A stretch of 64,000 nt of DNA from an uncultured Hyphomicrobiales bacterium. Its GTDB lineage: Bacteria; Pseudomonadota; Alphaproteobacteria; Micropepsales; Micropepsaceae. The translations under genes were made by a program, and so were the position numbers. Below, piece by piece: positions 1 to 64,000 of this stretch. Numbering within the stretch: position 1 is the first letter of the stretch; every line of letters starts with the position of its first letter. The stretch lies in the NCBI GenBank assembly GCA_966211925.1, contig CBIHOI010000006.1, positions 8,313-72,312 of the forward strand, written 5' to 3'. The notes under the pieces are model-generated. The model saw only the letters and a program-made list of their open reading frames with translations. It was not told the DNA's origin and searched no databases.

Positions 1-1
1 C

Positions 2-43
2 CGCCCGGTGCCGGTCAAGAAGCCCGAGCCGCAGTCGGACTAG
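2..43 (+). CDS. Possible 3' end of an upstream gene (partial)
   Basis: Frame 2 reads RPVPVKKPEPQSD to TAG at 41-43 with GC3-rich codons; too short to identify. Confidence 0.35.
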   Translation, partial: RPVPVKKPEPQSD

Positions 44-150
44 GCCTTTCCCGCTGATCCTTCGTCAGTGCCCACGGCCGATGTTTGCGGGCGCAGGCGT
101 GCGGAAATCCTGAGCTTTCTTGAAATTTCAGGCTTGAAAAGTCGCGCCAC

Positions 151-165
151 TTAACCCTTTTTTAC
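151..165 (+). promoter_or_regulatory. CtrA-box-like site
   Basis: TTAA-ccctttt-TTAC, one mismatch to TTAA-N7-TTAA, 22 nt before the GGDEF start. Confidence 0.4.
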
Positions 166-187
166 GGGGCCGGCGGGCACACTACCT

Positions 188-1270
188 GTGGGCCTCGATG
201 TGCGGGTCAGGGGAAATACTGTGTTCAAGCCGGATCGCGAGCAGAGCTTTGCGAAGACTGCCCTTGCCCTGATGGGCGAGTGCAATGTCGTTTCCACGCC
301 CGACAATTTCGAACTTTTCTACGCCTATGCTTCGGGCGAGAACCCGGCCGTCATCCAGGTGATGACGGCGATCATCAACGCGCGCAAGCCCTTCACACCC
401 GAACTGCTTCAGGACCTGCGCCTGCGCTGTCTGTCGGGCGCCCGCGCCGCGCTGGCCATGGAAGCCCTGGGCGGCAACATGAGCGCGGTGATTGACGATG
501 TGCTGGGCCGCTTGGCGGAAGCCGGCAAGGATACCGCGACCTATAAAGACACGCTGTCGGCCGCGACCGGCGAACTGGGCGCCGAGCGCAGCCCCGCCGA
601 TGTGCGCAAGCTGGTGGAAAACCTGATCTCCGCCACCCGCGCGATGGAACAGCGCACCCGGTCGCTGGAAGGCGAACTGCAGGCCTCGTCCGCCCAGGTC
701 AGCGAGCTGCGCGGCAAGCTGGATGATGTGCGCAAGGAAAGCCTGACCGACCCCCTGACCAACATCGCCAACCGCAAGGGGTTCGACGATGCCGTCGCGA
801 CGGCGCTGGAGGCGGTGGCGGACGGTGAGGATGTCACCCTGCTGCTGTGCGACATCGATCATTTCAAGAAATTCAACGACACCTGGGGCCACCAGACCGG
901 CGACCAGGTGCTGCGATTGGTGGCCTCGTGCCTGGCCGAGAACGTCAAGGGCCGCGATACCGCGGCGCGCTATGGCGGCGAGGAATTCGCCGTGCTGCTG
1001 CGTGGCACCCCCCTGGATGCCGCCGTGCGCGTCGCCGACCAGATCCGCCAGACGGTGGAAACCAAGAAGCTGGTGAAGAAATCCACCGGCGACGTGCTGG
1101 GCGCCATCACCATCTCCATCGGCGTTGCCCAGTTCGACAAGGGTGAATCGGCCGAAACGGTGATCCGCCGCGCCGATGCCTGCCTGTACGGCGCCAAGCA
1201 CAATGGCCGCAACCTGGTCATCTCCCAGGATGACCCGCGCATGGCGGCGATGGAAATCAGCGCCGCCTAG
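188..1270 (+). CDS. Diguanylate cyclase (coiled-coil + GGDEF), DgcB-like
   Basis: TDPLTNIANR, DIDHFKKFNDTWGHQTGD, RYGGEEF, ADACLYGAK..GRN; N-terminal TPDNFELFY segment resembles Caulobacter DgcB; GTG start. Confidence 0.9.
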   Translation: MGLDVRVRGNTVFKPDREQSFAKTALALMGECNVVSTPDNFELFYAYASGENPAVIQVMTAIINARKPFTPELLQDLRLRCLSGARAALAMEALGGNMSAVIDDVLGRLAEAGKDTATYKDTLSAATGELGAERSPADVRKLVENLISATRAMEQRTRSLEGELQASSAQVSELRGKLDDVRKESLTDPLTNIANRKGFDDAVATALEAVADGEDVTLLLCDIDHFKKFNDTWGHQTGDQVLRLVASCLAENVKGRDTAARYGGEEFAVLLRGTPLDAAVRVADQIRQTVETKKLVKKSTGDVLGAITISIGVAQFDKGESAETVIRRADACLYGAKHNGRNLVISQDDPRMAAMEISAA

Positions 1271-1647
1271 GCCTGGGCCGGCGTGATCTGCACGCTTTCG
1301 CCGCAGCCGCAGGCGGACGTCTGGTTGGGATTGTTGAAGACGAAGCGCGATCCCAGTTTTTCCTGGATGAAATCCAGCTCGGTGCCGATGAGGAACAGGA
1401 TGGCCTTGGGATCGATGAAGATCTTGACGCCCTTGTCCTCCATCACTTCCTCGAAGGGCTTGGCTTCCGAGGCGTAATCCATGGTGTAACTCATGCCGGC
1501 GCAGCCGCCATTGGTGACGCCAACCCGCACGCCTGCATACTGGCCCGGGGCGTTCGCCATGATGGCGGCGATGCGCGCGGCGGCAGCGTCGCTCAACTTC
1601 ACCGGCTTGGGGCGTTCACGGCGGGGTTTTGCGGTCTGGATTTCCAT
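1267..1647 (-). CDS. sufA: A-type Fe-S carrier (HesB/IscA/SufA)
   Basis: GGCAGMSY and NPNQTSACGCGESV motifs; last gene of suf operon. Confidence 0.93.
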   Translation of the reverse strand: MEIQTAKPRRERPKPVKLSDAAAARIAAIMANAPGQYAGVRVGVTNGGCAGMSYTMDYASEAKPFEEVMEDKGVKIFIDPKAILFLIGTELDFIQEKLGSRFVFNNPNQTSACGCGESVQITPAQA

Positions 1648-2012
1648 CAGAACATGTTCAGTTCGAGTTTGGCTTCTTCGCTCATCCGGTCGGGCGTCCA
1701 GGGCGGGTCGAAGGTCATGTTGACCGTGACCTCGCCGATGCCGTCCACCAGTTCCAGCGCCGACTTGACGTTCATCGGCATCTCGCCGGCCACCGGGCAG
1801 TTGGGCGCGGTCAGGGTCATGTCCACAGTCACGTCCTTGTTGTCGGCAACATCGACTTTGTAGATAAGCCCGAGTTCATAGATATCAACCGGGATTTCCG
1901 GGTCGAACACGGTCTTCAGCGCGATGATCAGCTTGCTGGTGAAGGCGTCGAGCTCTTCGGGACTGAGTGCAGAGGCCTGGGTTTGCGTCTGGGTCTGTGC
2001 GGCGTCGCTCAT
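1647..2012 (-). CDS. sufT: SUF Fe-S assembly protein, DUF59/SufT
   Basis: DPEIPVDIYELGLIY, MTLTAPNCP, FDPPWTPDRMS. Confidence 0.92.
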   Translation of the reverse strand: MSDAAQTQTQTQASALSPEELDAFTSKLIIALKTVFDPEIPVDIYELGLIYKVDVADNKDVTVDMTLTAPNCPVAGEMPMNVKSALELVDGIGEVTVNMTFDPPWTPDRMSEEAKLELNMF

Positions 2013-2455
2013 TGGGCACCCTCGTCCACGGCATTTTTATAGGTGTGCCAGGCAAGGGTGGCGCATTTCACCCGCATGGGGAATTCGCTGATGCCACCCA
2101 TCACTTCCAGCCGCTCGCGGTCGTCTTCGGGCAGGTCGCTGGCATCTTCGCCTTTCACAAGGTGCAGAAAACCGGTCATCAATTTCTCGGCGTCGGCGTG
2201 GCTGCGGCCCTTGAGCATGTCGACCATCATCGAGGCGGATGCCTGGCTGATGGCGCAGCCCTTGCCTTCGAATTTGATGTCAGCGACGCGGTTGTCCGCA
2301 TCGAGCTGCAGATAGACCGTGACCTTGTCGCCGCACAGGGGGTTGAAACCCTCGGCCTTGTGGTTGGCGCCTTCCAGCACGCCATAATGGCGCGGGTGGC
2401 GGGAGTGATCGAGGATCACTTCCTGGTAGAGTTCCCTGAGCGCGTGATCGGTCAT
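2009..2455 (-). CDS. sufU: SUF system NifU-family protein SufU
   Basis: LYQEVILDH, NPLCGD, GKGCAISQASAS, RVKCATLAW; no LPPVK motif. Confidence 0.92.
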   Translation of the reverse strand: MTDHALRELYQEVILDHSRHPRHYGVLEGANHKAEGFNPLCGDKVTVYLQLDADNRVADIKFEGKGCAISQASASMMVDMLKGRSHADAEKLMTGFLHLVKGEDASDLPEDDRERLEVMGGISEFPMRVKCATLAWHTYKNAVDEGAQ

Positions 2456-2476
2456 GCCAAGCTCATGCCAAAATAC

Positions 2477-3733
2477 TCATGTAAGTATGCTGCGCGCCCT
2501 GGCCAAGCCCGCAACCAGGGCATCGACATCGGCACGATTGTTGTAAAGAGCGAAACTGGCGCGGCTGGTGGAGGCGACATTGAAACGCTCCATCAAGACC
2601 TGCGCGCAATGGTGACCGGCACGCACCGCCACGCCTTCACGGTCCAGGATGGTGGCGAGGTCGTGGGCGTGCATGCCGTCGGCTTCGAAGGACAGGATGG
2701 CGCCCTTGCCCGGCGCATCGCCGATGACGCGCAGCCAATTGAACTGGCGCACCTGTTCGCGGGCATAGGACAGAAGATCATGTTCGTGGGCGGCAACCGC
2801 GGCGCGGTCGAAGCCGGACATATAGTCCAGCGCCGCGGCCAGGCCGATGCTTTCGATGATGGGCGGGGTGCCGGCTTCGAAACGGGCCGGCGGATCGGCA
2901 TAGGTGACGCGGTCTTTCGACACTTCGCGGATCATCTCGCCGCCGCCATTGAAGGGGCGCATGGCCTTCAGGTGTGCCTTCTTGGCATACAGCACGCCGA
3001 TGCCGGTGGGGCCATAGAGCTTGTGGCCGGTGACGGCATAGAAATCGATATCCAGCGCCTGGACGTCGACAATTTCATGCACTGCCCCCTGGCAGCCATC
3101 GGCCAGCACGGCCACGCCCTTGGCGTGGGCGCGCTTCACGATCTCGGCCAGCGGGGTGATGGTGCCCAGCACGTTGGACATGTGGGTGACGGCGACCAGC
3201 CTGGTCTTGGGCGTGATGGCGGCATCGAGGGCCTCGATGTCGAGGCTGCCGTCATCGCGCACATCCACCCATTTCAGCACGGCGCCGGCACGTTCGTGCA
3301 GGAAGTGCCAGGGCACGATGTTGGAGTGATGTTCCATCACCGTCAGCACAATCTCGTCGCCCGGCTGGATCATGGGGGCGAGCCAGGAATAGGAAACCAG
3401 GTTGATGGCTTCGGTACCGCCCTTGGTGAAGACGATATTGTCCACCGACGAGGCACCCAGGAATTTGCGCACCGTCTCGCGCGCGGCTTCGTAGCGGTCG
3501 GTGGCGGCGGCGGACAGGTAATGCACGCCGCGATGGACATTGGCGTAATCGGTCTGGGCGAAGTCGCGCATGGTATCCAGCACGATGCGCGGCTTCTGCG
3601 CGCTGGCACCGCTGTCGAGATAGACCAGCGGCTTGCCATAGACGGTGCGCGACAGGATTTCGAAGTCCGCGCGGGCGGCGTCGGCGTTAAAAGCCTTGAT
3701 GTTGGCCGCTTCCATTTTAAGGGGCGCGTTCAT
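2477..3733 (-). CDS. sufS: Class II cysteine desulfurase SufS (start re-called to ATG 3733)
   Basis: YLDSGASAQKP, TGHKLYGPTG (PLP Lys), VRAGHHCAQ; start overlaps sufD stop. Confidence 0.95.
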   Translation of the reverse strand: MNAPLKMEAANIKAFNADAARADFEILSRTVYGKPLVYLDSGASAQKPRIVLDTMRDFAQTDYANVHRGVHYLSAAATDRYEAARETVRKFLGASSVDNIVFTKGGTEAINLVSYSWLAPMIQPGDEIVLTVMEHHSNIVPWHFLHERAGAVLKWVDVRDDGSLDIEALDAAITPKTRLVAVTHMSNVLGTITPLAEIVKRAHAKGVAVLADGCQGAVHEIVDVQALDIDFYAVTGHKLYGPTGIGVLYAKKAHLKAMRPFNGGGEMIREVSKDRVTYADPPARFEAGTPPIIESIGLAAALDYMSGFDRAAVAAHEHDLLSYAREQVRQFNWLRVIGDAPGKGAILSFEADGMHAHDLATILDREGVAVRAGHHCAQVLMERFNVASTSRASFALYNNRADVDALVAGLARARSILT

Positions 3734-4842
3734 CCGATGCCCTTCAACGCGGCCAGAAGTTCGGTACGGACGCGCTCGCGCTGGTCGGCGTCGGAAATTT
3801 CCGCCACGGCATCTTCCAGGAAGGCGTGCAGCAACAGGCCGCGCGCTTCGGATTCCGGGATGCCGCGGGCGCGCAGATAGAACAGCGAATCCGCATCCAG
3901 GTCGCCAACCGCCGCGCCATGGGCGCATTTCACGTCATCGGCGAAGATTTCCAGTTCCGGCTTCAGATTGGCTTCGGCACTTTCGCCCAGCAACAGCGCC
4001 TTGGCCGACTGGTTGCTGTCGCTGCCGTTGGCACCCTGGGCCACGGTCACCTTGCCTTGATAGACCGCGCGAGACGTTCCGCCCGCGACATGGCGGAACA
4101 ACTGTGTGCTGACCGTGTCGCCATGGGCGTGGGTGACATGGGTGGTGACATCGCTGTGGCGTTTTGCGTCGAGTACCGAAACACCCGACAGGTGCGCTGC
4201 GGCACCCGCGCCGGCCAAAAATATTTCCAATTCCATGCGCGACAGCTTGCTGCCGAAGCTGGCGAAGTGGGCACGATACTGGGCATGGGCAGCGAGGCGG
4301 ACATCGGCTTCTTCCACCAGCACGGCGGCGTCATCGGCGGGCGAAACACGGATATGATCCAGCGCCGCGCCCTCGCCCAGCACGATCTCAAGACCGACAT
4401 TGCGGAAGCGGGCAACACCCACGCCTTCGACCAAGGTCAAAGCAGCGCCCGCTTCCAGCACCAGCAGGGCACGGACATGGCCAGCGTCGGAGAATTCCAG
4501 GGTCAGCGGATCGGTGACACCCTTTGGCACGCGCAGGGCGACACCGCCGGTCGCCAAGGTCAGCGAAGCGGCGCTCATGACATTGTCGGTGGCATGCGCG
4601 AAATTCTCGCGCACCCAATCCGGCGGGTTGCCCTGTGCCAGGTCGAACAACTCGACCCCGGCGGGCAGAGCATCCGTGCGCCATTGCGCGGTGCCAGCGC
4701 CAACGCCGGCATCGCCCAGCGCGGCTTTCAGGTCGGAATATTTCCATTGCTCGACCCTGCGATGCGGAACGCCGCGGGCGCGAAACAGGGCCGCCGCTTC
4801 GGTGCGGCGGGGTTCGGGAATGCCAAGGACAAGGCCCGCCAT
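3730..4842 (-). CDS. sufD: Fe-S cluster assembly protein SufD
   Basis: EQWKYSDL, KPELEIFADDVKCAHGA, LFYLRARGI. Confidence 0.93.
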   Translation of the reverse strand: MAGLVLGIPEPRRTEAAALFRARGVPHRRVEQWKYSDLKAALGDAGVGAGTAQWRTDALPAGVELFDLAQGNPPDWVRENFAHATDNVMSAASLTLATGGVALRVPKGVTDPLTLEFSDAGHVRALLVLEAGAALTLVEGVGVARFRNVGLEIVLGEGAALDHIRVSPADDAAVLVEEADVRLAAHAQYRAHFASFGSKLSRMELEIFLAGAGAAAHLSGVSVLDAKRHSDVTTHVTHAHGDTVSTQLFRHVAGGTSRAVYQGKVTVAQGANGSDSNQSAKALLLGESAEANLKPELEIFADDVKCAHGAAVGDLDADSLFYLRARGIPESEARGLLLHAFLEDAVAEISDADQRERVRTELLAALKGIG

Positions 4843-5591
4843 TATGCGACATCCTTCAGGATGTGCTCATAGCCCCTGGCTTCCAGTTCCAGCGCCAGTT
4901 CCTTGCCGCCTTCGGCGACAATGCGGCCCTTGGCCAGGACGTGGATGCGGTCGGGCACGATGTAATCCAGCAGGCGCTGGTAATGGGTGATCACAAGCAT
5001 GGCGCGCGTGGGATCACGCAGCAGGTTGACGCCTTCCGCCACCAGCTTCAGCGCGTCGATGTCGAGGCCGGAATCGGTTTCGTCCAGGATCGCCAGCCTG
5101 GGCTCGAACAGCGCCATCTGCAAGATTTCCAGGCGCTTCTTCTCGCCGCCGGAAAAGCCCACATTCAGGGCGCGCTTCAGCATTTCCTCCGACACGTTCA
5201 GGGTCTTGGCCTTGGCGCGCACCAGCTTGAGCACGCCGATGGCATCCAGATCGCTTTCACCGCGGGTGCGGCGTTGGGAATTCAGCGCGGTCTTGAGAAA
5301 CGTCATGGTGGTGACGCCGGGAATTTCCACCGGGTACTGCATGGCCAGGAAAATACCCTTGGCGGCGCGCGCTTCCGGCGGCAGGGCGGTCAGGTCCTCG
5401 CCGTTATAAATGATCGAGCCTTCGGTGATGTCATAACCGGCGCGGCCCGCCAGAACGTAAGACAGCGTGGACTTGCCCGAACCGTTGGGGCCCATGATGG
5501 CATGGACCTGCCCCGGCTGGATGGAGAGCGTCAGGCCCTTGAGGATCGGCTTGTCGCCGACGGAAACGTGGAGATTCTTGATCTCAAGCAT
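4842..5591 (-). CDS. sufC: Fe-S assembly ATPase SufC (start re-called to 5591)
   Basis: MLEIKNLHV, GPNGSGKST, FSGGEKKR, LDETDSGLDIDA. Confidence 0.96.
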   Translation of the reverse strand: MLEIKNLHVSVGDKPILKGLTLSIQPGQVHAIMGPNGSGKSTLSYVLAGRAGYDITEGSIIYNGEDLTALPPEARAAKGIFLAMQYPVEIPGVTTMTFLKTALNSQRRTRGESDLDAIGVLKLVRAKAKTLNVSEEMLKRALNVGFSGGEKKRLEILQMALFEPRLAILDETDSGLDIDALKLVAEGVNLLRDPTRAMLVITHYQRLLDYIVPDRIHVLAKGRIVAEGGKELALELEARGYEHILKDVA

Positions 5592-5593
5592 GA

Positions 5594-7051
5594 CTAACCT
5601 ACGGAGCCTTCCAAACTGATGCCGACAAGCTTCTGCGCTTCCACAGCGAATTCCATCGGCAATTGCTGCAGCACTTCGCGGCAGAAGCCGTTGACGATGA
5701 GCGATACCGCCTCGTCCTGCGGGATGCCGCGCGCCAGGCAATAGAAGAGCTGGTCCTCGGCAATCTTGGAGGTGGTCGCCTCATGTTCGATGCGCGCGGT
5801 GGGATTGCGGCTCTCGATATAGGGCACGGTATGGGCGCCGCATTCCCCGCCGATCAGCAGGGAGTCGCACTGGGTATAGTTGCGGGCGTTCCTGGCCTTG
5901 CCCAGGACGCTGACCAGGCCGCGATAGGTGTTCTGCGCCTTGCCCGCGGAAATCCCCTTGGAGATGATGCGCGATTTCGTGTTGGCGCCGATATGGATCA
6001 TCTTGGTGCCGGTATCGGCCTGCTGATAATTGTTGGCGATGGCGATGGAATAGAATTCGCCGACGCTGCCTTCACCGCGCAGGACGCAGGACGGATATTT
6101 CCAGGTGATGGCCGAGCCGGTTTCCACCTGGGTCCAGCTGATCTTGGAATGCGCGCCGCGGCAGTCGCCGCGCTTGGTGACGAAGTTGAAGATGCCGCCC
6201 AGGCCGTGTTCGTCGCCCGGATACCAGTTCTGGACGGTCGAATACTTGATCTCGGCATTGTCCAGCGCCACCAGCTCGACCACGGCGGCGTGCAACTGGT
6301 TCTCGTCGCGCTTGGGGGCGGTGCAGCCTTCAAGATACGAGACATAGCTGCCCTCGTCCGCGATGATGATGGTACGTTCGAACTGGCCCGTCTCCGAGGC
6401 ATTGATGCGGAAATAAGTGCTCAGCTCCATCGGGCAGCGCACGCCCTTGGGCACATAAACAAAGGTGCCGTCGGAAAACACCGCCGCGTTCAGGGTGGCA
6501 AAGAAATTGTCCGTTACCGGCACGACGCTGCCCAGATATTTCTGCACCAGTTCGGGATAGTCGCGGATGGCCTCGCTGATGGGGCAGAAGATCACGCCCG
6601 CCTCGTTCAGCTTGCCCTTGAAGGTGGTGGCGACCGAAACGCTGTCGAACACCGCGTCCACCGCGACGCCGGCCAGCGCCATCTGCTCATGCAGCGGGAT
6701 GCCCAGCTTCTTGTAGGTTTCCAGCAGCTTAGGATCGACTTCGTCCAGGCTCTGCTTCAGCGGGGTGTTCTTGGGCGCGGCGTAGTAATAGGCGTTCTGG
6801 TAATCAATATCGGGATAATGCACCCGCGCCCATTTGGGCTCCTTCATCGTCAGCCAGCGGCGGAAGGCGCCCAGGCGCCATTCCAGCATCCATTCCGGCT
6901 CGCCCTTCCTGGCCGAGATGAAGCGCACGGTGTCTTCGGACAGGCCCTTTGGCGCCATGTCCATTTCGATGTCGGTGACGAAGCCGTATTTGTATTTCTC
7001 GCCGAGATCGGCGACCTGCTTCTTGGTGTCCTGCTGGGCGGCGCTGCTCAT
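5594..7051 (-). CDS. sufB: Fe-S cluster assembly protein SufB
   Basis: [40 protein letters not shown]; no intein. Confidence 0.97.
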
Positions 7052-8202
7052 GCGGCCTCTTTCGCGCGGATGCGCTCATGAAGTTTGACCAGCGACGCGA
7101 CCGCCGCGGTGACGTCATCCATGGTGGACGACCAGCCAAAGCTGGCGCGCAGGGCGCAGGCGGCCAGGGCTTCGTCCACGCCCATCGCCAGCAGCACATG
7201 GCTGATCGCGACCTTGCCGGACGAACAGGTGGAGCCCGAACTCATCATCACGCCGTCGAGATCCAGCCCGATCAGCGCAGTTTCCGCCGTCACGCCGTGC
7301 ACGGCGAAGCAGGTGGTGCTGCACAGCCGCTTTGCCCCCTCGCCGAACACTGTCGCCTCGGGGATGGCGCGCTTCAGCGCCTGTTCGAAATGGTCCGTGA
7401 GATGCGCCAGGCGGGCGCGTTCGCCTTCGGCGTCGCGCAGCGAATGCGCCGCGGCGCCGAAGCCGGCAATGCCCGACAGATTTTCGGTGCCGGCGCGCAG
7501 GCCCTTCTGCTGGCCGCCGCCCACGAGCTGCGGCGCCAGCGGCGCGCCATCGGCAACGATCAGCGCACCGATGCCCTGGGGTCCGCCCAGCTTGTGAGCC
7601 GACAAGGTCATGTAATCGCACAGGCTGAAATCCAGCGGCATCTTGCCGGCGGCGGGGACCGCATCGACCAGAAGCAGGGCGCCTGCTTCACGCGCCAGCC
7701 TGGAAATTTCCGCTACCGGCTGGACCATGCCGGTTTCATTGTTGGCGGCCATGATGGCGACTAGTGTGCGGCCCTTGCCTTCGCGCAACGCCACGCGCAG
7801 CGCCTCCAAGTCTATCACGCCGTTGGCGGTGACCGGCAGGCGCGCCACGCGGACCCAAGGGAAGCGTTCGGCCAGGCGATCGGCCGCGACCAGGATGGAA
7901 TTGTGTTCGATAGCGGAAACAAAGAGGCGGGTGATGCGGCTGTCATCCGACAGCGAACCTTCCGCCGCGCCGACCAAAGCCAGGTTGTTGGATTCGGTGG
8001 CGCCGCTGGTGAAGATCACCTGCTCGGCACGTGCACCGGCCAGGGCGGCGACGCGCTCGCGCGCCTCTTCCACGATGGCGCGGGCGGCGCGGCCATTGGC
8101 ATGAACGGAGGATGGATTGCCGCTGATCGATAGCGCGTGGGTCATCGCGGACAGGGATTCGGGCCGCAGCGGCGAAGTGGCATTGTGATCAAGATAATGC
8201 AT
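7048..8202 (-). CDS. iscS: Class I (IscS/NifS-like) cysteine desulfurase
   Basis: [35 protein letters not shown]. Confidence 0.9.
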
Positions 8203-8207
8203 GACAG

Positions 8208-8708
8208 TTACTCGGCCGCGACCACATCCGCGACAGCGTCGGAAAAGTCGGCGTCGTTACAGGGCTTGGAGCGGCCCAGTACCCGGCGCTCCACCACATC
8301 GGCCAGCGATACCGACGACAGGAAGACATGTATCTGCTGGCCCAGTTCTTCCCACAGATCGTGTGTGACACAGCGTGCGCCGGTCTTGGTGCAGCCCTTG
8401 CTGCCGCCGGTCTTGCAGCGGGTGGTGGAGATAGGCTCGTCCACCGCGAGAATGATGTCGGCGATACGCAGTTCGCCGCTGGGGCGCGACAGGCGATAGC
8501 CGCCGCCGGGGCCGCGCACGCTGGTGACCAGGCCGCCGCGCCGCAGCTTGGCGAAGAGCTGTTCCAGATAGGAAAGGGAAATGTCCTGGCGCGCCGCAAT
8601 GTCGGCCAGCGCCACGGGGCGGGACTCGCCAAGCTGGGGCCCGGCGGCATTGCCGGCCAAGTCGGCCATGGCCATGACCGCGTAACGTCCCTTGGTGCTT
8701 AGCCGCAT
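8208..8708 (-). CDS. iscR: Rrf2-family regulator, IscR
   Basis: MRLSTKGRYAV, SLSYLEQLF, RGPGGGY, three Cys plus THDLW cluster ligands. Confidence 0.93.
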   Translation of the reverse strand: MRLSTKGRYAVMAMADLAGNAAGPQLGESRPVALADIAARQDISLSYLEQLFAKLRRGGLVTSVRGPGGGYRLSRPSGELRIADIILAVDEPISTTRCKTGGSKGCTKTGARCVTHDLWEELGQQIHVFLSSVSLADVVERRVLGRSKPCNDADFSDAVADVVAAE

Positions 8709-8804
8709 GATTGCGTCTCCTCGTAAATCGGGCGTTTTTCCTTGCTTTTCGCCCCCCCTGCCGGTGTAGAGAGGGCCAAGCCGTCAGGGTCGCCTGATGG
8801 GCGG

Positions 8805-8837
8805 GATATAGAGTTCCCGAGTAGTTTGGTCAAGTAT
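8805..8837 (-). promoter_or_regulatory. sigma70 promoter of iscR-suf with overlapping type-1 IscR site
   Basis: TTGACC (8833-8828)-N17-TATATC (8810-8805); ATACTTGACCAAACTACTCGGGAAC at 8837-8813. Confidence 0.75.
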
Positions 8838-8960
8838 TCGCGACGCATAGGTGGGTCCCTCTGTAAGCATCTGAAATGTCAGGGTTTTGATTCGGGCCAA
8901 CCGCCGGAAAAGACCTAGTATTTCGCTCGCAGACGGCCGGTTGGGAAAGACAAAAAATCC

Positions 8961-9617
8961 ATGCCTGATATCATCCTGCCCGGCTCCGCTGGCCGCATCG
9001 AAGCCCGCTATCAGCGCCAGAAGAACCCCGGTGCGCCCATGGCGCTGGTGCTGCATCCGCATCCCCAGTTCGGCGGCACCATGAACAATCCGCTGGTCTA
9101 TGACCTGTTTCACATGTTCCACGGCCTGGGCTGCACCACCGTGCGCTTCAACTTCCGCGGCGTTGGCCGGTCGCAGGGTTCGTTCGACAATGGCGCGGGC
9201 GAACTCTCCGACGCCGCTGCCGTGCTGGACTGGATGAACACACTGTATCCCAACCCGTCGAATGTGTGGGTGTGCGGCATCAGCTTCGGCGCCTGGATCG
9301 GCATGCAGCTTCTGATGCGCCGGCCGGAGATCACCGGCTTTGTCTCCATCGCCCCGCCGGCCAGCATGTATGATTTCGCCTTCCTGGCGCCCTGCCCTGC
9401 GTCCGGCCTGATCGTGCATGGCACACGCGACAATGTGGTGCCCGAGCCCGATGTGCAGAAGCTGGTGGACCGGCTGACCGCCCAGAAGGGCATCAAGATC
9501 ACCTACAACAAGATCGACGGCGCCAACCACTTCTTCGACAAGCACGAGGCCGATGTGGTGGAGACGGTGAAGGAATACGTCTCCAACATGATGAGCAAGC
9601 CGCGCGAGGGCCGCTGA
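8961..9617 (+). CDS. Alpha/beta hydrolase (conserved next to iscR)
   Basis: LHPHPQFGGTMNN, GISFG nucleophile elbow, GTRD, GANHFF. Confidence 0.9.
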   Translation: MPDIILPGSAGRIEARYQRQKNPGAPMALVLHPHPQFGGTMNNPLVYDLFHMFHGLGCTTVRFNFRGVGRSQGSFDNGAGELSDAAAVLDWMNTLYPNPSNVWVCGISFGAWIGMQLLMRRPEITGFVSIAPPASMYDFAFLAPCPASGLIVHGTRDNVVPEPDVQKLVDRLTAQKGIKITYNKIDGANHFFDKHEADVVETVKEYVSNMMSKPREGR

Positions 9618-9621
9618 GACC

Positions 9622-9843
9622 ATGTGGGCGATCGTTGTCGTGCATCTGGGTCTTTTGAGCGGACCACAGGCCCTTCCCATCACCGATGCGGGCACATTCA
9701 AGTCCGAGGCCGCATGCGCGGCAGCGCTCAAGGCCGCAATCCCCGCGAAACTGGACGTCCCATCACGCGCGGAATTTGACCGCGGCGAACGCCGCTATGT
9801 CTGCGTGCGGGTGAACGAACACGGCGCCCTGCCGCCGCATTAG
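9622..9843 (+). CDS. Small hypothetical protein, probably exported
   Basis: Fills the gap between hydrolase and anmK; hydrophobic N-terminus, two Cys. Confidence 0.55.
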   Translation: MWAIVVVHLGLLSGPQALPITDAGTFKSEAACAAALKAAIPAKLDVPSRAEFDRGERRYVCVRVNEHGALPPH

Positions 9844-10937
9844 GACTTCCAGAATTTTCCGCCGGTCATGGGCTGCGCCACGCCTGTCGTGGTCGGCAGA
9901 GACAGCGGCAGGCCTTTCAGCGAACGCACCGCCAGATAGGCGAAGGCTTCCGCTTCCAGCGCGTCGCCATCCCAGCGCGCGCCTTCCGCCTTCAGCACCT
10001 GCGCATTGATGCGGGCCTGCAGCATTGCCATCAAGGTCGCGTTGTGACGTCCGCCGCCGCAGATGATCCAGGTGGTGGCCGGATCGGGGAAATGTTCGCG
10101 GGCGCGTGCGATCGAGGCGGCGGTGAAGGCTGTCAAAGTTGCCGCGCCATCGGCAGGCGACAGCGCCTCGACCGCCGCGACGCCGAAATCCATCCGGTCC
10201 AGCGACTTGGGCGGCAGGCGCTCAAAAAACGGGTTGGCCAGCATGGCGTCCAGCGCCGCATCATCCACCTTGCCGGTGGCGGCGAAGGCGCCATTCATGT
10301 CCACCGGTGTCTGCGTGTGACGGTGCATCCAGTCGTCGATCGGCGCATTGCCGGGGCCGGTATCGAAGGCCAGTACGTTGTCGTCGTTGATATAGGTGAT
10401 GTTGGCGACGCCGCCAATATTGACCACCGCCAGGGGTTGGGCCAGCGGCGAATTGCGCGCGAGCGCCGCGTGATACAGCGGTACCAGCGGCGCGCCCTGC
10501 CCGCCAGCCTTCACATCCGCGCTGCGGAAATCATTGACCACGTCAATGCCGGTCAGCCGTGCCAGCAGCGCGCCATCGCCGATCTGCCAGGTCCAGCGGC
10601 GTTCGGGGCGGTGCAGGATGGTCTGGCCGTGGAAGCCCAGCAGGGTCACGTCGCGGATGCCGGATTTTTCCACCAGTGACGCGACGGCCTCGGCGTGGAT
10701 TTCGGTCAGGCGGCGCTCCGCCTCGCGGATGCTGTGCGGGACGGGGCCGCCCTCCGCCACAGTGCGCGCATCGTCCAGCGCCGCCCGCAACATGGCGCGC
10801 GTTTCGGGGTCGTACGGGATCATCAGGCTGGGGCCAGGACGTACGACGGCCTCGCCATCCGTCTCCATCAGGGCGGCATCCACGCCGTCCAGCGAGGTGC
10901 CGCTCATCAGGCCGATGACTTTATATATCTTGGACAT
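9840..10937 (-). CDS. anmK: Anhydro-N-acetylmuramic acid kinase (start re-called to 10937)
   Basis: IGLMSGTSLDGVD, GFHGQT, GGQGAPL, NIGGVAN, FDTGPGN, CGGGRHN. Confidence 0.95.
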   Translation of the reverse strand: MSKIYKVIGLMSGTSLDGVDAALMETDGEAVVRPGPSLMIPYDPETRAMLRAALDDARTVAEGGPVPHSIREAERRLTEIHAEAVASLVEKSGIRDVTLLGFHGQTILHRPERRWTWQIGDGALLARLTGIDVVNDFRSADVKAGGQGAPLVPLYHAALARNSPLAQPLAVVNIGGVANITYINDDNVLAFDTGPGNAPIDDWMHRHTQTPVDMNGAFAATGKVDDAALDAMLANPFFERLPPKSLDRMDFGVAAVEALSPADGAATLTAFTAASIARAREHFPDPATTWIICGGGRHNATLMAMLQARINAQVLKAEGARWDGDALEAEAFAYLAVRSLKGLPLSLPTTTGVAQPMTGGKFWKS

Positions 10938-10976
10938 TTGTGCTAAAGACCGCGCCTCTTTCCAGGACCATACAAC

Positions 10977-12224
10977 ATGCCCGCCGCGCCGCAATTCCAG
11001 TCCGAATTCCTCCGCACTTTCGTGGCGCGCGGGGCTTATTACGACTGTTCGGGGCCCGCCGAACTGGATGCCATGTTCGCGCGCGAGCGGGTGACGGCCT
11101 ATATCGGCTTTGACTGCACCGCCGACAGTTTGCATGTCGGCAGCCTGGTGCAGCTGATGACCCTGCGCCGGCTCCAGCAGGCCGGGCACAAGCCCATCCT
11201 GCTGATGGGCGGCGGTACCACCAAGGCCGGCGATCCCAGCGGCAAGGACGAGACACGCCAGCTCCTGACCAACGAACAGATCGAGGCCAACAAGCAGTCC
11301 ATTCTCTCGGGTATCAAACACCTGCTGCAGTTCGGCGACGGCCCCAGCGACGCCATCCTGGTGGACAATGCCGACTGGCTGGACAAGCTGGATTACATTC
11401 CCTTCCTGCGCGATGTCGGGCGGCACTTTTCGGTCAACCGCATGCTGACCATGGAAAGCGTCAAGCTGCGGCTGGACCGCGAGCAGCCGCTGAGCTTCCT
11501 GGAATTCAACTATTCCATCATGCAGGCCTATGACTTTGTCGAGCTGTACAAGCGCTATGGCTGCAAGCTGCAATCCAGCGGCTCGGATCAGTGGGGCAAC
11601 GTCGTGTCGGGCATCGAGCTGGGCCGCCGCATGGAACAGGCGCAGCTTTTCGGGCTGACAACGCCGCTGATTACCACCGCCTCCGGCGCCAAGATGGGCA
11701 AGACCGCGGCGGGCGCGGTGTGGCTGAATGCCGGCCGCGTGTCGCCGTATGATTACTGGCAGTTCTGGCGCAACACCGAGGACAAGGATGTGGGGCGCTT
11801 CCTGCGACTGTTCACCGACATGCGGGAAGCGGAGGTGGCGCGGCTGGAAGCGCTGCAGGGCGCCGAATTGAACGACGCCAAGAAGGTGCTGGCGACCGAA
11901 GCCACTGCCATCCTGCATGGCCGCGCCGCGGCGGCGGCGGCAGAAGAAACAGCGCGCAGTGCTTTTGAAGACGGCGCCTCGGCGGTTGGACTGCCCACCA
12001 TCACCGCCGCCCTGCCCGACGGTATTCTCACCCTTGCCGTGGCGGCAGGGCTGGCGGCCTCGAACTCCGAAGCGCGCAAGCTGATTGCCAACAATGGGCT
12101 GAAGCTGAATGACGTGGCGGTGTCAGATCCCAAGCTGACCGTTGATGCATCGGCGCTGAACAGCGATGGCGTCCTGAAGCTGTCGAGCGGCAAGAAGAAG
12201 CACGTGCTGGTCAAGCCAGCCTGA
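10977..12224 (+). CDS. tyrS: Tyrosyl-tRNA synthetase
   Basis: YIGFDCTADSLHVGS, GSDQWGN, KMGKT, C-terminal S4 domain. Confidence 0.97.
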   Translation: MPAAPQFQSEFLRTFVARGAYYDCSGPAELDAMFARERVTAYIGFDCTADSLHVGSLVQLMTLRRLQQAGHKPILLMGGGTTKAGDPSGKDETRQLLTNEQIEANKQSILSGIKHLLQFGDGPSDAILVDNADWLDKLDYIPFLRDVGRHFSVNRMLTMESVKLRLDREQPLSFLEFNYSIMQAYDFVELYKRYGCKLQSSGSDQWGNVVSGIELGRRMEQAQLFGLTTPLITTASGAKMGKTAAGAVWLNAGRVSPYDYWQFWRNTEDKDVGRFLRLFTDMREAEVARLEALQGAELNDAKKVLATEATAILHGRAAAAAAEETARSAFEDGASAVGLPTITAALPDGILTLAVAAGLAASNSEARKLIANNGLKLNDVAVSDPKLTVDASALNSDGVLKLSSGKKKHVLVKPA

Positions 12225-12235
12225 AGGAGCGCGTC

Positions 12236-12766
12236 ATGAAGTTGCCTGCCGCATTGTTGCTGTTGATGCTCGCGCCGGCGTTTGCGACGCAGACCATCAC
12301 GACAACGCCCACCGCGCCCAGCGACAGCAAGCCCAACGATCCGTCGGTGCCAGACGTTTACACCTCCACCGGCCAGTTCGAGCGGGTGGTGGTGATGCGG
12401 ATGAAGTTTGGCACCGACCTTCTGGCCGATATCGAAAAGAGCGTGAAGGCCGAGCACATCCAGAATGGCGTTATCCTGTCGGGCATCGGCTCGGTGCGGG
12501 GCTATCGCGTCCACCAGGTCTATAACCGCGACCTGCCCACCAAGAACATATTCACGACCGAACCCAATGTACCGGCCGACCTGGACAGCGTCAGTGGCTA
12601 TGTCATCAACGGCAAGGTCCATGCTCATATCGTACTGGGCACCGGCGACAAGACCATCGCCGGACATCTGGAAAGCGGCACGGAGGTGTTCACCTATGCC
12701 GTCGTCACGATCGGCGTGCTGAACGGCGTCGATCTCGGCCGGGCTGAGGACAAGGGTTATCGCTGA
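12236..12766 (+). CDS. PPC/DUF296-domain protein with signal peptide
   Basis: DLLADIE..I..G.ILSGIGS, VHAHIVLG, AGHLESG; N-terminal MKLPAALLLLMLAPAFA. Confidence 0.8.
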   Translation: MKLPAALLLLMLAPAFATQTITTTPTAPSDSKPNDPSVPDVYTSTGQFERVVVMRMKFGTDLLADIEKSVKAEHIQNGVILSGIGSVRGYRVHQVYNRDLPTKNIFTTEPNVPADLDSVSGYVINGKVHAHIVLGTGDKTIAGHLESGTEVFTYAVVTIGVLNGVDLGRAEDKGYR

Positions 12767-12769
12767 CGA

Positions 12770-15700
12770 CTATTGCACCGGCCTGGGCGCGGGCTGGGCT
12801 TTGGACTGGGCATCGGCCTTGTTGGTCGGCGCGTCCGCCTTGGTCGGGATGTGGCCTTCGAAGATGCGGCGCAGGATGCCGGGCGTCAGCATCGACAGCG
12901 GATTGGTCGATAGATCGGGATGATCGGACGCGCCCGTGAGCGAATAGGTGATGCCGAATATCCCCTCACCCTTCTTTGACGCCAGGAGATCGCCCAGCAG
13001 CGGAATGTTGCTGATGATCGAATTCAGGCCATAGGCCGGGATCAGCGAGCCTTTCAGGGCGATGACGCCCTTGGGCCGGTCGATATAGCCGTCCGCGCTG
13101 GCGCCGATGGCACGGCCCACGACGCGGGCGCCGTTCACGCTGATCACGTTGTTCTTGGACGTGAAGGGCATGTTCAGCTCCTCCAGGGTCATGCCGTCGC
13201 CGCCCAGAAGGTCGCCGACACCGGTCAGCGAACCGGCGCTGAACAGCCGCGCCAGCAGGGGCTGGTTGACCATGTTGAAGTCCTTCACCGTCAGGGTGCC
13301 GGTGAAATCGGCCGGCAGCAGGCCCGGATTGACGATGTCGCTGGCCTGGCCCGGCAGGTTGACCACCGCCGTCAGCGCGCCGCCGCGCATGCTTTCAAAG
13401 GCGAACAGGCCGCGCGCCAGAAGACCCGCATCGCCTGCGGTGAGCGTGACCTTGCGCCCGGTGGCTGAGGTTTCGAGATTGGCGGCAATGGGCGCGGTGC
13501 GTCCGGCCATGGCAAGCGCGCCGCTGAGCGTCAGCGCTGCGGGCCTCACGCCCACTCCGGCAAGATCGAGATTGAAAGGCGCGATGGATACGCCGTCGCG
13601 CATTGCCAGCCTGTCCAGCCTGGCGTTGATGTGGAAATGGCCTTCGGGGGTGTCGTCCTGCGCCGCGACGGTGGCGCTGGCGCCGCCCGGCGCTTCATTG
13701 GTGCCATTGCGTCCCACCTTGGAACCATCCAGTGACTTGCCACGCAGGGTATAGTCATTGCTGCCGCCGTTGCGCGTCAGCAGGAACGACAGGTCGTTGA
13801 GCGGTCCCATCTTGACGGAGGGGAAGCTGAGGATGGTGAGCTCGCCTTCCTTGTCGAAATTCGCGGTGCCTGTGGCATTCAGCACCGGACCGCTGATCTT
13901 GATGGCTTCGTCCTGAACAATATTGCCCGGCGCGAAATTAACCTGGATGCGACCGCTGGCGGACTGGCCCGGAAGCTTCTCCAGATTGACGATGGGAATG
14001 CTCAGCAGCGCGGGCGTGAAATCCACCGTCACATCGGCATGGGCCAGGCTGCCGCTGCGACCGGTGATGTCGGCGCTGATGGGCACAGTGCCGCGCAGGT
14101 AGCGCGCCAGCCCGATATTGAGCGCGGCGCGGCCGCCTTCGGTCAGCGCGCCCTTCACAGCCAGCTTCGTGGTCAGCGGGCTCTTGGTGCGGAAATCCTC
14201 GGTCCAGTCCATCGACAGCCGGGAGTCCGCCAGATTGACCTGGCCGACCTGGTGCAGATGGGCATTGTCGATGTCGAAATCCACCGTGCCGTTGGTGATG
14301 CGGGTATGACCGCCCAGCGTGACGGCAAAGTCGTTCACGTGCGCCTTGACGGAAATGCCGACATCGTCCACCGGCAGGTTGGCCAGCATCGGCACCTTGA
14401 ACATCAGATCGGCACTCGCCGCCCCACCCGTCTGCCTGGGGTCGATCCCGAACTTGGTGGGATAGTTCAGCGGCTTCATGTCGATCAGGGCCATGACGTC
14501 GGGCATGGCGCCTTCGATATGCACGCCGAACTCGCCGACCGTGCCGACCTTGTGCAGGGTTGGGATCAGGGCCGTGCCGTTGCTGAGGCTGAGCGGTCCG
14601 ATATGGCCGCCATCGAATACGGCCTTGAAAGTATCGCCGGTCATCATGGCGTCACCGCGCACGCCGGTGGCATGAGTCAGGCCATTCACATACGCGCCTT
14701 CAACGTCACGCATCGCGAAGGTCAGCTTCAGCGAATCCTCGGGCAAGATTGCCTGGTCCAGCATGCCGGGGGAAAAATCGGTCTGCGCTTCCAGGGGACC
14801 GATCTGGCCGGCAAAGATGTTGGTGTTGATCCAGTCCCGTGCCCCCGGCGCCACCGGCAGCGGCCAGTAATGCAGCAGGGTGCGTATCGGAAGCGCGCCG
14901 ATCCTTGCCTTGGTCACCAAGCCCGGCGCGCCGGCATCTTTCAATGTGACGCTGCCGCTGGCGTCCAGCGCAAATCCCTTGGCGGAAAGGGACAGTTTTG
15001 CGACGTTGAACTGACGCGGACCGGCCAGATAGTCGCCCGCGACGGTCAGCGCCTGGTAGTCAACCGCCTGCGCAAAAACGCCCGGCATGTTCAGCGCAAT
15101 GTCCTTGCCCGACAGCTCGCCATGCACGCGCTCCAGCTTGCCGTCAGCATCAAGGAAGAAATCGCCGGAGCCTTTCAGCGTAGCGTGCGCCTCGCGTGCA
15201 TTCACAGCGATGCTGGACAGGACCAGGTGGCGGGGCGTGCCGTCATAACGGCCATTCAGGCGCAGGGTTTGCAGATGCAGCAGCTTGCCCTTCAGAGCGC
15301 TCCAGGGGATTTCACCGCTGGCGTTGACGTCGAAAACCGCCGCGGCCAAAGCGCCGCCGGGGGCCACGGTGAAGCGGGTGGAAACGCCGAGAAGCACGGG
15401 AAGATTTTTCAGGCTTGAAAATATCCCGCCCGCAGCACCGAGCCCGCGCAGATCAAGGCCCATGATGTTCGCATTGCCCTGAATGGCGCCGCGCCCCTCT
15501 GGCAGGGTGATGTCGGCAGTGACGTGGCTGGTGCGGCCGCCCGTCATGACATCGGAATCAAAGCTTGCGGCAGTGGCCTTGCCGCGCGCCCGGATGATGA
15601 CGCTGGCATGGGGCGCGGTGGCATAAAGGCCGGTGACTTCATCGAAGATGGCGAGCCTGGCGTCGCGCACGGCAAAGCTCTCAAGGGTCGAGGACGAACT

Positions 15701-16264
15701 GCCCCGCGCGTCGATCACGTCGCGAATGCGGCGGATGATGTCGTCGTCGCCGGCATCTTTTTCGCTACCCAGCCGGATGCGGCCGGTCTTCATATGAACC
15801 AGCTCGAAGGCGACGCCCACCAGGGTGATGCGCTTGACCACGAACTGGCCTTGCAGGAAGGGGGCAGCGGCGAGATCGATGTCGGCCTTGGGGGCGGTGA
15901 CCACCACCTTGCCGTGGCTGTCGTAAAGCCGCGCGCCCAACACCACCAGATTCACCCGGTTCTGGTCGCGGGTCCATTCGATGGCGGCCGTGTCATAATC
16001 CAGCGCGATGCCGGGGAGCGCGTCATGGATCGCGCCCGCCAATGTGCCCCGCAGCGGGCCCAGGGAAACCGGCCCCCACAGCAGCCGCAGCCCTGCCCCC
16101 ACCACGAAAAAAACGATAGCCGCCACCAGCACCCCGGCGGTGAGCGCGGCGCGACTGATGTGATGAGCCTTGATGTAATTCGTGAAAGGCAGCTTCAACG
16201 GCGCGTCCGGCTTGGGCGGGTCCAGTATTTCAACTGTTAGGCTTAAAAAGGGCAAATGTTCCAA
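12770..16264 (-). CDS. AsmA-like/YhdP (DUF3971) envelope protein
   Basis: 1164 aa, N-terminal TM, C-terminal LKGSLIPAYGLN..IP..G...GEGIFGITY..G....P....NPLS.LTPGILR; exact start uncertain. Confidence 0.85.
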   Translation of the reverse strand: MEHLPFLSLTVEILDPPKPDAPLKLPFTNYIKAHHISRAALTAGVLVAAIVFFVVGAGLRLLWGPVSLGPLRGTLAGAIHDALPGIALDYDTAAIEWTRDQNRVNLVVLGARLYDSHGKVVVTAPKADIDLAAAPFLQGQFVVKRITLVGVAFELVHMKTGRIRLGSEKDAGDDDIIRRIRDVIDARGSSSSTLESFAVRDARLAIFDEVTGLYATAPHASVIIRARGKATAASFDSDVMTGGRTSHVTADITLPEGRGAIQGNANIMGLDLRGLGAAGGIFSSLKNLPVLLGVSTRFTVAPGGALAAAVFDVNASGEIPWSALKGKLLHLQTLRLNGRYDGTPRHLVLSSIAVNAREAHATLKGSGDFFLDADGKLERVHGELSGKDIALNMPGVFAQAVDYQALTVAGDYLAGPRQFNVAKLSLSAKGFALDASGSVTLKDAGAPGLVTKARIGALPIRTLLHYWPLPVAPGARDWINTNIFAGQIGPLEAQTDFSPGMLDQAILPEDSLKLTFAMRDVEGAYVNGLTHATGVRGDAMMTGDTFKAVFDGGHIGPLSLSNGTALIPTLHKVGTVGEFGVHIEGAMPDVMALIDMKPLNYPTKFGIDPRQTGGAASADLMFKVPMLANLPVDDVGISVKAHVNDFAVTLGGHTRITNGTVDFDIDNAHLHQVGQVNLADSRLSMDWTEDFRTKSPLTTKLAVKGALTEGGRAALNIGLARYLRGTVPISADITGRSGSLAHADVTVDFTPALLSIPIVNLEKLPGQSASGRIQVNFAPGNIVQDEAIKISGPVLNATGTANFDKEGELTILSFPSVKMGPLNDLSFLLTRNGGSNDYTLRGKSLDGSKVGRNGTNEAPGGASATVAAQDDTPEGHFHINARLDRLAMRDGVSIAPFNLDLAGVGVRPAALTLSGALAMAGRTAPIAANLETSATGRKVTLTAGDAGLLARGLFAFESMRGGALTAVVNLPGQASDIVNPGLLPADFTGTLTVKDFNMVNQPLLARLFSAGSLTGVGDLLGGDGMTLEELNMPFTSKNNVISVNGARVVGRAIGASADGYIDRPKGVIALKGSLIPAYGLNSIISNIPLLGDLLASKKGEGIFGITYSLTGASDHPDLSTNPLSMLTPGILRRIFEGHIPTKADAPTNKADAQSKAQPAPRPVQ

Positions 16265-16344
16265 TTCTTTGGGGAACTTATGCTGCGATTGCGTTCATTG
16301 GCCGATATTGCTTAAATCCCGGCGCGCAGGACTTGGGAACTCTG

Positions 16345-16809
16345 ATGGGGCTGGAAGCGGGCGACAAGGCCCCATCCTTCAGGATCGCGACGGATGATGG
16401 CGGGGCCCTGTCCTCGGCCAGCCTGAAGGGCGCGCCCTATGTGGTGTTTTTCTATCCCAAGGATGACACTTCCGGCTGCACCAAGGAAGCCATCGGCTTT
16501 TCCGAAAACCTGGCCAAGTTCAGGAAACTGGGCGTGCCAGTGATCGGTGTGTCCAAGGACAGCCTGGAATCGCATCTCAAATTCCGCAAGAAGCACAATC
16601 TGAAGGTCGCGCTGGGCTCAGACCCCGAACTCAAGATGGCGCAGGCCTGGGGCGTGTGGGGCGAGAAAACCCTCTATGGCCGCAAATATATGGGCATGGA
16701 GCGCGCCACGTTCCTGGTGGATGAAAAAGGTGTCATCAAACAGGCTTGGCACAAGGTTAAGGTTCCCGGCCATGTCGAAGCGGTGCTGGACGCTGTGAAA
16801 ACGTCATGA
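16345..16809 (+). CDS. bcp: Peroxiredoxin Bcp (1-Cys)
   Basis: FFYPKDDTSGCTKEA; only one Cys. Confidence 0.93.
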   Translation: MGLEAGDKAPSFRIATDDGGALSSASLKGAPYVVFFYPKDDTSGCTKEAIGFSENLAKFRKLGVPVIGVSKDSLESHLKFRKKHNLKVALGSDPELKMAQAWGVWGEKTLYGRKYMGMERATFLVDEKGVIKQAWHKVKVPGHVEAVLDAVKTS

Positions 16810-16922
16810 AAAATCCGTTTCGCCGCACACTGGCCCCGCGATTAACCTCAGCGTCCTTTTTCTGGCACAAAAGGTTGCCCGGTGAGGCTGGGCAGGGTGA
16901 AATGCCGCCGGGCAAGGGCGAC

Positions 16923-18401
16923 ATGGCTGGCGACACTCCCAAATCAAAAACGCAGGCTTTCCTGGAACGTGTCTGGGCCTGGATTCATGCGACCTTCCCG
17001 GAACGACAGATCTATATCCGCAGCGACGGACGGGTTCAGTTCTTCACCTTCGGCCCGTCGCTGCAGGCGACGCTGGCCGGCCTGACCCTGATCTTCCTGG
17101 GCTGGGTGGCGTTCGCGACCGTGAATGTGATCTTCAAGGATCGCATCATTGCCGCCAAGGATCACCGCTACCAGCAGATGCAGACGGCCTATGAGAACCG
17201 GGTCGCCGACCTGCAGAGTTCCTATGACGACCTGAATGGGGCGCTGGTGAATGCGGAGGACCATTTCAAGGCAACCGCCGACGCCCTGACCGCCAAGCAG
17301 AACGCCATCTCCGGGTTCCTCAATCGCGCCGGCCAGGTGCAGGCGGCCGTGGGTGGCCGCAATGTCGCCACCCTGTCGCCCATGCCGGCGATGGCGCATG
17401 CCGCCCCTGCCGCACAGAATGCGCCGGGCCAGAACATGGATGTCGAAGCGCCGGCTGACGTCAGCGATGGCGATGATGGCGGTTCCTCGCAGCTCATCGT
17501 CATGCCGGGGCCGGCGGCGCCGCAGCCGCGCACGGCGCGGCCGGTGAAGACCGGATTCCTGGACGGCGCCCTGAAGCGCTTCGCCGCGCTGTGGCACACC
17601 GTCGGTGACCGCATCCACCTGGCGATCGCCACGCCCGGCAGGGCCCGCGACATTCCGGCGGCCTATGCCCAGCATCCCGCGCTGCGCGCGCTGGCGGAAC
17701 AGACCGCGCGGGTGGCGCGCCTGGGCCGGGACGAGAATGTCCTGATGGCGCGCACCGAAGGCGCGCTGGACCAGGGTGTGGGGTCCTTGCGCAATGTGAT
17801 GCGCCGCACCGGCATCAACCCCGACAGCTTCGCACGCAAGCTGGCGCAGAGCGAAGGCGTGGGCGGTCCCGATATTCCGCTCGACCAGGTGCGCATCGAA
17901 GGCATTTCCGACCCCCAGTTCACCCATGCCTATCTCAGCGCCGCCGCGGTGCTGGACCAGTTGAACGGGCTTTCCGCGGCGATGGATCACGTGCCGCTGG
18001 CCATGCCGGTCAGCTCGGCCAGCTTCGACCGCACGTCCGGCTTTGGAGCGCGCGTCGATCCCTTCACCGGCCGCTATGCCTTCCATCCCGGCATCGATTT
18101 CGCGGGTCCCTGGGGCAGCGTGGTGCATGCCACCGCGCCGGGCACGGTGGTGGCGGCGGGCTATCGCGGCGGCTATGGCAACATGGTCGAGATCGACCAC
18201 GGCTATGGCATTCACACCCGCTATGGCCACCTGTCGGCGATCACCGTGCAGGTCGGTGCCAAAGTGGGCAAGGGCGGCAATGTGGGCCGTGTCGGTTCCA
18301 CCGGCCGTTCCACCGGACCGCATGTGCATTACGAAGTCTGGTATGATGACGTCGTGAAGAACCCCAACAACTTCATCGAGGCAGGTCGCCATGTTCTCTA
18401 G
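16923..18401 (+). CDS. M23 endopeptidase with N-terminal TM and coiled coil (LmdC-like); start re-called to 16923
   Basis: FPERQIYIRSDG, TM helix, HPGIDF, HTRYGHL, STGPHVHYE. Confidence 0.88.
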   Translation: MAGDTPKSKTQAFLERVWAWIHATFPERQIYIRSDGRVQFFTFGPSLQATLAGLTLIFLGWVAFATVNVIFKDRIIAAKDHRYQQMQTAYENRVADLQSSYDDLNGALVNAEDHFKATADALTAKQNAISGFLNRAGQVQAAVGGRNVATLSPMPAMAHAAPAAQNAPGQNMDVEAPADVSDGDDGGSSQLIVMPGPAAPQPRTARPVKTGFLDGALKRFAALWHTVGDRIHLAIATPGRARDIPAAYAQHPALRALAEQTARVARLGRDENVLMARTEGALDQGVGSLRNVMRRTGINPDSFARKLAQSEGVGGPDIPLDQVRIEGISDPQFTHAYLSAAAVLDQLNGLSAAMDHVPLAMPVSSASFDRTSGFGARVDPFTGRYAFHPGIDFAGPWGSVVHATAPGTVVAAGYRGGYGNMVEIDHGYGIHTRYGHLSAITVQVGAKVGKGGNVGRVGSTGRSTGPHVHYEVWYDDVVKNPNNFIEAGRHVL

Positions 18402-18900
18402 CAAGTCCAGGGACACCGCTCCGGCCCCTGCCCCCGTCATGGCGCCCGCCGCATCCGCACCCAAGCGCGCCCGCCAGCTTTCGGCGCCTTCGATCATCAG
18501 CGCCGACATGGTGATCAACGGCACGCTGGCCTCGACCGGGGATATCCAGATCGATGGCCGCGTCGAAGGCGATGTGCGCAGCGTCGGCCTGGTGATCGGC
18601 GAGAAGGCCGAGGTCCATGGCGAGATCTATTCCGAGGATGTAACGGTACGCGGCAAGGTCGTGGGCCGCATCCGTGCCCGCAAGGTACTGCTGGCAGCCA
18701 CCAGCCATGTCGAAGGCGACATCCTGCATGAAGCCTTTGCGGTGGAGTCGGGCGCCTTCTTCGAAGGCAATTGCCGCCACAGCGATAATCCGCTGGGTGA
18801 TGCGCAGCGCACACCGGTGACTGCCGCCGGCTATACGCCGCCGCCGGACAACAGCACGCCCGCCGCGCTGTTTGCGCCTTTGCTGCCGGCCGTCAGCTAG
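18391..18900 (+). CDS. Bactofilin (polymer-forming cytoskeletal protein)
   Basis: MFS start; PSIIS.D..I.G......IQIDG.VEGDV....LVIGE...V.GEI, VESGAFFEG.C. Confidence 0.92.
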   Translation: MFSSKSRDTAPAPAPVMAPAASAPKRARQLSAPSIISADMVINGTLASTGDIQIDGRVEGDVRSVGLVIGEKAEVHGEIYSEDVTVRGKVVGRIRARKVLLAATSHVEGDILHEAFAVESGAFFEGNCRHSDNPLGDAQRTPVTAAGYTPPPDNSTPAALFAPLLPAVS

Positions 18901-19337
18901 TCCAGGCGCCGGATCGCCTGGGCGAGGTCGCGCGGAAATATATCTTCCGCCGTGCTGTCCATCTCGTCCAGCGTCCACCAGCGCACCTCCTGCAGCGAGG
19001 CGCTTTCCGCTGCGATCGTGCCGGTCAGTCTGGGGTTGCCCTCGTAACGGCCGGTGAAAAACGTGTCGCTGTTTTCGATCAGCACCCCTTCGAATTCGAA
19101 GATGCCGACCGCATGGTGCACCGGGCCTTTCAATGCTACCGCGATGCCGAGCTCTTCATGAAGTTCGCGGTGCGCGGCTTCCAGTGCCGTCTCGCCCGGC
19201 TCGACGCCGCCGCCCGGCGTCGCCCAGAAGGTCATATTGGGGAGGACAAACCGGATCAGCAGCACGCGCCCGCTGGCATCACGCAGGATTGCGCGGCCGG
19301 CCTGGCGCGGCCGCGGCGCGGAGCGCCGATCAATCAT
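18897..19337 (-). CDS. NUDIX hydrolase
   Basis: Nudix box GGGVEPGETALEAAHRELHEELG. Confidence 0.9.
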   Translation of the reverse strand: MIDRRSAPRPRQAGRAILRDASGRVLLIRFVLPNMTFWATPGGGVEPGETALEAAHRELHEELGIAVALKGPVHHAVGIFEFEGVLIENSDTFFTGRYEGNPRLTGTIAAESASLQEVRWWTLDEMDSTAEDIFPRDLAQAIRRLD

Positions 19338-19352
19338 TAAGCGGCGTCACCA

Positions 19353-20484
19353 TTATTCGAGGTCCGAAATCTTTTCCTTCGGCTTACCGCCGACTTCCTG
19401 CGCCAGCGCCGCCGCCATGAAGGGATCGAGGTCGCCGTCCAGCACGTCGGAGGGCGTGCGGCTTTCCACGCCCGTGCGCAGGTCCTTCACAAGCTGGTAG
19501 GGCTGCAGCACATAGGAGCGTATCTGGTGGCCCCAGCCGATGTCTGATTTCTCGCCGACAAAAGCGCCGGTTTCGGCCTTCTTCCTCTGCAGCTCGATCT
19601 CGTAAAGCCGCGCCTTCAGCATGTCCCAGCAATTGGCCCTGTTCTGATGCTGGCTGCGTTCGGTCTGGCACGCCACCGCGATGCCGGTTGGAATATGGGT
19701 GATGCGCACGGCGCTTTCGGTCTTGTTGACGTGCTGGCCGCCGGCGCCGCTGGCGCGATAGACGTCGATGCGAACGTCTTTTTCCGGAACCTCGATGTTG
19801 ATGGACTGGTCGATCACCGGATAGACGGTGACGGACGAGAAGGAGGTATGCCGCCGCGCCGCGGAATCGAAGGGCGAGATGCGCACCAGGCGGTGCACGC
19901 CGGCTTCGGTCTTCAGCCAGCCATAGGCGTTCGGGCCCTTGACCAGAAGCGTGGCCGACTTCAGGCCGGCGCCCTCGCCTTCGCTCTCTTCGATCAGCTG
20001 CAGCTTGTAGTCATGGCGCTCGGCCCAGCGGGTGTACATGCGAAACAGCATCGAGGCCCAGTCCTGGCTTTCGGTACCGCCGGCGCCGGCATGTATCTCG
20101 ATATAGGTGTCATTGCCATCGGCTTCGCCCGACAGCATGGATTCCAGCCGCATCTGTTCGGCGCGTTTGGCCAGCGCGAACATCGCGTTCTCGGCATCCG
20201 TCACCATGGCGGCATCGCCTTCGGCTTCCGCCATCTCGATCAGTTCGCGCGTATCGGCCAGCTCCAGGCCCAGCCTGCCGACGGCGGTGAGCGAGGTTTC
20301 CAGCTTCTGGCGTTCGCGCATCAGTTTCTGCGCGGCCTGGGCATCGTTCCAGAGTGAAGGATCTTCGGCCTTGGCGTTCAGTTCGTCGAGGCGTCGGTTG
20401 GCGACATCCCAGTCAAAGATGCCTCCTCAGCAGGGCGATAGCCTGCTCGATTTCTTCGGAGGTGCGGACAATTTCGGGGCGCAT
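19353..20484 (-). CDS. prfB: Peptide chain release factor 2, translated via +1 frameshift
   Basis: First 23 codons (20484-20416) end CTT TGA; the +1 frame continues DWDVANRRL into the ORF carrying SPF and GGQ motifs. Confidence 0.97.
20412..20427 (-). promoter_or_regulatory. RF2 programmed frameshift cassette
   Basis: AGGAGG-cat-CTT-TGA-C on the minus strand. Confidence 0.95.
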
Positions 20485-20519
20485 GGCGGCTGCTTAAAAG
20501 AAGGGGGCGGGAATGTAAA

Positions 20520-22991
20520 TCAATAGATGCCGCCCGTGCCCTCGCTGACAGTAGGGGCCGGGCCGCTGGTGCTGGGCTGGGCGCCCGCAACGCCGGGGGC
20601 ACTGTCATCGCCCGGCGTGGGCGCGTTGGCTTCGCCCGGCGCGGTGCCGGCCTTGAAGGCTTCCATGATGGCGCCGGGGGTGCCGGCGGGCACCGGGTTG
20701 CCGCTCTTCCAGTCGATCGGCACTTCCTCGATGCCGGGCGCGATGCGGAATGGCGTGGGCGGGGCGTCGGCCAGCGCGCCTTTCATGAAGTCGCGGAAGA
20801 TGGGCGCGGCCACCGTGGCGCCCTGCTCTTTGGGGCCCAGGGTGCGTGGGGTATCGAAGCCGACATAAACGCCGGCCGCAAGATCGGGCGAGAAGCCGAT
20901 GAACCAGACCGACTGCGCATCCTGCGAGGTGCCGGTCTTGCCCGCCAGCGGCTTGGGAATCTGCGCGCCGACGGAATAGGCGGCGGTGCCGCGCTGGACC
21001 ACACCCTGCAGCATCGAGACGATCTGGTAGGCGGTACGCGGGTCGATGATCTGCTCACGGGTGTCGGCCAGCAGCGGTTCTTCCTGACCGTGCCAGCTGC
21101 TGTCATTGCAGCCATCGCACTTGCGCTCGTCATGGCGCCAGATGGTCTTGCCGTTGCGGTCCTGGATGCGGTCGATCAGCGAGGCGGAAATCTTCTTGCC
21201 GCCATTCACGAATTCCGAATAGCCGGTGACCATGCGCAGCAGCGTGGTTTCATACGAGCCCAGCGAATTCGCCAGCAGCGGCGGCAGCTTGTCATAGACG
21301 CCGAAACGGATGGGCAGCTTCACAACAAGATTCATGCCCAGGTCATGCGCCAGCCGCACCGTCATCACATTGCGCGACAGCTCCAGGCCCCGGCGCAGCG
21401 TGGTGTCGCCCAGGAATTCGCCCTTTTCGAAATTGTCGGGCCGCCAGATGCCGAGGCCGGGGCCCTGGTCCATCTCGAACGGTGCATCCAGCACCTTGCT
21501 GGCCGGCGTATAGCCATTGTCCAGTGCCGTTGCGTAGACGAAGGGCTTGAAGGATGAGCCCGGCTGGCGCTGCGCCTGCATGGCGCGGTCGAACTGCGAC
21601 GAGGCATAGGAGAAGCCGCCCGACAGGGCCAGCACGCGGCCGGTATGGGGATCCATCGCCACGATGGCGCCATTGACCTCGGGCACCTGGCGCAGGCCGA
21701 AATCGCCCGGCGCGGCCGGCGGATCCAGCGGTTCGACAAAGAAGGCATCGCCCGGTTTCACCACGTCCTGCGGTTTGGACGGGGTCGGGCCCCACACCGC
21801 GCCCGGCAACTGGCGATGGGCCCACTTGTAGCCGTCATAGGGAATCTGGGCGGTGGTGCCGTCGGCAAAACCGATGCGGATGGCCTTGCCCTGATAGTCC
21901 AGCGCCACGGCGATGCGCCAGGTTTCGATGCCCGACTGGTGATTGGGATCGGCCGCCAGCTTGGCGAGTTCCTGCTTCCAGTTGTTCACATCGACATGCA
22001 GCTTGGCGCCGCGCCAGCCGTGACGGCGGTCATAGCGCACAAGGCCCGAGCGCAAGGCGCTGACGGCGTAGTTCTGCAGGCGGGTATCGAGCGAGGCGCG
22101 AACCTGGAGCCCGCTGTCGTACAGGCCCTTGGCCTTGTACTTGGCGATCAGCTGGCGGCGCACTTCCTCGACATAGTAGTCCACGTCGGCGGCCTGGCTG
22201 CCCAGCGCGCGGGTCTGGGTGACCAGCGGTGTCGCCTTGGCCTCTGCCGCCTGGGCGTCGGTGATGTAGCCGTTGTCGGCCATCTGGGAGATCACCCAGT
22301 TGCGCCGATCGGTGGCGGCCTGCAAGTGAAAGCGCGGATCATAGTGGCTGGGCGACTTGGGCAGTGCCGCCAGGAAGGCGACTTCCGGCACGGTCAGCTC
22401 GTCCAGCGACTTGCCGAAATAGTTCAGCGAGGCAGCACCGACGCCATAGCTGTTCTGGCCGAGATTGATCTCGTTCAGGTACAGCTCCAGCACCTTTTCC
22501 TTCGGGTATGTGGCATCGATGCGCACCGCCAGGATGGCTTCGCGCACCTTGCGCGCCATCTTGAGGTCGGAATTCAGAAGGAAGCCGCGCGCCACCTGCT
22601 GGGTGATGGTGGAAGCGCCCTGCGGCCGGCGGCCCTGCAGCACCAGGCCGACATCCTTGATGATGGCGCGCAGGATGCCGGACGGGTCAATGCCGGGATG
22701 GTTGTAGAAATTGCGGTCCTCGGCGCTGGTGAAGGCCTCCTTGACCAGCTTGGGAATGAAGGTGGCGGGCACGAAGATGCGCCGCTCATGCGCATACTCG
22801 CCCAGCACGGTGCCATTGCCGGCATAGACGCGGGTGGTGACGGGCGGGGCATAGTCCTGCAGCGTCTCCACGCTGGGCAGGTCGCGCGTCAGGGTGAAAA
22901 TCCAGAACGCACTGAAGCCGATCACCACCACCACGACAGCGGCGGCGGCCAGACCAAGCCATTTCAGCAGACGGGGGAGAAAATTTTCCAT
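20520..22991 (-). CDS. mrcA: Penicillin-binding protein 1A
   Basis: SAEDRNF, GASTITQQVA, QPGSSFKP, SRN, AGKTGT. Confidence 0.95.
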   Translation of the reverse strand: MENFLPRLLKWLGLAAAAVVVVVIGFSAFWIFTLTRDLPSVETLQDYAPPVTTRVYAGNGTVLGEYAHERRIFVPATFIPKLVKEAFTSAEDRNFYNHPGIDPSGILRAIIKDVGLVLQGRRPQGASTITQQVARGFLLNSDLKMARKVREAILAVRIDATYPKEKVLELYLNEINLGQNSYGVGAASLNYFGKSLDELTVPEVAFLAALPKSPSHYDPRFHLQAATDRRNWVISQMADNGYITDAQAAEAKATPLVTQTRALGSQAADVDYYVEEVRRQLIAKYKAKGLYDSGLQVRASLDTRLQNYAVSALRSGLVRYDRRHGWRGAKLHVDVNNWKQELAKLAADPNHQSGIETWRIAVALDYQGKAIRIGFADGTTAQIPYDGYKWAHRQLPGAVWGPTPSKPQDVVKPGDAFFVEPLDPPAAPGDFGLRQVPEVNGAIVAMDPHTGRVLALSGGFSYASSQFDRAMQAQRQPGSSFKPFVYATALDNGYTPASKVLDAPFEMDQGPGLGIWRPDNFEKGEFLGDTTLRRGLELSRNVMTVRLAHDLGMNLVVKLPIRFGVYDKLPPLLANSLGSYETTLLRMVTGYSEFVNGGKKISASLIDRIQDRNGKTIWRHDERKCDGCNDSSWHGQEEPLLADTREQIIDPRTAYQIVSMLQGVVQRGTAAYSVGAQIPKPLAGKTGTSQDAQSVWFIGFSPDLAAGVYVGFDTPRTLGPKEQGATVAAPIFRDFMKGALADAPPTPFRIAPGIEEVPIDWKSGNPVPAGTPGAIMEAFKAGTAPGEANAPTPGDDSAPGVAGAQPSTSGPAPTVSEGTGGIY

Positions 22992-23045
22992 GGGCGTGGC
23001 GAATTCATAAAGGGATTACAGGGGCTTGGAAAGGGATGCGCGGGA

Positions 23046-24374
23046 TTACTTTGAGGCAAATTGGGCATCCACGGCGTCGGCAATACCGTCCGCCACCCGC
23101 CCCCGCCAGGTGTCGGAATTCATCTGGGCGGCGTCGTGGGCGTTGGACAGGTAGCCCAGCTCGATCAGCACGGCGGGCACGTCCGGGGCGGTCAGGACCG
23201 CCAGGCTGGCGCTCCTGTGGGGGCTGCGGGCCAGGATATCGGTGACAGGGGCCAGGCTGGACAGGGCCGAGGTGGCGAAGCGGGAGGACTTGTTGATGGT
23301 GTCGCGCTGGGCCAGGTCGATCAGAATGGGCGCCACCGGACTGTTCCCCGACAGGTCCACGCCGGCGATGACGTCAGACTGGTTTTCACGCCGGGCCAGG
23401 GCCGCCGCCTCACGGTCGGAGCGACCGTCATTGAGGGTGTAGATCGACAGCCCCGTCACGCTGGGATCGGGATTGGAGTCGGCATGCAGGGCGATGAACA
23501 GATCGGCCTTGTCGGCACGCGCGATGGCGACGCGCTGGCGCAGCGGAATGAACGTGTCGTCGGCGCGGGTCATGAACACGGTGTAACCGCGCGACTGGAG
23601 CTCGCGGCGCAGCTTCAGGCCTTCGGCCAGCGCCAGGTCCTTTTCCATCAGCCCGTTGACGCCGACCGTGCCGGAATCCAGGCCGCCATGGCCGGGGTCG
23701 ATCACGATGATCTTCTTGCCACCGCCCCGGGCGGGTGGCGACTGCTGGGCCGCGATCATGGCGGCGAGTTTCTCCGCATCGCTCTCGCGTTTCTTGAGGT
23801 CGGCGGGCCAGCCTGCCAGTGCGTCGAACTTGGCGCGGTTGGTGGGGAAAAGATCGATGACCACCCGGTAGCCGAAGCCCGCGGCAGGCGGGATCACCAG
23901 TGCGTCCGCCACGGTGACCGGCTGGTTCAGGTCGATCACCATGCGAGAATTGCCCGTGCGGAACAGGCCATAGCGATAGGACTTTACCGGGCCGAAGCCG
24001 GACGGCTTTGGCGGCGCGCCCAGGCGCCAGGCCACCTGCGGCATGTCGATCACCACACGGTCGGGATTGGACAGCGCAAAGGCTCGCAGGTTCACCGGAT
24101 CAGACAGTTCGATAACCAGGCGGGTGCGATCTTCATGTTCCCCGATGCGCGCGCTCATCACGATGGGAAGCGGGCCATTGGGTTTTGCGCCAACGGTCGG
24201 TCCTGCGACCGGCTGCGGCACCGGCTTGGGCGGCGCGACGGGAAGGTTCGATCCGTCCTGCTGGTGCAGCAGCCGGCTGATGGCGTCGTCGCCCCCCTTC
24301 CCCTCATTTTGGGCCAGCAGGACACCCGGCACCAGCACGGCGGCGGCGAACAGCAGGAGGACCAAAGGGCGCAA
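23046..24374 (-). CDS. amiC: N-acetylmuramoyl-L-alanine amidase with AMIN domain
   Basis: Signal peptide, RVVIDMP AMIN repeats, IDPGHGG, ALHAD, LIELGY; TTG start. Confidence 0.92.
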   Translation of the reverse strand: MRPLVLLLFAAAVLVPGVLLAQNEGKGGDDAISRLLHQQDGSNLPVAPPKPVPQPVAGPTVGAKPNGPLPIVMSARIGEHEDRTRLVIELSDPVNLRAFALSNPDRVVIDMPQVAWRLGAPPKPSGFGPVKSYRYGLFRTGNSRMVIDLNQPVTVADALVIPPAAGFGYRVVIDLFPTNRAKFDALAGWPADLKKRESDAEKLAAMIAAQQSPPARGGGKKIIVIDPGHGGLDSGTVGVNGLMEKDLALAEGLKLRRELQSRGYTVFMTRADDTFIPLRQRVAIARADKADLFIALHADSNPDPSVTGLSIYTLNDGRSDREAAALARRENQSDVIAGVDLSGNSPVAPILIDLAQRDTINKSSRFATSALSSLAPVTDILARSPHRSASLAVLTAPDVPAVLIELGYLSNAHDAAQMNSDTWRGRVADGIADAVDAQFASK

Positions 24375-24465
24375 GAAAGCTCCGAATCTGTGCCCTGCAC
24401 ATTAGCATGGCGATTTGTTTCACCGGCCCGCTTTTGCTAGGCTTGCAACCCAAGGGAATGGGTCC

Positions 24466-25128
24466 ATGTTTCTGGAAATACAAGATTTTTTAACCCCGGC
24501 GGAAGTGGCCCGGCTGGTGGAACTTGCCGGCAAGCTGCACTTTGTCGATGGGCGTATTTCCAACCCGGCCAACATCGCCAAGAACAACCTGCAGGCCGAC
24601 CATGCCGATCCGGGGTATGCGGAGTCTTCGGCGCTGGTGGCCGGCGCCTTTGCGCGGTCGGAGGCGTTCCGCGACTTCGCCTATCCCGCCCACGTCGCCC
24701 CGCCTTTGCTGGCGCGCTATGAGGTGGGCATGACCTATGGCGCGCATGCCGACACCGCGCACATGCGCTTCGGCAACGTCATGAGGCGATCTGACCTGTC
24801 GGCGACGGTTTGGCTGTTGCCGCCCGCCAGCTATGACGGCGGCGAACTGGTGGTGCATCTGGGCACCCAGCCGGTGGTCATTAAGGGGCAGCCCGGCAGC
24901 GTGATCGTCTATCCCTCGACGCAGTTGCATGAAGTGACCGCCGTGCGGCGCGGCACGCGCCTGGTGTCGATCACCTTCATCGAGAGCATGATCCCGGAGG
25001 AACATCTGCGCACCCAGCTGTATGATCTCAGCGAAGTGGCCGCACTGGAGGGCCTCAACATGCGCTGGGAAAACCGCGTCCGCCTGGATGCCGTACGCAA
25101 CAATCTCTTACGCTTGTGGAGCCGTTGA
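24466..25128 (+). CDS. PKHD-type 2OG-Fe(II) hydroxylase (PiuC/YbiX-like)
   Basis: DGRIS, YGAHAD (HxD), RSDLSATVWL, YDGGEL, VYPS..LHEVT.V..G.R; start re-called to 24466. Confidence 0.9.
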   Translation: MFLEIQDFLTPAEVARLVELAGKLHFVDGRISNPANIAKNNLQADHADPGYAESSALVAGAFARSEAFRDFAYPAHVAPPLLARYEVGMTYGAHADTAHMRFGNVMRRSDLSATVWLLPPASYDGGELVVHLGTQPVVIKGQPGSVIVYPSTQLHEVTAVRRGTRLVSITFIESMIPEEHLRTQLYDLSEVAALEGLNMRWENRVRLDAVRNNLLRLWSR

Positions 25129-25664
25129 TGAACAGGACGATGATGATCGCCGCCTTGGCCCTGCTGGCCGCACCGGCGGCGGCGCAGGATGGCATCCGGG
25201 CGCAGCTCGGCAGCTGCCTGGCCATTCCCGGCGTGCTGCAGCGGCTGGCTTGTTACGACAGCGTCGCCAAGGGCAATGGCATCACCACGGCGGCACGCGC
25301 GCCCGTGGCGGCAGCGCCAATGGCGCCGATGCCGCCCCGCACGGCGCTGAACGCGCCGCCGGCGCCCAGGGCCGCCAGCGCAACGGAAGGTTTTGGCGCC
25401 GAACGCCTGCCGCAGGCACAGGCCGCGCGCCGGGCGGTGGAAGAAATCACCTCCCCCATCACCGACATCACCTATTCGATAACGGGCAAGTTCACCGTCA
25501 CCCTGGCCAATGGCCAGGTCTGGCGGCAGAAGGAAGGGGATGTCGCCGCGAAATTCTACCGCAAGTCCGACCAGACGGCGACGATCTCGCGTGGCACCTT
25601 GGGCAGCTACAACATGGTGATCAACGGTTCGGGTGCCTATTACAAGGTTTCGCGCGTCCGCTGA
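25128..25664 (+). CDS. Exported hypothetical protein
   Basis: Signal peptide (APAAAQ), C-x11-C (RLACYD), Ala/Pro linker, beta-rich C-terminus (TLANGQVWRQ); ATG overlaps upstream TGA. Confidence 0.8.
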   Translation: MNRTMMIAALALLAAPAAAQDGIRAQLGSCLAIPGVLQRLACYDSVAKGNGITTAARAPVAAAPMAPMPPRTALNAPPAPRAASATEGFGAERLPQAQAARRAVEEITSPITDITYSITGKFTVTLANGQVWRQKEGDVAAKFYRKSDQTATISRGTLGSYNMVINGSGAYYKVSRVR

Positions 25665-25670
25665 CGGCCC

Positions 25671-27242
25671 ATGGAGAGCATGATTTCGATTCCGCAGAAG
25701 CTTGAGCGCATTGATGATGCGCTGCGCGCCAGCGCGCCGGAAGTCCTGGACCTCACCGCGGACTTCGTGACGGAATATCCCGACAACATCGATGGCTGGA
25801 TTTTTCGCGGCCGGGCCCTGCAGCTCACGTCGGAATTCGCCGCCATGCTGGACGCCGCCCAGCGGACACAGGTGCTGGATCCGGCGAACCCACTGGGGCA
25901 GCTTCTGATGGTGCAGGCGCTGCTGGCCAATGGCCGCGCCATGGAAGCGTTCGAGGCCGCCAAGCTTCTGGAAGCGCAAAGGAAGTTCGACGCCGCGATC
26001 CTGGGACAGGTGGGGAATTTCTATGCCCAGACCAACCGCCATGCCGAGGCCGCGCGCTGCTATGAGCGGGTCAAGGTGCTGCTGCCCGGTGACGCGAGCA
26101 CCATCTACAGCCTTGCCAGCGCCTATGTCGCGATGGGGCAGCTAGACAAGGCCGAGCAGCTCTTCGACGCGCTGCTGCGCAAGTCGCCGCACGAATATGA
26201 CGCCTACTACAATCGCGCGACCTTGCGAAAACAGACGGCGCAGAGCAATCACGTCGCCGAAATGGAAAGGGTGCTCGCCCAGCCGATGCGCAAGGAAAGC
26301 GGCGAGCAGACGCTCTGCTATTCGCTGGCCAAGGAACTGGAGGACATGAAGGACTGGAAGCGGTCCTTCCAGTATCTGCGGCGCGGCGCGGACGCCCACC
26401 GGCGCTATTTCCCTTATGACCGGCAATATGAGCTGGGCACTCTGGATACCATCGCGAAGATCTTCGACGGGGATTTCTTTCGCCGCCCCAACCACGGCTT
26501 TGCGGCCGGCAAGCCGATCTTCGTGCTAGGCATGCCGCGCAGCGGCACCACCCTGGTCGATCGCATCCTGTCATCCCACAGCCAGGTGGAAAGCGCCGGT
26601 GAATCCAGCGAGTTCGCCGCCAGCATCCTGCGTGCCTGTGGCGGCCAGGACGGTCGCGGCAACATTGCCTATGAACAGACACGCACCCTGGATTTCGCTG
26701 CGCTGGGACAGGATTATTGCAACACCATGGCAGGCCTGCTGCCGGGCGTGCCCCATGCGCTGGACAAGACGCCGAGCAATTTCTACGTGATCGGGCTGAT
26801 CGCCGCGTCGCTGCCCAATGCACCGATCATCCATTTGCGGCGCAACCCGGTGGCGAACTGTTATGCCGTCTACAAGACGCTGTTCCGCTCCGGCTACAAT
26901 TTTTCCTACAATCTGGAAGAGATGGGCGAATATTATCTGGGTTACCTGAAGCTGATGGCGCACTGGCGCAAGGTGCTGCCCGGCCGCTTCCTGGACGTGG
27001 ATTATGAAGCGCTGGTCGCCAACCAGGAGGAAGAAAGCCGCCGCATCATCGCCTGGTGCGGGCTGGACTGGGAAGACGCGGTGCTGTCCTTCGAAAAGAA
27101 TGCCAGCCCCAGCCTGACCGCCAGCGCCGCACAGGTGCGCCAGCCCATCTATCGCACCTCGCTGGAACAGTGGCGCAATTACGAAGAAGAGCTACAGCCC
27201 CTCATCCGCGTCCTGCGTGATGGTGGCGCGGAAATCGACTAG
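25671..27242 (+). CDS. TPR-repeat sulfotransferase (ST1)
   Basis: About 5 TPR-like repeats, FVLGMPRSGTTLVDRIL, DKTPSN, W..YEEEL.PL. Confidence 0.9.
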   Translation: MESMISIPQKLERIDDALRASAPEVLDLTADFVTEYPDNIDGWIFRGRALQLTSEFAAMLDAAQRTQVLDPANPLGQLLMVQALLANGRAMEAFEAAKLLEAQRKFDAAILGQVGNFYAQTNRHAEAARCYERVKVLLPGDASTIYSLASAYVAMGQLDKAEQLFDALLRKSPHEYDAYYNRATLRKQTAQSNHVAEMERVLAQPMRKESGEQTLCYSLAKELEDMKDWKRSFQYLRRGADAHRRYFPYDRQYELGTLDTIAKIFDGDFFRRPNHGFAAGKPIFVLGMPRSGTTLVDRILSSHSQVESAGESSEFAASILRACGGQDGRGNIAYEQTRTLDFAALGQDYCNTMAGLLPGVPHALDKTPSNFYVIGLIAASLPNAPIIHLRRNPVANCYAVYKTLFRSGYNFSYNLEEMGEYYLGYLKLMAHWRKVLPGRFLDVDYEALVANQEEESRRIIAWCGLDWEDAVLSFEKNASPSLTASAAQVRQPIYRTSLEQWRNYEEELQPLIRVLRDGGAEID

Positions 27243-27245
27243 CGG

Positions 27246-28883
27246 TCAGTTCTCGCCGTAGCCGAAACGCCGAGCCCAGGGCGACAGCAGCGGCACAATG
27301 GCGTGCAGCTGCTGGGCATAAGCGCGCCAGCGGCCCACGCCTTCCCGGGTGAGTCCCTTGGACAATTGCGGGGCGCTGAGAGAGGCGATCTGGCGCTGGG
27401 CGACCCGTGCCGCGAAATCGCGAAGATTGTCATCCCATTGCAGGCCGATAAATGCGCAGACCGTCTTGGTCTGTGTCTCGAAATCCTCGACCAGCGCTTC
27501 ATGGCGAACCAGCAGCGCATTGAGCGGCAGGTTGTCCAGCGACCAGGCGCCGATGGTCATGGTGACATCGTACAGCCGGGCAGCGCTTTCCAGGTCCAGG
27601 AAGGCATAGGTGACCGCACCGACATCGAGGTGACGGCGAAAACAGCTGAACACCACGTCGCGCGGATCGCGCACGGCAAACAGGATGCGGGCACCGGGGA
27701 AAAGTCGCGCGATCAGCGGCAGCTTGGCGGTGTGCAGCGGCTGCTTGTCGATGAAGACCTTGTCCGCCACGTCGCACCCCTTGGCGGCCACGCCTTGCCA
27801 ATAAGCCTCGCGCAGCGCGTCGAGCTCCTGCTGGCTTGCCGCGGCCAGCTTCGCCAGGCCTTCAGGGCTCATCAGGTATGTTGCGGCAGCTTCGCCCAGC
27901 AGATCGGTTTCTTCCAGGGTCGTCACGTCGGGATGGGATGCCAGCACCTGCTCCAGCAAGGTGGTGCCTGACCGCATGAATCCCAGCAGGAACACATGCT
28001 GGCGTGCCGGCGCGGGCACGGCATCCGGCGCGCTGGGCTGAGCGGCGGGCTGCGCCGCCAAGGCATCTGCGAGGCGGCGCAAATTCGTGTAGGCCTCCTG
28101 CGACCGGGCGCGCTTGGCCTGGTGGATTTCCTGTAGCAGCGCATTTTCCCGCGCATAGGCCTCGAAGGCGTCGCCGGTGCGATCCTGGGCATCCAGCGCG
28201 TCACCCAGAACACCGAAGGCAATGGCTTTGGTCAGCACCGTGGTGGCAGGCGCTTGCGTCAGCGGCCGTGCCAATGTCTCGGCGCCCTGGGGCGCTCCTT
28301 CCGCCAGGTCCGCCATCGCCAGGGCGATGGTGGCGGTGGCCTCGCCGGGCACCAGCGCAAGCGCCTTGGCGGCTGCCGCGCGGGCCGCTGGATAATCCTG
28401 CAGCCGGACCGAGACCGTGGCCAGCCCGGCATGGGCCTGGGCATGGCGGGGGTCCATCAGGACCGTCTTCTGATAGGCCAGGCGCGCGGCGGGATAATCG
28501 CGCAGGGCTTCGTATGTCCAGCCAAAGAGATAGTGCGTCGTCACCATGTCGGGCGCCAGCGCGACGGAGGCTTCCAGGATCTTCAGCCCACCCTGGGGCT
28601 CGCCCATCATGCCCATGATCCCGGCGATACTGTTCAGGATCATGGGATCGGTTTCGTCCAGAGTCCGGGCGTGATGGAACAGGCGCAGGGATTCCTGCAG
28701 CTCGCCGGCATGCTGCAGCCACAGCGCTTCCACCTTGATCAGAAAGGGATGCTCCAGACCGTCATCCAGCGCCGCTCGCGCGATGCGGCGTGCGCCGGGC
28801 AAGTCGCCGCGGCGCATGACGGCGGTTGCCTGCTGCACCGCCTGGGCGGTCTTGCGATCCTGCTCGTCCAGGGTCGTGTCCAT
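27246..28883 (-). CDS. TPR-repeat sulfotransferase (ST2)
   Basis: TPR repeats, FLLGFMRSGTTLLEQVL, DKQPLH, RDPRDVVFS; start 28883 (RBS AGGAAG) or 28901. Confidence 0.9.
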   Translation of the reverse strand: MDTTLDEQDRKTAQAVQQATAVMRRGDLPGARRIARAALDDGLEHPFLIKVEALWLQHAGELQESLRLFHHARTLDETDPMILNSIAGIMGMMGEPQGGLKILEASVALAPDMVTTHYLFGWTYEALRDYPAARLAYQKTVLMDPRHAQAHAGLATVSVRLQDYPAARAAAAKALALVPGEATATIALAMADLAEGAPQGAETLARPLTQAPATTVLTKAIAFGVLGDALDAQDRTGDAFEAYARENALLQEIHQAKRARSQEAYTNLRRLADALAAQPAAQPSAPDAVPAPARQHVFLLGFMRSGTTLLEQVLASHPDVTTLEETDLLGEAAATYLMSPEGLAKLAAASQQELDALREAYWQGVAAKGCDVADKVFIDKQPLHTAKLPLIARLFPGARILFAVRDPRDVVFSCFRRHLDVGAVTYAFLDLESAARLYDVTMTIGAWSLDNLPLNALLVRHEALVEDFETQTKTVCAFIGLQWDDNLRDFAARVAQRQIASLSAPQLSKGLTREGVGRWRAYAQQLHAIVPLLSPWARRFGYGEN

Positions 28884-28932
28884 GGGTCTTCCTATCGCCA
28901 TCCGGCGGAGGCCGCCAGCTTTTCAAATGCTG

Positions 28933-28964
28933 AAAAGCAAAACGGCGGCCTTTTGGGCCGCCGC
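28933..28964 (-). terminator. Intrinsic terminator after the TonB-dependent receptor
   Basis: CGGCGGCC-caaaa-GGCCGCCG-TTTTGCTTTT on the minus strand. Confidence 0.75.
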
Positions 28965-28986
28965 TCGCTCAGAGAAAGTAGGTCGA

Positions 28987-31900
28987 TTACAGCTTGATGG
29001 CCGCCGACACGAAGGCATAACGGCCCAGCGGGTCGTACACGCCCGGGAAGGTATTGCCGTTGAGCGGACCGGTCGGGCCGCCAACCACGCCGCCCGAGGC
29101 GATGAGCGGCGGATCCTTGTCGAACAGGTTGTTGATGCCGGCCGTGAAGGTCAGGGTCGGGGTCGGCGACCAGTTTCCAGCCAGGTCGAAGTAGCTGAAG
29201 TCCGGGATGTGGCCGCCCGCGATGACCGGCTGCAACGGCGCAAAGCCGGCATTCGGCGCATAACCGCTGCGCTGCAGGAAGGGGTTCGTCACGTTGCCGG
29301 CAAAGCCGACGCCGCTCAGATAACGCCAGTCCAGCGACAGCGAGAAGTCCCACGGGCTTTCCCAGGTCGCACGCAGCTTGTGGCGATACTCGGGGTTCGG
29401 CGAACCGCAAGCCTGGCCATAGAGGCCGTTGCAATCATAGCTGGTGTACACAGTCGCGCCCGCCGGAGCCGGTGCGCCTGCAATACAGGAGCTAACCTTT
29501 GCACCCGCCAGCGCCTGGCAGGCACCGGTATAGGGCTGGGTCGAGTAGTCGGTCAGCCATGTGGCGACATAGTTGAACGACATGCCACCGGCATTGTTCA
29601 GGCCCAGATCGTCGAACGAAAAGTTGTAGTTGGATTCAAAGTCGACGCCGCTGGTCTTCTGGTAGCCGGTGTTGACGTTGAGCTGGCTCACATAGCCGTT
29701 GGGCTGGGTGAACAGCAGGCCGTTGGCGTCACGATGGACCAGCGGGCACAGCGCCTGGTTGCCGTTCAAGCAACCGTTGAGCGCGATGCTGGGGTCGATG
29801 GTGCCGATCTGGTTGTTCACCTTGATGTTGAAATAGTCGATGGTCATCGAGAAGTTGCTGATCCATTCCGTCGGCGTGATCACGATGCCGGCGGTGTAGG
29901 TATCGGCCTTTTCGGGCTTCAGGGCCGTGCTGCCGCCCTGCAGGACGTTACACTGCGAAGCCGGGCAGTTGAGCGTGTTGCCATAGCGGGCGGCCGGGAG
30001 GCCGGTGTTCAAACAGGCCGCCTGGCTCGCGGACGGGGTCGTGCCGCCGCAAGGATCGTTGAAGCTGCCCAGCAGCACGCTCTGCGGGGTGTACAGTTCC
30101 ACCACGTTGGGCGCGCGCGCCGCATGGTTGTAGCTGGCGCGCAGGCGGAACAGGTCGATCGGCTGCCAGTCCGTCTTCACCATCCAGGTGTTGGTGTCGC
30201 CCGCCGTGCTGTAGCTGGAGAAGCGATAGGCGGCGTCGAAGTTCAGGCTCTGGACGAGCGGCATATTCTCCGCGATCGGAATACGCACTTCGCCGAAACC
30301 TTCGCGAACGTCGAAGCCCGACTTGGGCTGGCCGACATTGGCGCCGCCGGCGCCGTACAGATCGTTGTTCTGGTCGGCCGTCGAGGTGGTGAGCGCCAGA
30401 TATTCCGAGCGATATTCCGCGCCCAGCGAGAAGGAGACCGGCTGCGAGGACCAGGGGGACTTGACGCCATAGGCGCCAAGGTCGCCGGTGACCGCACCGG
30501 TGATGACATTTTCCTCGGTGAAACCGGCCTGCTGGCCGTGGGTGAAGATGTAACCCAGCATCTTCGGCGTAAAGCCGCCAACGCCGTGGAAGAGATCCAG
30601 CGGCACGCAATTGGCGGCGTCGTTCGTGCACTTGCCGGTGACCGGGTCGACGTTCAGGGCGTTCTGCACTTTCGACTTGGAGAAGTCGTTGCTGTAGGTC
30701 TGGTTGAACAGCGACTTGGAATGCTGCGCCGAGACGTCGTAGCTGAAGCCTTCGCCCAGATCGCCCTTGGCGCCGAACACGAAGCGATAGGTGGTGTGGC
30801 CGAAATCGGTGATGCGCGGCCCGCCTTCGACGTCACGACGGCCGACATAGACAGTCGCGGTCGAGGTGGGCGTATCGCAGAAGTTCGCCACGAAGGACGT
30901 ACCGGCCGCCAGCGGGTTGTTGCAATTGACGGTGTGCGCGCCCGAGAGCGGGCCCGAGCCCAGGAACAGGCCCGAAGGAGCGGCCTGCCAGGTGGTATGA
31001 TCTTCCGTGAACATCAGGCTGGAATACAGGTCAACCATGGGGTTGATCTGGTAGTGGGCGAAGAAGCCGCCAGCCCAGCGCGTGTCGGGGCGCTGAATGC
31101 TGTTGGCAGCGCCGTAGTTGTAATACTGGGTCGAGGCGCCGGTGAACGGCACCAGGGCGCCGCCGGGGTTCATGAACAGATACGTGCCGGCAGACGGGCC
31201 GGTCGTGCCGTAGAACAGGTCATAGTTGGCCGAGCCCGCGCACTTGAAACCGTCATAGGGACGCTGGCCGTTCGCCTGGGTCGGCTTGGTGCGGACGTTG
31301 GAGATGGAGCAGGCCGAATAATCGCGCTTGCTCTGCAGCACCTGGGCCGTCTGGTGATAGCTCAGATAGGTGGTGATATTGCCCTTGCTGTCCGGGGTGT
31401 TGACGCCCAGGACGACAGTGGCGTTGAGCTGCTGACCATCCCAGACCGAGGACGGCGGATCCTTGAAGCCAGCGGCGCTGCCGCCGGCTGCGCTGCGCAG
31501 GCCGGAATAGAAGGAATTGCCGTTGTCGTGCTGGTAGCCGCCATAGGTGACGTCGAACTCGGCACCTTCGAAATCCTTGCGCATGATGAAGTTCACGACG
31601 CCGGCAACGGCGTCCGAACCGTACACGGCCGAGGCGCCGCCGGTCAGAACTTCAACGCGGTCCACAAGGGCGGTGGGGATCTGGTTCAAGTCGGCATACG
31701 GAACGACCGGGTCGCCCGGGGCGAGGCGCAGGCCGTCAACCAGCACCAGGGTGCGGGACGGTCCGAGGCCGCGCAGATCGACGGTCGCGGTGCCGCTCGA
31801 CGCATTGCCGGTGAAGTTCTGCTGGCCGGAGAAGACCGACGGCAGGTTGTTCAAAAGGCTCTCAACGCTGGTCGTGCCCTGGAACTGGGCTTCCTGCTGG

Positions 31901-32079
31901 CCGACCACCGTGATGGGGCTGGCCGAAATCACGCCCTGCTGCGCAATGCGCGAGCCGGTGACGACAACAGTTTCCGTGTTGCCAGCGCTCTGGGCCTGGG
32001 CATAGGCGGAAAATCCAGCGGTGGCGACGGTCGCCGCGCTGAGGAAAAGACCAACTTTCAGGCTTTTTGATTGAAACAC
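28987..32079 (-). CDS. TonB-dependent outer-membrane receptor, 16 Cys
   Basis: GTG start with GAGGGG RBS, signal peptide, TETVVVTGSRI, LRGLGPSRTLVLVDG, ERVEV-like DRVEVLTGGASAVYGSDAVAGVVN, GINNLFDKDPP, YDPLGRY C-terminus. Confidence 0.95.
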   Translation of the reverse strand: MFQSKSLKVGLFLSAATVATAGFSAYAQAQSAGNTETVVVTGSRIAQQGVISASPITVVGQQEAQFQGTTSVESLLNNLPSVFSGQQNFTGNASSGTATVDLRGLGPSRTLVLVDGLRLAPGDPVVPYADLNQIPTALVDRVEVLTGGASAVYGSDAVAGVVNFIMRKDFEGAEFDVTYGGYQHDNGNSFYSGLRSAAGGSAAGFKDPPSSVWDGQQLNATVVLGVNTPDSKGNITTYLSYHQTAQVLQSKRDYSACSISNVRTKPTQANGQRPYDGFKCAGSANYDLFYGTTGPSAGTYLFMNPGGALVPFTGASTQYYNYGAANSIQRPDTRWAGGFFAHYQINPMVDLYSSLMFTEDHTTWQAAPSGLFLGSGPLSGAHTVNCNNPLAAGTSFVANFCDTPTSTATVYVGRRDVEGGPRITDFGHTTYRFVFGAKGDLGEGFSYDVSAQHSKSLFNQTYSNDFSKSKVQNALNVDPVTGKCTNDAANCVPLDLFHGVGGFTPKMLGYIFTHGQQAGFTEENVITGAVTGDLGAYGVKSPWSSQPVSFSLGAEYRSEYLALTTSTADQNNDLYGAGGANVGQPKSGFDVREGFGEVRIPIAENMPLVQSLNFDAAYRFSSYSTAGDTNTWMVKTDWQPIDLFRLRASYNHAARAPNVVELYTPQSVLLGSFNDPCGGTTPSASQAACLNTGLPAARYGNTLNCPASQCNVLQGGSTALKPEKADTYTAGIVITPTEWISNFSMTIDYFNIKVNNQIGTIDPSIALNGCLNGNQALCPLVHRDANGLLFTQPNGYVSQLNVNTGYQKTSGVDFESNYNFSFDDLGLNNAGGMSFNYVATWLTDYSTQPYTGACQALAGAKVSSCIAGAPAPAGATVYTSYDCNGLYGQACGSPNPEYRHKLRATWESPWDFSLSLDWRYLSGVGFAGNVTNPFLQRSGYAPNAGFAPLQPVIAGGHIPDFSYFDLAGNWSPTPTLTFTAGINNLFDKDPPLIASGGVVGGPTGPLNGNTFPGVYDPLGRYAFVSAAIKL

Positions 32080-32462
32080 GAAGGAACCCCTCTGATTTGT
32101 GCCGCGATGCGAAATCGCGAGAAAGCCAAATGGTAAAACCCCGCATTTGGCGCTTGACGTCACGGTAGGGTCACAATGGCTGCAGGGTCAAAGGAATTGC
32201 TACGCCGCAACAAACTCAGGACTGTGTTGTGATATTTAGGTGTCGAATTTGTTGGCAATCGGCTTTTTTATGCGCATTGCCCAATATCTAAGACATAAAA
32301 AACAAGGGAAACCCTAGGCCGAGAAATAATATTTCGCGAGTGCTTGGCGAGTTCCGCCCAAAAATACGCCATTACATTGGGCAAACTGCCTATATGCGCA
32401 CCGCTTCTGGCGCGGACAGTGCCAACACGGATTATCGCGACTGCGAAAAACCGATTCCGGCC

Positions 32463-34280
32463 TCAGAAAGCGCTGGATTCAGCCACCGACTCGAGGCGAT
32501 CCAACCCGCTGATCACGCTGTGTGCTTCTGCGAGCAACGGCTCGATTTCCGCAGCGTTCCGGCGCCATTTCTGCGCATCGGGCGGGGTTATGGTGTGGCG
32601 CGAAACCCGGCCGCGATTGGCAACGGCATGACGCATGGCATCGCCAAAGGGAATGCCCGCGAAATCGCACAGCCGGCGCAATGTGCCTTCGGTGTCGTCC
32701 TTCAGCGCATCGTAATCGACGCTGGTCCAGTCGCTGCGCGGCAAGGCTGCAAGGTCCGTTAGTATGATGTCATTGGTATCACGCCATTGGCGCATGGCGA
32801 TCTTCTGCAGCGGCGCCCCGATCAGCGCGCGCCAGCCCGGTATCAGCAACAGCGACCAGGGCAGTCCCTGCCAGCCGGGAAGTCCCGGATAGGTGACAAA
32901 GCCGCCCGAACGCCAGGCATCCATGATGGCGCTGATGTTGGCGCGCGGCGCGCGGTGCAGGAAGATGAAGCGGGCGTCCGGAAATACGCGTTTCAGGAAC
33001 GGGATGCGCAGCGCGTTCTTGGGTGTCTTCTCCAGAAAGCGGATGGCCTGGGGCATCTGCGCCTGTTCGCGCAGCAGGTTTCCGGCTGCGTCGCGCATGG
33101 TCGCCAGATAGTTCGCACGCAACTGCGCGGCGATATCGGGACGCGCGTCTTCGGCGGTCAGGCGGTTGGACTCGAAGTTGCGTTGCCGCGGGCTGAGAGA
33201 GTCGATGCTTTCCACATGCTGGTGCCCCTCCCCGCCCAGCGTGCTCAACGCCAGATTCTGCGCCAGCATTTCAAAGAGCCATGTGCTGCCTGAGCGCGGC
33301 GCTGCAACAATGAAGACTGGACGCTCGAACTGCGTCGTCTGCACGAAGGCAGGCTGCGGCTTGCGGACAAGCGCCGCAACGGTTTCCGACAATGCGGGGA
33401 TCAGGGGTGATGCGCTGCTTGCAATCTTCAGCGAGGGGGGCAGGAGCGCCACGTTCTGCCGGGCCCAATCGGCCAGTGCGGCGAAATGGGGAAGACCTTC
33501 GGATGGGCCCTTGAGATACCAGATGGTGCGCCATTCGTCGCGCAACTGGTCCGTGAAGGCCAGCAGCGCTTTCATGGCGGAAGGATCGTTGGCAAAGGCG
33601 GCGGCATCGGCCACGATCTCGCCCACTTCCAGGTCAACTTCCGCCGCGGACATCACCGGCGCGCCGACATAACTCTCATAAAGAAGTTCCGGCTGCAGTC
33701 CCGGGCGAAAAGGCACCGGGCGGAATACCGGCGCCGGGCCGCCGAGCGGTGTCGCCATGCGCCAGAATTCGGTGCTGCCATAGGTGTCCATGGTCAGATG
33801 GATTCGCCGGACCGGCGTCTCGTTGACGACCTTGTGCTGGCGGCGATTGTCGAAGGTCCAGGCTTCGCCCGCCGCCATGTGAACCGCGGTACCGTCGCAA
33901 TGAAACTGAACGTCAGGATGGGTGACGATGGGAACATGCACCCGCGTGTGGCGGCGCCAATATTGCTGGTTGTCGACATGCGTGGGCACGCCATCACCTG
34001 GTTCCAGCCGCATCAGCCGGGCGCGACCAATCAGGGTGCGGAACTCGGCCAGAACCTGGCGCAGGTAGGGCGACTGGTCCAGATAAGGTGTCGGCTGGAT
34101 CGGCGGATCGAAGGCGTCAAAGGCGTCGCCGCGTGTCGCGGTCAGCGGCAGGAAACTGTTGCCCTTCAGATCGCTGGGATGCCGGCGCCAGGCGTCATCC
34201 GGAAAGGCGGACACTTCCTGAACCAGCCGCTGCACATCGAAGCGGAACGGAAAACGGTAAAAGGGATGCGAAAGTCTCAT
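32463..34280 (-). CDS. Asp/Asn beta-hydroxylase-sulfotransferase fusion (ST3)
   Basis: Start re-called to MRLSHPF (34280); RARLMRL, HVD, RVHVPI, GEAWTFDN..QHKVVN; then FIVAAPRSGSTWLFE, EKTPKN. Confidence 0.88.
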   Translation of the reverse strand: MRLSHPFYRFPFRFDVQRLVQEVSAFPDDAWRRHPSDLKGNSFLPLTATRGDAFDAFDPPIQPTPYLDQSPYLRQVLAEFRTLIGRARLMRLEPGDGVPTHVDNQQYWRRHTRVHVPIVTHPDVQFHCDGTAVHMAAGEAWTFDNRRQHKVVNETPVRRIHLTMDTYGSTEFWRMATPLGGPAPVFRPVPFRPGLQPELLYESYVGAPVMSAAEVDLEVGEIVADAAAFANDPSAMKALLAFTDQLRDEWRTIWYLKGPSEGLPHFAALADWARQNVALLPPSLKIASSASPLIPALSETVAALVRKPQPAFVQTTQFERPVFIVAAPRSGSTWLFEMLAQNLALSTLGGEGHQHVESIDSLSPRQRNFESNRLTAEDARPDIAAQLRANYLATMRDAAGNLLREQAQMPQAIRFLEKTPKNALRIPFLKRVFPDARFIFLHRAPRANISAIMDAWRSGGFVTYPGLPGWQGLPWSLLLIPGWRALIGAPLQKIAMRQWRDTNDIILTDLAALPRSDWTSVDYDALKDDTEGTLRRLCDFAGIPFGDAMRHAVANRGRVSRHTITPPDAQKWRRNAAEIEPLLAEAHSVISGLDRLESVAESSAF

Positions 34281-34407
34281 CCGGGACTTTGCTATGCGGT
34301 TTCGACGCCAGCATGGTTGCGGCATCGGTGCATGTCCATGGGGACGCATTTTTTGACCGCCGCGTTGCAGCATGTTAAAAGCCGCTGACATCGAGCAAGG
34401 GGTTTTC

Positions 34408-34701
34408 ATGCGCAGTGGGATGATCGTGATTGCTGTTTGTGCCCTCGCCGGCTGGGCAGCGCCCGCCCTGGCCCAGACCACCACCGACGCAACACCGGCC
34501 TCGGCCCAGGCCGCTCCGGCCGCGGAACCCACCGATGACCCGATCGTCTGCAAGCAGCTGAAGGCGGACACCGGCTCGCGCATCGGCGGTCGCCGGATCT
34601 GCGAGAAGCAGAGTGTCTGGCAGCAGCAGGCCCGCGACGCCCGCCGCGAAATCGACAATAGCCAGCAGCGCGGCGGCATGTTCTCCCGGCCTGGAAGCTA
34701 G
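34408..34701 (+). CDS. Small exported protein with C-x6-TGSRI-x5-C motif
   Basis: RBS AGGGG, signal peptide (APALAQ), DPIVCKQLKADTGSRIGGRRICEKQSVW. Confidence 0.8.
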   Translation: MRSGMIVIAVCALAGWAAPALAQTTTDATPASAQAAPAAEPTDDPIVCKQLKADTGSRIGGRRICEKQSVWQQQARDARREIDNSQQRGGMFSRPGS

Positions 34702-34781
34702 TAAGCCTCTGAATTATAGATGTTTTTTCAAAAATCGGCTGGATAGGCCGCGCTGGGCAAGCCTGGCGCGTGATTAATCGC

Positions 34782-35137
34782 TTGTTGAAACCTTGCTGGC
34801 ACCCTACAAAAACTGGGTCCGGCAGTGCTTTTCGCGATTCTCGCAAGCCCGGACACCCCTGACCAGGCCCGGTACGCCCCGCGACCAACGCGAGCACAAA
34901 GGCCGCCAGGATCGCCAATGGGGCCTTCGGGGCCTCTCGAAGTAACAATGACTGTCAAATTTGCGCTCCCCTCCGACGCTGTCCCGGTCCCTGATTTCAG
35001 GCTTGGCTTCAGTAATGAAGTGACCGTTTCGACGGATGGGGTTGCGCGCATGTTTTCAACCCACAATTCGCGCCGCCCCACCCTGCCCGCCGCACGTCGT
35101 GCCGCCGGCAATCCTTGCGCGCGCGCCGGAGACTTTC
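34782..35137 (+). promoter_or_regulatory. Putative rne promoter and ~320 nt structured 5' leader
   Basis: TTGTTG (34782)-N17-TACAAA (34805); nested hairpin 34815-34858; no credible coding frame up to ATG 35138. Confidence 0.5.
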
Positions 35138-37870
35138 ATGACCAAGCGCATGCTGATCGACGCCAACCACCCGGAAGAAACCCGGGTCGTCATTCTCGAC
35201 GGAAATAAGGTCGAGGAATTCGATTTCGAGGCTGCTTCCAAGCGGCCGCTCAAGGGCAACATCTATCTCGCCAAGGTGACGCGCGTTGAGCCGTCCCTGC
35301 AGGCGGCCTTTGTGGAGTATGGCGGCAACCGCCAGGGCTTCCTGGCCTTTGCCGAAATCCATCCCGACTATTACCAGATCCCGGCCAGCGACCGCGCCGC
35401 GCTGATCGCCGAGCAGGAGGCCGAAGCCCGCCGCCGTTCGGAAGACGATATCGAGTCCTTCGAGATCACCGGTCCCAAGGGCCAGGACAGCGAAGAAGAC
35501 GCCGAGGAAGAGGCCGACGAAGAAACCGACGGCGAGGAAACCGCCGAGATGGCGCCGCTGGTGCCTTTGGACGCGGCCCCGGAAGCCCCGGAACCGGCCT
35601 CGGAAACGGAAAGCGACGACGCCTCCCCCGAAGCCGACGAGCATGACGATGTCTTCGTCAATCATGGCGGCGCGCCCGTCCGCGAAGCGGACGAGCACGA
35701 CCATGACGAGGAAGACGAGGGTCCCGCCACCAAATCGGAAGCCTCCGCAGAGGCGCTGACCGACTATCAGGGCGACCCGGACGTCTCGGCGGCCCAGGCG
35801 GCCGAGGAGAATGAAGGCGAGATCGAACCGGTTGGCACCCAGGATGCGGACGACGCCGGGATTGCGGCTGCAGAAACCGCCTCGGAAAATAATGAGGCGG
35901 CCGTGGAAGCCGAGGGCGGGGAAGCCCAAGCGCTGAACGCCGGTCGCCCACCCCAGAAGTGGGTGCGCAAGAAGCATTACAAGATCCAGGAAGTGATCAA
36001 GCGCCGCCAGATCATCCTGGTGCAGGTGGTCAAGGAAGAACGCGGCAACAAGGGCGCCGCCCTCACCACCTATCTTTCGCTGGCCGGCCGCTATTGCGTA
36101 CTGATGCCCAACACCCCGCGCGGCGGCGGCATCTCCCGCAAGATCACCAACGCCGCCGACCGCAAGCGCCTCAAGAGCGCGGCCCAGGGCCTGGAGCTGC
36201 CCGAAGGCATGGGCCTGATCATTCGCACCGCCGGCGAAAATCGCACCCGGCTGGAGATCCGGCGCGACTATGACTATCTGCTGCGCCTGTGGGACACGAT
36301 CCGCGAAAAGACGCTGTCGTCCAACGCCCCGGCCTGCGTCTATGAGGAAGGCGACCTGATCAAGCGCGTCATCCGCGACCTGTATACCAAGGACGTGCAG
36401 GACGTGGTGGTGGAAGGCGAGGAAGGCTATCGCAACGCCAAGGACTTCATGCGGATGCTGATGCCGACGCATGCCAAGTATGTGCATCAGTACAAAGACC
36501 CGGTGCCGCTGTTCCAGCGCATGCATATCGAGACCCAGCTGGACTCGATGTTCTCGCCCACCGTCACCCTGAAGTCGGGCGGCTATATCGTCATCAACCA
36601 GACCGAAGCGCTGGTCGCGATCGACGTGAATTCCGGCCGCGCCACCAAGGAACACTCGATCGAGGAAACCGCGCGCAAGACCAACCTGGAAGCCGCCAGC
36701 GAAGTCGGCCGCCAGCTGCGCCTGCGCGACCTGGCCGGGCTGATCGTTATCGACTTCATCGATATGGAGGAAAGCCGCAACGACCGCGAGGTCGAGAAGC
36801 GCCTGCGCGATGCCGTCAAGGATGACCGCGCCCGGGTACAGATCGGCAAGATCTCGCAGTTCGGCCTGATGGAAATGTCGCGCCAGCGCCTGCGCGCCGG
36901 CGTCATTGCCGGGTCTACCGTCACCTGTCCGCATTGCGCCGGCACCGGCCTGCTGCGTTCCACCGAAAGCTCGGCCCTGCGCGTGCTGCGCGGCCTGGAA
37001 GAGGAAGGCGAGAAGAACCGCGCCGCCGCCGTCAGCGTCAAGATCGACAATGAGGTGGCGCTCTACATTCTCAACCAGAAGCGCCACGAACTGTCGCGCA
37101 TCGAAGCCGAGAACGGCATGGAGATCACGTTTGATCCCAAGCCAGGCATGGCCGGTGGCGCTTTCGAGATCGAGCGCACAAGGACCCGCGAACCGGGCGA
37201 GCGCCCGCGCAGCAATTCCGCTGTCAGCATCGAGGCTGGCTTCGTGCCTTACGAACCTGAGCCGGATTATGTGGAAGAGATCGACGAAGAAGAGGAAGTC
37301 TTCGAGGCCGAAGGCGATACGCCTGCCGAAAGCGAAGAAGCGGCAGAACGTGCGCCGCGCGCGGAAGGCGAACGTTCTGACCGGGGCGGCGAACGCGGCG
37401 ATGGCCGCAAGCGCCGTCGCCGTGGCGGCCGTGGCCGCAACCGCGATCGTGAAGGCCAGCGTCCAGTGGGTGCCGATACCGGTGTCGCGCCTGTAGCCGC
37501 GGAAGCAACCGAAGACCGCGAGGACGGTGACGAAACGGAACTTGCACACGCCCAGCCCGGGCAGCCGCTCGGCGAGAATGGCGAGCCGCGCCGCAAGCGC
37601 CGTCGCCGCCGTGGCCGTCGTGGCGGCCGCGATCGCGCCGATCAACCCGAAGGCACGGAAAATCAGCAGCCCGGCTTTGTCGCGGAAGCCGACCGTTTTG
37701 GCGCGGCCCCGGACGAGATAGACACCACGCCCACCATCGGCGGCAGCCATGCCCCTGGCGCGCCGTCCGCGCCGGTCTGGTCGCTGAAGGACGATGAACT
37801 GGACACCACCCCCAAGGAAGAACCGCCGAAGAAAAAGGGCTGGTGGTCCAAGGCTTTTGGCACCGAATAG
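35138..37870 (+). CDS. rne: Ribonuclease E
   Basis: MTKRMLIDA, GNIYLAKVTRVEPSLQAAFV, QVVKEERGNKGAALTT, IDVNSG, IDFIDM, CPHC, Arg-rich CTD, GWW C-terminus. Confidence 0.96.
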   Translation: MTKRMLIDANHPEETRVVILDGNKVEEFDFEAASKRPLKGNIYLAKVTRVEPSLQAAFVEYGGNRQGFLAFAEIHPDYYQIPASDRAALIAEQEAEARRRSEDDIESFEITGPKGQDSEEDAEEEADEETDGEETAEMAPLVPLDAAPEAPEPASETESDDASPEADEHDDVFVNHGGAPVREADEHDHDEEDEGPATKSEASAEALTDYQGDPDVSAAQAAEENEGEIEPVGTQDADDAGIAAAETASENNEAAVEAEGGEAQALNAGRPPQKWVRKKHYKIQEVIKRRQIILVQVVKEERGNKGAALTTYLSLAGRYCVLMPNTPRGGGISRKITNAADRKRLKSAAQGLELPEGMGLIIRTAGENRTRLEIRRDYDYLLRLWDTIREKTLSSNAPACVYEEGDLIKRVIRDLYTKDVQDVVVEGEEGYRNAKDFMRMLMPTHAKYVHQYKDPVPLFQRMHIETQLDSMFSPTVTLKSGGYIVINQTEALVAIDVNSGRATKEHSIEETARKTNLEAASEVGRQLRLRDLAGLIVIDFIDMEESRNDREVEKRLRDAVKDDRARVQIGKISQFGLMEMSRQRLRAGVIAGSTVTCPHCAGTGLLRSTESSALRVLRGLEEEGEKNRAAAVSVKIDNEVALYILNQKRHELSRIEAENGMEITFDPKPGMAGGAFEIERTRTREPGERPRSNSAVSIEAGFVPYEPEPDYVEEIDEEEEVFEAEGDTPAESEEAAERAPRAEGERSDRGGERGDGRKRRRRGGRGRNRDREGQRPVGADTGVAPVAAEATEDREDGDETELAHAQPGQPLGENGEPRRKRRRRRGRRGGRDRADQPEGTENQQPGFVAEADRFGAAPDEIDTTPTIGGSHAPGAPSAPVWSLKDDELDTTPKEEPPKKKGWWSKAFGTE

Positions 37871-37890
37871 CGGCGCCTTGCATACAAACG

Positions 37891-37922
37891 AAAAGGCCGC
37901 GAGCGATGCTCGCGGCCTTTTT
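37891..37922. terminator. Bidirectional intrinsic terminator
   Basis: AAAAGGCCGCGAGC-gat-GCTCGCGGCCTTTTT between convergent genes. Confidence 0.9.
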
Positions 37923-37952
37923 CATGTCCGCCTGTTCATGTCCGCTTGATGC

Positions 37953-39338
37953 TTACGGGTTGCTGGCAACTTCCGCGGACGCGCCTGCGCCATGGGCGCC
38001 GGGATCGGACAGGCCCACGCAGGCGGTCGTGTCGCAGGCGATCACATTTACGGTGTCGAACGGCGCCGCGCCGGTGCCGCGAAGATCGCCCCGGCGTCCC
38101 AGCCGCCGGCCGCCGGCAGTGTCCAGCACCGCAGAGACCGCTGCCGCCGTGCCGTTGGGTCCGCCGGCGCCGGCCGCCGCGATGGCAACGCCATTGCCAT
38201 CCGTGGCGATCAGCGGTGCCAGGAAGGCGCTGGCCAGGCCACCCTGCCCCGCAGGCGAAGCCGCAAGCTGTACGCCGGTCCCCGCCGCCGTGCGGCCCGC
38301 GCCAAATGGGCCGTTGAGGGTGACCGCGCAGGAAGCAGCCTGGCCGCTGGCGTCCACCGCCGCAAAGCCGGTCGAGCCCAGGTCATGGGGCAAGGCGGTG
38401 ACACCGAAGCTGGTCAGCGACTGGCGCACGGCGCCCGACACGTCGCGGCCATTTGAACGTGAAAGATTGTCCAGCAGCGATGCGGTGAACACACCCGCGC
38501 CCGTTCGCGAAGCCGGCAGCCAGGTGGTGAGATTGCCCATGGCGCGCGAACGCGCCGCGCCGTTCGTGCTTCTGACCGCCGCCAGTTCATTGAGATCGAC
38601 CGCGCCGCCCTGGGCCGCCGACCAGCTCTCGATGCGGGCTGCGACCAGGCCGCGATAAAAGCCATCGGCGCCGTTGATGCGAATCTCCGAAAGCGTCTGG
38701 GACAGCGCCGTGTTCTTTACTTCGGTGCCGGCCGCGCGGGCCTGCCCGGACTCGTCCAGGAATTCGGCCGCCAGGCCTGCATCCAGACGAATTGCATTCT
38801 GCGCGCCCGCCAGGCGCACGGCCAATGCCTGGGAGATGGGAAAGCCGGTGGCGGCATAGGCTTCGCCAGGCGCCACCACGCGCTGCCAGGGCAGCGCGCC
38901 ATACGCCTTCTGCATGTCGGCGAAACCGCGCACCGCGCCTGGAACCGCATAGGCGCCGCCGCGCGCGGGCGCGCGGGTCAGAAAATCATACTCGGTGACC
39001 TGCCCGCCGGTGTCGCGCACCAGGCAGATGCCACCGGCGCCAAGACCGGCAGCGACCGGATAAGTGGCGCTGAGGGTGAAGAACATCGCGGTGACCGCAT
39101 CCACGGCGCTGCCGGCCGAAGCCAGGGCTGACGCGCCAGCGCGCGCCGCCAACGGTTCGTCGCTCACCGCGATGCCCGCGCGCGCCGGTTCCGACTCGGC
39201 GCTGGAGGTATAGCTTTGAGGCACGTCATCCTCGAGCCCGACCGCGGAGCCGATATGGCTGCCGAGAGACTGTACGGTGGTGCAACCGCCCATCATCAGG
39301 GGAAGGGCGAGCAAGGCAATGAGACGCTTGGACCGCAT
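37953..39338 (-). CDS. Divergent gamma-glutamyltransferase-family lipoprotein
   Basis: Lipobox-like MGGC; GSAVDAV, GLGAGG, VPGAVRG, LPWQRVVAP, GFPIS, VD..G......TLN.PFG. Confidence 0.85.
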   Translation of the reverse strand: MRSKRLIALLALPLMMGGCTTVQSLGSHIGSAVGLEDDVPQSYTSSAESEPARAGIAVSDEPLAARAGASALASAGSAVDAVTAMFFTLSATYPVAAGLGAGGICLVRDTGGQVTEYDFLTRAPARGGAYAVPGAVRGFADMQKAYGALPWQRVVAPGEAYAATGFPISQALAVRLAGAQNAIRLDAGLAAEFLDESGQARAAGTEVKNTALSQTLSEIRINGADGFYRGLVAARIESWSAAQGGAVDLNELAAVRSTNGAARSRAMGNLTTWLPASRTGAGVFTASLLDNLSRSNGRDVSGAVRQSLTSFGVTALPHDLGSTGFAAVDASGQAASCAVTLNGPFGAGRTAAGTGVQLAASPAGQGGLASAFLAPLIATDGNGVAIAAAGAGGPNGTAAAVSAVLDTAGGRRLGRRGDLRGTGAAPFDTVNVIACDTTACVGLSDPGAHGAGASAEVASNP

Positions 39339-39526
39339 GAAACTGCTTTAATCCTGAAGGGCTGTCTTGAAGGTTTCCTGGGGCGCCTTTATGCCCCAGC
39401 CGCGCGGGTTAAGCCAGCGGATGCGCGCAGGCCCCGCTATTGAGAAAGCCACGTCTTGTTTGACCTTTTGCCGCCCCGCCCCTACGGTCCGACGGGGATC
39501 GGGCGGGGTATAGGAGTATCATCGGC

Positions 39527-40909
39527 GTGTCGCTGAAACCCAACAATTCCGCCCTTCGCAAGCTCGTTTTCGCCGCCGGTTTCGCCGCGGCGCTAGCGGC
39601 CGTCACCGGCCCCGCGCTGGCGCAGAACAACCGCATCTTCGCGCTGCGCGACACCGAAACCGAGGAAATGCTGAAGAGTTACGAGATGCCGCTGGCACGC
39701 GCCGCGGGTCTCGATCTCAATGCGGTGCATGTCTATCTGGCGGGCGATACCGAGATCAACGCCTTCGCCACCTATCCCGAAGACATCTTCATCTGCGCCG
39801 GAATCCTGCTGTGGCTGCACACGCCCAATGAACTGATCGGCGTGATGGCGCACGAGACCGGGCATCTGTCGGCGGGCCATCTGTCGCGCGGCGCCTATGG
39901 CATGCAGAAGGCGATGATCCCCATGCTGCTGTCGATGGTGCTGGGCATCGGCGCCATCATCGCGGGCGCCGGCGAAGCGGGCATGGCGATCATGGGCATC
40001 GGCCAGGCCGTCGCCATGGGCCAGATGGCGGCCTTCACGCGCGTGCAGGAATCCACCGCCGACCAGATCGCCGCCAAACTGCTGCTGGCGACGCACCAGT
40101 CGCCCATGGGCATGTACAAGACCTTCCAGCGTTTCGCGCAGGAAGAGGCGATGAGCGCCTACAAGATGGACAAGTTCGCGGTGGACCATCCGTCGGGCCA
40201 GGACCGCGTTTTCGACCTGAACGACATGGTGGAAGCCTCGCCCTACCGCGAAGTGCAGGACAGCCCGCAGGCGCTGCACCAGTTCCAGATGGTGCAGGCC
40301 AAGCTGGCGGGCTTCGTGCTGCCGGTGAAGGATGCACTGAACCGCTTTCCGGATTCTGACAAGTCGGAACCGGCGCGCTATGCCCGCACCATGATCTACA
40401 TGCGCGCGCCCAATTTCCAGAAGGCGCTGGCCGAAGTGAACGGGTTGATTGCCGAAGAGCCCAACAATCCCTATTTCTATGAAGTGCGCGGGCAGATCTA
40501 TGTCAGCATGGCCAAGCCTGCGCTTGGCATTCCCGACTATCAGAAATCCGTGGACCTGCGGCCCAACGCACCGCAGCTGCGGCTGGGACTGGCCACCGCC
40601 GAGCTCGCCACGGACAATGCCCCCCTTGCCGCCAAGGCGCTGGTCAACCTGAAAGCCGCGCTGCTGGTGGAGGATGACGATCCGACGAGCTGGTACCAGG
40701 CTGCCAAGGCCTACAGCACGCTGGGCAACGAGCCGATGGCCAACCTGGCCACCGCGGAACAGTGGTACAGCGTCGGCGATATGCGCAAGGCGCTCATCTT
40801 CGCCACCCGGGCGCGCGGCAAGCTGCCCCAAGGCGGCGCCGACTGGGAACGGGCTGGCGATATTGTGGGCGCGGCAGGACCGCTGGCAGCCCAGCAGCGA
40901 GGGGGCTGA
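39527..40909 (+). CDS. M48 metalloprotease with TPR (BepA/YfgC-like)
   Basis: Signal peptide, INAFA, AHETGH, ESTAD, DHP; promoter TTGACC-N17-TACGGT at 39460-39488. Confidence 0.9.
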   Translation: MSLKPNNSALRKLVFAAGFAAALAAVTGPALAQNNRIFALRDTETEEMLKSYEMPLARAAGLDLNAVHVYLAGDTEINAFATYPEDIFICAGILLWLHTPNELIGVMAHETGHLSAGHLSRGAYGMQKAMIPMLLSMVLGIGAIIAGAGEAGMAIMGIGQAVAMGQMAAFTRVQESTADQIAAKLLLATHQSPMGMYKTFQRFAQEEAMSAYKMDKFAVDHPSGQDRVFDLNDMVEASPYREVQDSPQALHQFQMVQAKLAGFVLPVKDALNRFPDSDKSEPARYARTMIYMRAPNFQKALAEVNGLIAEEPNNPYFYEVRGQIYVSMAKPALGIPDYQKSVDLRPNAPQLRLGLATAELATDNAPLAAKALVNLKAALLVEDDDPTSWYQAAKAYSTLGNEPMANLATAEQWYSVGDMRKALIFATRARGKLPQGGADWERAGDIVGAAGPLAAQQRGG

Positions 40910-40910
40910 C

Positions 40911-41654
40911 ATGCGAGCGTTCGTCATCACGGTTGCCGGCGCCATCGGCGGCGCAGCACTGGCCGTGGCCATCATCCTGACACTGGCGCAGAGCGGCCGG
41001 ATGCCGATCAATGACCGGCAGATGCAGACCTATCTGATGACGCATCCCGAACTGGCGGCTGCGATGATGGGCCGTCACCAGATGCTGGAAGAGCAGAAGG
41101 CGCAGCTGGAGAAGACCGCGGTGCTGCGCAAGATCGGCAAGGCCGCCTATTTCGATCCCAAGGTCGCATTCGTGACCGGACCGGTGGATGCCAAGAACAC
41201 ACTGGTGGAATTCTATGATTACGACTGCCCGTACTGCCGCGCCTCGCTGCCGGCGGTGAAGAAGTATTACGAGGCGCACAAGAACGACACGCGCTTCGCC
41301 TTCATTGAATTCCCCATCAAGGAACTGCATGGCCCCAGCGCCATCCTGGCGGCGCATGCCTCGCTGGCGGCGCGCAAGCAGCCGAACAAGTATATGGACT
41401 TCCACTTCCTGTTGCTGGGCGAGGAAGGCGCGATCACCGAACAGATGATCTATGCCGACGCCGCCAAAGCCGGGCTGGATATCGCCAAGCTGAAGACCGA
41501 CATGAACGATCCGGAGATTGCCAAATCGCTGGAGGCATCCATCGCCCTGGCCCACAAGACCGGCATCGACGGTACGCCGACTTTCATCCTCAACGGCAGG
41601 CTTGCGCCCGGCATGGTGGATGACACCAGCCTTGCCGACGGGATGAAGAGCTGA
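40911..41654 (+). CDS. DsbA-family oxidoreductase
   Basis: EFYDYDCPYC, EFPI, GIDGTPTF. Confidence 0.9.
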   Translation: MRAFVITVAGAIGGAALAVAIILTLAQSGRMPINDRQMQTYLMTHPELAAAMMGRHQMLEEQKAQLEKTAVLRKIGKAAYFDPKVAFVTGPVDAKNTLVEFYDYDCPYCRASLPAVKKYYEAHKNDTRFAFIEFPIKELHGPSAILAAHASLAARKQPNKYMDFHFLLLGEEGAITEQMIYADAAKAGLDIAKLKTDMNDPEIAKSLEASIALAHKTGIDGTPTFILNGRLAPGMVDDTSLADGMKS

Positions 41655-41660
41655 CGACAG

Positions 41661-42059
41661 TCAGCGCGACGCGGGAAAATGCTCGATGTGGGTCTCGCCG
41701 GTGCGGCCATAATAGACCGCTCGCTGGCCCGCCAAGGTCACGAAATAGCCCACGCAACCGGCAGCCGCGATGCGTCGGCAGAATTCGCGATATTGAATGT
41801 CGCCGCACTGGGCTGACCGTACAGCAGCCTCCACCCCGGTGGCCGAAAAATCCCGCGCAATGTCACGCACGACATGCACTGCGATGCTGCAGGAAATCCC
41901 GTCCGGCATGTAATAGACACGCTCGCTGCGCATCAGGTCGGCGTGATAGCGCTCCACGCCGGCCGCAAGCAGTGACTGCACCACTTGGGGAAAGGTGATG
42001 CTCTCCGCATCCGAAGCGCGCGTCAGCTCTTCGACAAACATCCTGACGGACTGGTCCAT
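41661..42059 (-). CDS. DUF1398-family protein
   Basis: ITFPQVV..L...GVERY..DL, Y..FC......GC.GY.V.L.G....Y.GR.G..H.E.FP. Confidence 0.8.
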   Translation of the reverse strand: MDQSVRMFVEELTRASDAESITFPQVVQSLLAAGVERYHADLMRSERVYYMPDGISCSIAVHVVRDIARDFSATGVEAAVRSAQCGDIQYREFCRRIAAAGCVGYFVTLAGQRAVYYGRTGETHIEHFPASR

Positions 42060-42068
42060 GGTCTTCTC

Positions 42069-42521
42069 CTATTGGGTGGGGATGCCGCGCAGTTGCCGGT
42101 CCTTGACGATTTTCTGCAAAAGCTGCCGCAGCATCGCCTGTTCCTGTGCACTGAGAGGACCGAAGAATTCCGCGTCATTGCCGTCCGCGAGCGCCGCCAG
42201 TTGCGGCACCAGCGCCCTGCCTTTGACCGTAAGTTCCAGGGTCTGCGCGCGGCCATCCGTGGCGCTGGCCTGGCGCCGCACCAGGTTTCGCGCCGCCAGC
42301 CGGTCGGCCAGCTTGGTGACGGCCCCGCGCGTCAGGTTCAACCGCTCTGCCAGCGCACTGGGAGGCTGGGCGGCGTCATACAGCTCCCGCAGCATGACCC
42401 ATTCCACCACCGTGACATTGCGGGCAGCCAGCTTCAGGGCAAAGGCACCGGAGACATGGTTGGACACCAGCCGCAGCCAATAGCCCAAATGATCCTTCAA
42501 TGCTGCGGATTTAATTTCCAT
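42069..42521 (-). CDS. MarR-family regulator
   Basis: LGYWLRLVSNHVS, wHTH, DGRAQTLELT.KG. Confidence 0.9.
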   Translation of the reverse strand: MEIKSAALKDHLGYWLRLVSNHVSGAFALKLAARNVTVVEWVMLRELYDAAQPPSALAERLNLTRGAVTKLADRLAARNLVRRQASATDGRAQTLELTVKGRALVPQLAALADGNDAEFFGPLSAQEQAMLRQLLQKIVKDRQLRGIPTQ

Positions 42522-42559
42522 GGAAACTATATAGTCACGAGTAGTTTCCGTGTCAACTA
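42512..42559 (-). promoter_or_regulatory. Leaderless sigma70 promoter with two MarR operator palindromes
   Basis: TTGACA-N17-TATATA-6 nt-ATG; 18-bp palindromes at 42512-42529 and 42542-42559. Confidence 0.7.
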
Positions 42560-42570
42560 TCGTCTTTCGG

Positions 42571-43569
42571 TCAGATCAGTCCGCTGAGCGGGCTCGACGG
42601 ATCGGCATAGGCCTTCTTGGGCATGCGGCCCGCCAGCCAGGCTTCGCGTCCAGCCTGCACAGCCAGCTTCATGGCGCTGGCCATTTTCACGGGATCGCGG
42701 GCATGGGCGATTGCCGTGTTGGTGAGGACAGCGTCGCAACCCAGCTCCATCGCCACCGCGGCGTCGCTGGCGGTGCCGATGCCGGCATCCACCACGATCG
42801 GGACTTTCGCATCCTCGATGATCATGCGGATGTTCACGGTGGACTGGATGCCCATGCCCGATCCGATCGGCGAGGCCAGCGGCATGATCGCCACCGCGCC
42901 CACATCTTCCAGCCGCTTGGCCATCAGGGGATCATCGCTGGAATAGACCATGACCTGGAAACCGTCCTTGGCCAGCATCTCGGTGGCGCGCAGGGTTTCG
43001 ATCATGTCGGGATAGAGCAGCTTCTTCTCGCCCAACACTTCCAGCTTGACCAGGGTCCAGCCGCCGGCCTCGCGCGCCAGGCGCAACGTGCGCACGGCAT
43101 CTTCGCCGGTGAAGCAACCGGCGGTGTTGGGCAGGTAAGTGACTTTCTTGGGGTCGATGAAATCCACCAGCATGGGCTGGCCTGGATCGGTGAGATTCAC
43201 ACGGCGCACGGCGACCGTGACGATCTCCGCCCCCGATGCGGCCAGCGCGGCGGCGTTCATCGCGTAATCGTTGTACTTGCCGGTACCGATGATGAGACGC
43301 GACTTGAAGGTCTTGCCGGCCACCACGAAGGGCTTGTCCTCGCGGGGGACTTCCACCGGTGCGTTGCCCCCGCCGATGAAATGGACGATTTCCAGCCGGT
43401 CGCCATCGCTCACCTGCACTTGGTCATAGGTCGAGCGCGGCACGATCTCCAGGTTGCGCTCCACCGCGATCTTGGCGGGGTCCAGGCCGAGCCCGGCCAG
43501 GAAGAGGCGCAGGTTGGCCGGTTCATCCAGCTGGCGGATTTCGCCGTTCAGGGTAATTTTCAATGTCAT
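42571..43569 (-). CDS. thiG: ThiS-ThiG fusion (sulfur carrier/thiazole synthase)
   Basis: ThiS domain ending EIVHFIGGG, followed in frame by [26 protein letters not shown]. Confidence 0.95.
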
Positions 43570-43649
43570 ATTGCCTGTGACCTTAAGCATTTCCGTATCG
43601 TGCCGGGAGAGATTATAAGGCTTGAATCGCTTTCGCCCACGGAAAGTCT

Positions 43650-44120
43650 ATGGCAAAAAAAACCAGCAAATCCAAGACCTTGCCTATATATATCCTCAAT
43701 GGCCCCAATCTCAATTTGCTGGGACACCGCGAGCCTGAGGTTTATGGGTACACGACCCTGGCGCAGATCGAGAAGATGTGCGCCGACCAGGCTGCCGAAC
43801 ATGGCCTTTCCATCATCTTCCGCCAGTCCAATCATGAAGGCGAAATCGTCGACCAGCTGCAGGAGGCGCGCACCTCGGGCAGCGCCGTCATCATCAATCC
43901 TGCCGGTTATGGCCATACCTCGATCGCCATCCTGGACACCATCCAGGCGCTGAAGATTCCCGTGATCGAGGTGCATCTGTCGAACATTCATAAGCGCGAG
44001 CCTTATCGCCACCTCTCCTATGTCTCCAAGGGCGCGACCGGCATCATCATGGGCCTGGGGGCGCAGGGTTACCTGCGCGCCGTGGATGCAGTCGCCGAAA
44101 TTCTCAAGGGTTCGAAATGA
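43650..44120 (+). CDS. aroQ: Type II 3-dehydroquinate dehydratase
   Basis: [33 protein letters not shown]. Confidence 0.97.
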
Positions 44121-44638
44121 AAAAGAACAAAACGCCTCTTAAAGCTTCTGCCAAAACGCCCGCGAAGGCGGTTGCCGCAAAAGCCGCCGGGAAACCCGGC
44201 GTTGACACGGACGCTGTGCGCGAGCTGGCCAAGCTGCTGAAGGAAACAGGCCTCACCGAAATCGAGATCGAGCATAACGGCGCACGCATTCGCGTCAGCC
44301 GTGGCGCGACGGCTGTTGCCGCCGCCGCACCGGCCGCCCCTGCCCCGGTCGTCGCAGCACCGCCGCCTGCCCCTGCCGCCGTACCTGCGCCGTCCGGCCC
44401 CGTGGCGGGCACCGTGCCCTCGCCCATGGTCGGCACCGTCTATCTGTCGCCGGAACCCGGCAAGCCGGCCTTCATCAGCGTCGGCAAGACCGTGAAGGCC
44501 GGAGATACCCTGTTCATCGTGGAAGCCATGAAGACCATGAACGCCATCACCGCGCCGCATGGCGGCACGGTGAAGGAAATCAGCGTCAGTGATGGCAGCC
44601 CTGTCGAGTTCGGCCAGACGCTGGCCGTCATCGCCTGA
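44117..44638 (+). CDS. accB: Biotin carboxyl carrier protein
   Basis: SPMVGT, EAMKTMN. Confidence 0.96.
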
Positions 44639-45981
44639 TGTTCGACAAGGTTCTCATCGCCAATCGCGGCGAAATCGCCCTTCGCGTCATCCGCGCCTGC
44701 AAGGAGATGGGCATCTCCACCGTGGCGATTCATTCCACGGCCGACAGCGACGCCATGCATGTGCGCCTGGCCGATGAAAGCGTGTGCGTTGGTCCGCCCG
44801 CCGCCGGCCAGTCCTATCTGAATATTCCCGCCATCATCGCGGCCTGCGAGATCACGGGCGCCGAGGCCATTCATCCCGGCTATGGCTTCCTGTCCGAGAA
44901 CGCCAAGTTCGCCGACATCATCAAGGAACACGGCCTGACCTTCATCGGGCCGACGCCAGAACATATCCGCATGATGGGCGACAAGATCACCGCCAAGCAG
45001 ACGGTCAAGGAGCTTGGCATCCCCACCGTGCCGGGTTCGGACGGCGAAGTCAGCGACGCCGATGCGGCGCGCGTGGCGGAAGAGATTGGCTATCCGGTGT
45101 TGATCAAGGCCACTGCGGGTGGTGGCGGGCGCGGCATGAAGGTTGCGCAGAATGCCGGTGAACTGAGCTTCGCGCTGTCGCAGGCCCGCACCGAAGCCAA
45201 GGCCGCCTTCGGCAACGACACCGTCTATATGGAGAAGTATCTCCAGCGGCCGCGCCACATCGAAATCCAGATCCTGGCCGACAGCCATGGTCATGTCGTG
45301 CATCTGGGCGAGCGCGACTGCTCGTTGCAGCGGCGCCACCAGAAGGTGTGGGAAGAAGCCGGCAGCCCGGCCCTGAACGCGCAGGAGCGCGACGATATCG
45401 GCGGCATCGTGACCAAGGCGCTCAAGAAGCTGGGTTATCTGGGCGCCGGTACCATCGAATTTCTGTATGAGGATGGCCGCTTTTATTTCATCGAAATGAA
45501 CACCCGCCTGCAGGTCGAGCATCCGGTCACCGAAGCCATTACCGGCATCGACATTGTGCGCGAACAGATTCGCGTCGCCGCGGGCGCGCCGCTGGGCGTC
45601 ACCCAGAAGGACATCGTGTTCGAGGGCCACGCCATCGAATGCCGCATCAATGCGGAAAACCCTTTCACCTTCCGCCCCTCGCCCGGGACCATCGAGCAGT
45701 TTCATACCCCCGGCGGCCTGGGCGTGCGTTTCGATAGCGCGATCTATTCGGGCTATCGCATTCCGCCTTATTACGACAGCCTGGCGGGCAAGCTGATCGT
45801 GCACGCCAAGAACCGCAACGAATGCCTGTTGCGCCTGCGCCGTGCGCTGGACGAACTGGTGGTGGGCGGTATCGAGACCACCATCCCCCTGTTCCAGAAG
45901 CTGGTGCGCGAGCCGGACATCATCAACGGCGACTATTCCATCCACTGGCTGGAGAAGTATCTGGCCAGTCTTGGATATTAG
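44638..45981 (+). CDS. accC: Biotin carboxylase
   Basis: [44 protein letters not shown]. Confidence 0.98.
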
Positions 45982-46054
45982 GCTGCGGCGCCGGCACTAG
46001 GCCCACCGTCATTTCCCGGCTAGGTTTCCTGCTCAACCGTTGGGAGGGTTTCGC

Positions 46055-46435
46055 ATGGGCTTTCTGGACAAGTATGGTTCGCTGATTTTGGGCGTGACCC
46101 GCATCGTGGTCGGCCTGTTGTTCCTGGAGCATGGCACCGCCAAGCTTCTGCATTTTCCCGTCGTGCCGATGTTCGCGAGTGGTTCGCTGCCGCCGATGAT
46201 CCTGGCGTCAGGCATCATCGAACTTGTCGGCGGTGCGCTGGTGGCGCTTGGCTTCTTCAGCCGCATCGCGGCCTTCATCTGCTCCGGCCAGATGGCGGTC
46301 GCCTATTTCATGGTGCATTTCGCCCAGGGCTTCTTTCCGATCCTGAACGGCGGGGAACTGGCGATCGTCTATTGCTTCGTCTTTTTGTACCTGGCCGCGG
46401 CCGGTCCGGGCAGCCTGGCGATCAACAACAAGTAG
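46055..46435 (+). CDS. DoxX-family membrane protein
   Basis: [30 protein letters not shown]; RBS GGAGG. Confidence 0.9.
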
Positions 46436-46453
46436 CAACGTCCTGCCGATTAA

Positions 46454-46493
46454 AATAACGCGCGACGGTTTTGCCGCCGCGCGTTATTCTTTT
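46454..46493 (+). terminator. Hairpin/terminator between doxX and aat
   Basis: AATAACGCGCG...CGCGCGTTATT-CTTTT. Confidence 0.65.
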
Positions 46494-46496
46494 GGC

Positions 46497-47105
46497 ATGC
46501 ACGGTACGCCGCATCTGACGCCGGAAATCCTGCTGCGCGCCTACGCCGAGGGCCTGTTCCCCATGGCGGAGCGGCGGGGCGATCCGACGCTGTACTGGGT
46601 GTCGCCCGAAATGCGCGGCATCATTCCCCTGGACAATTTTCATGTGCCGCGTCGGCTGGCGCGCACGGTGCGTTCGGGGCGCTTTACCGTCACCGCCGAC
46701 CAGGCGTTTGCCGACGTGATGCGCGCCTGCGCCGCGCCGGCGCCAGGGCGCGAGGAAAGCTGGATCAACGACGAAATCCTGCGGCTCTACATCGCGCTGC
46801 ATGCCGGTGGCCACGCCCATTCGGTGGAATGCTGGCAGGGTGGCGAACTGGTGGGCGGGCTTTATGGCGTGCGGCTGGGCGCGGCCTTCTTTGGCGAGAG
46901 CATGTTCAGCCGGGCGCGCGACGCCAGCAAGGTGGCGCTGGTCTGGCTGGTGGAGGCATTGCGACGCGGCGGCTTCACCTTGCTGGACACGCAATTCCTG
47001 ACCGCGCATCTGGCCGGGTTCGGCGCGATGGAAATTCCACGGCTGCAGTATCTGGCGCTGCTCAACCAGGCGCTGAACCGCGAAGCGGTCTGGCCACGTT
47101 TCTGA
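46497..47105 (+). CDS. aat: Leucyl/phenylalanyl-tRNA-protein transferase
   Basis: AY..GLFPM, SWIN, HSVECW, GGLYG, GESMFS, LLDTQF. Confidence 0.95.
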
Positions 47106-47669
47106 CTACAGGCCGGCACCTTCCGGCAAAGCCTGGACCTGTTCCTTATCGGACGAATCCGGCGCCGCGACCTTGACCGCGGCGGTGGTGTTGGTGGCGA
47201 CGGTGGCGGCGTTGTTGTTGCAGCCCAGCACCCACACGTCATAGAGCGGATGCTCCACGGCGTTGAGGCCGGGGCTGGAGCCGTACATCCAGCCGGAGAA
47301 TATCCTGCGCGGCTTCTGGTCAGGACGGTGATCCTCGATCTGCACGAAGGCAGCCGTTTCCGGCGTCTCGCTGGCAGGGGTCGAATAGCAGAAGCGTGCC
47401 GTGATCGTCAGGGTGGCGAACTTTACGGTCTGGCCGATAGGGGCCGTGATGCTGGTGGGGCGGCCGGTGATCTTGTCCAGGCCCAGCATCTTCAGCGAGG
47501 TACCGCCCTGCGGCGTGATCTGCTGCGGCGGCACCACGTCTGAGCCCGCGCCGGCAGGAGCGGTGCTGGGCGGCGGCGGATCGGGAATGATGACCTTGGT
47601 TGCACTTTGCGCCAGCGCCACGCCGCCAAGGGGCAGCAGCGCGAGCAGCCATTTCAAATGGTGCCTCAA
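47106..47669 (-). CDS. DUF2155-family exported protein
   Basis: GLDKITGR, FSGWMYGSSPGLNAVEHPLYDVWV; TTG start overlaps mlaD stop. Confidence 0.85.
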   Translation of the reverse strand: MRHHLKWLLALLPLGGVALAQSATKVIIPDPPPPSTAPAGAGSDVVPPQQITPQGGTSLKMLGLDKITGRPTSITAPIGQTVKFATLTITARFCYSTPASETPETAAFVQIEDHRPDQKPRRIFSGWMYGSSPGLNAVEHPLYDVWVLGCNNNAATVATNTTAAVKVAAPDSSDKEQVQALPEGAGL

Positions 47670-48175
47670 GGTCCGTCGCCCAGGTCTTGCGGCTTGGGCG
47701 CAGGGGCCTTCGGCTTGCCGCTGTCACCACCGATGAAACGGCCCGCCAGGCTCATCAGGTCCGCCGAATTGGCGGCCTGGGTGTTTTCGATATAACCGCC
47801 CGGCGGGATCATCTTGTCGTCGCCACCGGGCGCGATAGACAGATACGAACTGCCCAGGATGCCCGACGAGGTGATCATCATGGAGCTGTCGGTCGGCAGC
47901 TTGATGTCGCTGCGGACGTTCATGTGCACGGTCACGAGATAGTTGTTGGGATCCAGCACCAGGTCAGACACAGAGCCGACCTTGATGCCGGAAACACGCA
48001 CATCGGTGCCGATGCCCAGGCCGTCAACCTTGGGCAGGCGCGCCAGCACTTCATAGCCCGACAGGCTGCCCGAGCCGGTGCGCATATAGGTGAACGCCAG
48101 AAAGCCAACCGCCACGGCCACGACGACCGCGCCGATGAGGGTTTCGGCGATATTGTTCTGCTGCCGTGCGCTCAT
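47666..48175 (-). CDS. mlaD: Outer-membrane lipid asymmetry protein MlaD (MCE)
   Basis: GLGIGTDVRVSGIKVG, IPTDS-like LPTDSS, GILGSSYLSIAPGG. Confidence 0.88.
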   Translation of the reverse strand: MSARQQNNIAETLIGAVVVAVAVGFLAFTYMRTGSGSLSGYEVLARLPKVDGLGIGTDVRVSGIKVGSVSDLVLDPNNYLVTVHMNVRSDIKLPTDSSMMITSSGILGSSYLSIAPGGDDKMIPPGGYIENTQAANSADLMSLAGRFIGGDSGKPKAPAPKPQDLGDGP

Positions 48176-48540
48176 CAGTCCGGTTTCCAGGCCTGATAAT
48201 CGCCAGTCGCGGGCGGGCGGGCGCCGCCCTTGCTGAGACTGCCGCTGGGCTTGTAGGCGCCTTCGGTGCCGGTGAGGTTGGGCTGGTGCGGCTGCTCGAA
48301 GCCGCGGGTCTTGAACGGCGCGCGGGTCGGCGGCTCGGCATAGGTATGGTGCATCCAGCCATGCCAGTCGGGCGGCACGCGGCTGGCCTCGACGGTGCCG
48401 TTGTAAACCACCCAGCGGCGCGAGCCGTCCTTGTTCTGGTAGTAGCGGTTGCCGAAATCGTCGGTGCCCACCGGGCTGCCATACAATTTGGTCTGTACCC
48501 AGGTACCGAGGGTCTGGGATTTCCACCACGAGAAAAGCAT
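48175..48540 (-). CDS. NADH:ubiquinone oxidoreductase subunit NDUFA12 family
   Basis: [42 protein letters not shown]. Confidence 0.92.
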
Positions 48541-48806
48541 AGAAAACCGCTGTGAGGATTCGCTCGGACTATAGGGCCGGGCTGGATTTACGCCAATGCT
48601 GCAATGCGTGAGAAATGGGGTTTTGAGGTTATCCCCAATCCGCCCCAAGGGGGCTGCGACGCTGTGTGGAAACGGCGCGAAAAATATTTCGGAGCCTTAA
48701 TCCGAAGCCCGCTTGACTCGCGGCTTTTCCGGCGAGTTCTGGCCTACCAGAGCTGGTGTTTAAAGCTTCTCTAACCACTATTTGCTTGCGCGCCCCTTTC
48801 CGCCGT

Positions 48807-48852
48807 GTCCATACTTTGGGCCAGTCACCTCCCGTGACCACCACATCTGGCG
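48807..48852 (+). promoter_or_regulatory. Putative tandem NrdR boxes
   Basis: CACCACATCTGGCG (48839-48852) and degenerate GTCCATACTTTGGG (48807-48820), 32 bp apart, upstream of nrdJ. Confidence 0.5.
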
Positions 48853-48961
48853 AGCAGGCCCCGCCGCGAAAGACATCTTTCGCGGGCGGGAAGCTGTCCC
48901 CGGAAAGGTGGTTTGGCGGAGGGCTGGGGCCGAGTTCATCACGCAATCGCAGGATCAGACC

Positions 48962-51900
48962 ATGCGTATTCCCCGTCATTTCACGGTTGAAGGCCACTCG
49001 CCCTATGAGGGCATCGCCTTTCGCGGCGCCGCCAGCGAAATTCGCAACCCGGACGGCTCCATCGTCTTTGCCCAGACCGACATTGAAGTGCCGGAAGCCT
49101 GGAGCCAGGTCGCCAGCGACGTGCTCGCGCAGAAGTATTTCCGCAAGGCGGGCGTTTCCAAGGCGCTGAAGCCGGTGCCCGAGGAAGGCGTGCCGGAATT
49201 CCTGTGGCGCAAACAGGCGGCATCGAAGGACAGCAAGGAAACCACGGGCGAGAAATCCGCCAAGCAGGTGTTTGATCGCCTGGCCGGCACCTGGACCTAT
49301 TGGGGCTGGAAGGGCGGCTATTTCGATGCCGAGAGCGATGCCCAGGCTTTCTATGATGAGCTCTGCCACATGCTGGCGTCGCAGAAATGCGCGCCCAACT
49401 CGCCGCAATGGTTCAACACCGGTCTTCACTGGGCCTATGGCATCGATGGCCCTGGTCAGGGCCATTACTATGTCGATCACAAGAGCGGCCGCCTGACCAA
49501 GTCGGCATCGGCCTATGAACATCCGCAGCCCCATGCCTGCTTTATCCAGAGCGTCAAGGATGACCTGGTGAATGACGGCGGTATCATGGACCTGTGGACG
49601 CGCGAGGCGCGCCTGTTCAAATACGGCTCGGGTACCGGCACCAATTTCTCGCCCTTGCGCGGCCAGGATGAAAAGCTGTCGGGCGGCGGCAAATCGTCGG
49701 GGCTGATGAGCTTCCTGAAAATCGGCGACCGCGCCGCCGGCGCCATCAAGTCGGGCGGCACCACGCGCCGCGCCGCCAAGATGGTGATTGTCGACATCGA
49801 TCATCCCGATATCGAGGATTTCATCGACTGGAAGGTGATCGAGGAACAGAAGGTCGCGGCCCTGGTGACCGGCTCCAAACTGGCAGAGCGGCACCTGAAG
49901 GCGGTGCTGAAGGCCTGTGTCAACTGCGAAGGCTCGGGCGGCGACTGCTATGACCCGCAGAAGAATCCGGCTTTGCGCCGCGAGATCAAGGCGGCACGCA
50001 AGTCGCTGATCCCCGACAACCTGATCGAGCGCGTCATCAGCTTCGCGCGCCAGGGCTTCAAGGACATCGACTTCCGTACATATGACACCGACTGGGACAG
50101 CGAGGCCTATACCTCGGTCGCCGGCCAGAATTCCAACAACACGGTGCGCGTCACAGACGAATTCCTGAAAGCCGTGCAGGAAGACGGCGACTGGCAACTG
50201 ACCAATCGCGGCAACGGCAAGGTTGCCCGCACCATCAAGGCGCGCGAGCTGTGGGACAAGGTGAGCTATGCCGCCTGGGCCTGCGCCGATCCGGGCGTGC
50301 AGTTTCACACCTCGATCAATGACTGGCACACCTGCCCGGCCGGCGGCGAAATCCGCGCCAGCAATCCGTGCAGCGAATACATGTTCCTGGACGACACCGC
50401 CTGCAACCTGGCGTCGCTGAACCTGATGCAGTTCCGCAAGGGCGACGGCGTCAAGACCTTCGACGTCGCGTCCTTCGAGCATGCTGTCAGGCTGTGGACC
50501 ATGGTGCTGGAAATCTCGGTGCTGATGGCGCAGTTCCCGTCCAAGGAAATTGCGCAGCTCTCCTACGATTACCGCACCCTGGGCCTCGGCTTCGCCAACA
50601 TCGGCGGCCTGCTGATGTCGGCGGGCGTTCCCTATGACAGCCGCGAAGGCCGCGCCATCGCCGGCGCGATTTCCGCACTGATGACGGGCGTGTCCTATGC
50701 CACGTCTGCCGAGATGGCGGGCGAACTGGGCGCCTTCCCGGAATATGCCGCCAACAAGGACGCTATGCTGCGGGTGATCCGCAACCATCGCCGTGCCGCC
50801 CATGGCGAAGACAAGGGCTATGAGAAACTTGCCACCCCGCCCGTGTCACTGGACCTGAAGGCGATCGACGACAAAGCGCTGGCCGAGGCCGCCCAGCGTG
50901 CCTGGGACGATGCACTGTCACTTGGCAAGGAGCATGGCTTCCGCAACGCGCAGGCAACCGTGATTGCGCCCACCGGTACCATCGGCCTGGTGATGGACTG
51001 CGACACCACTGGCGTGGAGCCGGACTTCGCGCTGGTGAAGTTCAAGACCCTGGCGGGCGGCGGCTATTTCAAGATCATCAACCGCTGTGTGCCCGAAGCG
51101 CTGTCGAACCTGGGTTATGGCCAGGCGGAGATCGACGCCATCGTCGCCTATGCCGTGGGCCATGGCACCCTGGAAGACTATCAGGGCCGCATCAACCATG
51201 ACTCGCTGGAAGCCAAGGGCTTTGGCGAGGAGCAGATTGCCGAGATCGAGGGCGCGCTGGAATCCGCGTTCGATATCCGCTTTGTCTTCAACAAGTACAC
51301 GCTGGGCGCCAAGTTCTGCACCGAGGTGCTGAAGCTGGATGCCGCCACCATGGATGCGCCCGACTTCGACATGCTGAAGGCCCTGGGCTTTTCCCGCGCC
51401 GACATCGATGCCGCCAACCTGCATGTCTGCGGCGCCATGACCCTGGAAGGTGCGCCCTATCTGAAGGAACAGCATCTGGCGGTGTTCGACTGCGCCAATC
51501 CGTGCGGCCGCACCGGCAAGCGCTCCCTGAGCGTGGAAAGTCATATCCGCATGATGGCCGCGGTACAGCCTTTCATCTCGGGCGCCATCTCCAAGACCAT
51601 CAACATGGCCAACAGCGCCGCGGTGAAGGAGTGCGGCGAAGCCTATATGATGAGCTGGAAGCTGGGGCTCAAGGCCAATGCGCTGTATCGTGACGGCTCC
51701 AAGCTGTCACAGCCCTTGTCCAGCCAGGTCTTTGCCTTTGCCGACGAGGAAGATGACGAGCTGGAAGCGCCGCGCGCGCCCGCACAGCAGACCGTCGTCA
51801 CCGAACGTATCGTCGAACGGGTGATCGAGAAGGTCCGCAGCCACGAGCGCGAGCGCCTGCCCCATCGCCGCAAGAGCTATACCCAGAAGGCCAGCGTGGG

Positions 51901-52669
51901 CGGGCACAAGGTTTACCTGCACACCGGCGAGTATGAAGATGGGCGGCTGGGCGAGATCTTCATCGACATGCACAAGGAAGGCGCCGCCTTCCGCAGCCTG
52001 ATGAACAATTTTGCCATCGCCATCTCGGTCGGGCTGCAATATGGCGTTCCGCTGGAAGAATTCGTGGACGCCTTCACCTTTACCCGTTTCGAGCCGGCAG
52101 GCCTGGTGATTGGCAACGACTCCATCAAGAACGCCACCAGTGTGCTGGATTACATCTTCCGGGAGCTGGGCGTTTCCTATCTGGGCCGTACCGACCTGGC
52201 GCATGTCGTGCCCGCGGCGGACGAGGATCTGGGACGCGACGGCGGGGGCGCGACGCAGGAAGTTGCGATCTCCCGGCTGGCCTCCAGCGGCTACCTGCGA
52301 GGCCGAACCCAGATGGCGGTGGTACGAGGCGGGGCAGCACCGAAGATGGTTGCGCATGCCGAAGACGAGCATGAACAATTCGGCAGCTTTGAAGCCGACA
52401 ATGATGTGCAGGGCGACACCCTGGACCTGTCGGAAATCCGCGCCAGCGTGGAAGCTACGCTCAGCACCGTGAATGCCCAGGTGGCGCATCTGGAAGCGGC
52501 CATGAACCCCAAGGCGGCGGCGCGCGAAACCCGCGCGGTGCGGGCGGCGGAGGCGCGGCTGAAGGGCTTTGAAGGCGACAATTGCGGTGCCTGCGGCAAC
52601 TTCACCTTGGTGCGCAACGGCACCTGCATGAAGTGCAACACCTGCGGTTCGACTTCGGGCTGTTCATAG
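48962..52669 (+). CDS. nrdJ: Class II (B12-dependent) ribonucleotide reductase
   Basis: [43 protein letters not shown] domain, C-terminal Zn ribbon; no intein; start re-called to 48962. Confidence 0.97.
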
Positions 52670-52708
52670 CCGCGATTGGTTCCGGGCTGATTGACAGCCT
52701 GTTTCAGG

Positions 52709-52736
52709 GGCGCGAGGGGAAACCCTCGCGCCTTTT
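52709..52736 (+). terminator. Intrinsic terminator after nrdJ
   Basis: GGCGCGAGGG-GAAA-CCCTCGCGCC-TTTT. Confidence 0.9.
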
Positions 52737-52750
52737 GTCGTTAACAGGGC

Positions 52751-52963
52751 ATGGCTTATGTGCAATCCAGCGCTCTCGAGCAGGTAACCTACGACCCGCA
52801 AGCCCTCACCCTGCGCACGACTTTTCGTGACAGCGGGCGGACCTATATCTATCGCGGGGTTCCGCAGGATGTGTACGACGGGCTGATTTTCGCCGACTCC
52901 ATCGGCACTTTTTTCAATGCCCATATCCGCGACCGCTTCGATTTCGAGGAATTGGGCGGTTAG
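52751..52963 (+). CDS. KTSC-domain protein
   Basis: VQSSAL..V.YD....TL...F..G..Y.Y.GVP..VY.GL..A.S.G.FFN.HIRD.F. Confidence 0.88.
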   Translation: MAYVQSSALEQVTYDPQALTLRTTFRDSGRTYIYRGVPQDVYDGLIFADSIGTFFNAHIRDRFDFEELGG

Positions 52964-53055
52964 CGCCGGAGTTTCCCTCAGGTTTCGGCGGGCTATCTTG
53001 CGATGGCAAACACGGATTTACCGATTGGTAAGCCCGCTGGGCCAACCTGCCGCGC

Positions 53056-53508
53056 ATGAAAGCCGTGCTTGTCCTTGGCGCCCTCATGTCTGCCGTTCTT
53101 TTTTCGCCGCCCGCGGGCGCGGCGGACCCCGCTGCTGTTGCCAAAATCCATGGCGGAATCGTGGATTGCGTGGGGTGTGACCTTTCGGGGGCCGACCTGA
53201 CCAACACTTGCGTCAAGGAACATGACCTGCACGGCGCGGATTTCACCGGCGCCAATGCCACCTTGATGTGCATGTCGTTTGCGAACTTTACCAATGTCAG
53301 TTTTCGGGGCACCGAGCTTTCCGCCGCCAACCTGGCGGGTGCAAAGATGGACGGGGCGGACCTGACGGGCGCCAGGACCTCCATCACCTCGTTTCTCGGC
53401 ACTGACCTGCGCAAGGTAAAGGGTCTGACCCAGAAGCAGCTGGACGTGGCCTGCGGCGACGCCAAGACCCAGCTTCCGCCGGGACTGCGCATCCACACCT
53501 GCCAGTAA
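53056..53508 (+). CDS. Exported pentapeptide-repeat protein
   Basis: Signal peptide, CVGCDLSGADL, repeated A(D/N)LxG units, ACGD. Confidence 0.88.
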   Translation: MKAVLVLGALMSAVLFSPPAGAADPAAVAKIHGGIVDCVGCDLSGADLTNTCVKEHDLHGADFTGANATLMCMSFANFTNVSFRGTELSAANLAGAKMDGADLTGARTSITSFLGTDLRKVKGLTQKQLDVACGDAKTQLPPGLRIHTCQ

Positions 53509-53601
53509 CCAGCCCTGCCTTGACCGGACTGCGCCGCGAAAGCCGAGGCCGCGACATGTAGATGATTGCGCGCAGCAGGTTGCTCTCGACTTGGCTGGCC
53601 G

Positions 53602-55209
53602 CTATTCCGCTGCTTCCTTAAGCGGCGCCGGCTTCCAGCGCAGTACGGGTTTGCGGGCGGCGGCGGTCTCGTCCAGGCGGCGGCGCGGCGCCAGGTGCGG
53701 CGCGCCCACAAAGCGCGCGGTCTGGCCGGCCTTCGCCTCGGTCGCCAGGGTGTGCAGGACATGGATGAAACGGTCCAGCGATTCCTTGGATTCCGATTCC
53801 GTGGGTTCGATCAGCATCGCGCCATGCACCACCAGCGGGAAATACATGGTCATGGGGTGGTAGCCCTCGTCGATCATCGCCTTAGCGAAATCAAGGGTGG
53901 TGACGCCGCTATTGTCGAGGAAGCTGTCGTCGAAGAGGGCTTCGTGCATGCAGGGGCCGTCGCCGAACGGCGCCGTCATCACATCTTTCAGCGAGGCCAG
54001 GACATAGTTGGCGGACAACACAGCGTCTTCACTTGCCTGGCGCACACCGTCGCGACCATGGCTCAGCATGTAGGTCAGCGCACGGCTGAACATGCCCATC
54101 TGGCCATGGAAGGCGCACATGCGGCCGAACGGTTTGGCGCCTTCCGGCACCTCGCCCTGGTCTTCGATGAGACGCAGGCCCTTGTTATCGGCCACCAGCA
54201 GCGGCACGGGGGCATAGGCCGCCAGACGTTCCGACAGCACAACAGGACCGGCACCGGGACCGCCGCCGCCATGCGGAGTGGAGAAAGTCTTGTGCAGGTT
54301 GATGTGCATGGCGTCGATGCCAAGATCGCCCGGACGCACCCTGCCCGCGATGGCGTTGAAATTGGCGCCATCGCAATAGAAGTAGGCGCCTGCCGCGTGC
54401 ACCGCCTTGGCAATCTCGACGATTTCGCTTTCAAAAAGGCCGCAGGTGTTGGGATTGGTCAGCATGATGGCGGCGACGTCGGGACCCAGCTTGGCCTTCA
54501 GTGCCGCAGAATCCACCCGGCCATTGGGCAGCGCAGGAACTTCGTCCACCGTGAAGCCGGCGAACGCAGCCGTTGCGGGATTGGTGCCATGGGCCGATTC
54601 CGGCACCAGCACCCGCTTGCGGGTTTCGCCCCGCGCTTGAATGGCTGCGCGGATCGCCAGCATTCCGCAGAGCTCGCCATGGGCGCCCGCCTTGGGCGAC
54701 ATGGCGACGGCCGGCATGCCGGTAAGCGTGGTCAGCCAGTTCATGAGACTGGAAATCAGTTCCAGCGCGCCCTGGGTCACCGACTGCGGCGCCAGGGGAT
54801 GCAGGTCGCCAAAGCCCGGCAGCCGCGCCATCTTTTCGTTCAGGCGCGGATTATGCTTCATGGTGCAGGAGCCCAGCGGATAAAGCCCGCTGTCGATGGC
54901 GTAGTTCATGCGCGACAGCCGCACATAATGACGGATCACTTCCGGTTCGCTGAGCCCCGGAAGGCCGATCGCATCCTTGCGGCGCATGCCGCCCAGGCGG
55001 TCGCCAGAAATCTGCACATCAGGCAAGTCCACGCCGATGGCGCCATGGCCCAGTTCGAAGATCAGTGCCTCTTCATGGTCGAGGCCACGGTCGCCGGAAA
55101 TGGTAGACAATTCCTCCGGCGTGTGGGTGCCGGGCGCGATGGGAGCCCGGCGGTTTGGCCCAAGATCGTTCGTGGGGGAAGTCGGGCGGCCCTGATTGTT
55201 CATGCTCAT
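53602..55209 (-). CDS. gcvPB: Glycine dehydrogenase subunit 2
   Basis: YPLGSCTMKHNP, SAHGTNPA, NLHKTFSTPHGGGGPG, IEPTESE. Confidence 0.97.
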   Translation of the reverse strand: MSMNNQGRPTSPTNDLGPNRRAPIAPGTHTPEELSTISGDRGLDHEEALIFELGHGAIGVDLPDVQISGDRLGGMRRKDAIGLPGLSEPEVIRHYVRLSRMNYAIDSGLYPLGSCTMKHNPRLNEKMARLPGFGDLHPLAPQSVTQGALELISSLMNWLTTLTGMPAVAMSPKAGAHGELCGMLAIRAAIQARGETRKRVLVPESAHGTNPATAAFAGFTVDEVPALPNGRVDSAALKAKLGPDVAAIMLTNPNTCGLFESEIVEIAKAVHAAGAYFYCDGANFNAIAGRVRPGDLGIDAMHINLHKTFSTPHGGGGPGAGPVVLSERLAAYAPVPLLVADNKGLRLIEDQGEVPEGAKPFGRMCAFHGQMGMFSRALTYMLSHGRDGVRQASEDAVLSANYVLASLKDVMTAPFGDGPCMHEALFDDSFLDNSGVTTLDFAKAMIDEGYHPMTMYFPLVVHGAMLIEPTESESKESLDRFIHVLHTLATEAKAGQTARFVGAPHLAPRRRLDETAAARKPVLRWKPAPLKEAAE

Positions 55210-56552
55210 CAGATTGCGTCTTTCAGTGCGCCCACCAGCGCATCAAAATCTTCGTCGGTGTTGGTTTCTGTCGCCGCCACGATCAGCAGGTTGGCGACAC
55301 TGGCATCGCGCGGCAACAGGCGCGACACCGGCACACCGGCGATCACGCCCTTGGCCGCCAAGGCGTCCACGATGGGCGCAGCGGCCTTCGGCAGCTTGAC
55401 GGTGAATTCGTTGAAGAAGGCTGGCACCAGAACCTCCACGCCGGGCAACGCCGACAGCCGGTCGGCAAGCGCCGAGGCTTTGGCATGGTTGATGCGCGCC
55501 AGACGGGTGAGGCCCTCCTCGCCCAGCAGCGACAGATGGATGGTGAAGGCCAGGCAGCACAGACCGGAATTGGTGCAGATGTTGCTGGTCGCCTTTTCGC
55601 GGCGGATATGCTGCTCGCGGGTCGAAAGCGTCAGCACATAGCCGCGGCGGCCTTCGGCATCCACTGTCTCGCCCGTCAGGCGGCCAGGCATCTGGCGCAG
55701 GAATTTTTCGCGGGTGGCGAACAGCCCGACATAGGGACCGCCGAAATTCAGGCCATTGCCGATCGACTGACCTTCCGCCGCCACGATGTCGGCACCCTGC
55801 GCACCGGGAGATTCCAGGAGACCCAGCGAAACCACTTCCGTCACCACCGCGACCAGCAACGCGCCCTTGGCATGGGCGGCGTCGGCGATGGGACGCAGAT
55901 TGCGGATCAGGCCGAACACGTCCGGCGACTGCACGACGACGCAGGCGGTTTCGTCATCGATCAGGGCGATGATGTCTTCGACATTGCCGGGCGTGACCGG
56001 TGCACGCGTGACGACGCCCGACAGGTTTGCGACCGTTTCCACCGTCTCGGCATAATGAGGATGCAGGCCGCCGGACAGAATGGCCTTGGGCCGCTTGGTG
56101 ATGCGCTGGGCCATCAGCACCGCTTCGGCGGTGGCGGTCGAACCGTCATACAGTGAGGCATTGGCGACCTCCATGCCAGTCAGCAGCGCCACCTGGGTCT
56201 GGAACTCGAACAGATACTGCAGCGTGCCTTGCGCGATTTCCGGCTGGTATGGCGTGTAGCTGGTGAGGAATTCCGAGCGCTGAATCAGATGATCCACCGC
56301 GGAGGGGACATGATGCTTGTAGGCGCCCGCGCCGCAGAAAAAGGGCGCGGCGCCCGCCGCGGTATTCTTCGCGGCAAGCCTGGACAATGCGCGTTCGACC
56401 TCCAGCTCGCCTTGCGTGTCCGGCAGGTCGAAGGCCGACAGGCCCACGATCGCCGAAGCCGGGACGTCCCGGTACAGCGCATCCACATCGGGCGCGCCGA
56501 TTTTCGCCAACATGGCGCGGCGGTCGTCGGCAGTCAGCGGCAGGTAACGCAT
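55209..56552 (-). CDS. gcvPA: Glycine dehydrogenase subunit 1
   Basis: [44 protein letters not shown]. Confidence 0.97.
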
Positions 56553-56555
56553 GTC

Positions 56556-56930
56556 TTACAGGCTTTCCACAAACTTGGCATAGGCGGCGCCGTCCATCAG
56601 CTTGGCGAAGTCGTCCTTGTTGACGCCCTTGAGCTTGAAGAACCAGCCCGCGCCTTCGGGATCTTCGTTGACCTTGGAGGGCGCGGCCTCGAGGTCGGGG
56701 TTGGCGGCGGAGACGGTGCCGCCGGCCGGCGAATAGATGTCGCTGGCCGCCTTGACGCTTTCCACCACGGCCGCCTCGCCGCCCGCCGTCACGGACTTGC
56801 CGGCGGTGGGCAGCTCCACGAACACGACATCGCCCAGGGACTCGGCGGCATATTTGGTGATGCCAACCGTGGCTTCGTCGCCGTCCAGGCGGATCCATTC
56901 ATGCTGGTCGGTGTAGCGGACTTCGGACAT
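56556..56930 (-). CDS. gcvH: Glycine cleavage H protein
   Basis: HEWI, LGDVVFVELP, ESVKAASDIYSP. Confidence 0.97.
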   Translation of the reverse strand: MSEVRYTDQHEWIRLDGDEATVGITKYAAESLGDVVFVELPTAGKSVTAGGEAAVVESVKAASDIYSPAGGTVSAANPDLEAAPSKVNEDPEGAGWFFKLKGVNKDDFAKLMDGAAYAKFVESL

Positions 56931-56948
56931 GGAAAGCTCCTGATCAAT

Positions 56949-58052
56949 TCACTTCTGGGGACGGCGGTAATTGTGGGGGACAAACGGCATCGGCGATACA
57001 GCGGCGGGCATCGCCTTGCCACGTACCAACAGGTCTATCGGGGTTCCCGCAACCGCGAAGGCGGTTTCGACATAGCCCATGGCCAAAGGGCCATTCAGGC
57101 TGGGGCCGAAGCCGCCCGACGTCACCTTGCCAATCACCCTGCCGCTTTTATCGGCAATTTCCGTGCCCTCGCGGGCGGGGGCGCGGCCTTCGGGGCGGAT
57201 GCCAACCAGCTTCTTGGCAAAGCCGCCCGCCATGATTTTTTCGCCGGCCGGGAAATCCCGCGCTTCCTTGCGGCGCTTGCCGATCGACCACATCAGGCTG
57301 GCCTCGGCCGGGTTGATGGTGTCGTCAATGTCGTGGCCGTACAGGCATAGGCCGGCTTCCAGCCGCAGGCTGTCGCGGGCGCCCAGGCCGATGGGCAGCA
57401 CTTCCGGTTCGCCCAGCAGGGCGCGGGCGACTTTCTCGGCATCGGCCGCTTCGATGGAGATTTCGAAGCCGTCTTCGCCGGTATAGCCAGTGCGGCTGAT
57501 GATGGCGGGCGCGCCCGCCACGGTGGTGCGCTTGACCTGCATGAAGGTGAGATCGGAAATTCCCGGCGAATGGCGTTCCAGCGCCGCGGCCGCGGCGGGG
57601 CCTTGCAGCGCCAGCAGGGCACGATCAAAGCGCGGCGTGATGGTGGCGACGCCCTTCAGCTTTTCGCAGATATAGTTGAAGTCCGCTTCCTTGGTACCAG
57701 CATTGACCACGAGATAGAGGTCCGGCTCGCCTGTCAGACGCGAGAACATGAAATCATCCAGGATGGTGCCCTGGTCGCTGAGCAGCAGGCCGTAGCGCTG
57801 CATGCCCTCTTTCAGCCCTGCAACATCGGCGGGCGTGACGCGCTCAAGCGCAGCAGTGTCGCCAGAGAGGAACCCCTGCCCCATGTGCGAGACATCGAAC
57901 AGCCCGGCTTTTTCACGGGTATGCAGATGTTCCTTGAGGACGCCGGCGGGATATTGCACCGGCATTTCATAGCCGGCGAAAGGCACCATCTTGCCGCCCA
58001 GCTCCAGATGGAGGGCGTAAAGCGGCGTGCGGCGCAGATTTTCGTCGGTCAT
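56949..58052 (-). CDS. gcvT: Glycine cleavage T protein
   Basis: FAGYEMPVQY, FDVSHMG, SRTGYTGEDGFE, GLGARDSLRLEAG; start 58052 or 58064. Confidence 0.97.
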   Translation of the reverse strand: MTDENLRRTPLYALHLELGGKMVPFAGYEMPVQYPAGVLKEHLHTREKAGLFDVSHMGQGFLSGDTAALERVTPADVAGLKEGMQRYGLLLSDQGTILDDFMFSRLTGEPDLYLVVNAGTKEADFNYICEKLKGVATITPRFDRALLALQGPAAAAALERHSPGISDLTFMQVKRTTVAGAPAIISRTGYTGEDGFEISIEAADAEKVARALLGEPEVLPIGLGARDSLRLEAGLCLYGHDIDDTINPAEASLMWSIGKRRKEARDFPAGEKIMAGGFAKKLVGIRPEGRAPAREGTEIADKSGRVIGKVTSGGFGPSLNGPLAMGYVETAFAVAGTPIDLLVRGKAMPAAVSPMPFVPHNYRRPQK

Positions 58053-58094
58053 GCTCGTTCCCATGGCAAAGTGCGCGCAGCCGGAGTGATGCGC

Positions 58095-58310
58095 GTACCC
58101 CTTCTGTCATGGGACCTGAGAGTTTTCCCCGCCACCCGAAAAGCGCGCAGGTTACCCCTTCGGCGGAGTCCACTGAGGTGGAATCACTTTCCAGAAGTTC
58201 ATCACCCGATCGCGGTCCTTTTGCCTGAGAGTTTCCGGGGCGGTTGCTCCTTCGGCGCCGGCTTTGCCAGTGGCAAACTCCGGTCTCTCCCGCGCGGGGT
58301 CGTGTGCTGG
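58095..58310 (-). ncRNA. Tandem glycine riboswitch
   Basis: Two aptamers: GGAGAGA..CGCCGAAGGAGCAA..GGAAACTCTCAGG-CAAAAGGAC and CTGGAAAG..CGCCGAAGGGGTAA..AAACTCTCAGG..GACAGA; upstream of gcvT. Confidence 0.95.
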
Positions 58311-58352
58311 CCATTCCGGCGCGCCTCACGGCGGGGCGGAATGTTGCATAGC

Positions 58353-58380
58353 ATCATAAATGGGGGTTGAAGGGAGTCAA
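58353..58380 (-). promoter_or_regulatory. Putative gcv operon promoter
   Basis: TTGACT-N16-TATGAT on the minus strand. Confidence 0.6.
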
Positions 58381-58407
58381 CGCGACACCACAACCCATGG
58401 AACTTAC

Positions 58408-60162
58408 TCACATTCTTTCGGGTATTTCGATGCCCAAAAGGGTCAGAATCCGGGTCAGGACCGCCAGGACCAGGGTGCAGAGACCCAGCCGGGCCGCCCG
58501 CAGGCCCGCATCCGATTCGGACAGGACATGGTGCTCGCTGTAGAAGCGGCTGAAATTCTGCGCCAGCTCGAAGGCGAACTCGCACAGCATGTTGGGCGCC
58601 CGCTTGTCTTCGGCCGCCGCCAGAACGTCCTGCAGCGACAGCAATTGCAGGATCAGTCGGCGCTCCTCGGCGGAATGAATGGCGGGAGTGCCGACGGTGA
58701 AGCCCTGCTCGCGGGCCCGGCGCAGCATCGACTGGATGCGCACGGCGGCGTACTGCAGGTAAGGCCCGGTCTTGCCTTCGAAAGTGGAAAACCGCTCCAG
58801 GTCGAAGATGTAGTCGGTGGTCCGCATGTGCGACAGGTCGGCGAACTTGATGGTCGCGATGCCGACCTTGCGCGCGATCTCGGCGCGCTCCTCCGCTGAA
58901 AAATCAGCGCCGATATTCTGTTCGGCCAGGCGCTTTTGCGCTTCCGCCGTCGCCATGGCGATCAGGTCATGCAGCTTCATGACGCCGCCGGCGCGGGTCT
59001 TGAAGGGCTTGCCATCAGCGCCATTCATGGTGCCGTAGCCGACATGCTCCAGCTGCGCCTTGCCGGACAGGCCGGCTTTGGCAGCCGCGCGGAAGACCTG
59101 CTCGAAATGACCATGCTGGCGGTGATCCACCACATAGAGGATCAGGTCGGGGTCTTGCTCGCGCACCCGTTCGATGATTGTGGCCAGATCGGTGGTCCCA
59201 TACAGCACACCGCCCTCGGACTTCACCAGGATCAGCGGCGGCAGCGGCTTCTTGTCGTCATCTTTCGCAACCGGCACAACCAGCGCGCCTTCGCTGATCT
59301 CCGCGATGCCCCGCTGCTTGAGATCGTCGATCATGGGCGCGATCAGGGCATCAACGCTGGATTCACCGTTCCAAAGGTCGAACGTCACGCCCAAGCTGCC
59401 GAATTCGCGCTGAAGGCCGTGCTCCGACACCTTCACGAAATGCCGCCACAAGGCGCGATAGCCGGGGCGGCCGGCCTGCAGGTCCACGGTCGCGCGGCGC
59501 GCCGCTTCCAGCCGCGCCGGATCGGCCTTGCAGGCGGCAGAGGCCCGCGGATAAAGCGTTTCCAGTTCATCCATCGTGACCGGCGGCTCATCTGGGTAAG
59601 GACCGACGAAATTCACATCGAAATAGATGGGAGCCGTTCCCTCGATCTCCACCTCCGATATAAGCTGGCCCATCTGCAGGCCCCAGTCGCCCAGATGCAC
59701 ATCGCTGACGACTTTCCAGCCATTGGCGCGGTACAGCCGCTGCAGGCAATCCCCGATGATGGAGGAGCGCAAATGGCCCACATGCATGGGCTTGGCGACG
59801 TTGGGGCCGCCGAAATCGATCACCACCGCCTTGCCGGCGCCCGTGTCTGCGCCCTTGCCAGGATCGAGCGATGCAGCGCGCGCATCCAGGGCCTCATCGG
59901 CGAGATCGAGATTGAGAAACCCCGGCCCCGCGATTTCAACCTTGGAAAAAATCGGATTGGCCTTCAGTCGCTCCGCTATTTTTTCGGCAATGGCGCGCGG
60001 GTTGGACTTGGCCGCCTTTGCGGCCGCCAACGCGCCGTTGCACTGGAACTGCGCCAGGTCCGGCCGGTCGGCGATCTGGATGCGTCCGAAGCTCTCCGCC
60101 AAGCCCTCCGCCGCGAAGGCCTGCCCCGCGATGCGCGAGAGTTCACCTGCCAACGACGTCAT
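58408..60162 (-). CDS. argS: Arginyl-tRNA synthetase (start re-called to 60162)
   Basis: FQCNGAL, AGPGFLN, GPNVAKPMHVGHLRS, GDWGLQMG, YGTTDLA, KTGPYLQY, GIEIPERM. Confidence 0.96.
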   Translation of the reverse strand: MTSLAGELSRIAGQAFAAEGLAESFGRIQIADRPDLAQFQCNGALAAAKAAKSNPRAIAEKIAERLKANPIFSKVEIAGPGFLNLDLADEALDARAASLDPGKGADTGAGKAVVIDFGGPNVAKPMHVGHLRSSIIGDCLQRLYRANGWKVVSDVHLGDWGLQMGQLISEVEIEGTAPIYFDVNFVGPYPDEPPVTMDELETLYPRASAACKADPARLEAARRATVDLQAGRPGYRALWRHFVKVSEHGLQREFGSLGVTFDLWNGESSVDALIAPMIDDLKQRGIAEISEGALVVPVAKDDDKKPLPPLILVKSEGGVLYGTTDLATIIERVREQDPDLILYVVDHRQHGHFEQVFRAAAKAGLSGKAQLEHVGYGTMNGADGKPFKTRAGGVMKLHDLIAMATAEAQKRLAEQNIGADFSAEERAEIARKVGIATIKFADLSHMRTTDYIFDLERFSTFEGKTGPYLQYAAVRIQSMLRRAREQGFTVGTPAIHSAEERRLILQLLSLQDVLAAAEDKRAPNMLCEFAFELAQNFSRFYSEHHVLSESDAGLRAARLGLCTLVLAVLTRILTLLGIEIPERM

Positions 60163-60689
60163 GGCAGGTAGCGGCCCTTTTTGGCGTTGTAGGCGATCTG
60201 CTCCGGCGTCAGCTGGAAGCCGGACAGCAACTGGTAGTTCCACGGCAGCTTGCCATTCTCCAGCAGGATGGACGTGTCATCAGGCGACTGCTTGATGACG
60301 GCCACGGCCGCGCCCGGCGCGAAGGAGAAGCGCAGATTGTAGACATGCTTGGAATAGAGCTTGTTGCCATCATGCACGACGACGAAGAACGGCACCGAAT
60401 AGGTTGCACCATCGGCCGTCGGGGTGCGGGTCGCGCGGAAGGTCAACTCCAGCGACGCACGGATGACGGCGGTGCGCTGGTTGTAGGCGCAGTCGCCCAC
60501 GGCATCGACCAGCGTCACCGAGTAAAGCTCGTTGGAGAGGTCGGGAACGGCACCCGGGCGCATCACGGTGACGTGGGCGGTATCGGCCAGGATGGCGGGC
60601 ACCGGGCAGAGCACGATCTTCTGGCTGCACCCGGCTGCAGCCAGAACTGTGGCGGCAAGGATCAACAGGCGGACGGGGCGCAGACTCAT
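60159..60689 (-). CDS. Conserved hypothetical lipoprotein
   Basis: Lipobox LAAAGC, CPVPAILAD, PFFV, GFQLT.EQ.AYN; stop overlaps argS ATG. Confidence 0.8.
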   Translation of the reverse strand: MSLRPVRLLILAATVLAAAGCSQKIVLCPVPAILADTAHVTVMRPGAVPDLSNELYSVTLVDAVGDCAYNQRTAVIRASLELTFRATRTPTADGATYSVPFFVVVHDGNKLYSKHVYNLRFSFAPGAAVAVIKQSPDDTSILLENGKLPWNYQLLSGFQLTPEQIAYNAKKGRYLP

Positions 60690-60863
60690 CAAGACGGGTC
60701 TTCCTTAACGTGCGGCGGCGCTTGACTTTTGGCCGCCCCGGCCCGACTTCTCGCCAGCCGTCAATTTGGGGGCGGACCATAGCCAAGCGGACCGGGGATG
60801 GAAAGCATAGTCATGCGAAAAAGCCAAGTGTTTCGCGGTTTTAAGGCCGGGGCCTGACAAAAA

Positions 60864-61820
60864 ATGGCGGTTTATACGGAGGTCAGTTTCGAGGAGCTGG
60901 AGCGGCTGCTGGAGCAGTATGACATCGGCACGCCTTTGTCTTTCAAAGGCATCGCCGAGGGGATCGAAAACTCCAACTTCTACCTCCAGACCGACCGCGG
61001 CGCCTTCATCCTGACCCTGTATGAAAAGCGCGTCGATGCGTCGGACCTGCCGTTCTTCCTGGGGCTGATGGAGCATCTGGCGGCGCGCGGCTGCCACTGC
61101 CCGCTGCCGGTCAAGACCACCGATGGCCGCTCGCTGGTCAGCCTGAACGGTCGGCATGCCGCGATCGTCACCTTCCTGACCGGCATCGCGCTGCGCCGGC
61201 CCGACGCTGCCCATTGCGCTGCCGCCAGCGCGGCAATGGCCCGCCTGCACCGCGCGGGTGAAGGTTTTGCGCTCAGCCGCCCGAATGCGCTGGGACCACA
61301 AGGCTGGAAGCCGCTGGCCGACATGATCGTGGGCGCGGACAGCATCGAGGATGGCCTGACGGACCTGATTCAGGGCAGCCTGGCGACGGTGGTGCCGGCC
61401 TGGCCCACGGGCCTGCCCAGTGGCGTGATCCATGCCGACTATTTCCCCGACAATGTCCTGTTCATGCAGGACCAGGTGGGCGGCGTGATCGACTTCTATT
61501 TCGCCTGCCAGGATTTCTACATTTACGATCTGGCGATCATGCTCAACAGCTGGTGCTTCGAGCTCGATGGCAGCTTCAACATCACCAAGGGGCAATCGCT
61601 GATCGGCGCCTATCGCGCCCAGCGCGACCTGAGCGAGGATGAGATCGCCGCCCTGCCCGTTCTGATGCGCGGCTCGGCGCTGCGCTTCCTGCTGACGCGC
61701 ACTTATGACTGGCTCAATCCCGATCCCAATGCGCTGGTGCGGCCGAAAGACCCGCGCGAATATTCCAAGAAACTGCGCTTCCACAACAAGGTGAAGCACG
61801 CGCGGGAATATGGCCTGTGA
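60864..61820 (+). CDS. thrB: Homoserine kinase type II
   Basis: [41 protein letters not shown]. Confidence 0.95.
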
Positions 61821-62245
61821 TTGATCTTTTCACGGACGGCGCCTGCTCGGGAAATCCTGGTCCCGGCGGCTGGGGCGCGATTCTGCGCAGCGGCGGCCAT
61901 GAGAAGGAAATTTCCGGCGGCGAGACTGCGACCACCAACAACCGCATGGAACTGATGGCGGTGATCGAGGGGCTGAAGGCGCTAAAAAAGGGCGAGGCCG
62001 TCACCATCCATACCGACTCCCGGTATGTGATGGATGGCGCGTCCAAGTGGATCCTGGGCTGGAAGAAAAAGGGCTGGAAGACCGCCGACAAGAAGCCCGT
62101 GAAGAATGAAGACCTGTGGCGGGTGCTGGATGACGAAATGGCCCGGCACCAGATCCGCTGGATCTGGGTCGCGGGCCATTCGGGACATCCGGAGAACGAG
62201 CGCGCCGATCAACTGGCGCGTTCGGCCATTCCGGGTCGATATTAG
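61817..62245 (+). CDS. rnhA: Ribonuclease HI
   Basis: [41 protein letters not shown]. Confidence 0.97.
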
Positions 62246-62733
62246 GGCAGCTGGCCCGAGCCCAGCAGATATTCGGCGCTGGACACTTCAAATGCGCCGG
62301 GCTCTTCCACATTCAGCGACTTCACGACACCGTCTGTCACAATCATCGAATAACGCTGGCTGCGCTTGCCCATGCCGAACTTGGTGCCATCCATTTCCAG
62401 GCCCAGCGCACGGGTGAAATCGCCATTGCCGTCGGCCAGCATGTGAACCTTGCCGTCGGACTTCTGGTCCTTGCCCCAGGCGCCCATCACGAAGGCATCA
62501 TTGACGCTGACACAGGCGATCTCGTCGACGCCCTTGGCCTTCAAGGTGTCGTAGTTCGCGACGAAACCGGGCACATGCTTGGCCGAACAGGTGGGCGTGA
62601 AAGCGCCCGGCAGCGCGAACAGCGCCACGGTCTTGCCGGCAAAGAAGCTATCGGTGGGAACGGGGGTGGGCTTGCCGTCCACCATCTCCATCAGGGTGGC
62701 GGAAGGGACCTTGTCGCCGATTTTGATCGTCAT
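62242..62733 (-). CDS. Peroxiredoxin, PRX5 type
   Basis: [28 protein letters not shown]. Confidence 0.95.
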
Positions 62734-62753
62734 TTTGCTCTCCGTTGAAAAAA

Positions 62754-64000
62754 TCAGCCGATTTCCGGTGCGGCCGCCGTATTGTAATGCCTGGCGATAT
62801 AATCCAGCGCCGCCGCACCATCGAGCGCGTGCGAGAAATAATAGCCTTGGCCGAATTCGCAGCCAATTCTAGCGAGGAACTGGGCATCCGCCTCGCTTTC
62901 CACACCCTCTGCCACGACGGCGCGCCCCAGTTCATGGGCCATGCCGACAATCCCCGACAGCACCACTTCGCCGTCGGTGTCGAGGTCGGTGCCGCCGTGA
63001 CGCGCTAGGAAACTCTTGTCGATCTTCACCGTGTCCACCGGGAGGGTGCGGAACTCGCTAAGGCTGGACGCGCCAGTGCCGAAATCATCGATCGAAAGGC
63101 TGGCCCCCGCCTCGCGGATGCGCGCCATGATCTGGGGCATCCTGGGATCGGCGGCAATGATGCTCTCGGTGATTTCCAGGTTGAGCGTGCCTTCGGCAAT
63201 GCCACTCCCCGACAGGACGGTCTTCAGCAGCGCCTCGAAGCCGGCGTCCTTCAGCTGGCGGCGGGAAAAATTGACGCTGACAAACAGTGGCGGCCGGAGC
63301 GGGAAGTAACGCTGCCAGTGCGCCAGGTCTGTGGCTGCCCGTTCCAGCGCCAGACGTCCCAGCGCGACGATCAGTCCGGTTTCCTCGGAATGGGCGATGA
63401 AGTCCCCAGGTGAGACCAAGCCTTTGACGGGATGCTGCCAACGCAACAAGGCTTCGAAGCCCGCCACGCTGCGGTCCGACAGCCGGATGATGGGCTGGTA
63501 GAAGACGTCAAGCTGATCGGCGGCCAGCGCGTGACGCAATTCGCTTTCCAGCGCGACGCTGTCGCCGGGGGCCAGGTTTTCCAGCTCGCTGGTATAAAGC
63601 CGCGCGCAGGCACCGCCCTGCTTCTTGGCGGAGATCAAGGCAAGCTCGGCATTCTTGATAAGGGCAAAGGGATCTTCGCTTTGCGCGCCGGTTGCCAGCC
63701 CGATGCTGCAGGGCGCGAAGACTTCGCGGCCATCGACGCTGTAAGGCTTGCTGAGGCTTTCGGCCAGCGCATTGCCTATGGGCTGCGGCGCGCGGCGCGG
63801 ATTGGCGAACAGAAAAGCAAAGCTGTCGCCGCCTACGCGGAAGATCTGGGCCGGCTCGCCAAGGCCGTTCAGTCGCTCGGCGGCCTGCTGCAACAGGGTA
63901 TCGGCCCCCTTGTCGCCCAGGCTGGCGTGAATGGCCTTGAATCGGTCTATGTCCAGCAGCGCGAAAAGTGCCTTGTCGAAACCTTCGCCCAACGCATCCA
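62754..64000 (-). CDS. Degenerate GGDEF + EAL protein (5' end outside window)
   Basis: Frame open to window edge; LLDIDRF, GGDSF, YQPI, EALLRW, VSVN, LEITES, DDFGTG, KIDKSF, AEGVE. Confidence 0.9.
   Translation of the reverse strand, partial: DALGEGFDKALFALLDIDRFKAIHASLGDKGADTLLQQAAERLNGLGEPAQIFRVGGDSFAFLFANPRRAPQPIGNALAESLSKPYSVDGREVFAPCSIGLATGAQSEDPFALIKNAELALISAKKQGGACARLYTSELENLAPGDSVALESELRHALAADQLDVFYQPIIRLSDRSVAGFEALLRWQHPVKGLVSPGDFIAHSEETGLIVALGRLALERAATDLAHWQRYFPLRPPLFVSVNFSRRQLKDAGFEALLKTVLSGSGIAEGTLNLEITESIIAADPRMPQIMARIREAGASLSIDDFGTGASSLSEFRTLPVDTVKIDKSFLARHGGTDLDTDGEVVLSGIVGMAHELGRAVVAEGVESEADAQFLARIGCEFGQGYYFSHALDGAAALDYIARHYNTAAAPEIG

Follow-up and report, generated by a model that had tools for sequence, protein, structure and literature searches.

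A bacterial Fe(II)/2-oxoglutarate hydroxylase fused to a sulfotransferase and its possible role in the tandem modification of an exported protein by hydroxylation and O-sulfation

Described systems related to the fused enzyme

Protein sulfation is documented in bacteria in very few cases, RaxX/RaxST among them. RaxST, like the tyrosylprotein sulfotransferases (TPSTs), sulfates proteins or peptides bound for secretion, and the sulfotransferase of CurM (CurM ST) sulfates a beta-hydroxyl, the sulfate then serving as a leaving group. We know of no bacterial demonstration that a hydroxyl newly installed on an amino-acid residue is O-sulfated.

The closest described systems are those outlined by Iyer, Abhiman, de Souza and Aravind in 2010 (NAR 38:5261, PMC2938197), a purely computational work in which sulfotransferases fused or linked to bacterial 2-oxoglutarate (2OG) dioxygenases were reported, TonB-like receptors and tail-collar proteins were noted in the same neighbourhoods, and hydroxylation followed by sulfation of collagen-like or tail-collar proteins was predicted. 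The gene that we analysed shares with these systems the pairing of the two enzymes, the P-loop sulfotransferase and the logic of hydroxylating first and sulfating afterwards, and the signs by which they were recognised are found here too: a TonB-dependent receptor (TBDR), TPR-sulfotransferases and a small exported protein, with tail-collar or RTX proteins beside the fusion at other loci (L006, L021, L022). Two features of the present locus, a conserved helical region between the domains and a small Cys-loop exported protein, do not figure in the passages of the 2010 paper that were consulted. The idea of a hydroxylation followed by sulfation, put forward in an earlier note on this sequence, is not new, as Iyer et al. 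had already, and independently, predicted such chemistry.

The full-text literature yielded no characterised or experimentally studied member of the fusion family, which appeared only in the 2010 paper and in one genome-comparison list, and the fusion belongs to a recurrent set of TonB-receptor-linked enzyme clusters for which, in the literature searched, no functional study has followed since 2010. The family is large (512 representatives at 50% identity, E≤1e-30) and yet annotated merely as 'sulfotransferase'. It is widespread in Proteobacteria and not rare; the fusion is present in only ~1% of the sampled Pseudomonadota genomes, our overall sampling comprising 401 genomes and ~100 loci.

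The two catalytic domains and the region joining them

The features of the locus are given in Table 1, numbered from the first letter of the window, by which we mean the whole stretch of 64,000 nucleotides that was analysed. The architecture that the earlier note had read from the sequence is borne out: the polypeptide is encoded by an uninterrupted minus-strand frame (605 aa and a stop codon) that passes from one domain to the other without any stop or frameshift, the N-terminal cupin carries the HVD...H triad (H101-V102-D103 and H149) and matches PF05118, the linker (~residues 176-320) is mostly helical in the AlphaFold2 model, and the C-terminal PAPS domain carries a PRSGST loop and matches PF13469. 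The longest possible ORF extends upstream to 34679, and that part overlaps the divergent plus-strand gene. The start that we assign (MRLSHPFY...) agrees with that of nearly all of the 36 homologues in our alignment (A1, 45-84% identity), and the gene callers of the public collection give a 620-aa form that starts 15 codons upstream (P0002). Each of the best 120 database matches, ~600-630 aa long, carries both domains in the identical order, hydroxylase then sulfotransferase, and the fusion is therefore far beyond chance; its conservation in hundreds of clusters at 50% identity fits coupled chemistry. An Rfam scan of 24000-35200 returned no matches, and a promoter scan gave matches no better than those in shuffled sequence.

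Table 1. Features of the fusion locus, in window coordinates
Feature	Position	Strand	Basis
Fusion gene: hydroxylase, helical region, sulfotransferase; 605 aa	32463..34280	-	ORF and translation, Pfam, 36-sequence alignment, AlphaFold2 model
Fe(II)/2OG cupin hydroxylase domain PF05118, residues 1-180	33741..34280	-	A1 invariance, 4p7w alignment, hhalign
Predicted Fe ligand H101	33978-33980	-	Invariant in A1, 4p7w alignment
Predicted Fe ligand D103	33972-33974	-	Invariant in A1, 4p7w alignment
Predicted Fe ligand H149	33834-33836	-	Invariant in A1, 4p7w alignment
Predicted 2OG-binding R159	33804-33806	-	Invariant in A1, 4p7w alignment
Conserved, mostly helical middle region, residues 181-320	33321..33740	-	AlphaFold2 helices, invariant residues, hhalign
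PAPS-type sulfotransferase domain PF13469, residues 321-605	32466..33320	-	Pfam, invariant columns, profile alignments
5'-phosphosulfate loop P328-R-S-G-S-T333	33282-33299	-	A1 columns, CurM ST/TPST1 alignment
E351-G-H353, predicted catalytic pair	33222-33230	-	A1 invariance, CurM ST alignment
R443 of the sulfotransferase domain	32952-32954	-	Invariant in A1
Small exported protein, ~97 aa from MRSGMIVIAV, divergent from fusion	34408..34701	+	Signal-peptide-like N-terminus, family HMM
TonB-dependent receptor, ~1030-1058 aa, directly downstream of fusion	28987..32163	-	Pfam Plug and beta-barrel
Terminator-like hairpin, 11 pairs and T run, just past the receptor stop	28940..28966	-	Consensus match only
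TPR + Sulfotransfer_3 protein, 551 aa	27246..28901	-	Pfam
TPR + Sulfotransfer_3 protein, 523 aa	25671..27242	+	Pfam
PKHD-type Fe(II)/2OG hydroxylase (YbiX/PiuC family), cluster membership uncertain	24415..25128	+	Pfam 2OG-FeII_Oxy_3; NCBIfam
182-aa exported protein, cluster membership uncertain	25116..25664	+	Translation, signal-peptide-like N-terminus

The hydroxylase domain matches Asp_Arg_Hydrox (PF05118) at residues 70-166 (E 9e-14, 52 bits against a cut-off of 22.6), and residues 7-179 map onto a stand-alone AspH-like family of neighbouring genes (hhalign, probability 99.3). H101, D103, H149 and R159, the last lying ten residues past the distal His, are unchanged in all 36 homologues and line up with the HxD...H...R of L-proline cis-4-hydroxylase (4p7w), which is also the closest profile match (E 3e-12, residues 13-192), followed by proline 3-hydroxylase (1e5r). 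The double-stranded beta-helix is modelled with confidence by AlphaFold2 and matched by Foldseek to Cpz10, AspH and proline hydroxylases, Cpz10 (7v4f) being the best by target TM-score (0.70-0.75). Human AspH (5apa, 6yyu) belongs to the same Pfam family, shares the double-stranded beta-helix (Foldseek rmsd 3.0-3.7 over ~162 columns) and likewise has an Arg ten residues past the distal His, but it is more distant, with a TM-score of 0.57 and an identity of just 15-17%, and is detected by fold only and not by sequence profile. The iron ligands of human AspH are two His only, whereas the fusion has the full HxD...H triad; unlike AspH, it is also devoid of a membrane anchor and predicted to be cytoplasmic. 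In AspH in the strict sense, the EGF-domain Asp/Asn beta-hydroxylase, a TPR domain stands ahead of the oxygenase domain and binds the protein substrate; Pfam gave no TPR match in the fusion, and a separate family of neighbouring genes combines TPR with PF05118. Asp or Asn as the target residue, as had been suggested, finds no support, the domain being nearest to hydroxylases of free proline and to Cpz10.

These relatives share the HxD, the distal His and the Arg with the fusion, but they are stand-alone enzymes without a sulfotransferase that act on free proline or on a nucleoside-antibiotic intermediate, the latter being hydroxylated by Cpz10, a beta-hydroxylase of small molecules. It is possible, albeit somewhat unlikely, that the fusion too uses a small molecule, i.e., that a free amino acid or a derived metabolite is hydroxylated and then sulfated, giving for example a hydroxyproline-like O-sulfate, and that the receptor cluster may be loosely linked or may take up the product. 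A weak match to TIGR04531 'nonproteinogenic amino acid hydroxylase' (NCBIfam) and the lack of a TPR domain in the fusion point the same way, as does its solitary position, amid unrelated housekeeping genes, in roughly half of the loci surveyed below. Against it, protein-acting TPSTs are equally near the C-terminal domain, the recurrent partners of the fusion are TPR-fused enzymes and exported proteins, and the genes that recur beside it in the 58 loci include none for building a scaffold, for export or for uptake across the inner membrane.

LpxO also belongs to PF05118, which favours an LpxO/OlsC-like lipid hydroxylase acting with a lipid sulfotransferase. The sulfated hydroxy-lipid that the earlier note had allowed for is nonetheless extremely improbable, as the fusion has no membrane helix (maximal Kyte-Doolittle 19-residue mean 1.21), the NCBIfam matches include no LpxO or OlsC model, and among neighbour families present in at least 5 of the 58 loci there are no lipid-synthesis genes. 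The protein, which also has no signal peptide, is predicted from its sequence to be soluble and cytoplasmic.

The middle region has helices at residues 212-227, 233-261, 263-277 and 293-302 of the AlphaFold2 model, and its E202, W250 and G258 are invariant among the 36 homologues. Residues 231-594 of the fusion map onto residues 263-608 of the TPR-sulfotransferase (hhalign, probability 99.6), and the second half of the middle region, from ~residue 231, is part of the extended sulfotransferase module. The Sulfotransfer_3 match proper (PF13469) spans residues 321-546 (E 4e-30, 106 bits against a cut-off of 27). Within it P328, R329, G331, S332, E351, H353 and R443 are invariant across the same homologues, as is E417-N422 of the EKTPKN motif (residues 417-422), and the P328-T333 loop and the predicted 3'-phosphate motif R443...S450 are invariant or nearly so. 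The possibility that one of the domains is inactive fails, since the catalytic motifs of both are intact and invariant in the homologues.

By profile, the C-terminal domain is matched best by CurM ST (4gbm, E 2e-16) and an olefin synthase sulfotransferase (4gox, E 3e-11), with which it has the PRSGST loop and the E-x-H in common, and then by human TPST1 (5wrj, E 2e-10). The phosphosulfate loop lines up with those of CurM ST and TPST1, and E351/H353 with E-L-H in CurM ST and with GEE in TPST1, the aligned residues of which we take to be the catalytic acidic/His base. As the invariant E351-x-H353 and the top profile matches are those of CurM ST, one may consider that here too the sulfate is a leaving group, activating the hydroxyl for elimination or substitution to yield a dehydro residue, an olefin or a cross-link. 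However, CurM and olefin-synthase sulfotransferases reside inside PKS modules beside a thioesterase and use ACP-bound acyl chains, whereas the setting of the fusion contains no PKS, ACP or thioesterase, and neither a thioesterase nor a lyase-like gene is a recurrent partner in the 58 loci. In addition, the fold is about equally near to that of the TPSTs (TM 0.53-0.58), whose products are stable sulfate esters, and the presence of several more sulfotransferases within the same cluster suggests multiple stable sulfations, so that we regard a leaving-group role as distinctly unlikely. Human TPST1 and TPST2 fall with the C-terminal domain in one sulfotransferase clade by fold and profile; unlike the fusion, they carry no hydroxylase, and their acceptor is a Tyr hydroxyl already in place.

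As a whole, the AlphaFold2 model is confident (mean pLDDT 88.8), and the folds nearest to it are those of 2OG hydroxylases and of CurM and TPST sulfotransferases. Its low pTM of 0.53 leaves the relative placement of the two active sites unpredicted.

Neighbouring genes and candidate substrates

Since a related-locus search of genome contigs with the single fusion protein gave only 2 loci, the neighbourhood was surveyed in metagenome contigs, comprising 58 fusion loci in which ORFs of at least 70 aa were clustered. The recurring neighbours are TPR-sulfotransferases (26 of 58 loci), TPR-hydroxylases and a TBDR. TPR domains are typically protein-binding modules. No NRPS, PKS, RiPP maturase, conserved exporter or conserved precursor peptide or scaffold was found among these ORFs. 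Exported proteins adjoin the fusion and recur in separate clades: giant DUF4347+RTX proteins in L006, L021 and L022, tail-collar proteins in L006 and beta-helix proteins in L024 and L025. In the window itself, the PKHD-type hydroxylase scores 180 bits with NF003974 (cut-off 143) and fell outside the clusters formed by Oxy3 genes from other loci, and the 182-aa ORF has no family match and is not conserved in the other loci, hence the two are not counted as established parts of the cluster.

Divergent from the fusion lies the gene of a small exported protein, composed of a signal peptide (the N-terminus is signal-peptide-like, KD19 2.04), an Ala/Pro-rich linker and a C-terminal Cys-loop domain, C-x7-TGSRI-x5-C, followed by helices. 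It belongs to no Pfam or NCBIfam family, and its AlphaFold2 model is of low confidence (pLDDT 55). With a family HMM, a small (lipo)protein of this type was detected in 16 distinct loci at no more than 5 kb from the fusion, and these loci span both deep clades of the fusion tree; the copy next to our fusion is the sole strong one in the genome, and, conversely, when homologues of the small protein were taken as the starting point, 5 of the 6 sit in clusters with the fusion or its fragments. We consider the small protein a candidate substrate or partner of the fusion. One genome, G040, has the fusion and no detectable small protein. The proposition that the small protein is always tied to these enzymes was rejected, as members of the broader superfamily are present in 31 of the 401 genomes; of the 20 copies that were sampled, 19 have neither a hydroxylase nor a sulfotransferase nearby, and the linkage to the cluster is limited to one subfamily.

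The Ser and Thr of the TG[ST][RH] loop are among the nearly invariant residues of the small protein. One may imagine that the fusion serves a shared target protein at separate sites, sulfating Tyr, Ser or Thr and independently hydroxylating another residue, in which case it would mirror the common target and not chemistry on a single atom. These Ser and Thr residues, the closeness of the C-terminal domain to the Tyr O-sulfotransferases TPST1 and TPST2 and the unequal numbers of unfused hydroxylases and sulfotransferases in the clusters are consistent with separate sites. Yet the candidate small protein has no conserved Tyr, and both the strict collinearity and the strong conservation of the fusion, together with the unfused pairs of these two domain types that also adjoin each other, fit coupled steps, making separate sites unlikely.

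The TBDR next door might itself be the polypeptide that is modified, an idea that goes back to the receptor-derived peptides of the earlier note. A TBDR is present in 17 of the 58 loci, usually adjoining the enzymes on the same strand, and that of the window co-diverges with the fusion in its clade, being 72, 46 and 39% identical to the receptors of L001, L018-20 and L054/56, respectively, as compared with 27.6% for its best paralogue in the same genome. Furthermore, its N-terminal VVVTGSRI has TGSRI in common with the loop of the small protein. However, TBDRs of these lineages commonly carry TGSRI and the sharing may therefore be a coincidence, in the largest cluster type the receptors share only 25-28% identity with that of the window, which makes them no closer than a paralogue, and many fusion loci have no TBDR, so that the receptor is a very unlikely substrate. 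The spacer between fusion and receptor is 300 bp long and AT-rich, and a terminator scan found no terminator-like hairpin in it.

The proposed modification system

Based on these data we propose, tentatively, that the fusion hydroxylates and O-sulfates a protein in tandem before that protein is exported, a reading that we consider quite possible if still short of probable. We infer that the two domains act sequentially on one substrate, and the same holds for their action on one atom, for the order of the steps and for the identity of the substrate. The cupin domain would bind Fe(II) through H101, D103 and H149 and 2-oxoglutarate through R159, and would place a hydroxyl on an unactivated carbon in the side chain of an amino-acid residue. 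In the C-terminal domain, the PRSGST loop and R443 would hold PAPS, and the E351/H353 pair would transfer the sulfate to the newly made hydroxyl, the end product presumably being an O-sulfated hydroxy-amino acid. The two catalytic domains would be tied together by the conserved helical region, at a position equivalent to that where the unfused paralogues have a TPR domain predicted to bind the substrate. The likeliest substrates would be export-bound polypeptides, modified while still in the cytoplasm. In the genome analysed here the small Cys-loop protein is the foremost candidate, perhaps together with the adjacent TBDR, and in other lineages the giant RTX, tail-collar or beta-helix proteins may take its place. 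Several considerations weigh against modification of an exported protein: the fusion is solitary in about half of the surveyed loci, genome G040 has it without a detectable small protein, most sampled copies of the small-protein superfamily lie away from such enzymes, the substrates of the closest solved relatives of the N-terminal domain are free proline or a nucleoside intermediate and not proteins, and modification before export is unusual for a substrate of the Sec or lipoprotein pathway.

It is conceivable, and in our judgement rather unlikely, that the fusion and the TPR enzymes form a dedicated system placing O-sulfated hydroxy-amino acids on exported proteins, the small Cys-loop (lipo)proteins here and RTX, tail-collar or beta-helix proteins elsewhere, in which the sulfated small protein could be a ligand-capturing partner of the TBDR; in a variant of such a system the sulfate would be a leaving group and the outcome a dehydro or cross-linked residue. 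If true, this would be a protein modification so far undescribed in bacteria, and the small Cys-loop (lipo)proteins would constitute a previously unnamed family. As hydroxylase and sulfotransferase are combined in one soluble polypeptide and the few candidate substrates are encoded nearby, the function of the fusion can be tested directly in vitro. The genome also encodes an APS kinase and hence has the capacity to make PAPS.

A two-enzyme protein with intact catalytic sites

The earlier note described one unbroken polypeptide joining a hydroxylase to a sulfotransferase, and this description holds: the gene is a single open frame of 605 codons and a stop, and both Pfam domains exceed their curated cut-offs. 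The maximal open frame reaches 34679, an extension that runs into a divergent gene, and public gene calls adopt a form that starts 15 codons upstream of 34280. As the alignment of 36 homologues begins at the Met of MRLSHPFY..., the start chosen in the earlier note, we take 34280 as the best start. The protein carries neither a signal peptide nor a hydrophobic helix (maximum 19-residue hydropathy 1.21), and the fusion is a genuine, conserved, soluble two-enzyme protein in which both catalytic sites are intact.

With hhalign, the N-terminal part of the fusion (residues 7-179) shows homology to a stand-alone AspH-like protein of ~210-230 aa from the same type of cluster (probability 99.3), and this match is better than that to the TPR-AspH family. 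The stretch 231-594 corresponds to proteins combining TPR and Sulfotransfer_3 (TPR-sulfotransferases), from just past the TPR region to the end (hhalign, probability 99.6), so that the "linker", in its second half, is a helical extension at the N-terminus of the sulfotransferase module. By these homologies the fusion is the stand-alone hydroxylase joined to a TPR-less sulfotransferase, with a middle region that has invariant residues of its own (E202, W250 and G258).

Conservation was assessed in 36 homologues sharing 45-84% identity with the window's protein. The iron triad previously noticed as HVD...H is H101-V-D103 plus H149, and H101, D103, H149 and R159 are invariant in 36/36 homologues; in the sulfotransferase domain the same is true of P328, R329, G331 and S332 of the PRSGST loop and of E351, H353, E417-K-T-P-K-N422 and R443. 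Judged by these residues, both domains look active. Searching PDB sequences with the profile of this alignment matched residues 13-192 to L-proline cis-4-hydroxylase (4p7w, E 3e-12), with HxD, distal His and Arg in register, and the C-domain to the CurM sulfotransferase (4gbm, E 2e-16), an olefin-synthase sulfotransferase (4gox, E 3e-11) and human TPST1 (E 2e-10), with the P-loop and the E-x-H pair in register. Built on this alignment, the AlphaFold2 model (mean pLDDT 88.8) is of high confidence inside each domain, and its pTM of 0.53 says nothing firm on the arrangement between them. Foldseek against the PDB placed the N-domain with Cpz10 (TM to target 0.70-0.75), human AspH (0.57) and proline hydroxylases, and the C-domain with the CurM sulfotransferase and TPST1/2 (TM about 0.5-0.58). 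The nearest solved relatives of the N-domain are thus 4p7w by profile and Cpz10 by fold, the latter being the caprazamycin beta-hydroxylase, whose substrate is a small molecule (PMC9814697). An APS kinase domain is encoded in the window's genome within a 651-aa ORF, making a supply of PAPS possible.

Coordinates of the features discussed, in the window unless a locus or contig is named
Feature	Position	Strand	Remark
Class A penicillin-binding protein	20520-22991	-	
AmiC-type amidase with AMIN domain	23046-24374	-	
PKHD-type Fe(II)/2OG hydroxylase, YbiX/PiuC family	24415-25128		NCBIfam NF003974 above cut-off
TonB-dependent receptor	28987-32163	-	
Hydroxylase-sulfotransferase fusion	32463-34280	-	
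PF05118 (Asp_Arg_Hydrox) in fusion	residues 70-166		Pfam, E 9e-14
PF13469 (Sulfotransfer_3) in fusion	residues 321-546		Pfam, E 4e-30
Small exported Cys-loop protein	34408-34701	+	~97 aa
RNase E-like 944-aa ORF	35036-37870	+	by eye from sequence
Gamma-glutamyltranspeptidase	37953-39338	-	
Giant secreted proteins	L006:1884-9846 and 13858-18015; L021:1700-6058; L022:2984-6583		
Triple fusions, ~998 aa	L066:10001-12994; L084:2162-5158		
Weaker relatives of the small protein	C61:11004-11705; C1:49650-50690; C167:1838-2365		genome contigs
DUF692, HvfC_N and 86-aa ORF	L098:4875-6805; L099:5874-7804		

Distribution, neighbours and substrate

A word-indexed search returned at least 2,754 relatives, and both domains are present in 120/120 of the best 120, which measure about 600-630 aa and are named only "sulfotransferase" or "hypothetical". 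When 1.84 billion representatives at 50% identity were searched exhaustively, 512 reached E<=1e-30. The fusion is sporadic: 7 of 401 evenly sampled Pseudomonadota genomes match at E<=1e-20, about 4 of them with the full fusion, the window's own genome included. Named sources are Micropepsales, Rhizomicrobium, Dongiaceae, Arenimonas and unclassified Gammaproteobacteria. Loci L066 and L084 encode a triple fusion of AspH-like hydroxylase, Sulfotransfer_3 and DUF4915 (PF16261, E 1e-126), and since about a dozen among the top 150 representatives from the exhaustive search are of similar length (940-1090 aa), this form appears to be a sizeable subfamily.

We surveyed 58 loci of at least 6 kb (metagenome contigs, assemblies and the window), clustering all ORFs of at least 70 aa and annotating cluster representatives. 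The recurrent partners are TPR-sulfotransferases (26/58 loci), TPR plus PF05118 proteins (20/58, usually abutting the fusion upstream), TonB-dependent receptors (17/58), a 231-aa sulfotransferase-like protein and a 2OG-FeII_Oxy_3 protein (11/58 each), the stand-alone AspH-like protein (8/58) and TPR plus 2OG-FeII_Oxy_5 (6/58); no NRPS, PKS, RiPP maturase or conserved exporter recurs among partners in the 58 loci. The order fusion, receptor and two TPR-sulfotransferases is common to the window and locus L001, whose fusion is 79% identical. In the clade of L006, L021 and L022 the fusion adjoins a 1200-1450-aa DUF4347 and RTX protein in 3/3 loci, with a TPR-sulfotransferase alongside in L006 and L021, and L006 adds three genes for phage tail-collar proteins as well as a 1954-aa cadherin/Big_9 protein. 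Next to the fusion in L024 and L025 lies a gene for a right-handed beta-helix protein. What these neighbours have in common across clades is a destination outside the cytoplasm.

The most parsimonious reading is that the two reactions are coupled on one hydroxyl, because the fusion is invariantly collinear, unfused pairs of both domain types sit side by side, and the C-domain is akin to sulfotransferases that act on hydroxyls. Of smaller weight are the alternatives that sulfate serves as a leaving group or that hydroxylation and sulfation fall at separate sites on one target. As partners are fused to TPR, scaffold-building genes are absent and neighbours are exported, a protein or peptide is the favoured substrate; the combined reading, coupled hydroxylation and sulfation of such a target, we hold tentatively, at somewhat less than even probability. 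The Asp/Asn and lipid A targets of the earlier note found support in none of the tests run, and a lipid substrate in general is also among the minor alternatives.

In about half of the surveyed loci the fusion stands alone. None of the listed partner families occurs in twelve loci whose flanks span at least 5 kb on each side, and annotated neighbours in a sample of these are unrelated housekeeping genes. Together with the nearest solved hydroxylases, the many solitary genes speak for a small-molecule substrate, the leading rival, which we consider less probable. A maximum-likelihood tree built from the 58 fusions shows the receptor-cluster context in each of the two deep clades, with solitary genes branching from among such loci, indicating that the context is old and was repeatedly lost. 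One otherwise solitary clade (L037, L040, L041, L044, L045 and L122, the last from genome G040) keeps the synteny PALP and CBS protein, NUDIX hydrolase, fusion and pyridine-nucleotide disulfide oxidoreductase, with the NUDIX gene immediately upstream of the fusion.

The window's receptor is 72% identical to that of L001, 46% to those of L018-20 and 39% to those of L054/56, with only 25-28% to receptors of the largest cluster type and 27.6% to its best same-genome paralogue; that the receptor itself is the substrate is another of the smaller alternatives. A PKHD-type hydroxylase is encoded on the far side of the two TPR-sulfotransferases, at a distance of 3.9 kb from the receptor, and its YbiX/PiuC family shows an unexplained pairing with TonB-dependent receptors, e.g. 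fiu-ybiX and piuA-piuC. The cluster's flanks (20520-24374 and 35036-39338) are ordinary housekeeping genes.

A small exported Cys-loop protein

In the product of the divergent ORF beside the fusion, a signal peptide and a linker rich in Ala and Pro precede a C-terminal domain, in which helices come after the loop C-KQLKAD-TGSRI-GGRRI-C. With an HMM whose seed was a set of similar ORFs, members of this family were detected no more than 5 kb from the fusion at 16 distinct loci (L001, L016, L018-20, L046, L062, L068, L077, L080, L081, L085, L089, L091, L093 and the window), often directly abutting it and in three different orientations. The 3.0-Mb genome of the window holds a single strong copy, the one adjoining the fusion. 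In the reverse direction, of six database homologues chosen solely for the length of their contigs, five lie inside hydroxylase/sulfotransferase/TonB-receptor clusters, three with an intact fusion and two in fragmented assemblies with fusion pieces; the sixth adjoins a TPR-2OG oxygenase. Most members are lipoproteins with a lipobox and have a Pro-rich, P-x-G-like C-terminal tail; both Cys residues are invariant, as is the Gly of TG[ST][RH]. No Pfam or NCBIfam model matches the family, and a weak AlphaFold2 model (pLDDT 55) suggests a beta-hairpin closed by Cys, with helices after it. Of 401 genomes, 31 hold the wider superfamily, 19/20 sampled copies having no such enzymes nearby, and fusion-bearing G040 has no detectable copy. 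We propose the family as a concrete candidate for the fusion's substrate or partner.

TGSRI is also present in the receptor's N-terminal VVVTGSRI, as in the small protein's invariant-Gly loop. The motif is common in TonB-dependent receptors of these lineages, so the sharing may be coincidence; it could also mark a shared recognition element. Four weaker relatives on genome contigs have a different loop consensus (C-R-x-P-Q-x-L-P-G-S-R-L ... C-x-T-N-x-x-W), suggesting that small exported proteins with a Cys loop form a wider, unnamed superfamily in Alphaproteobacteria.

Relation to earlier predictions

The fusion architecture and the hydroxylate-then-sulfate idea were published in 2010 as a computational study; Iyer et al. 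predicted that co-encoded secreted proteins are hydroxylated, then sulfated (PMC2938197), and our exported-protein neighbours agree with this. Our full-text literature search found no experimental work on the hydroxylase-sulfotransferase fusion, and the window's gene belongs to a known but uncharacterised kind. To this we add a residue-level case that both domains are active, the homology of each half to unfused neighbours, a neighbourhood survey with counts and the Cys-loop (lipo)protein family as candidate substrate or partner.

A Pontixanthobacter gene list places a sulfotransferase and an aspartyl beta-hydroxylase between lasso-peptide B2, PqqD and asparagine-synthase-like (cyclase) genes (PMC10040529), so the pairing may also decorate lasso peptides in Sphingomonadales. 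In L098 and L099 the hydroxylase/sulfotransferase cluster has as immediate neighbours an MbnB/TglH/ChrH (DUF692) gene, an HvfC_N gene and an 86-aa ORF, which together look like a separate peptide-modification cassette.
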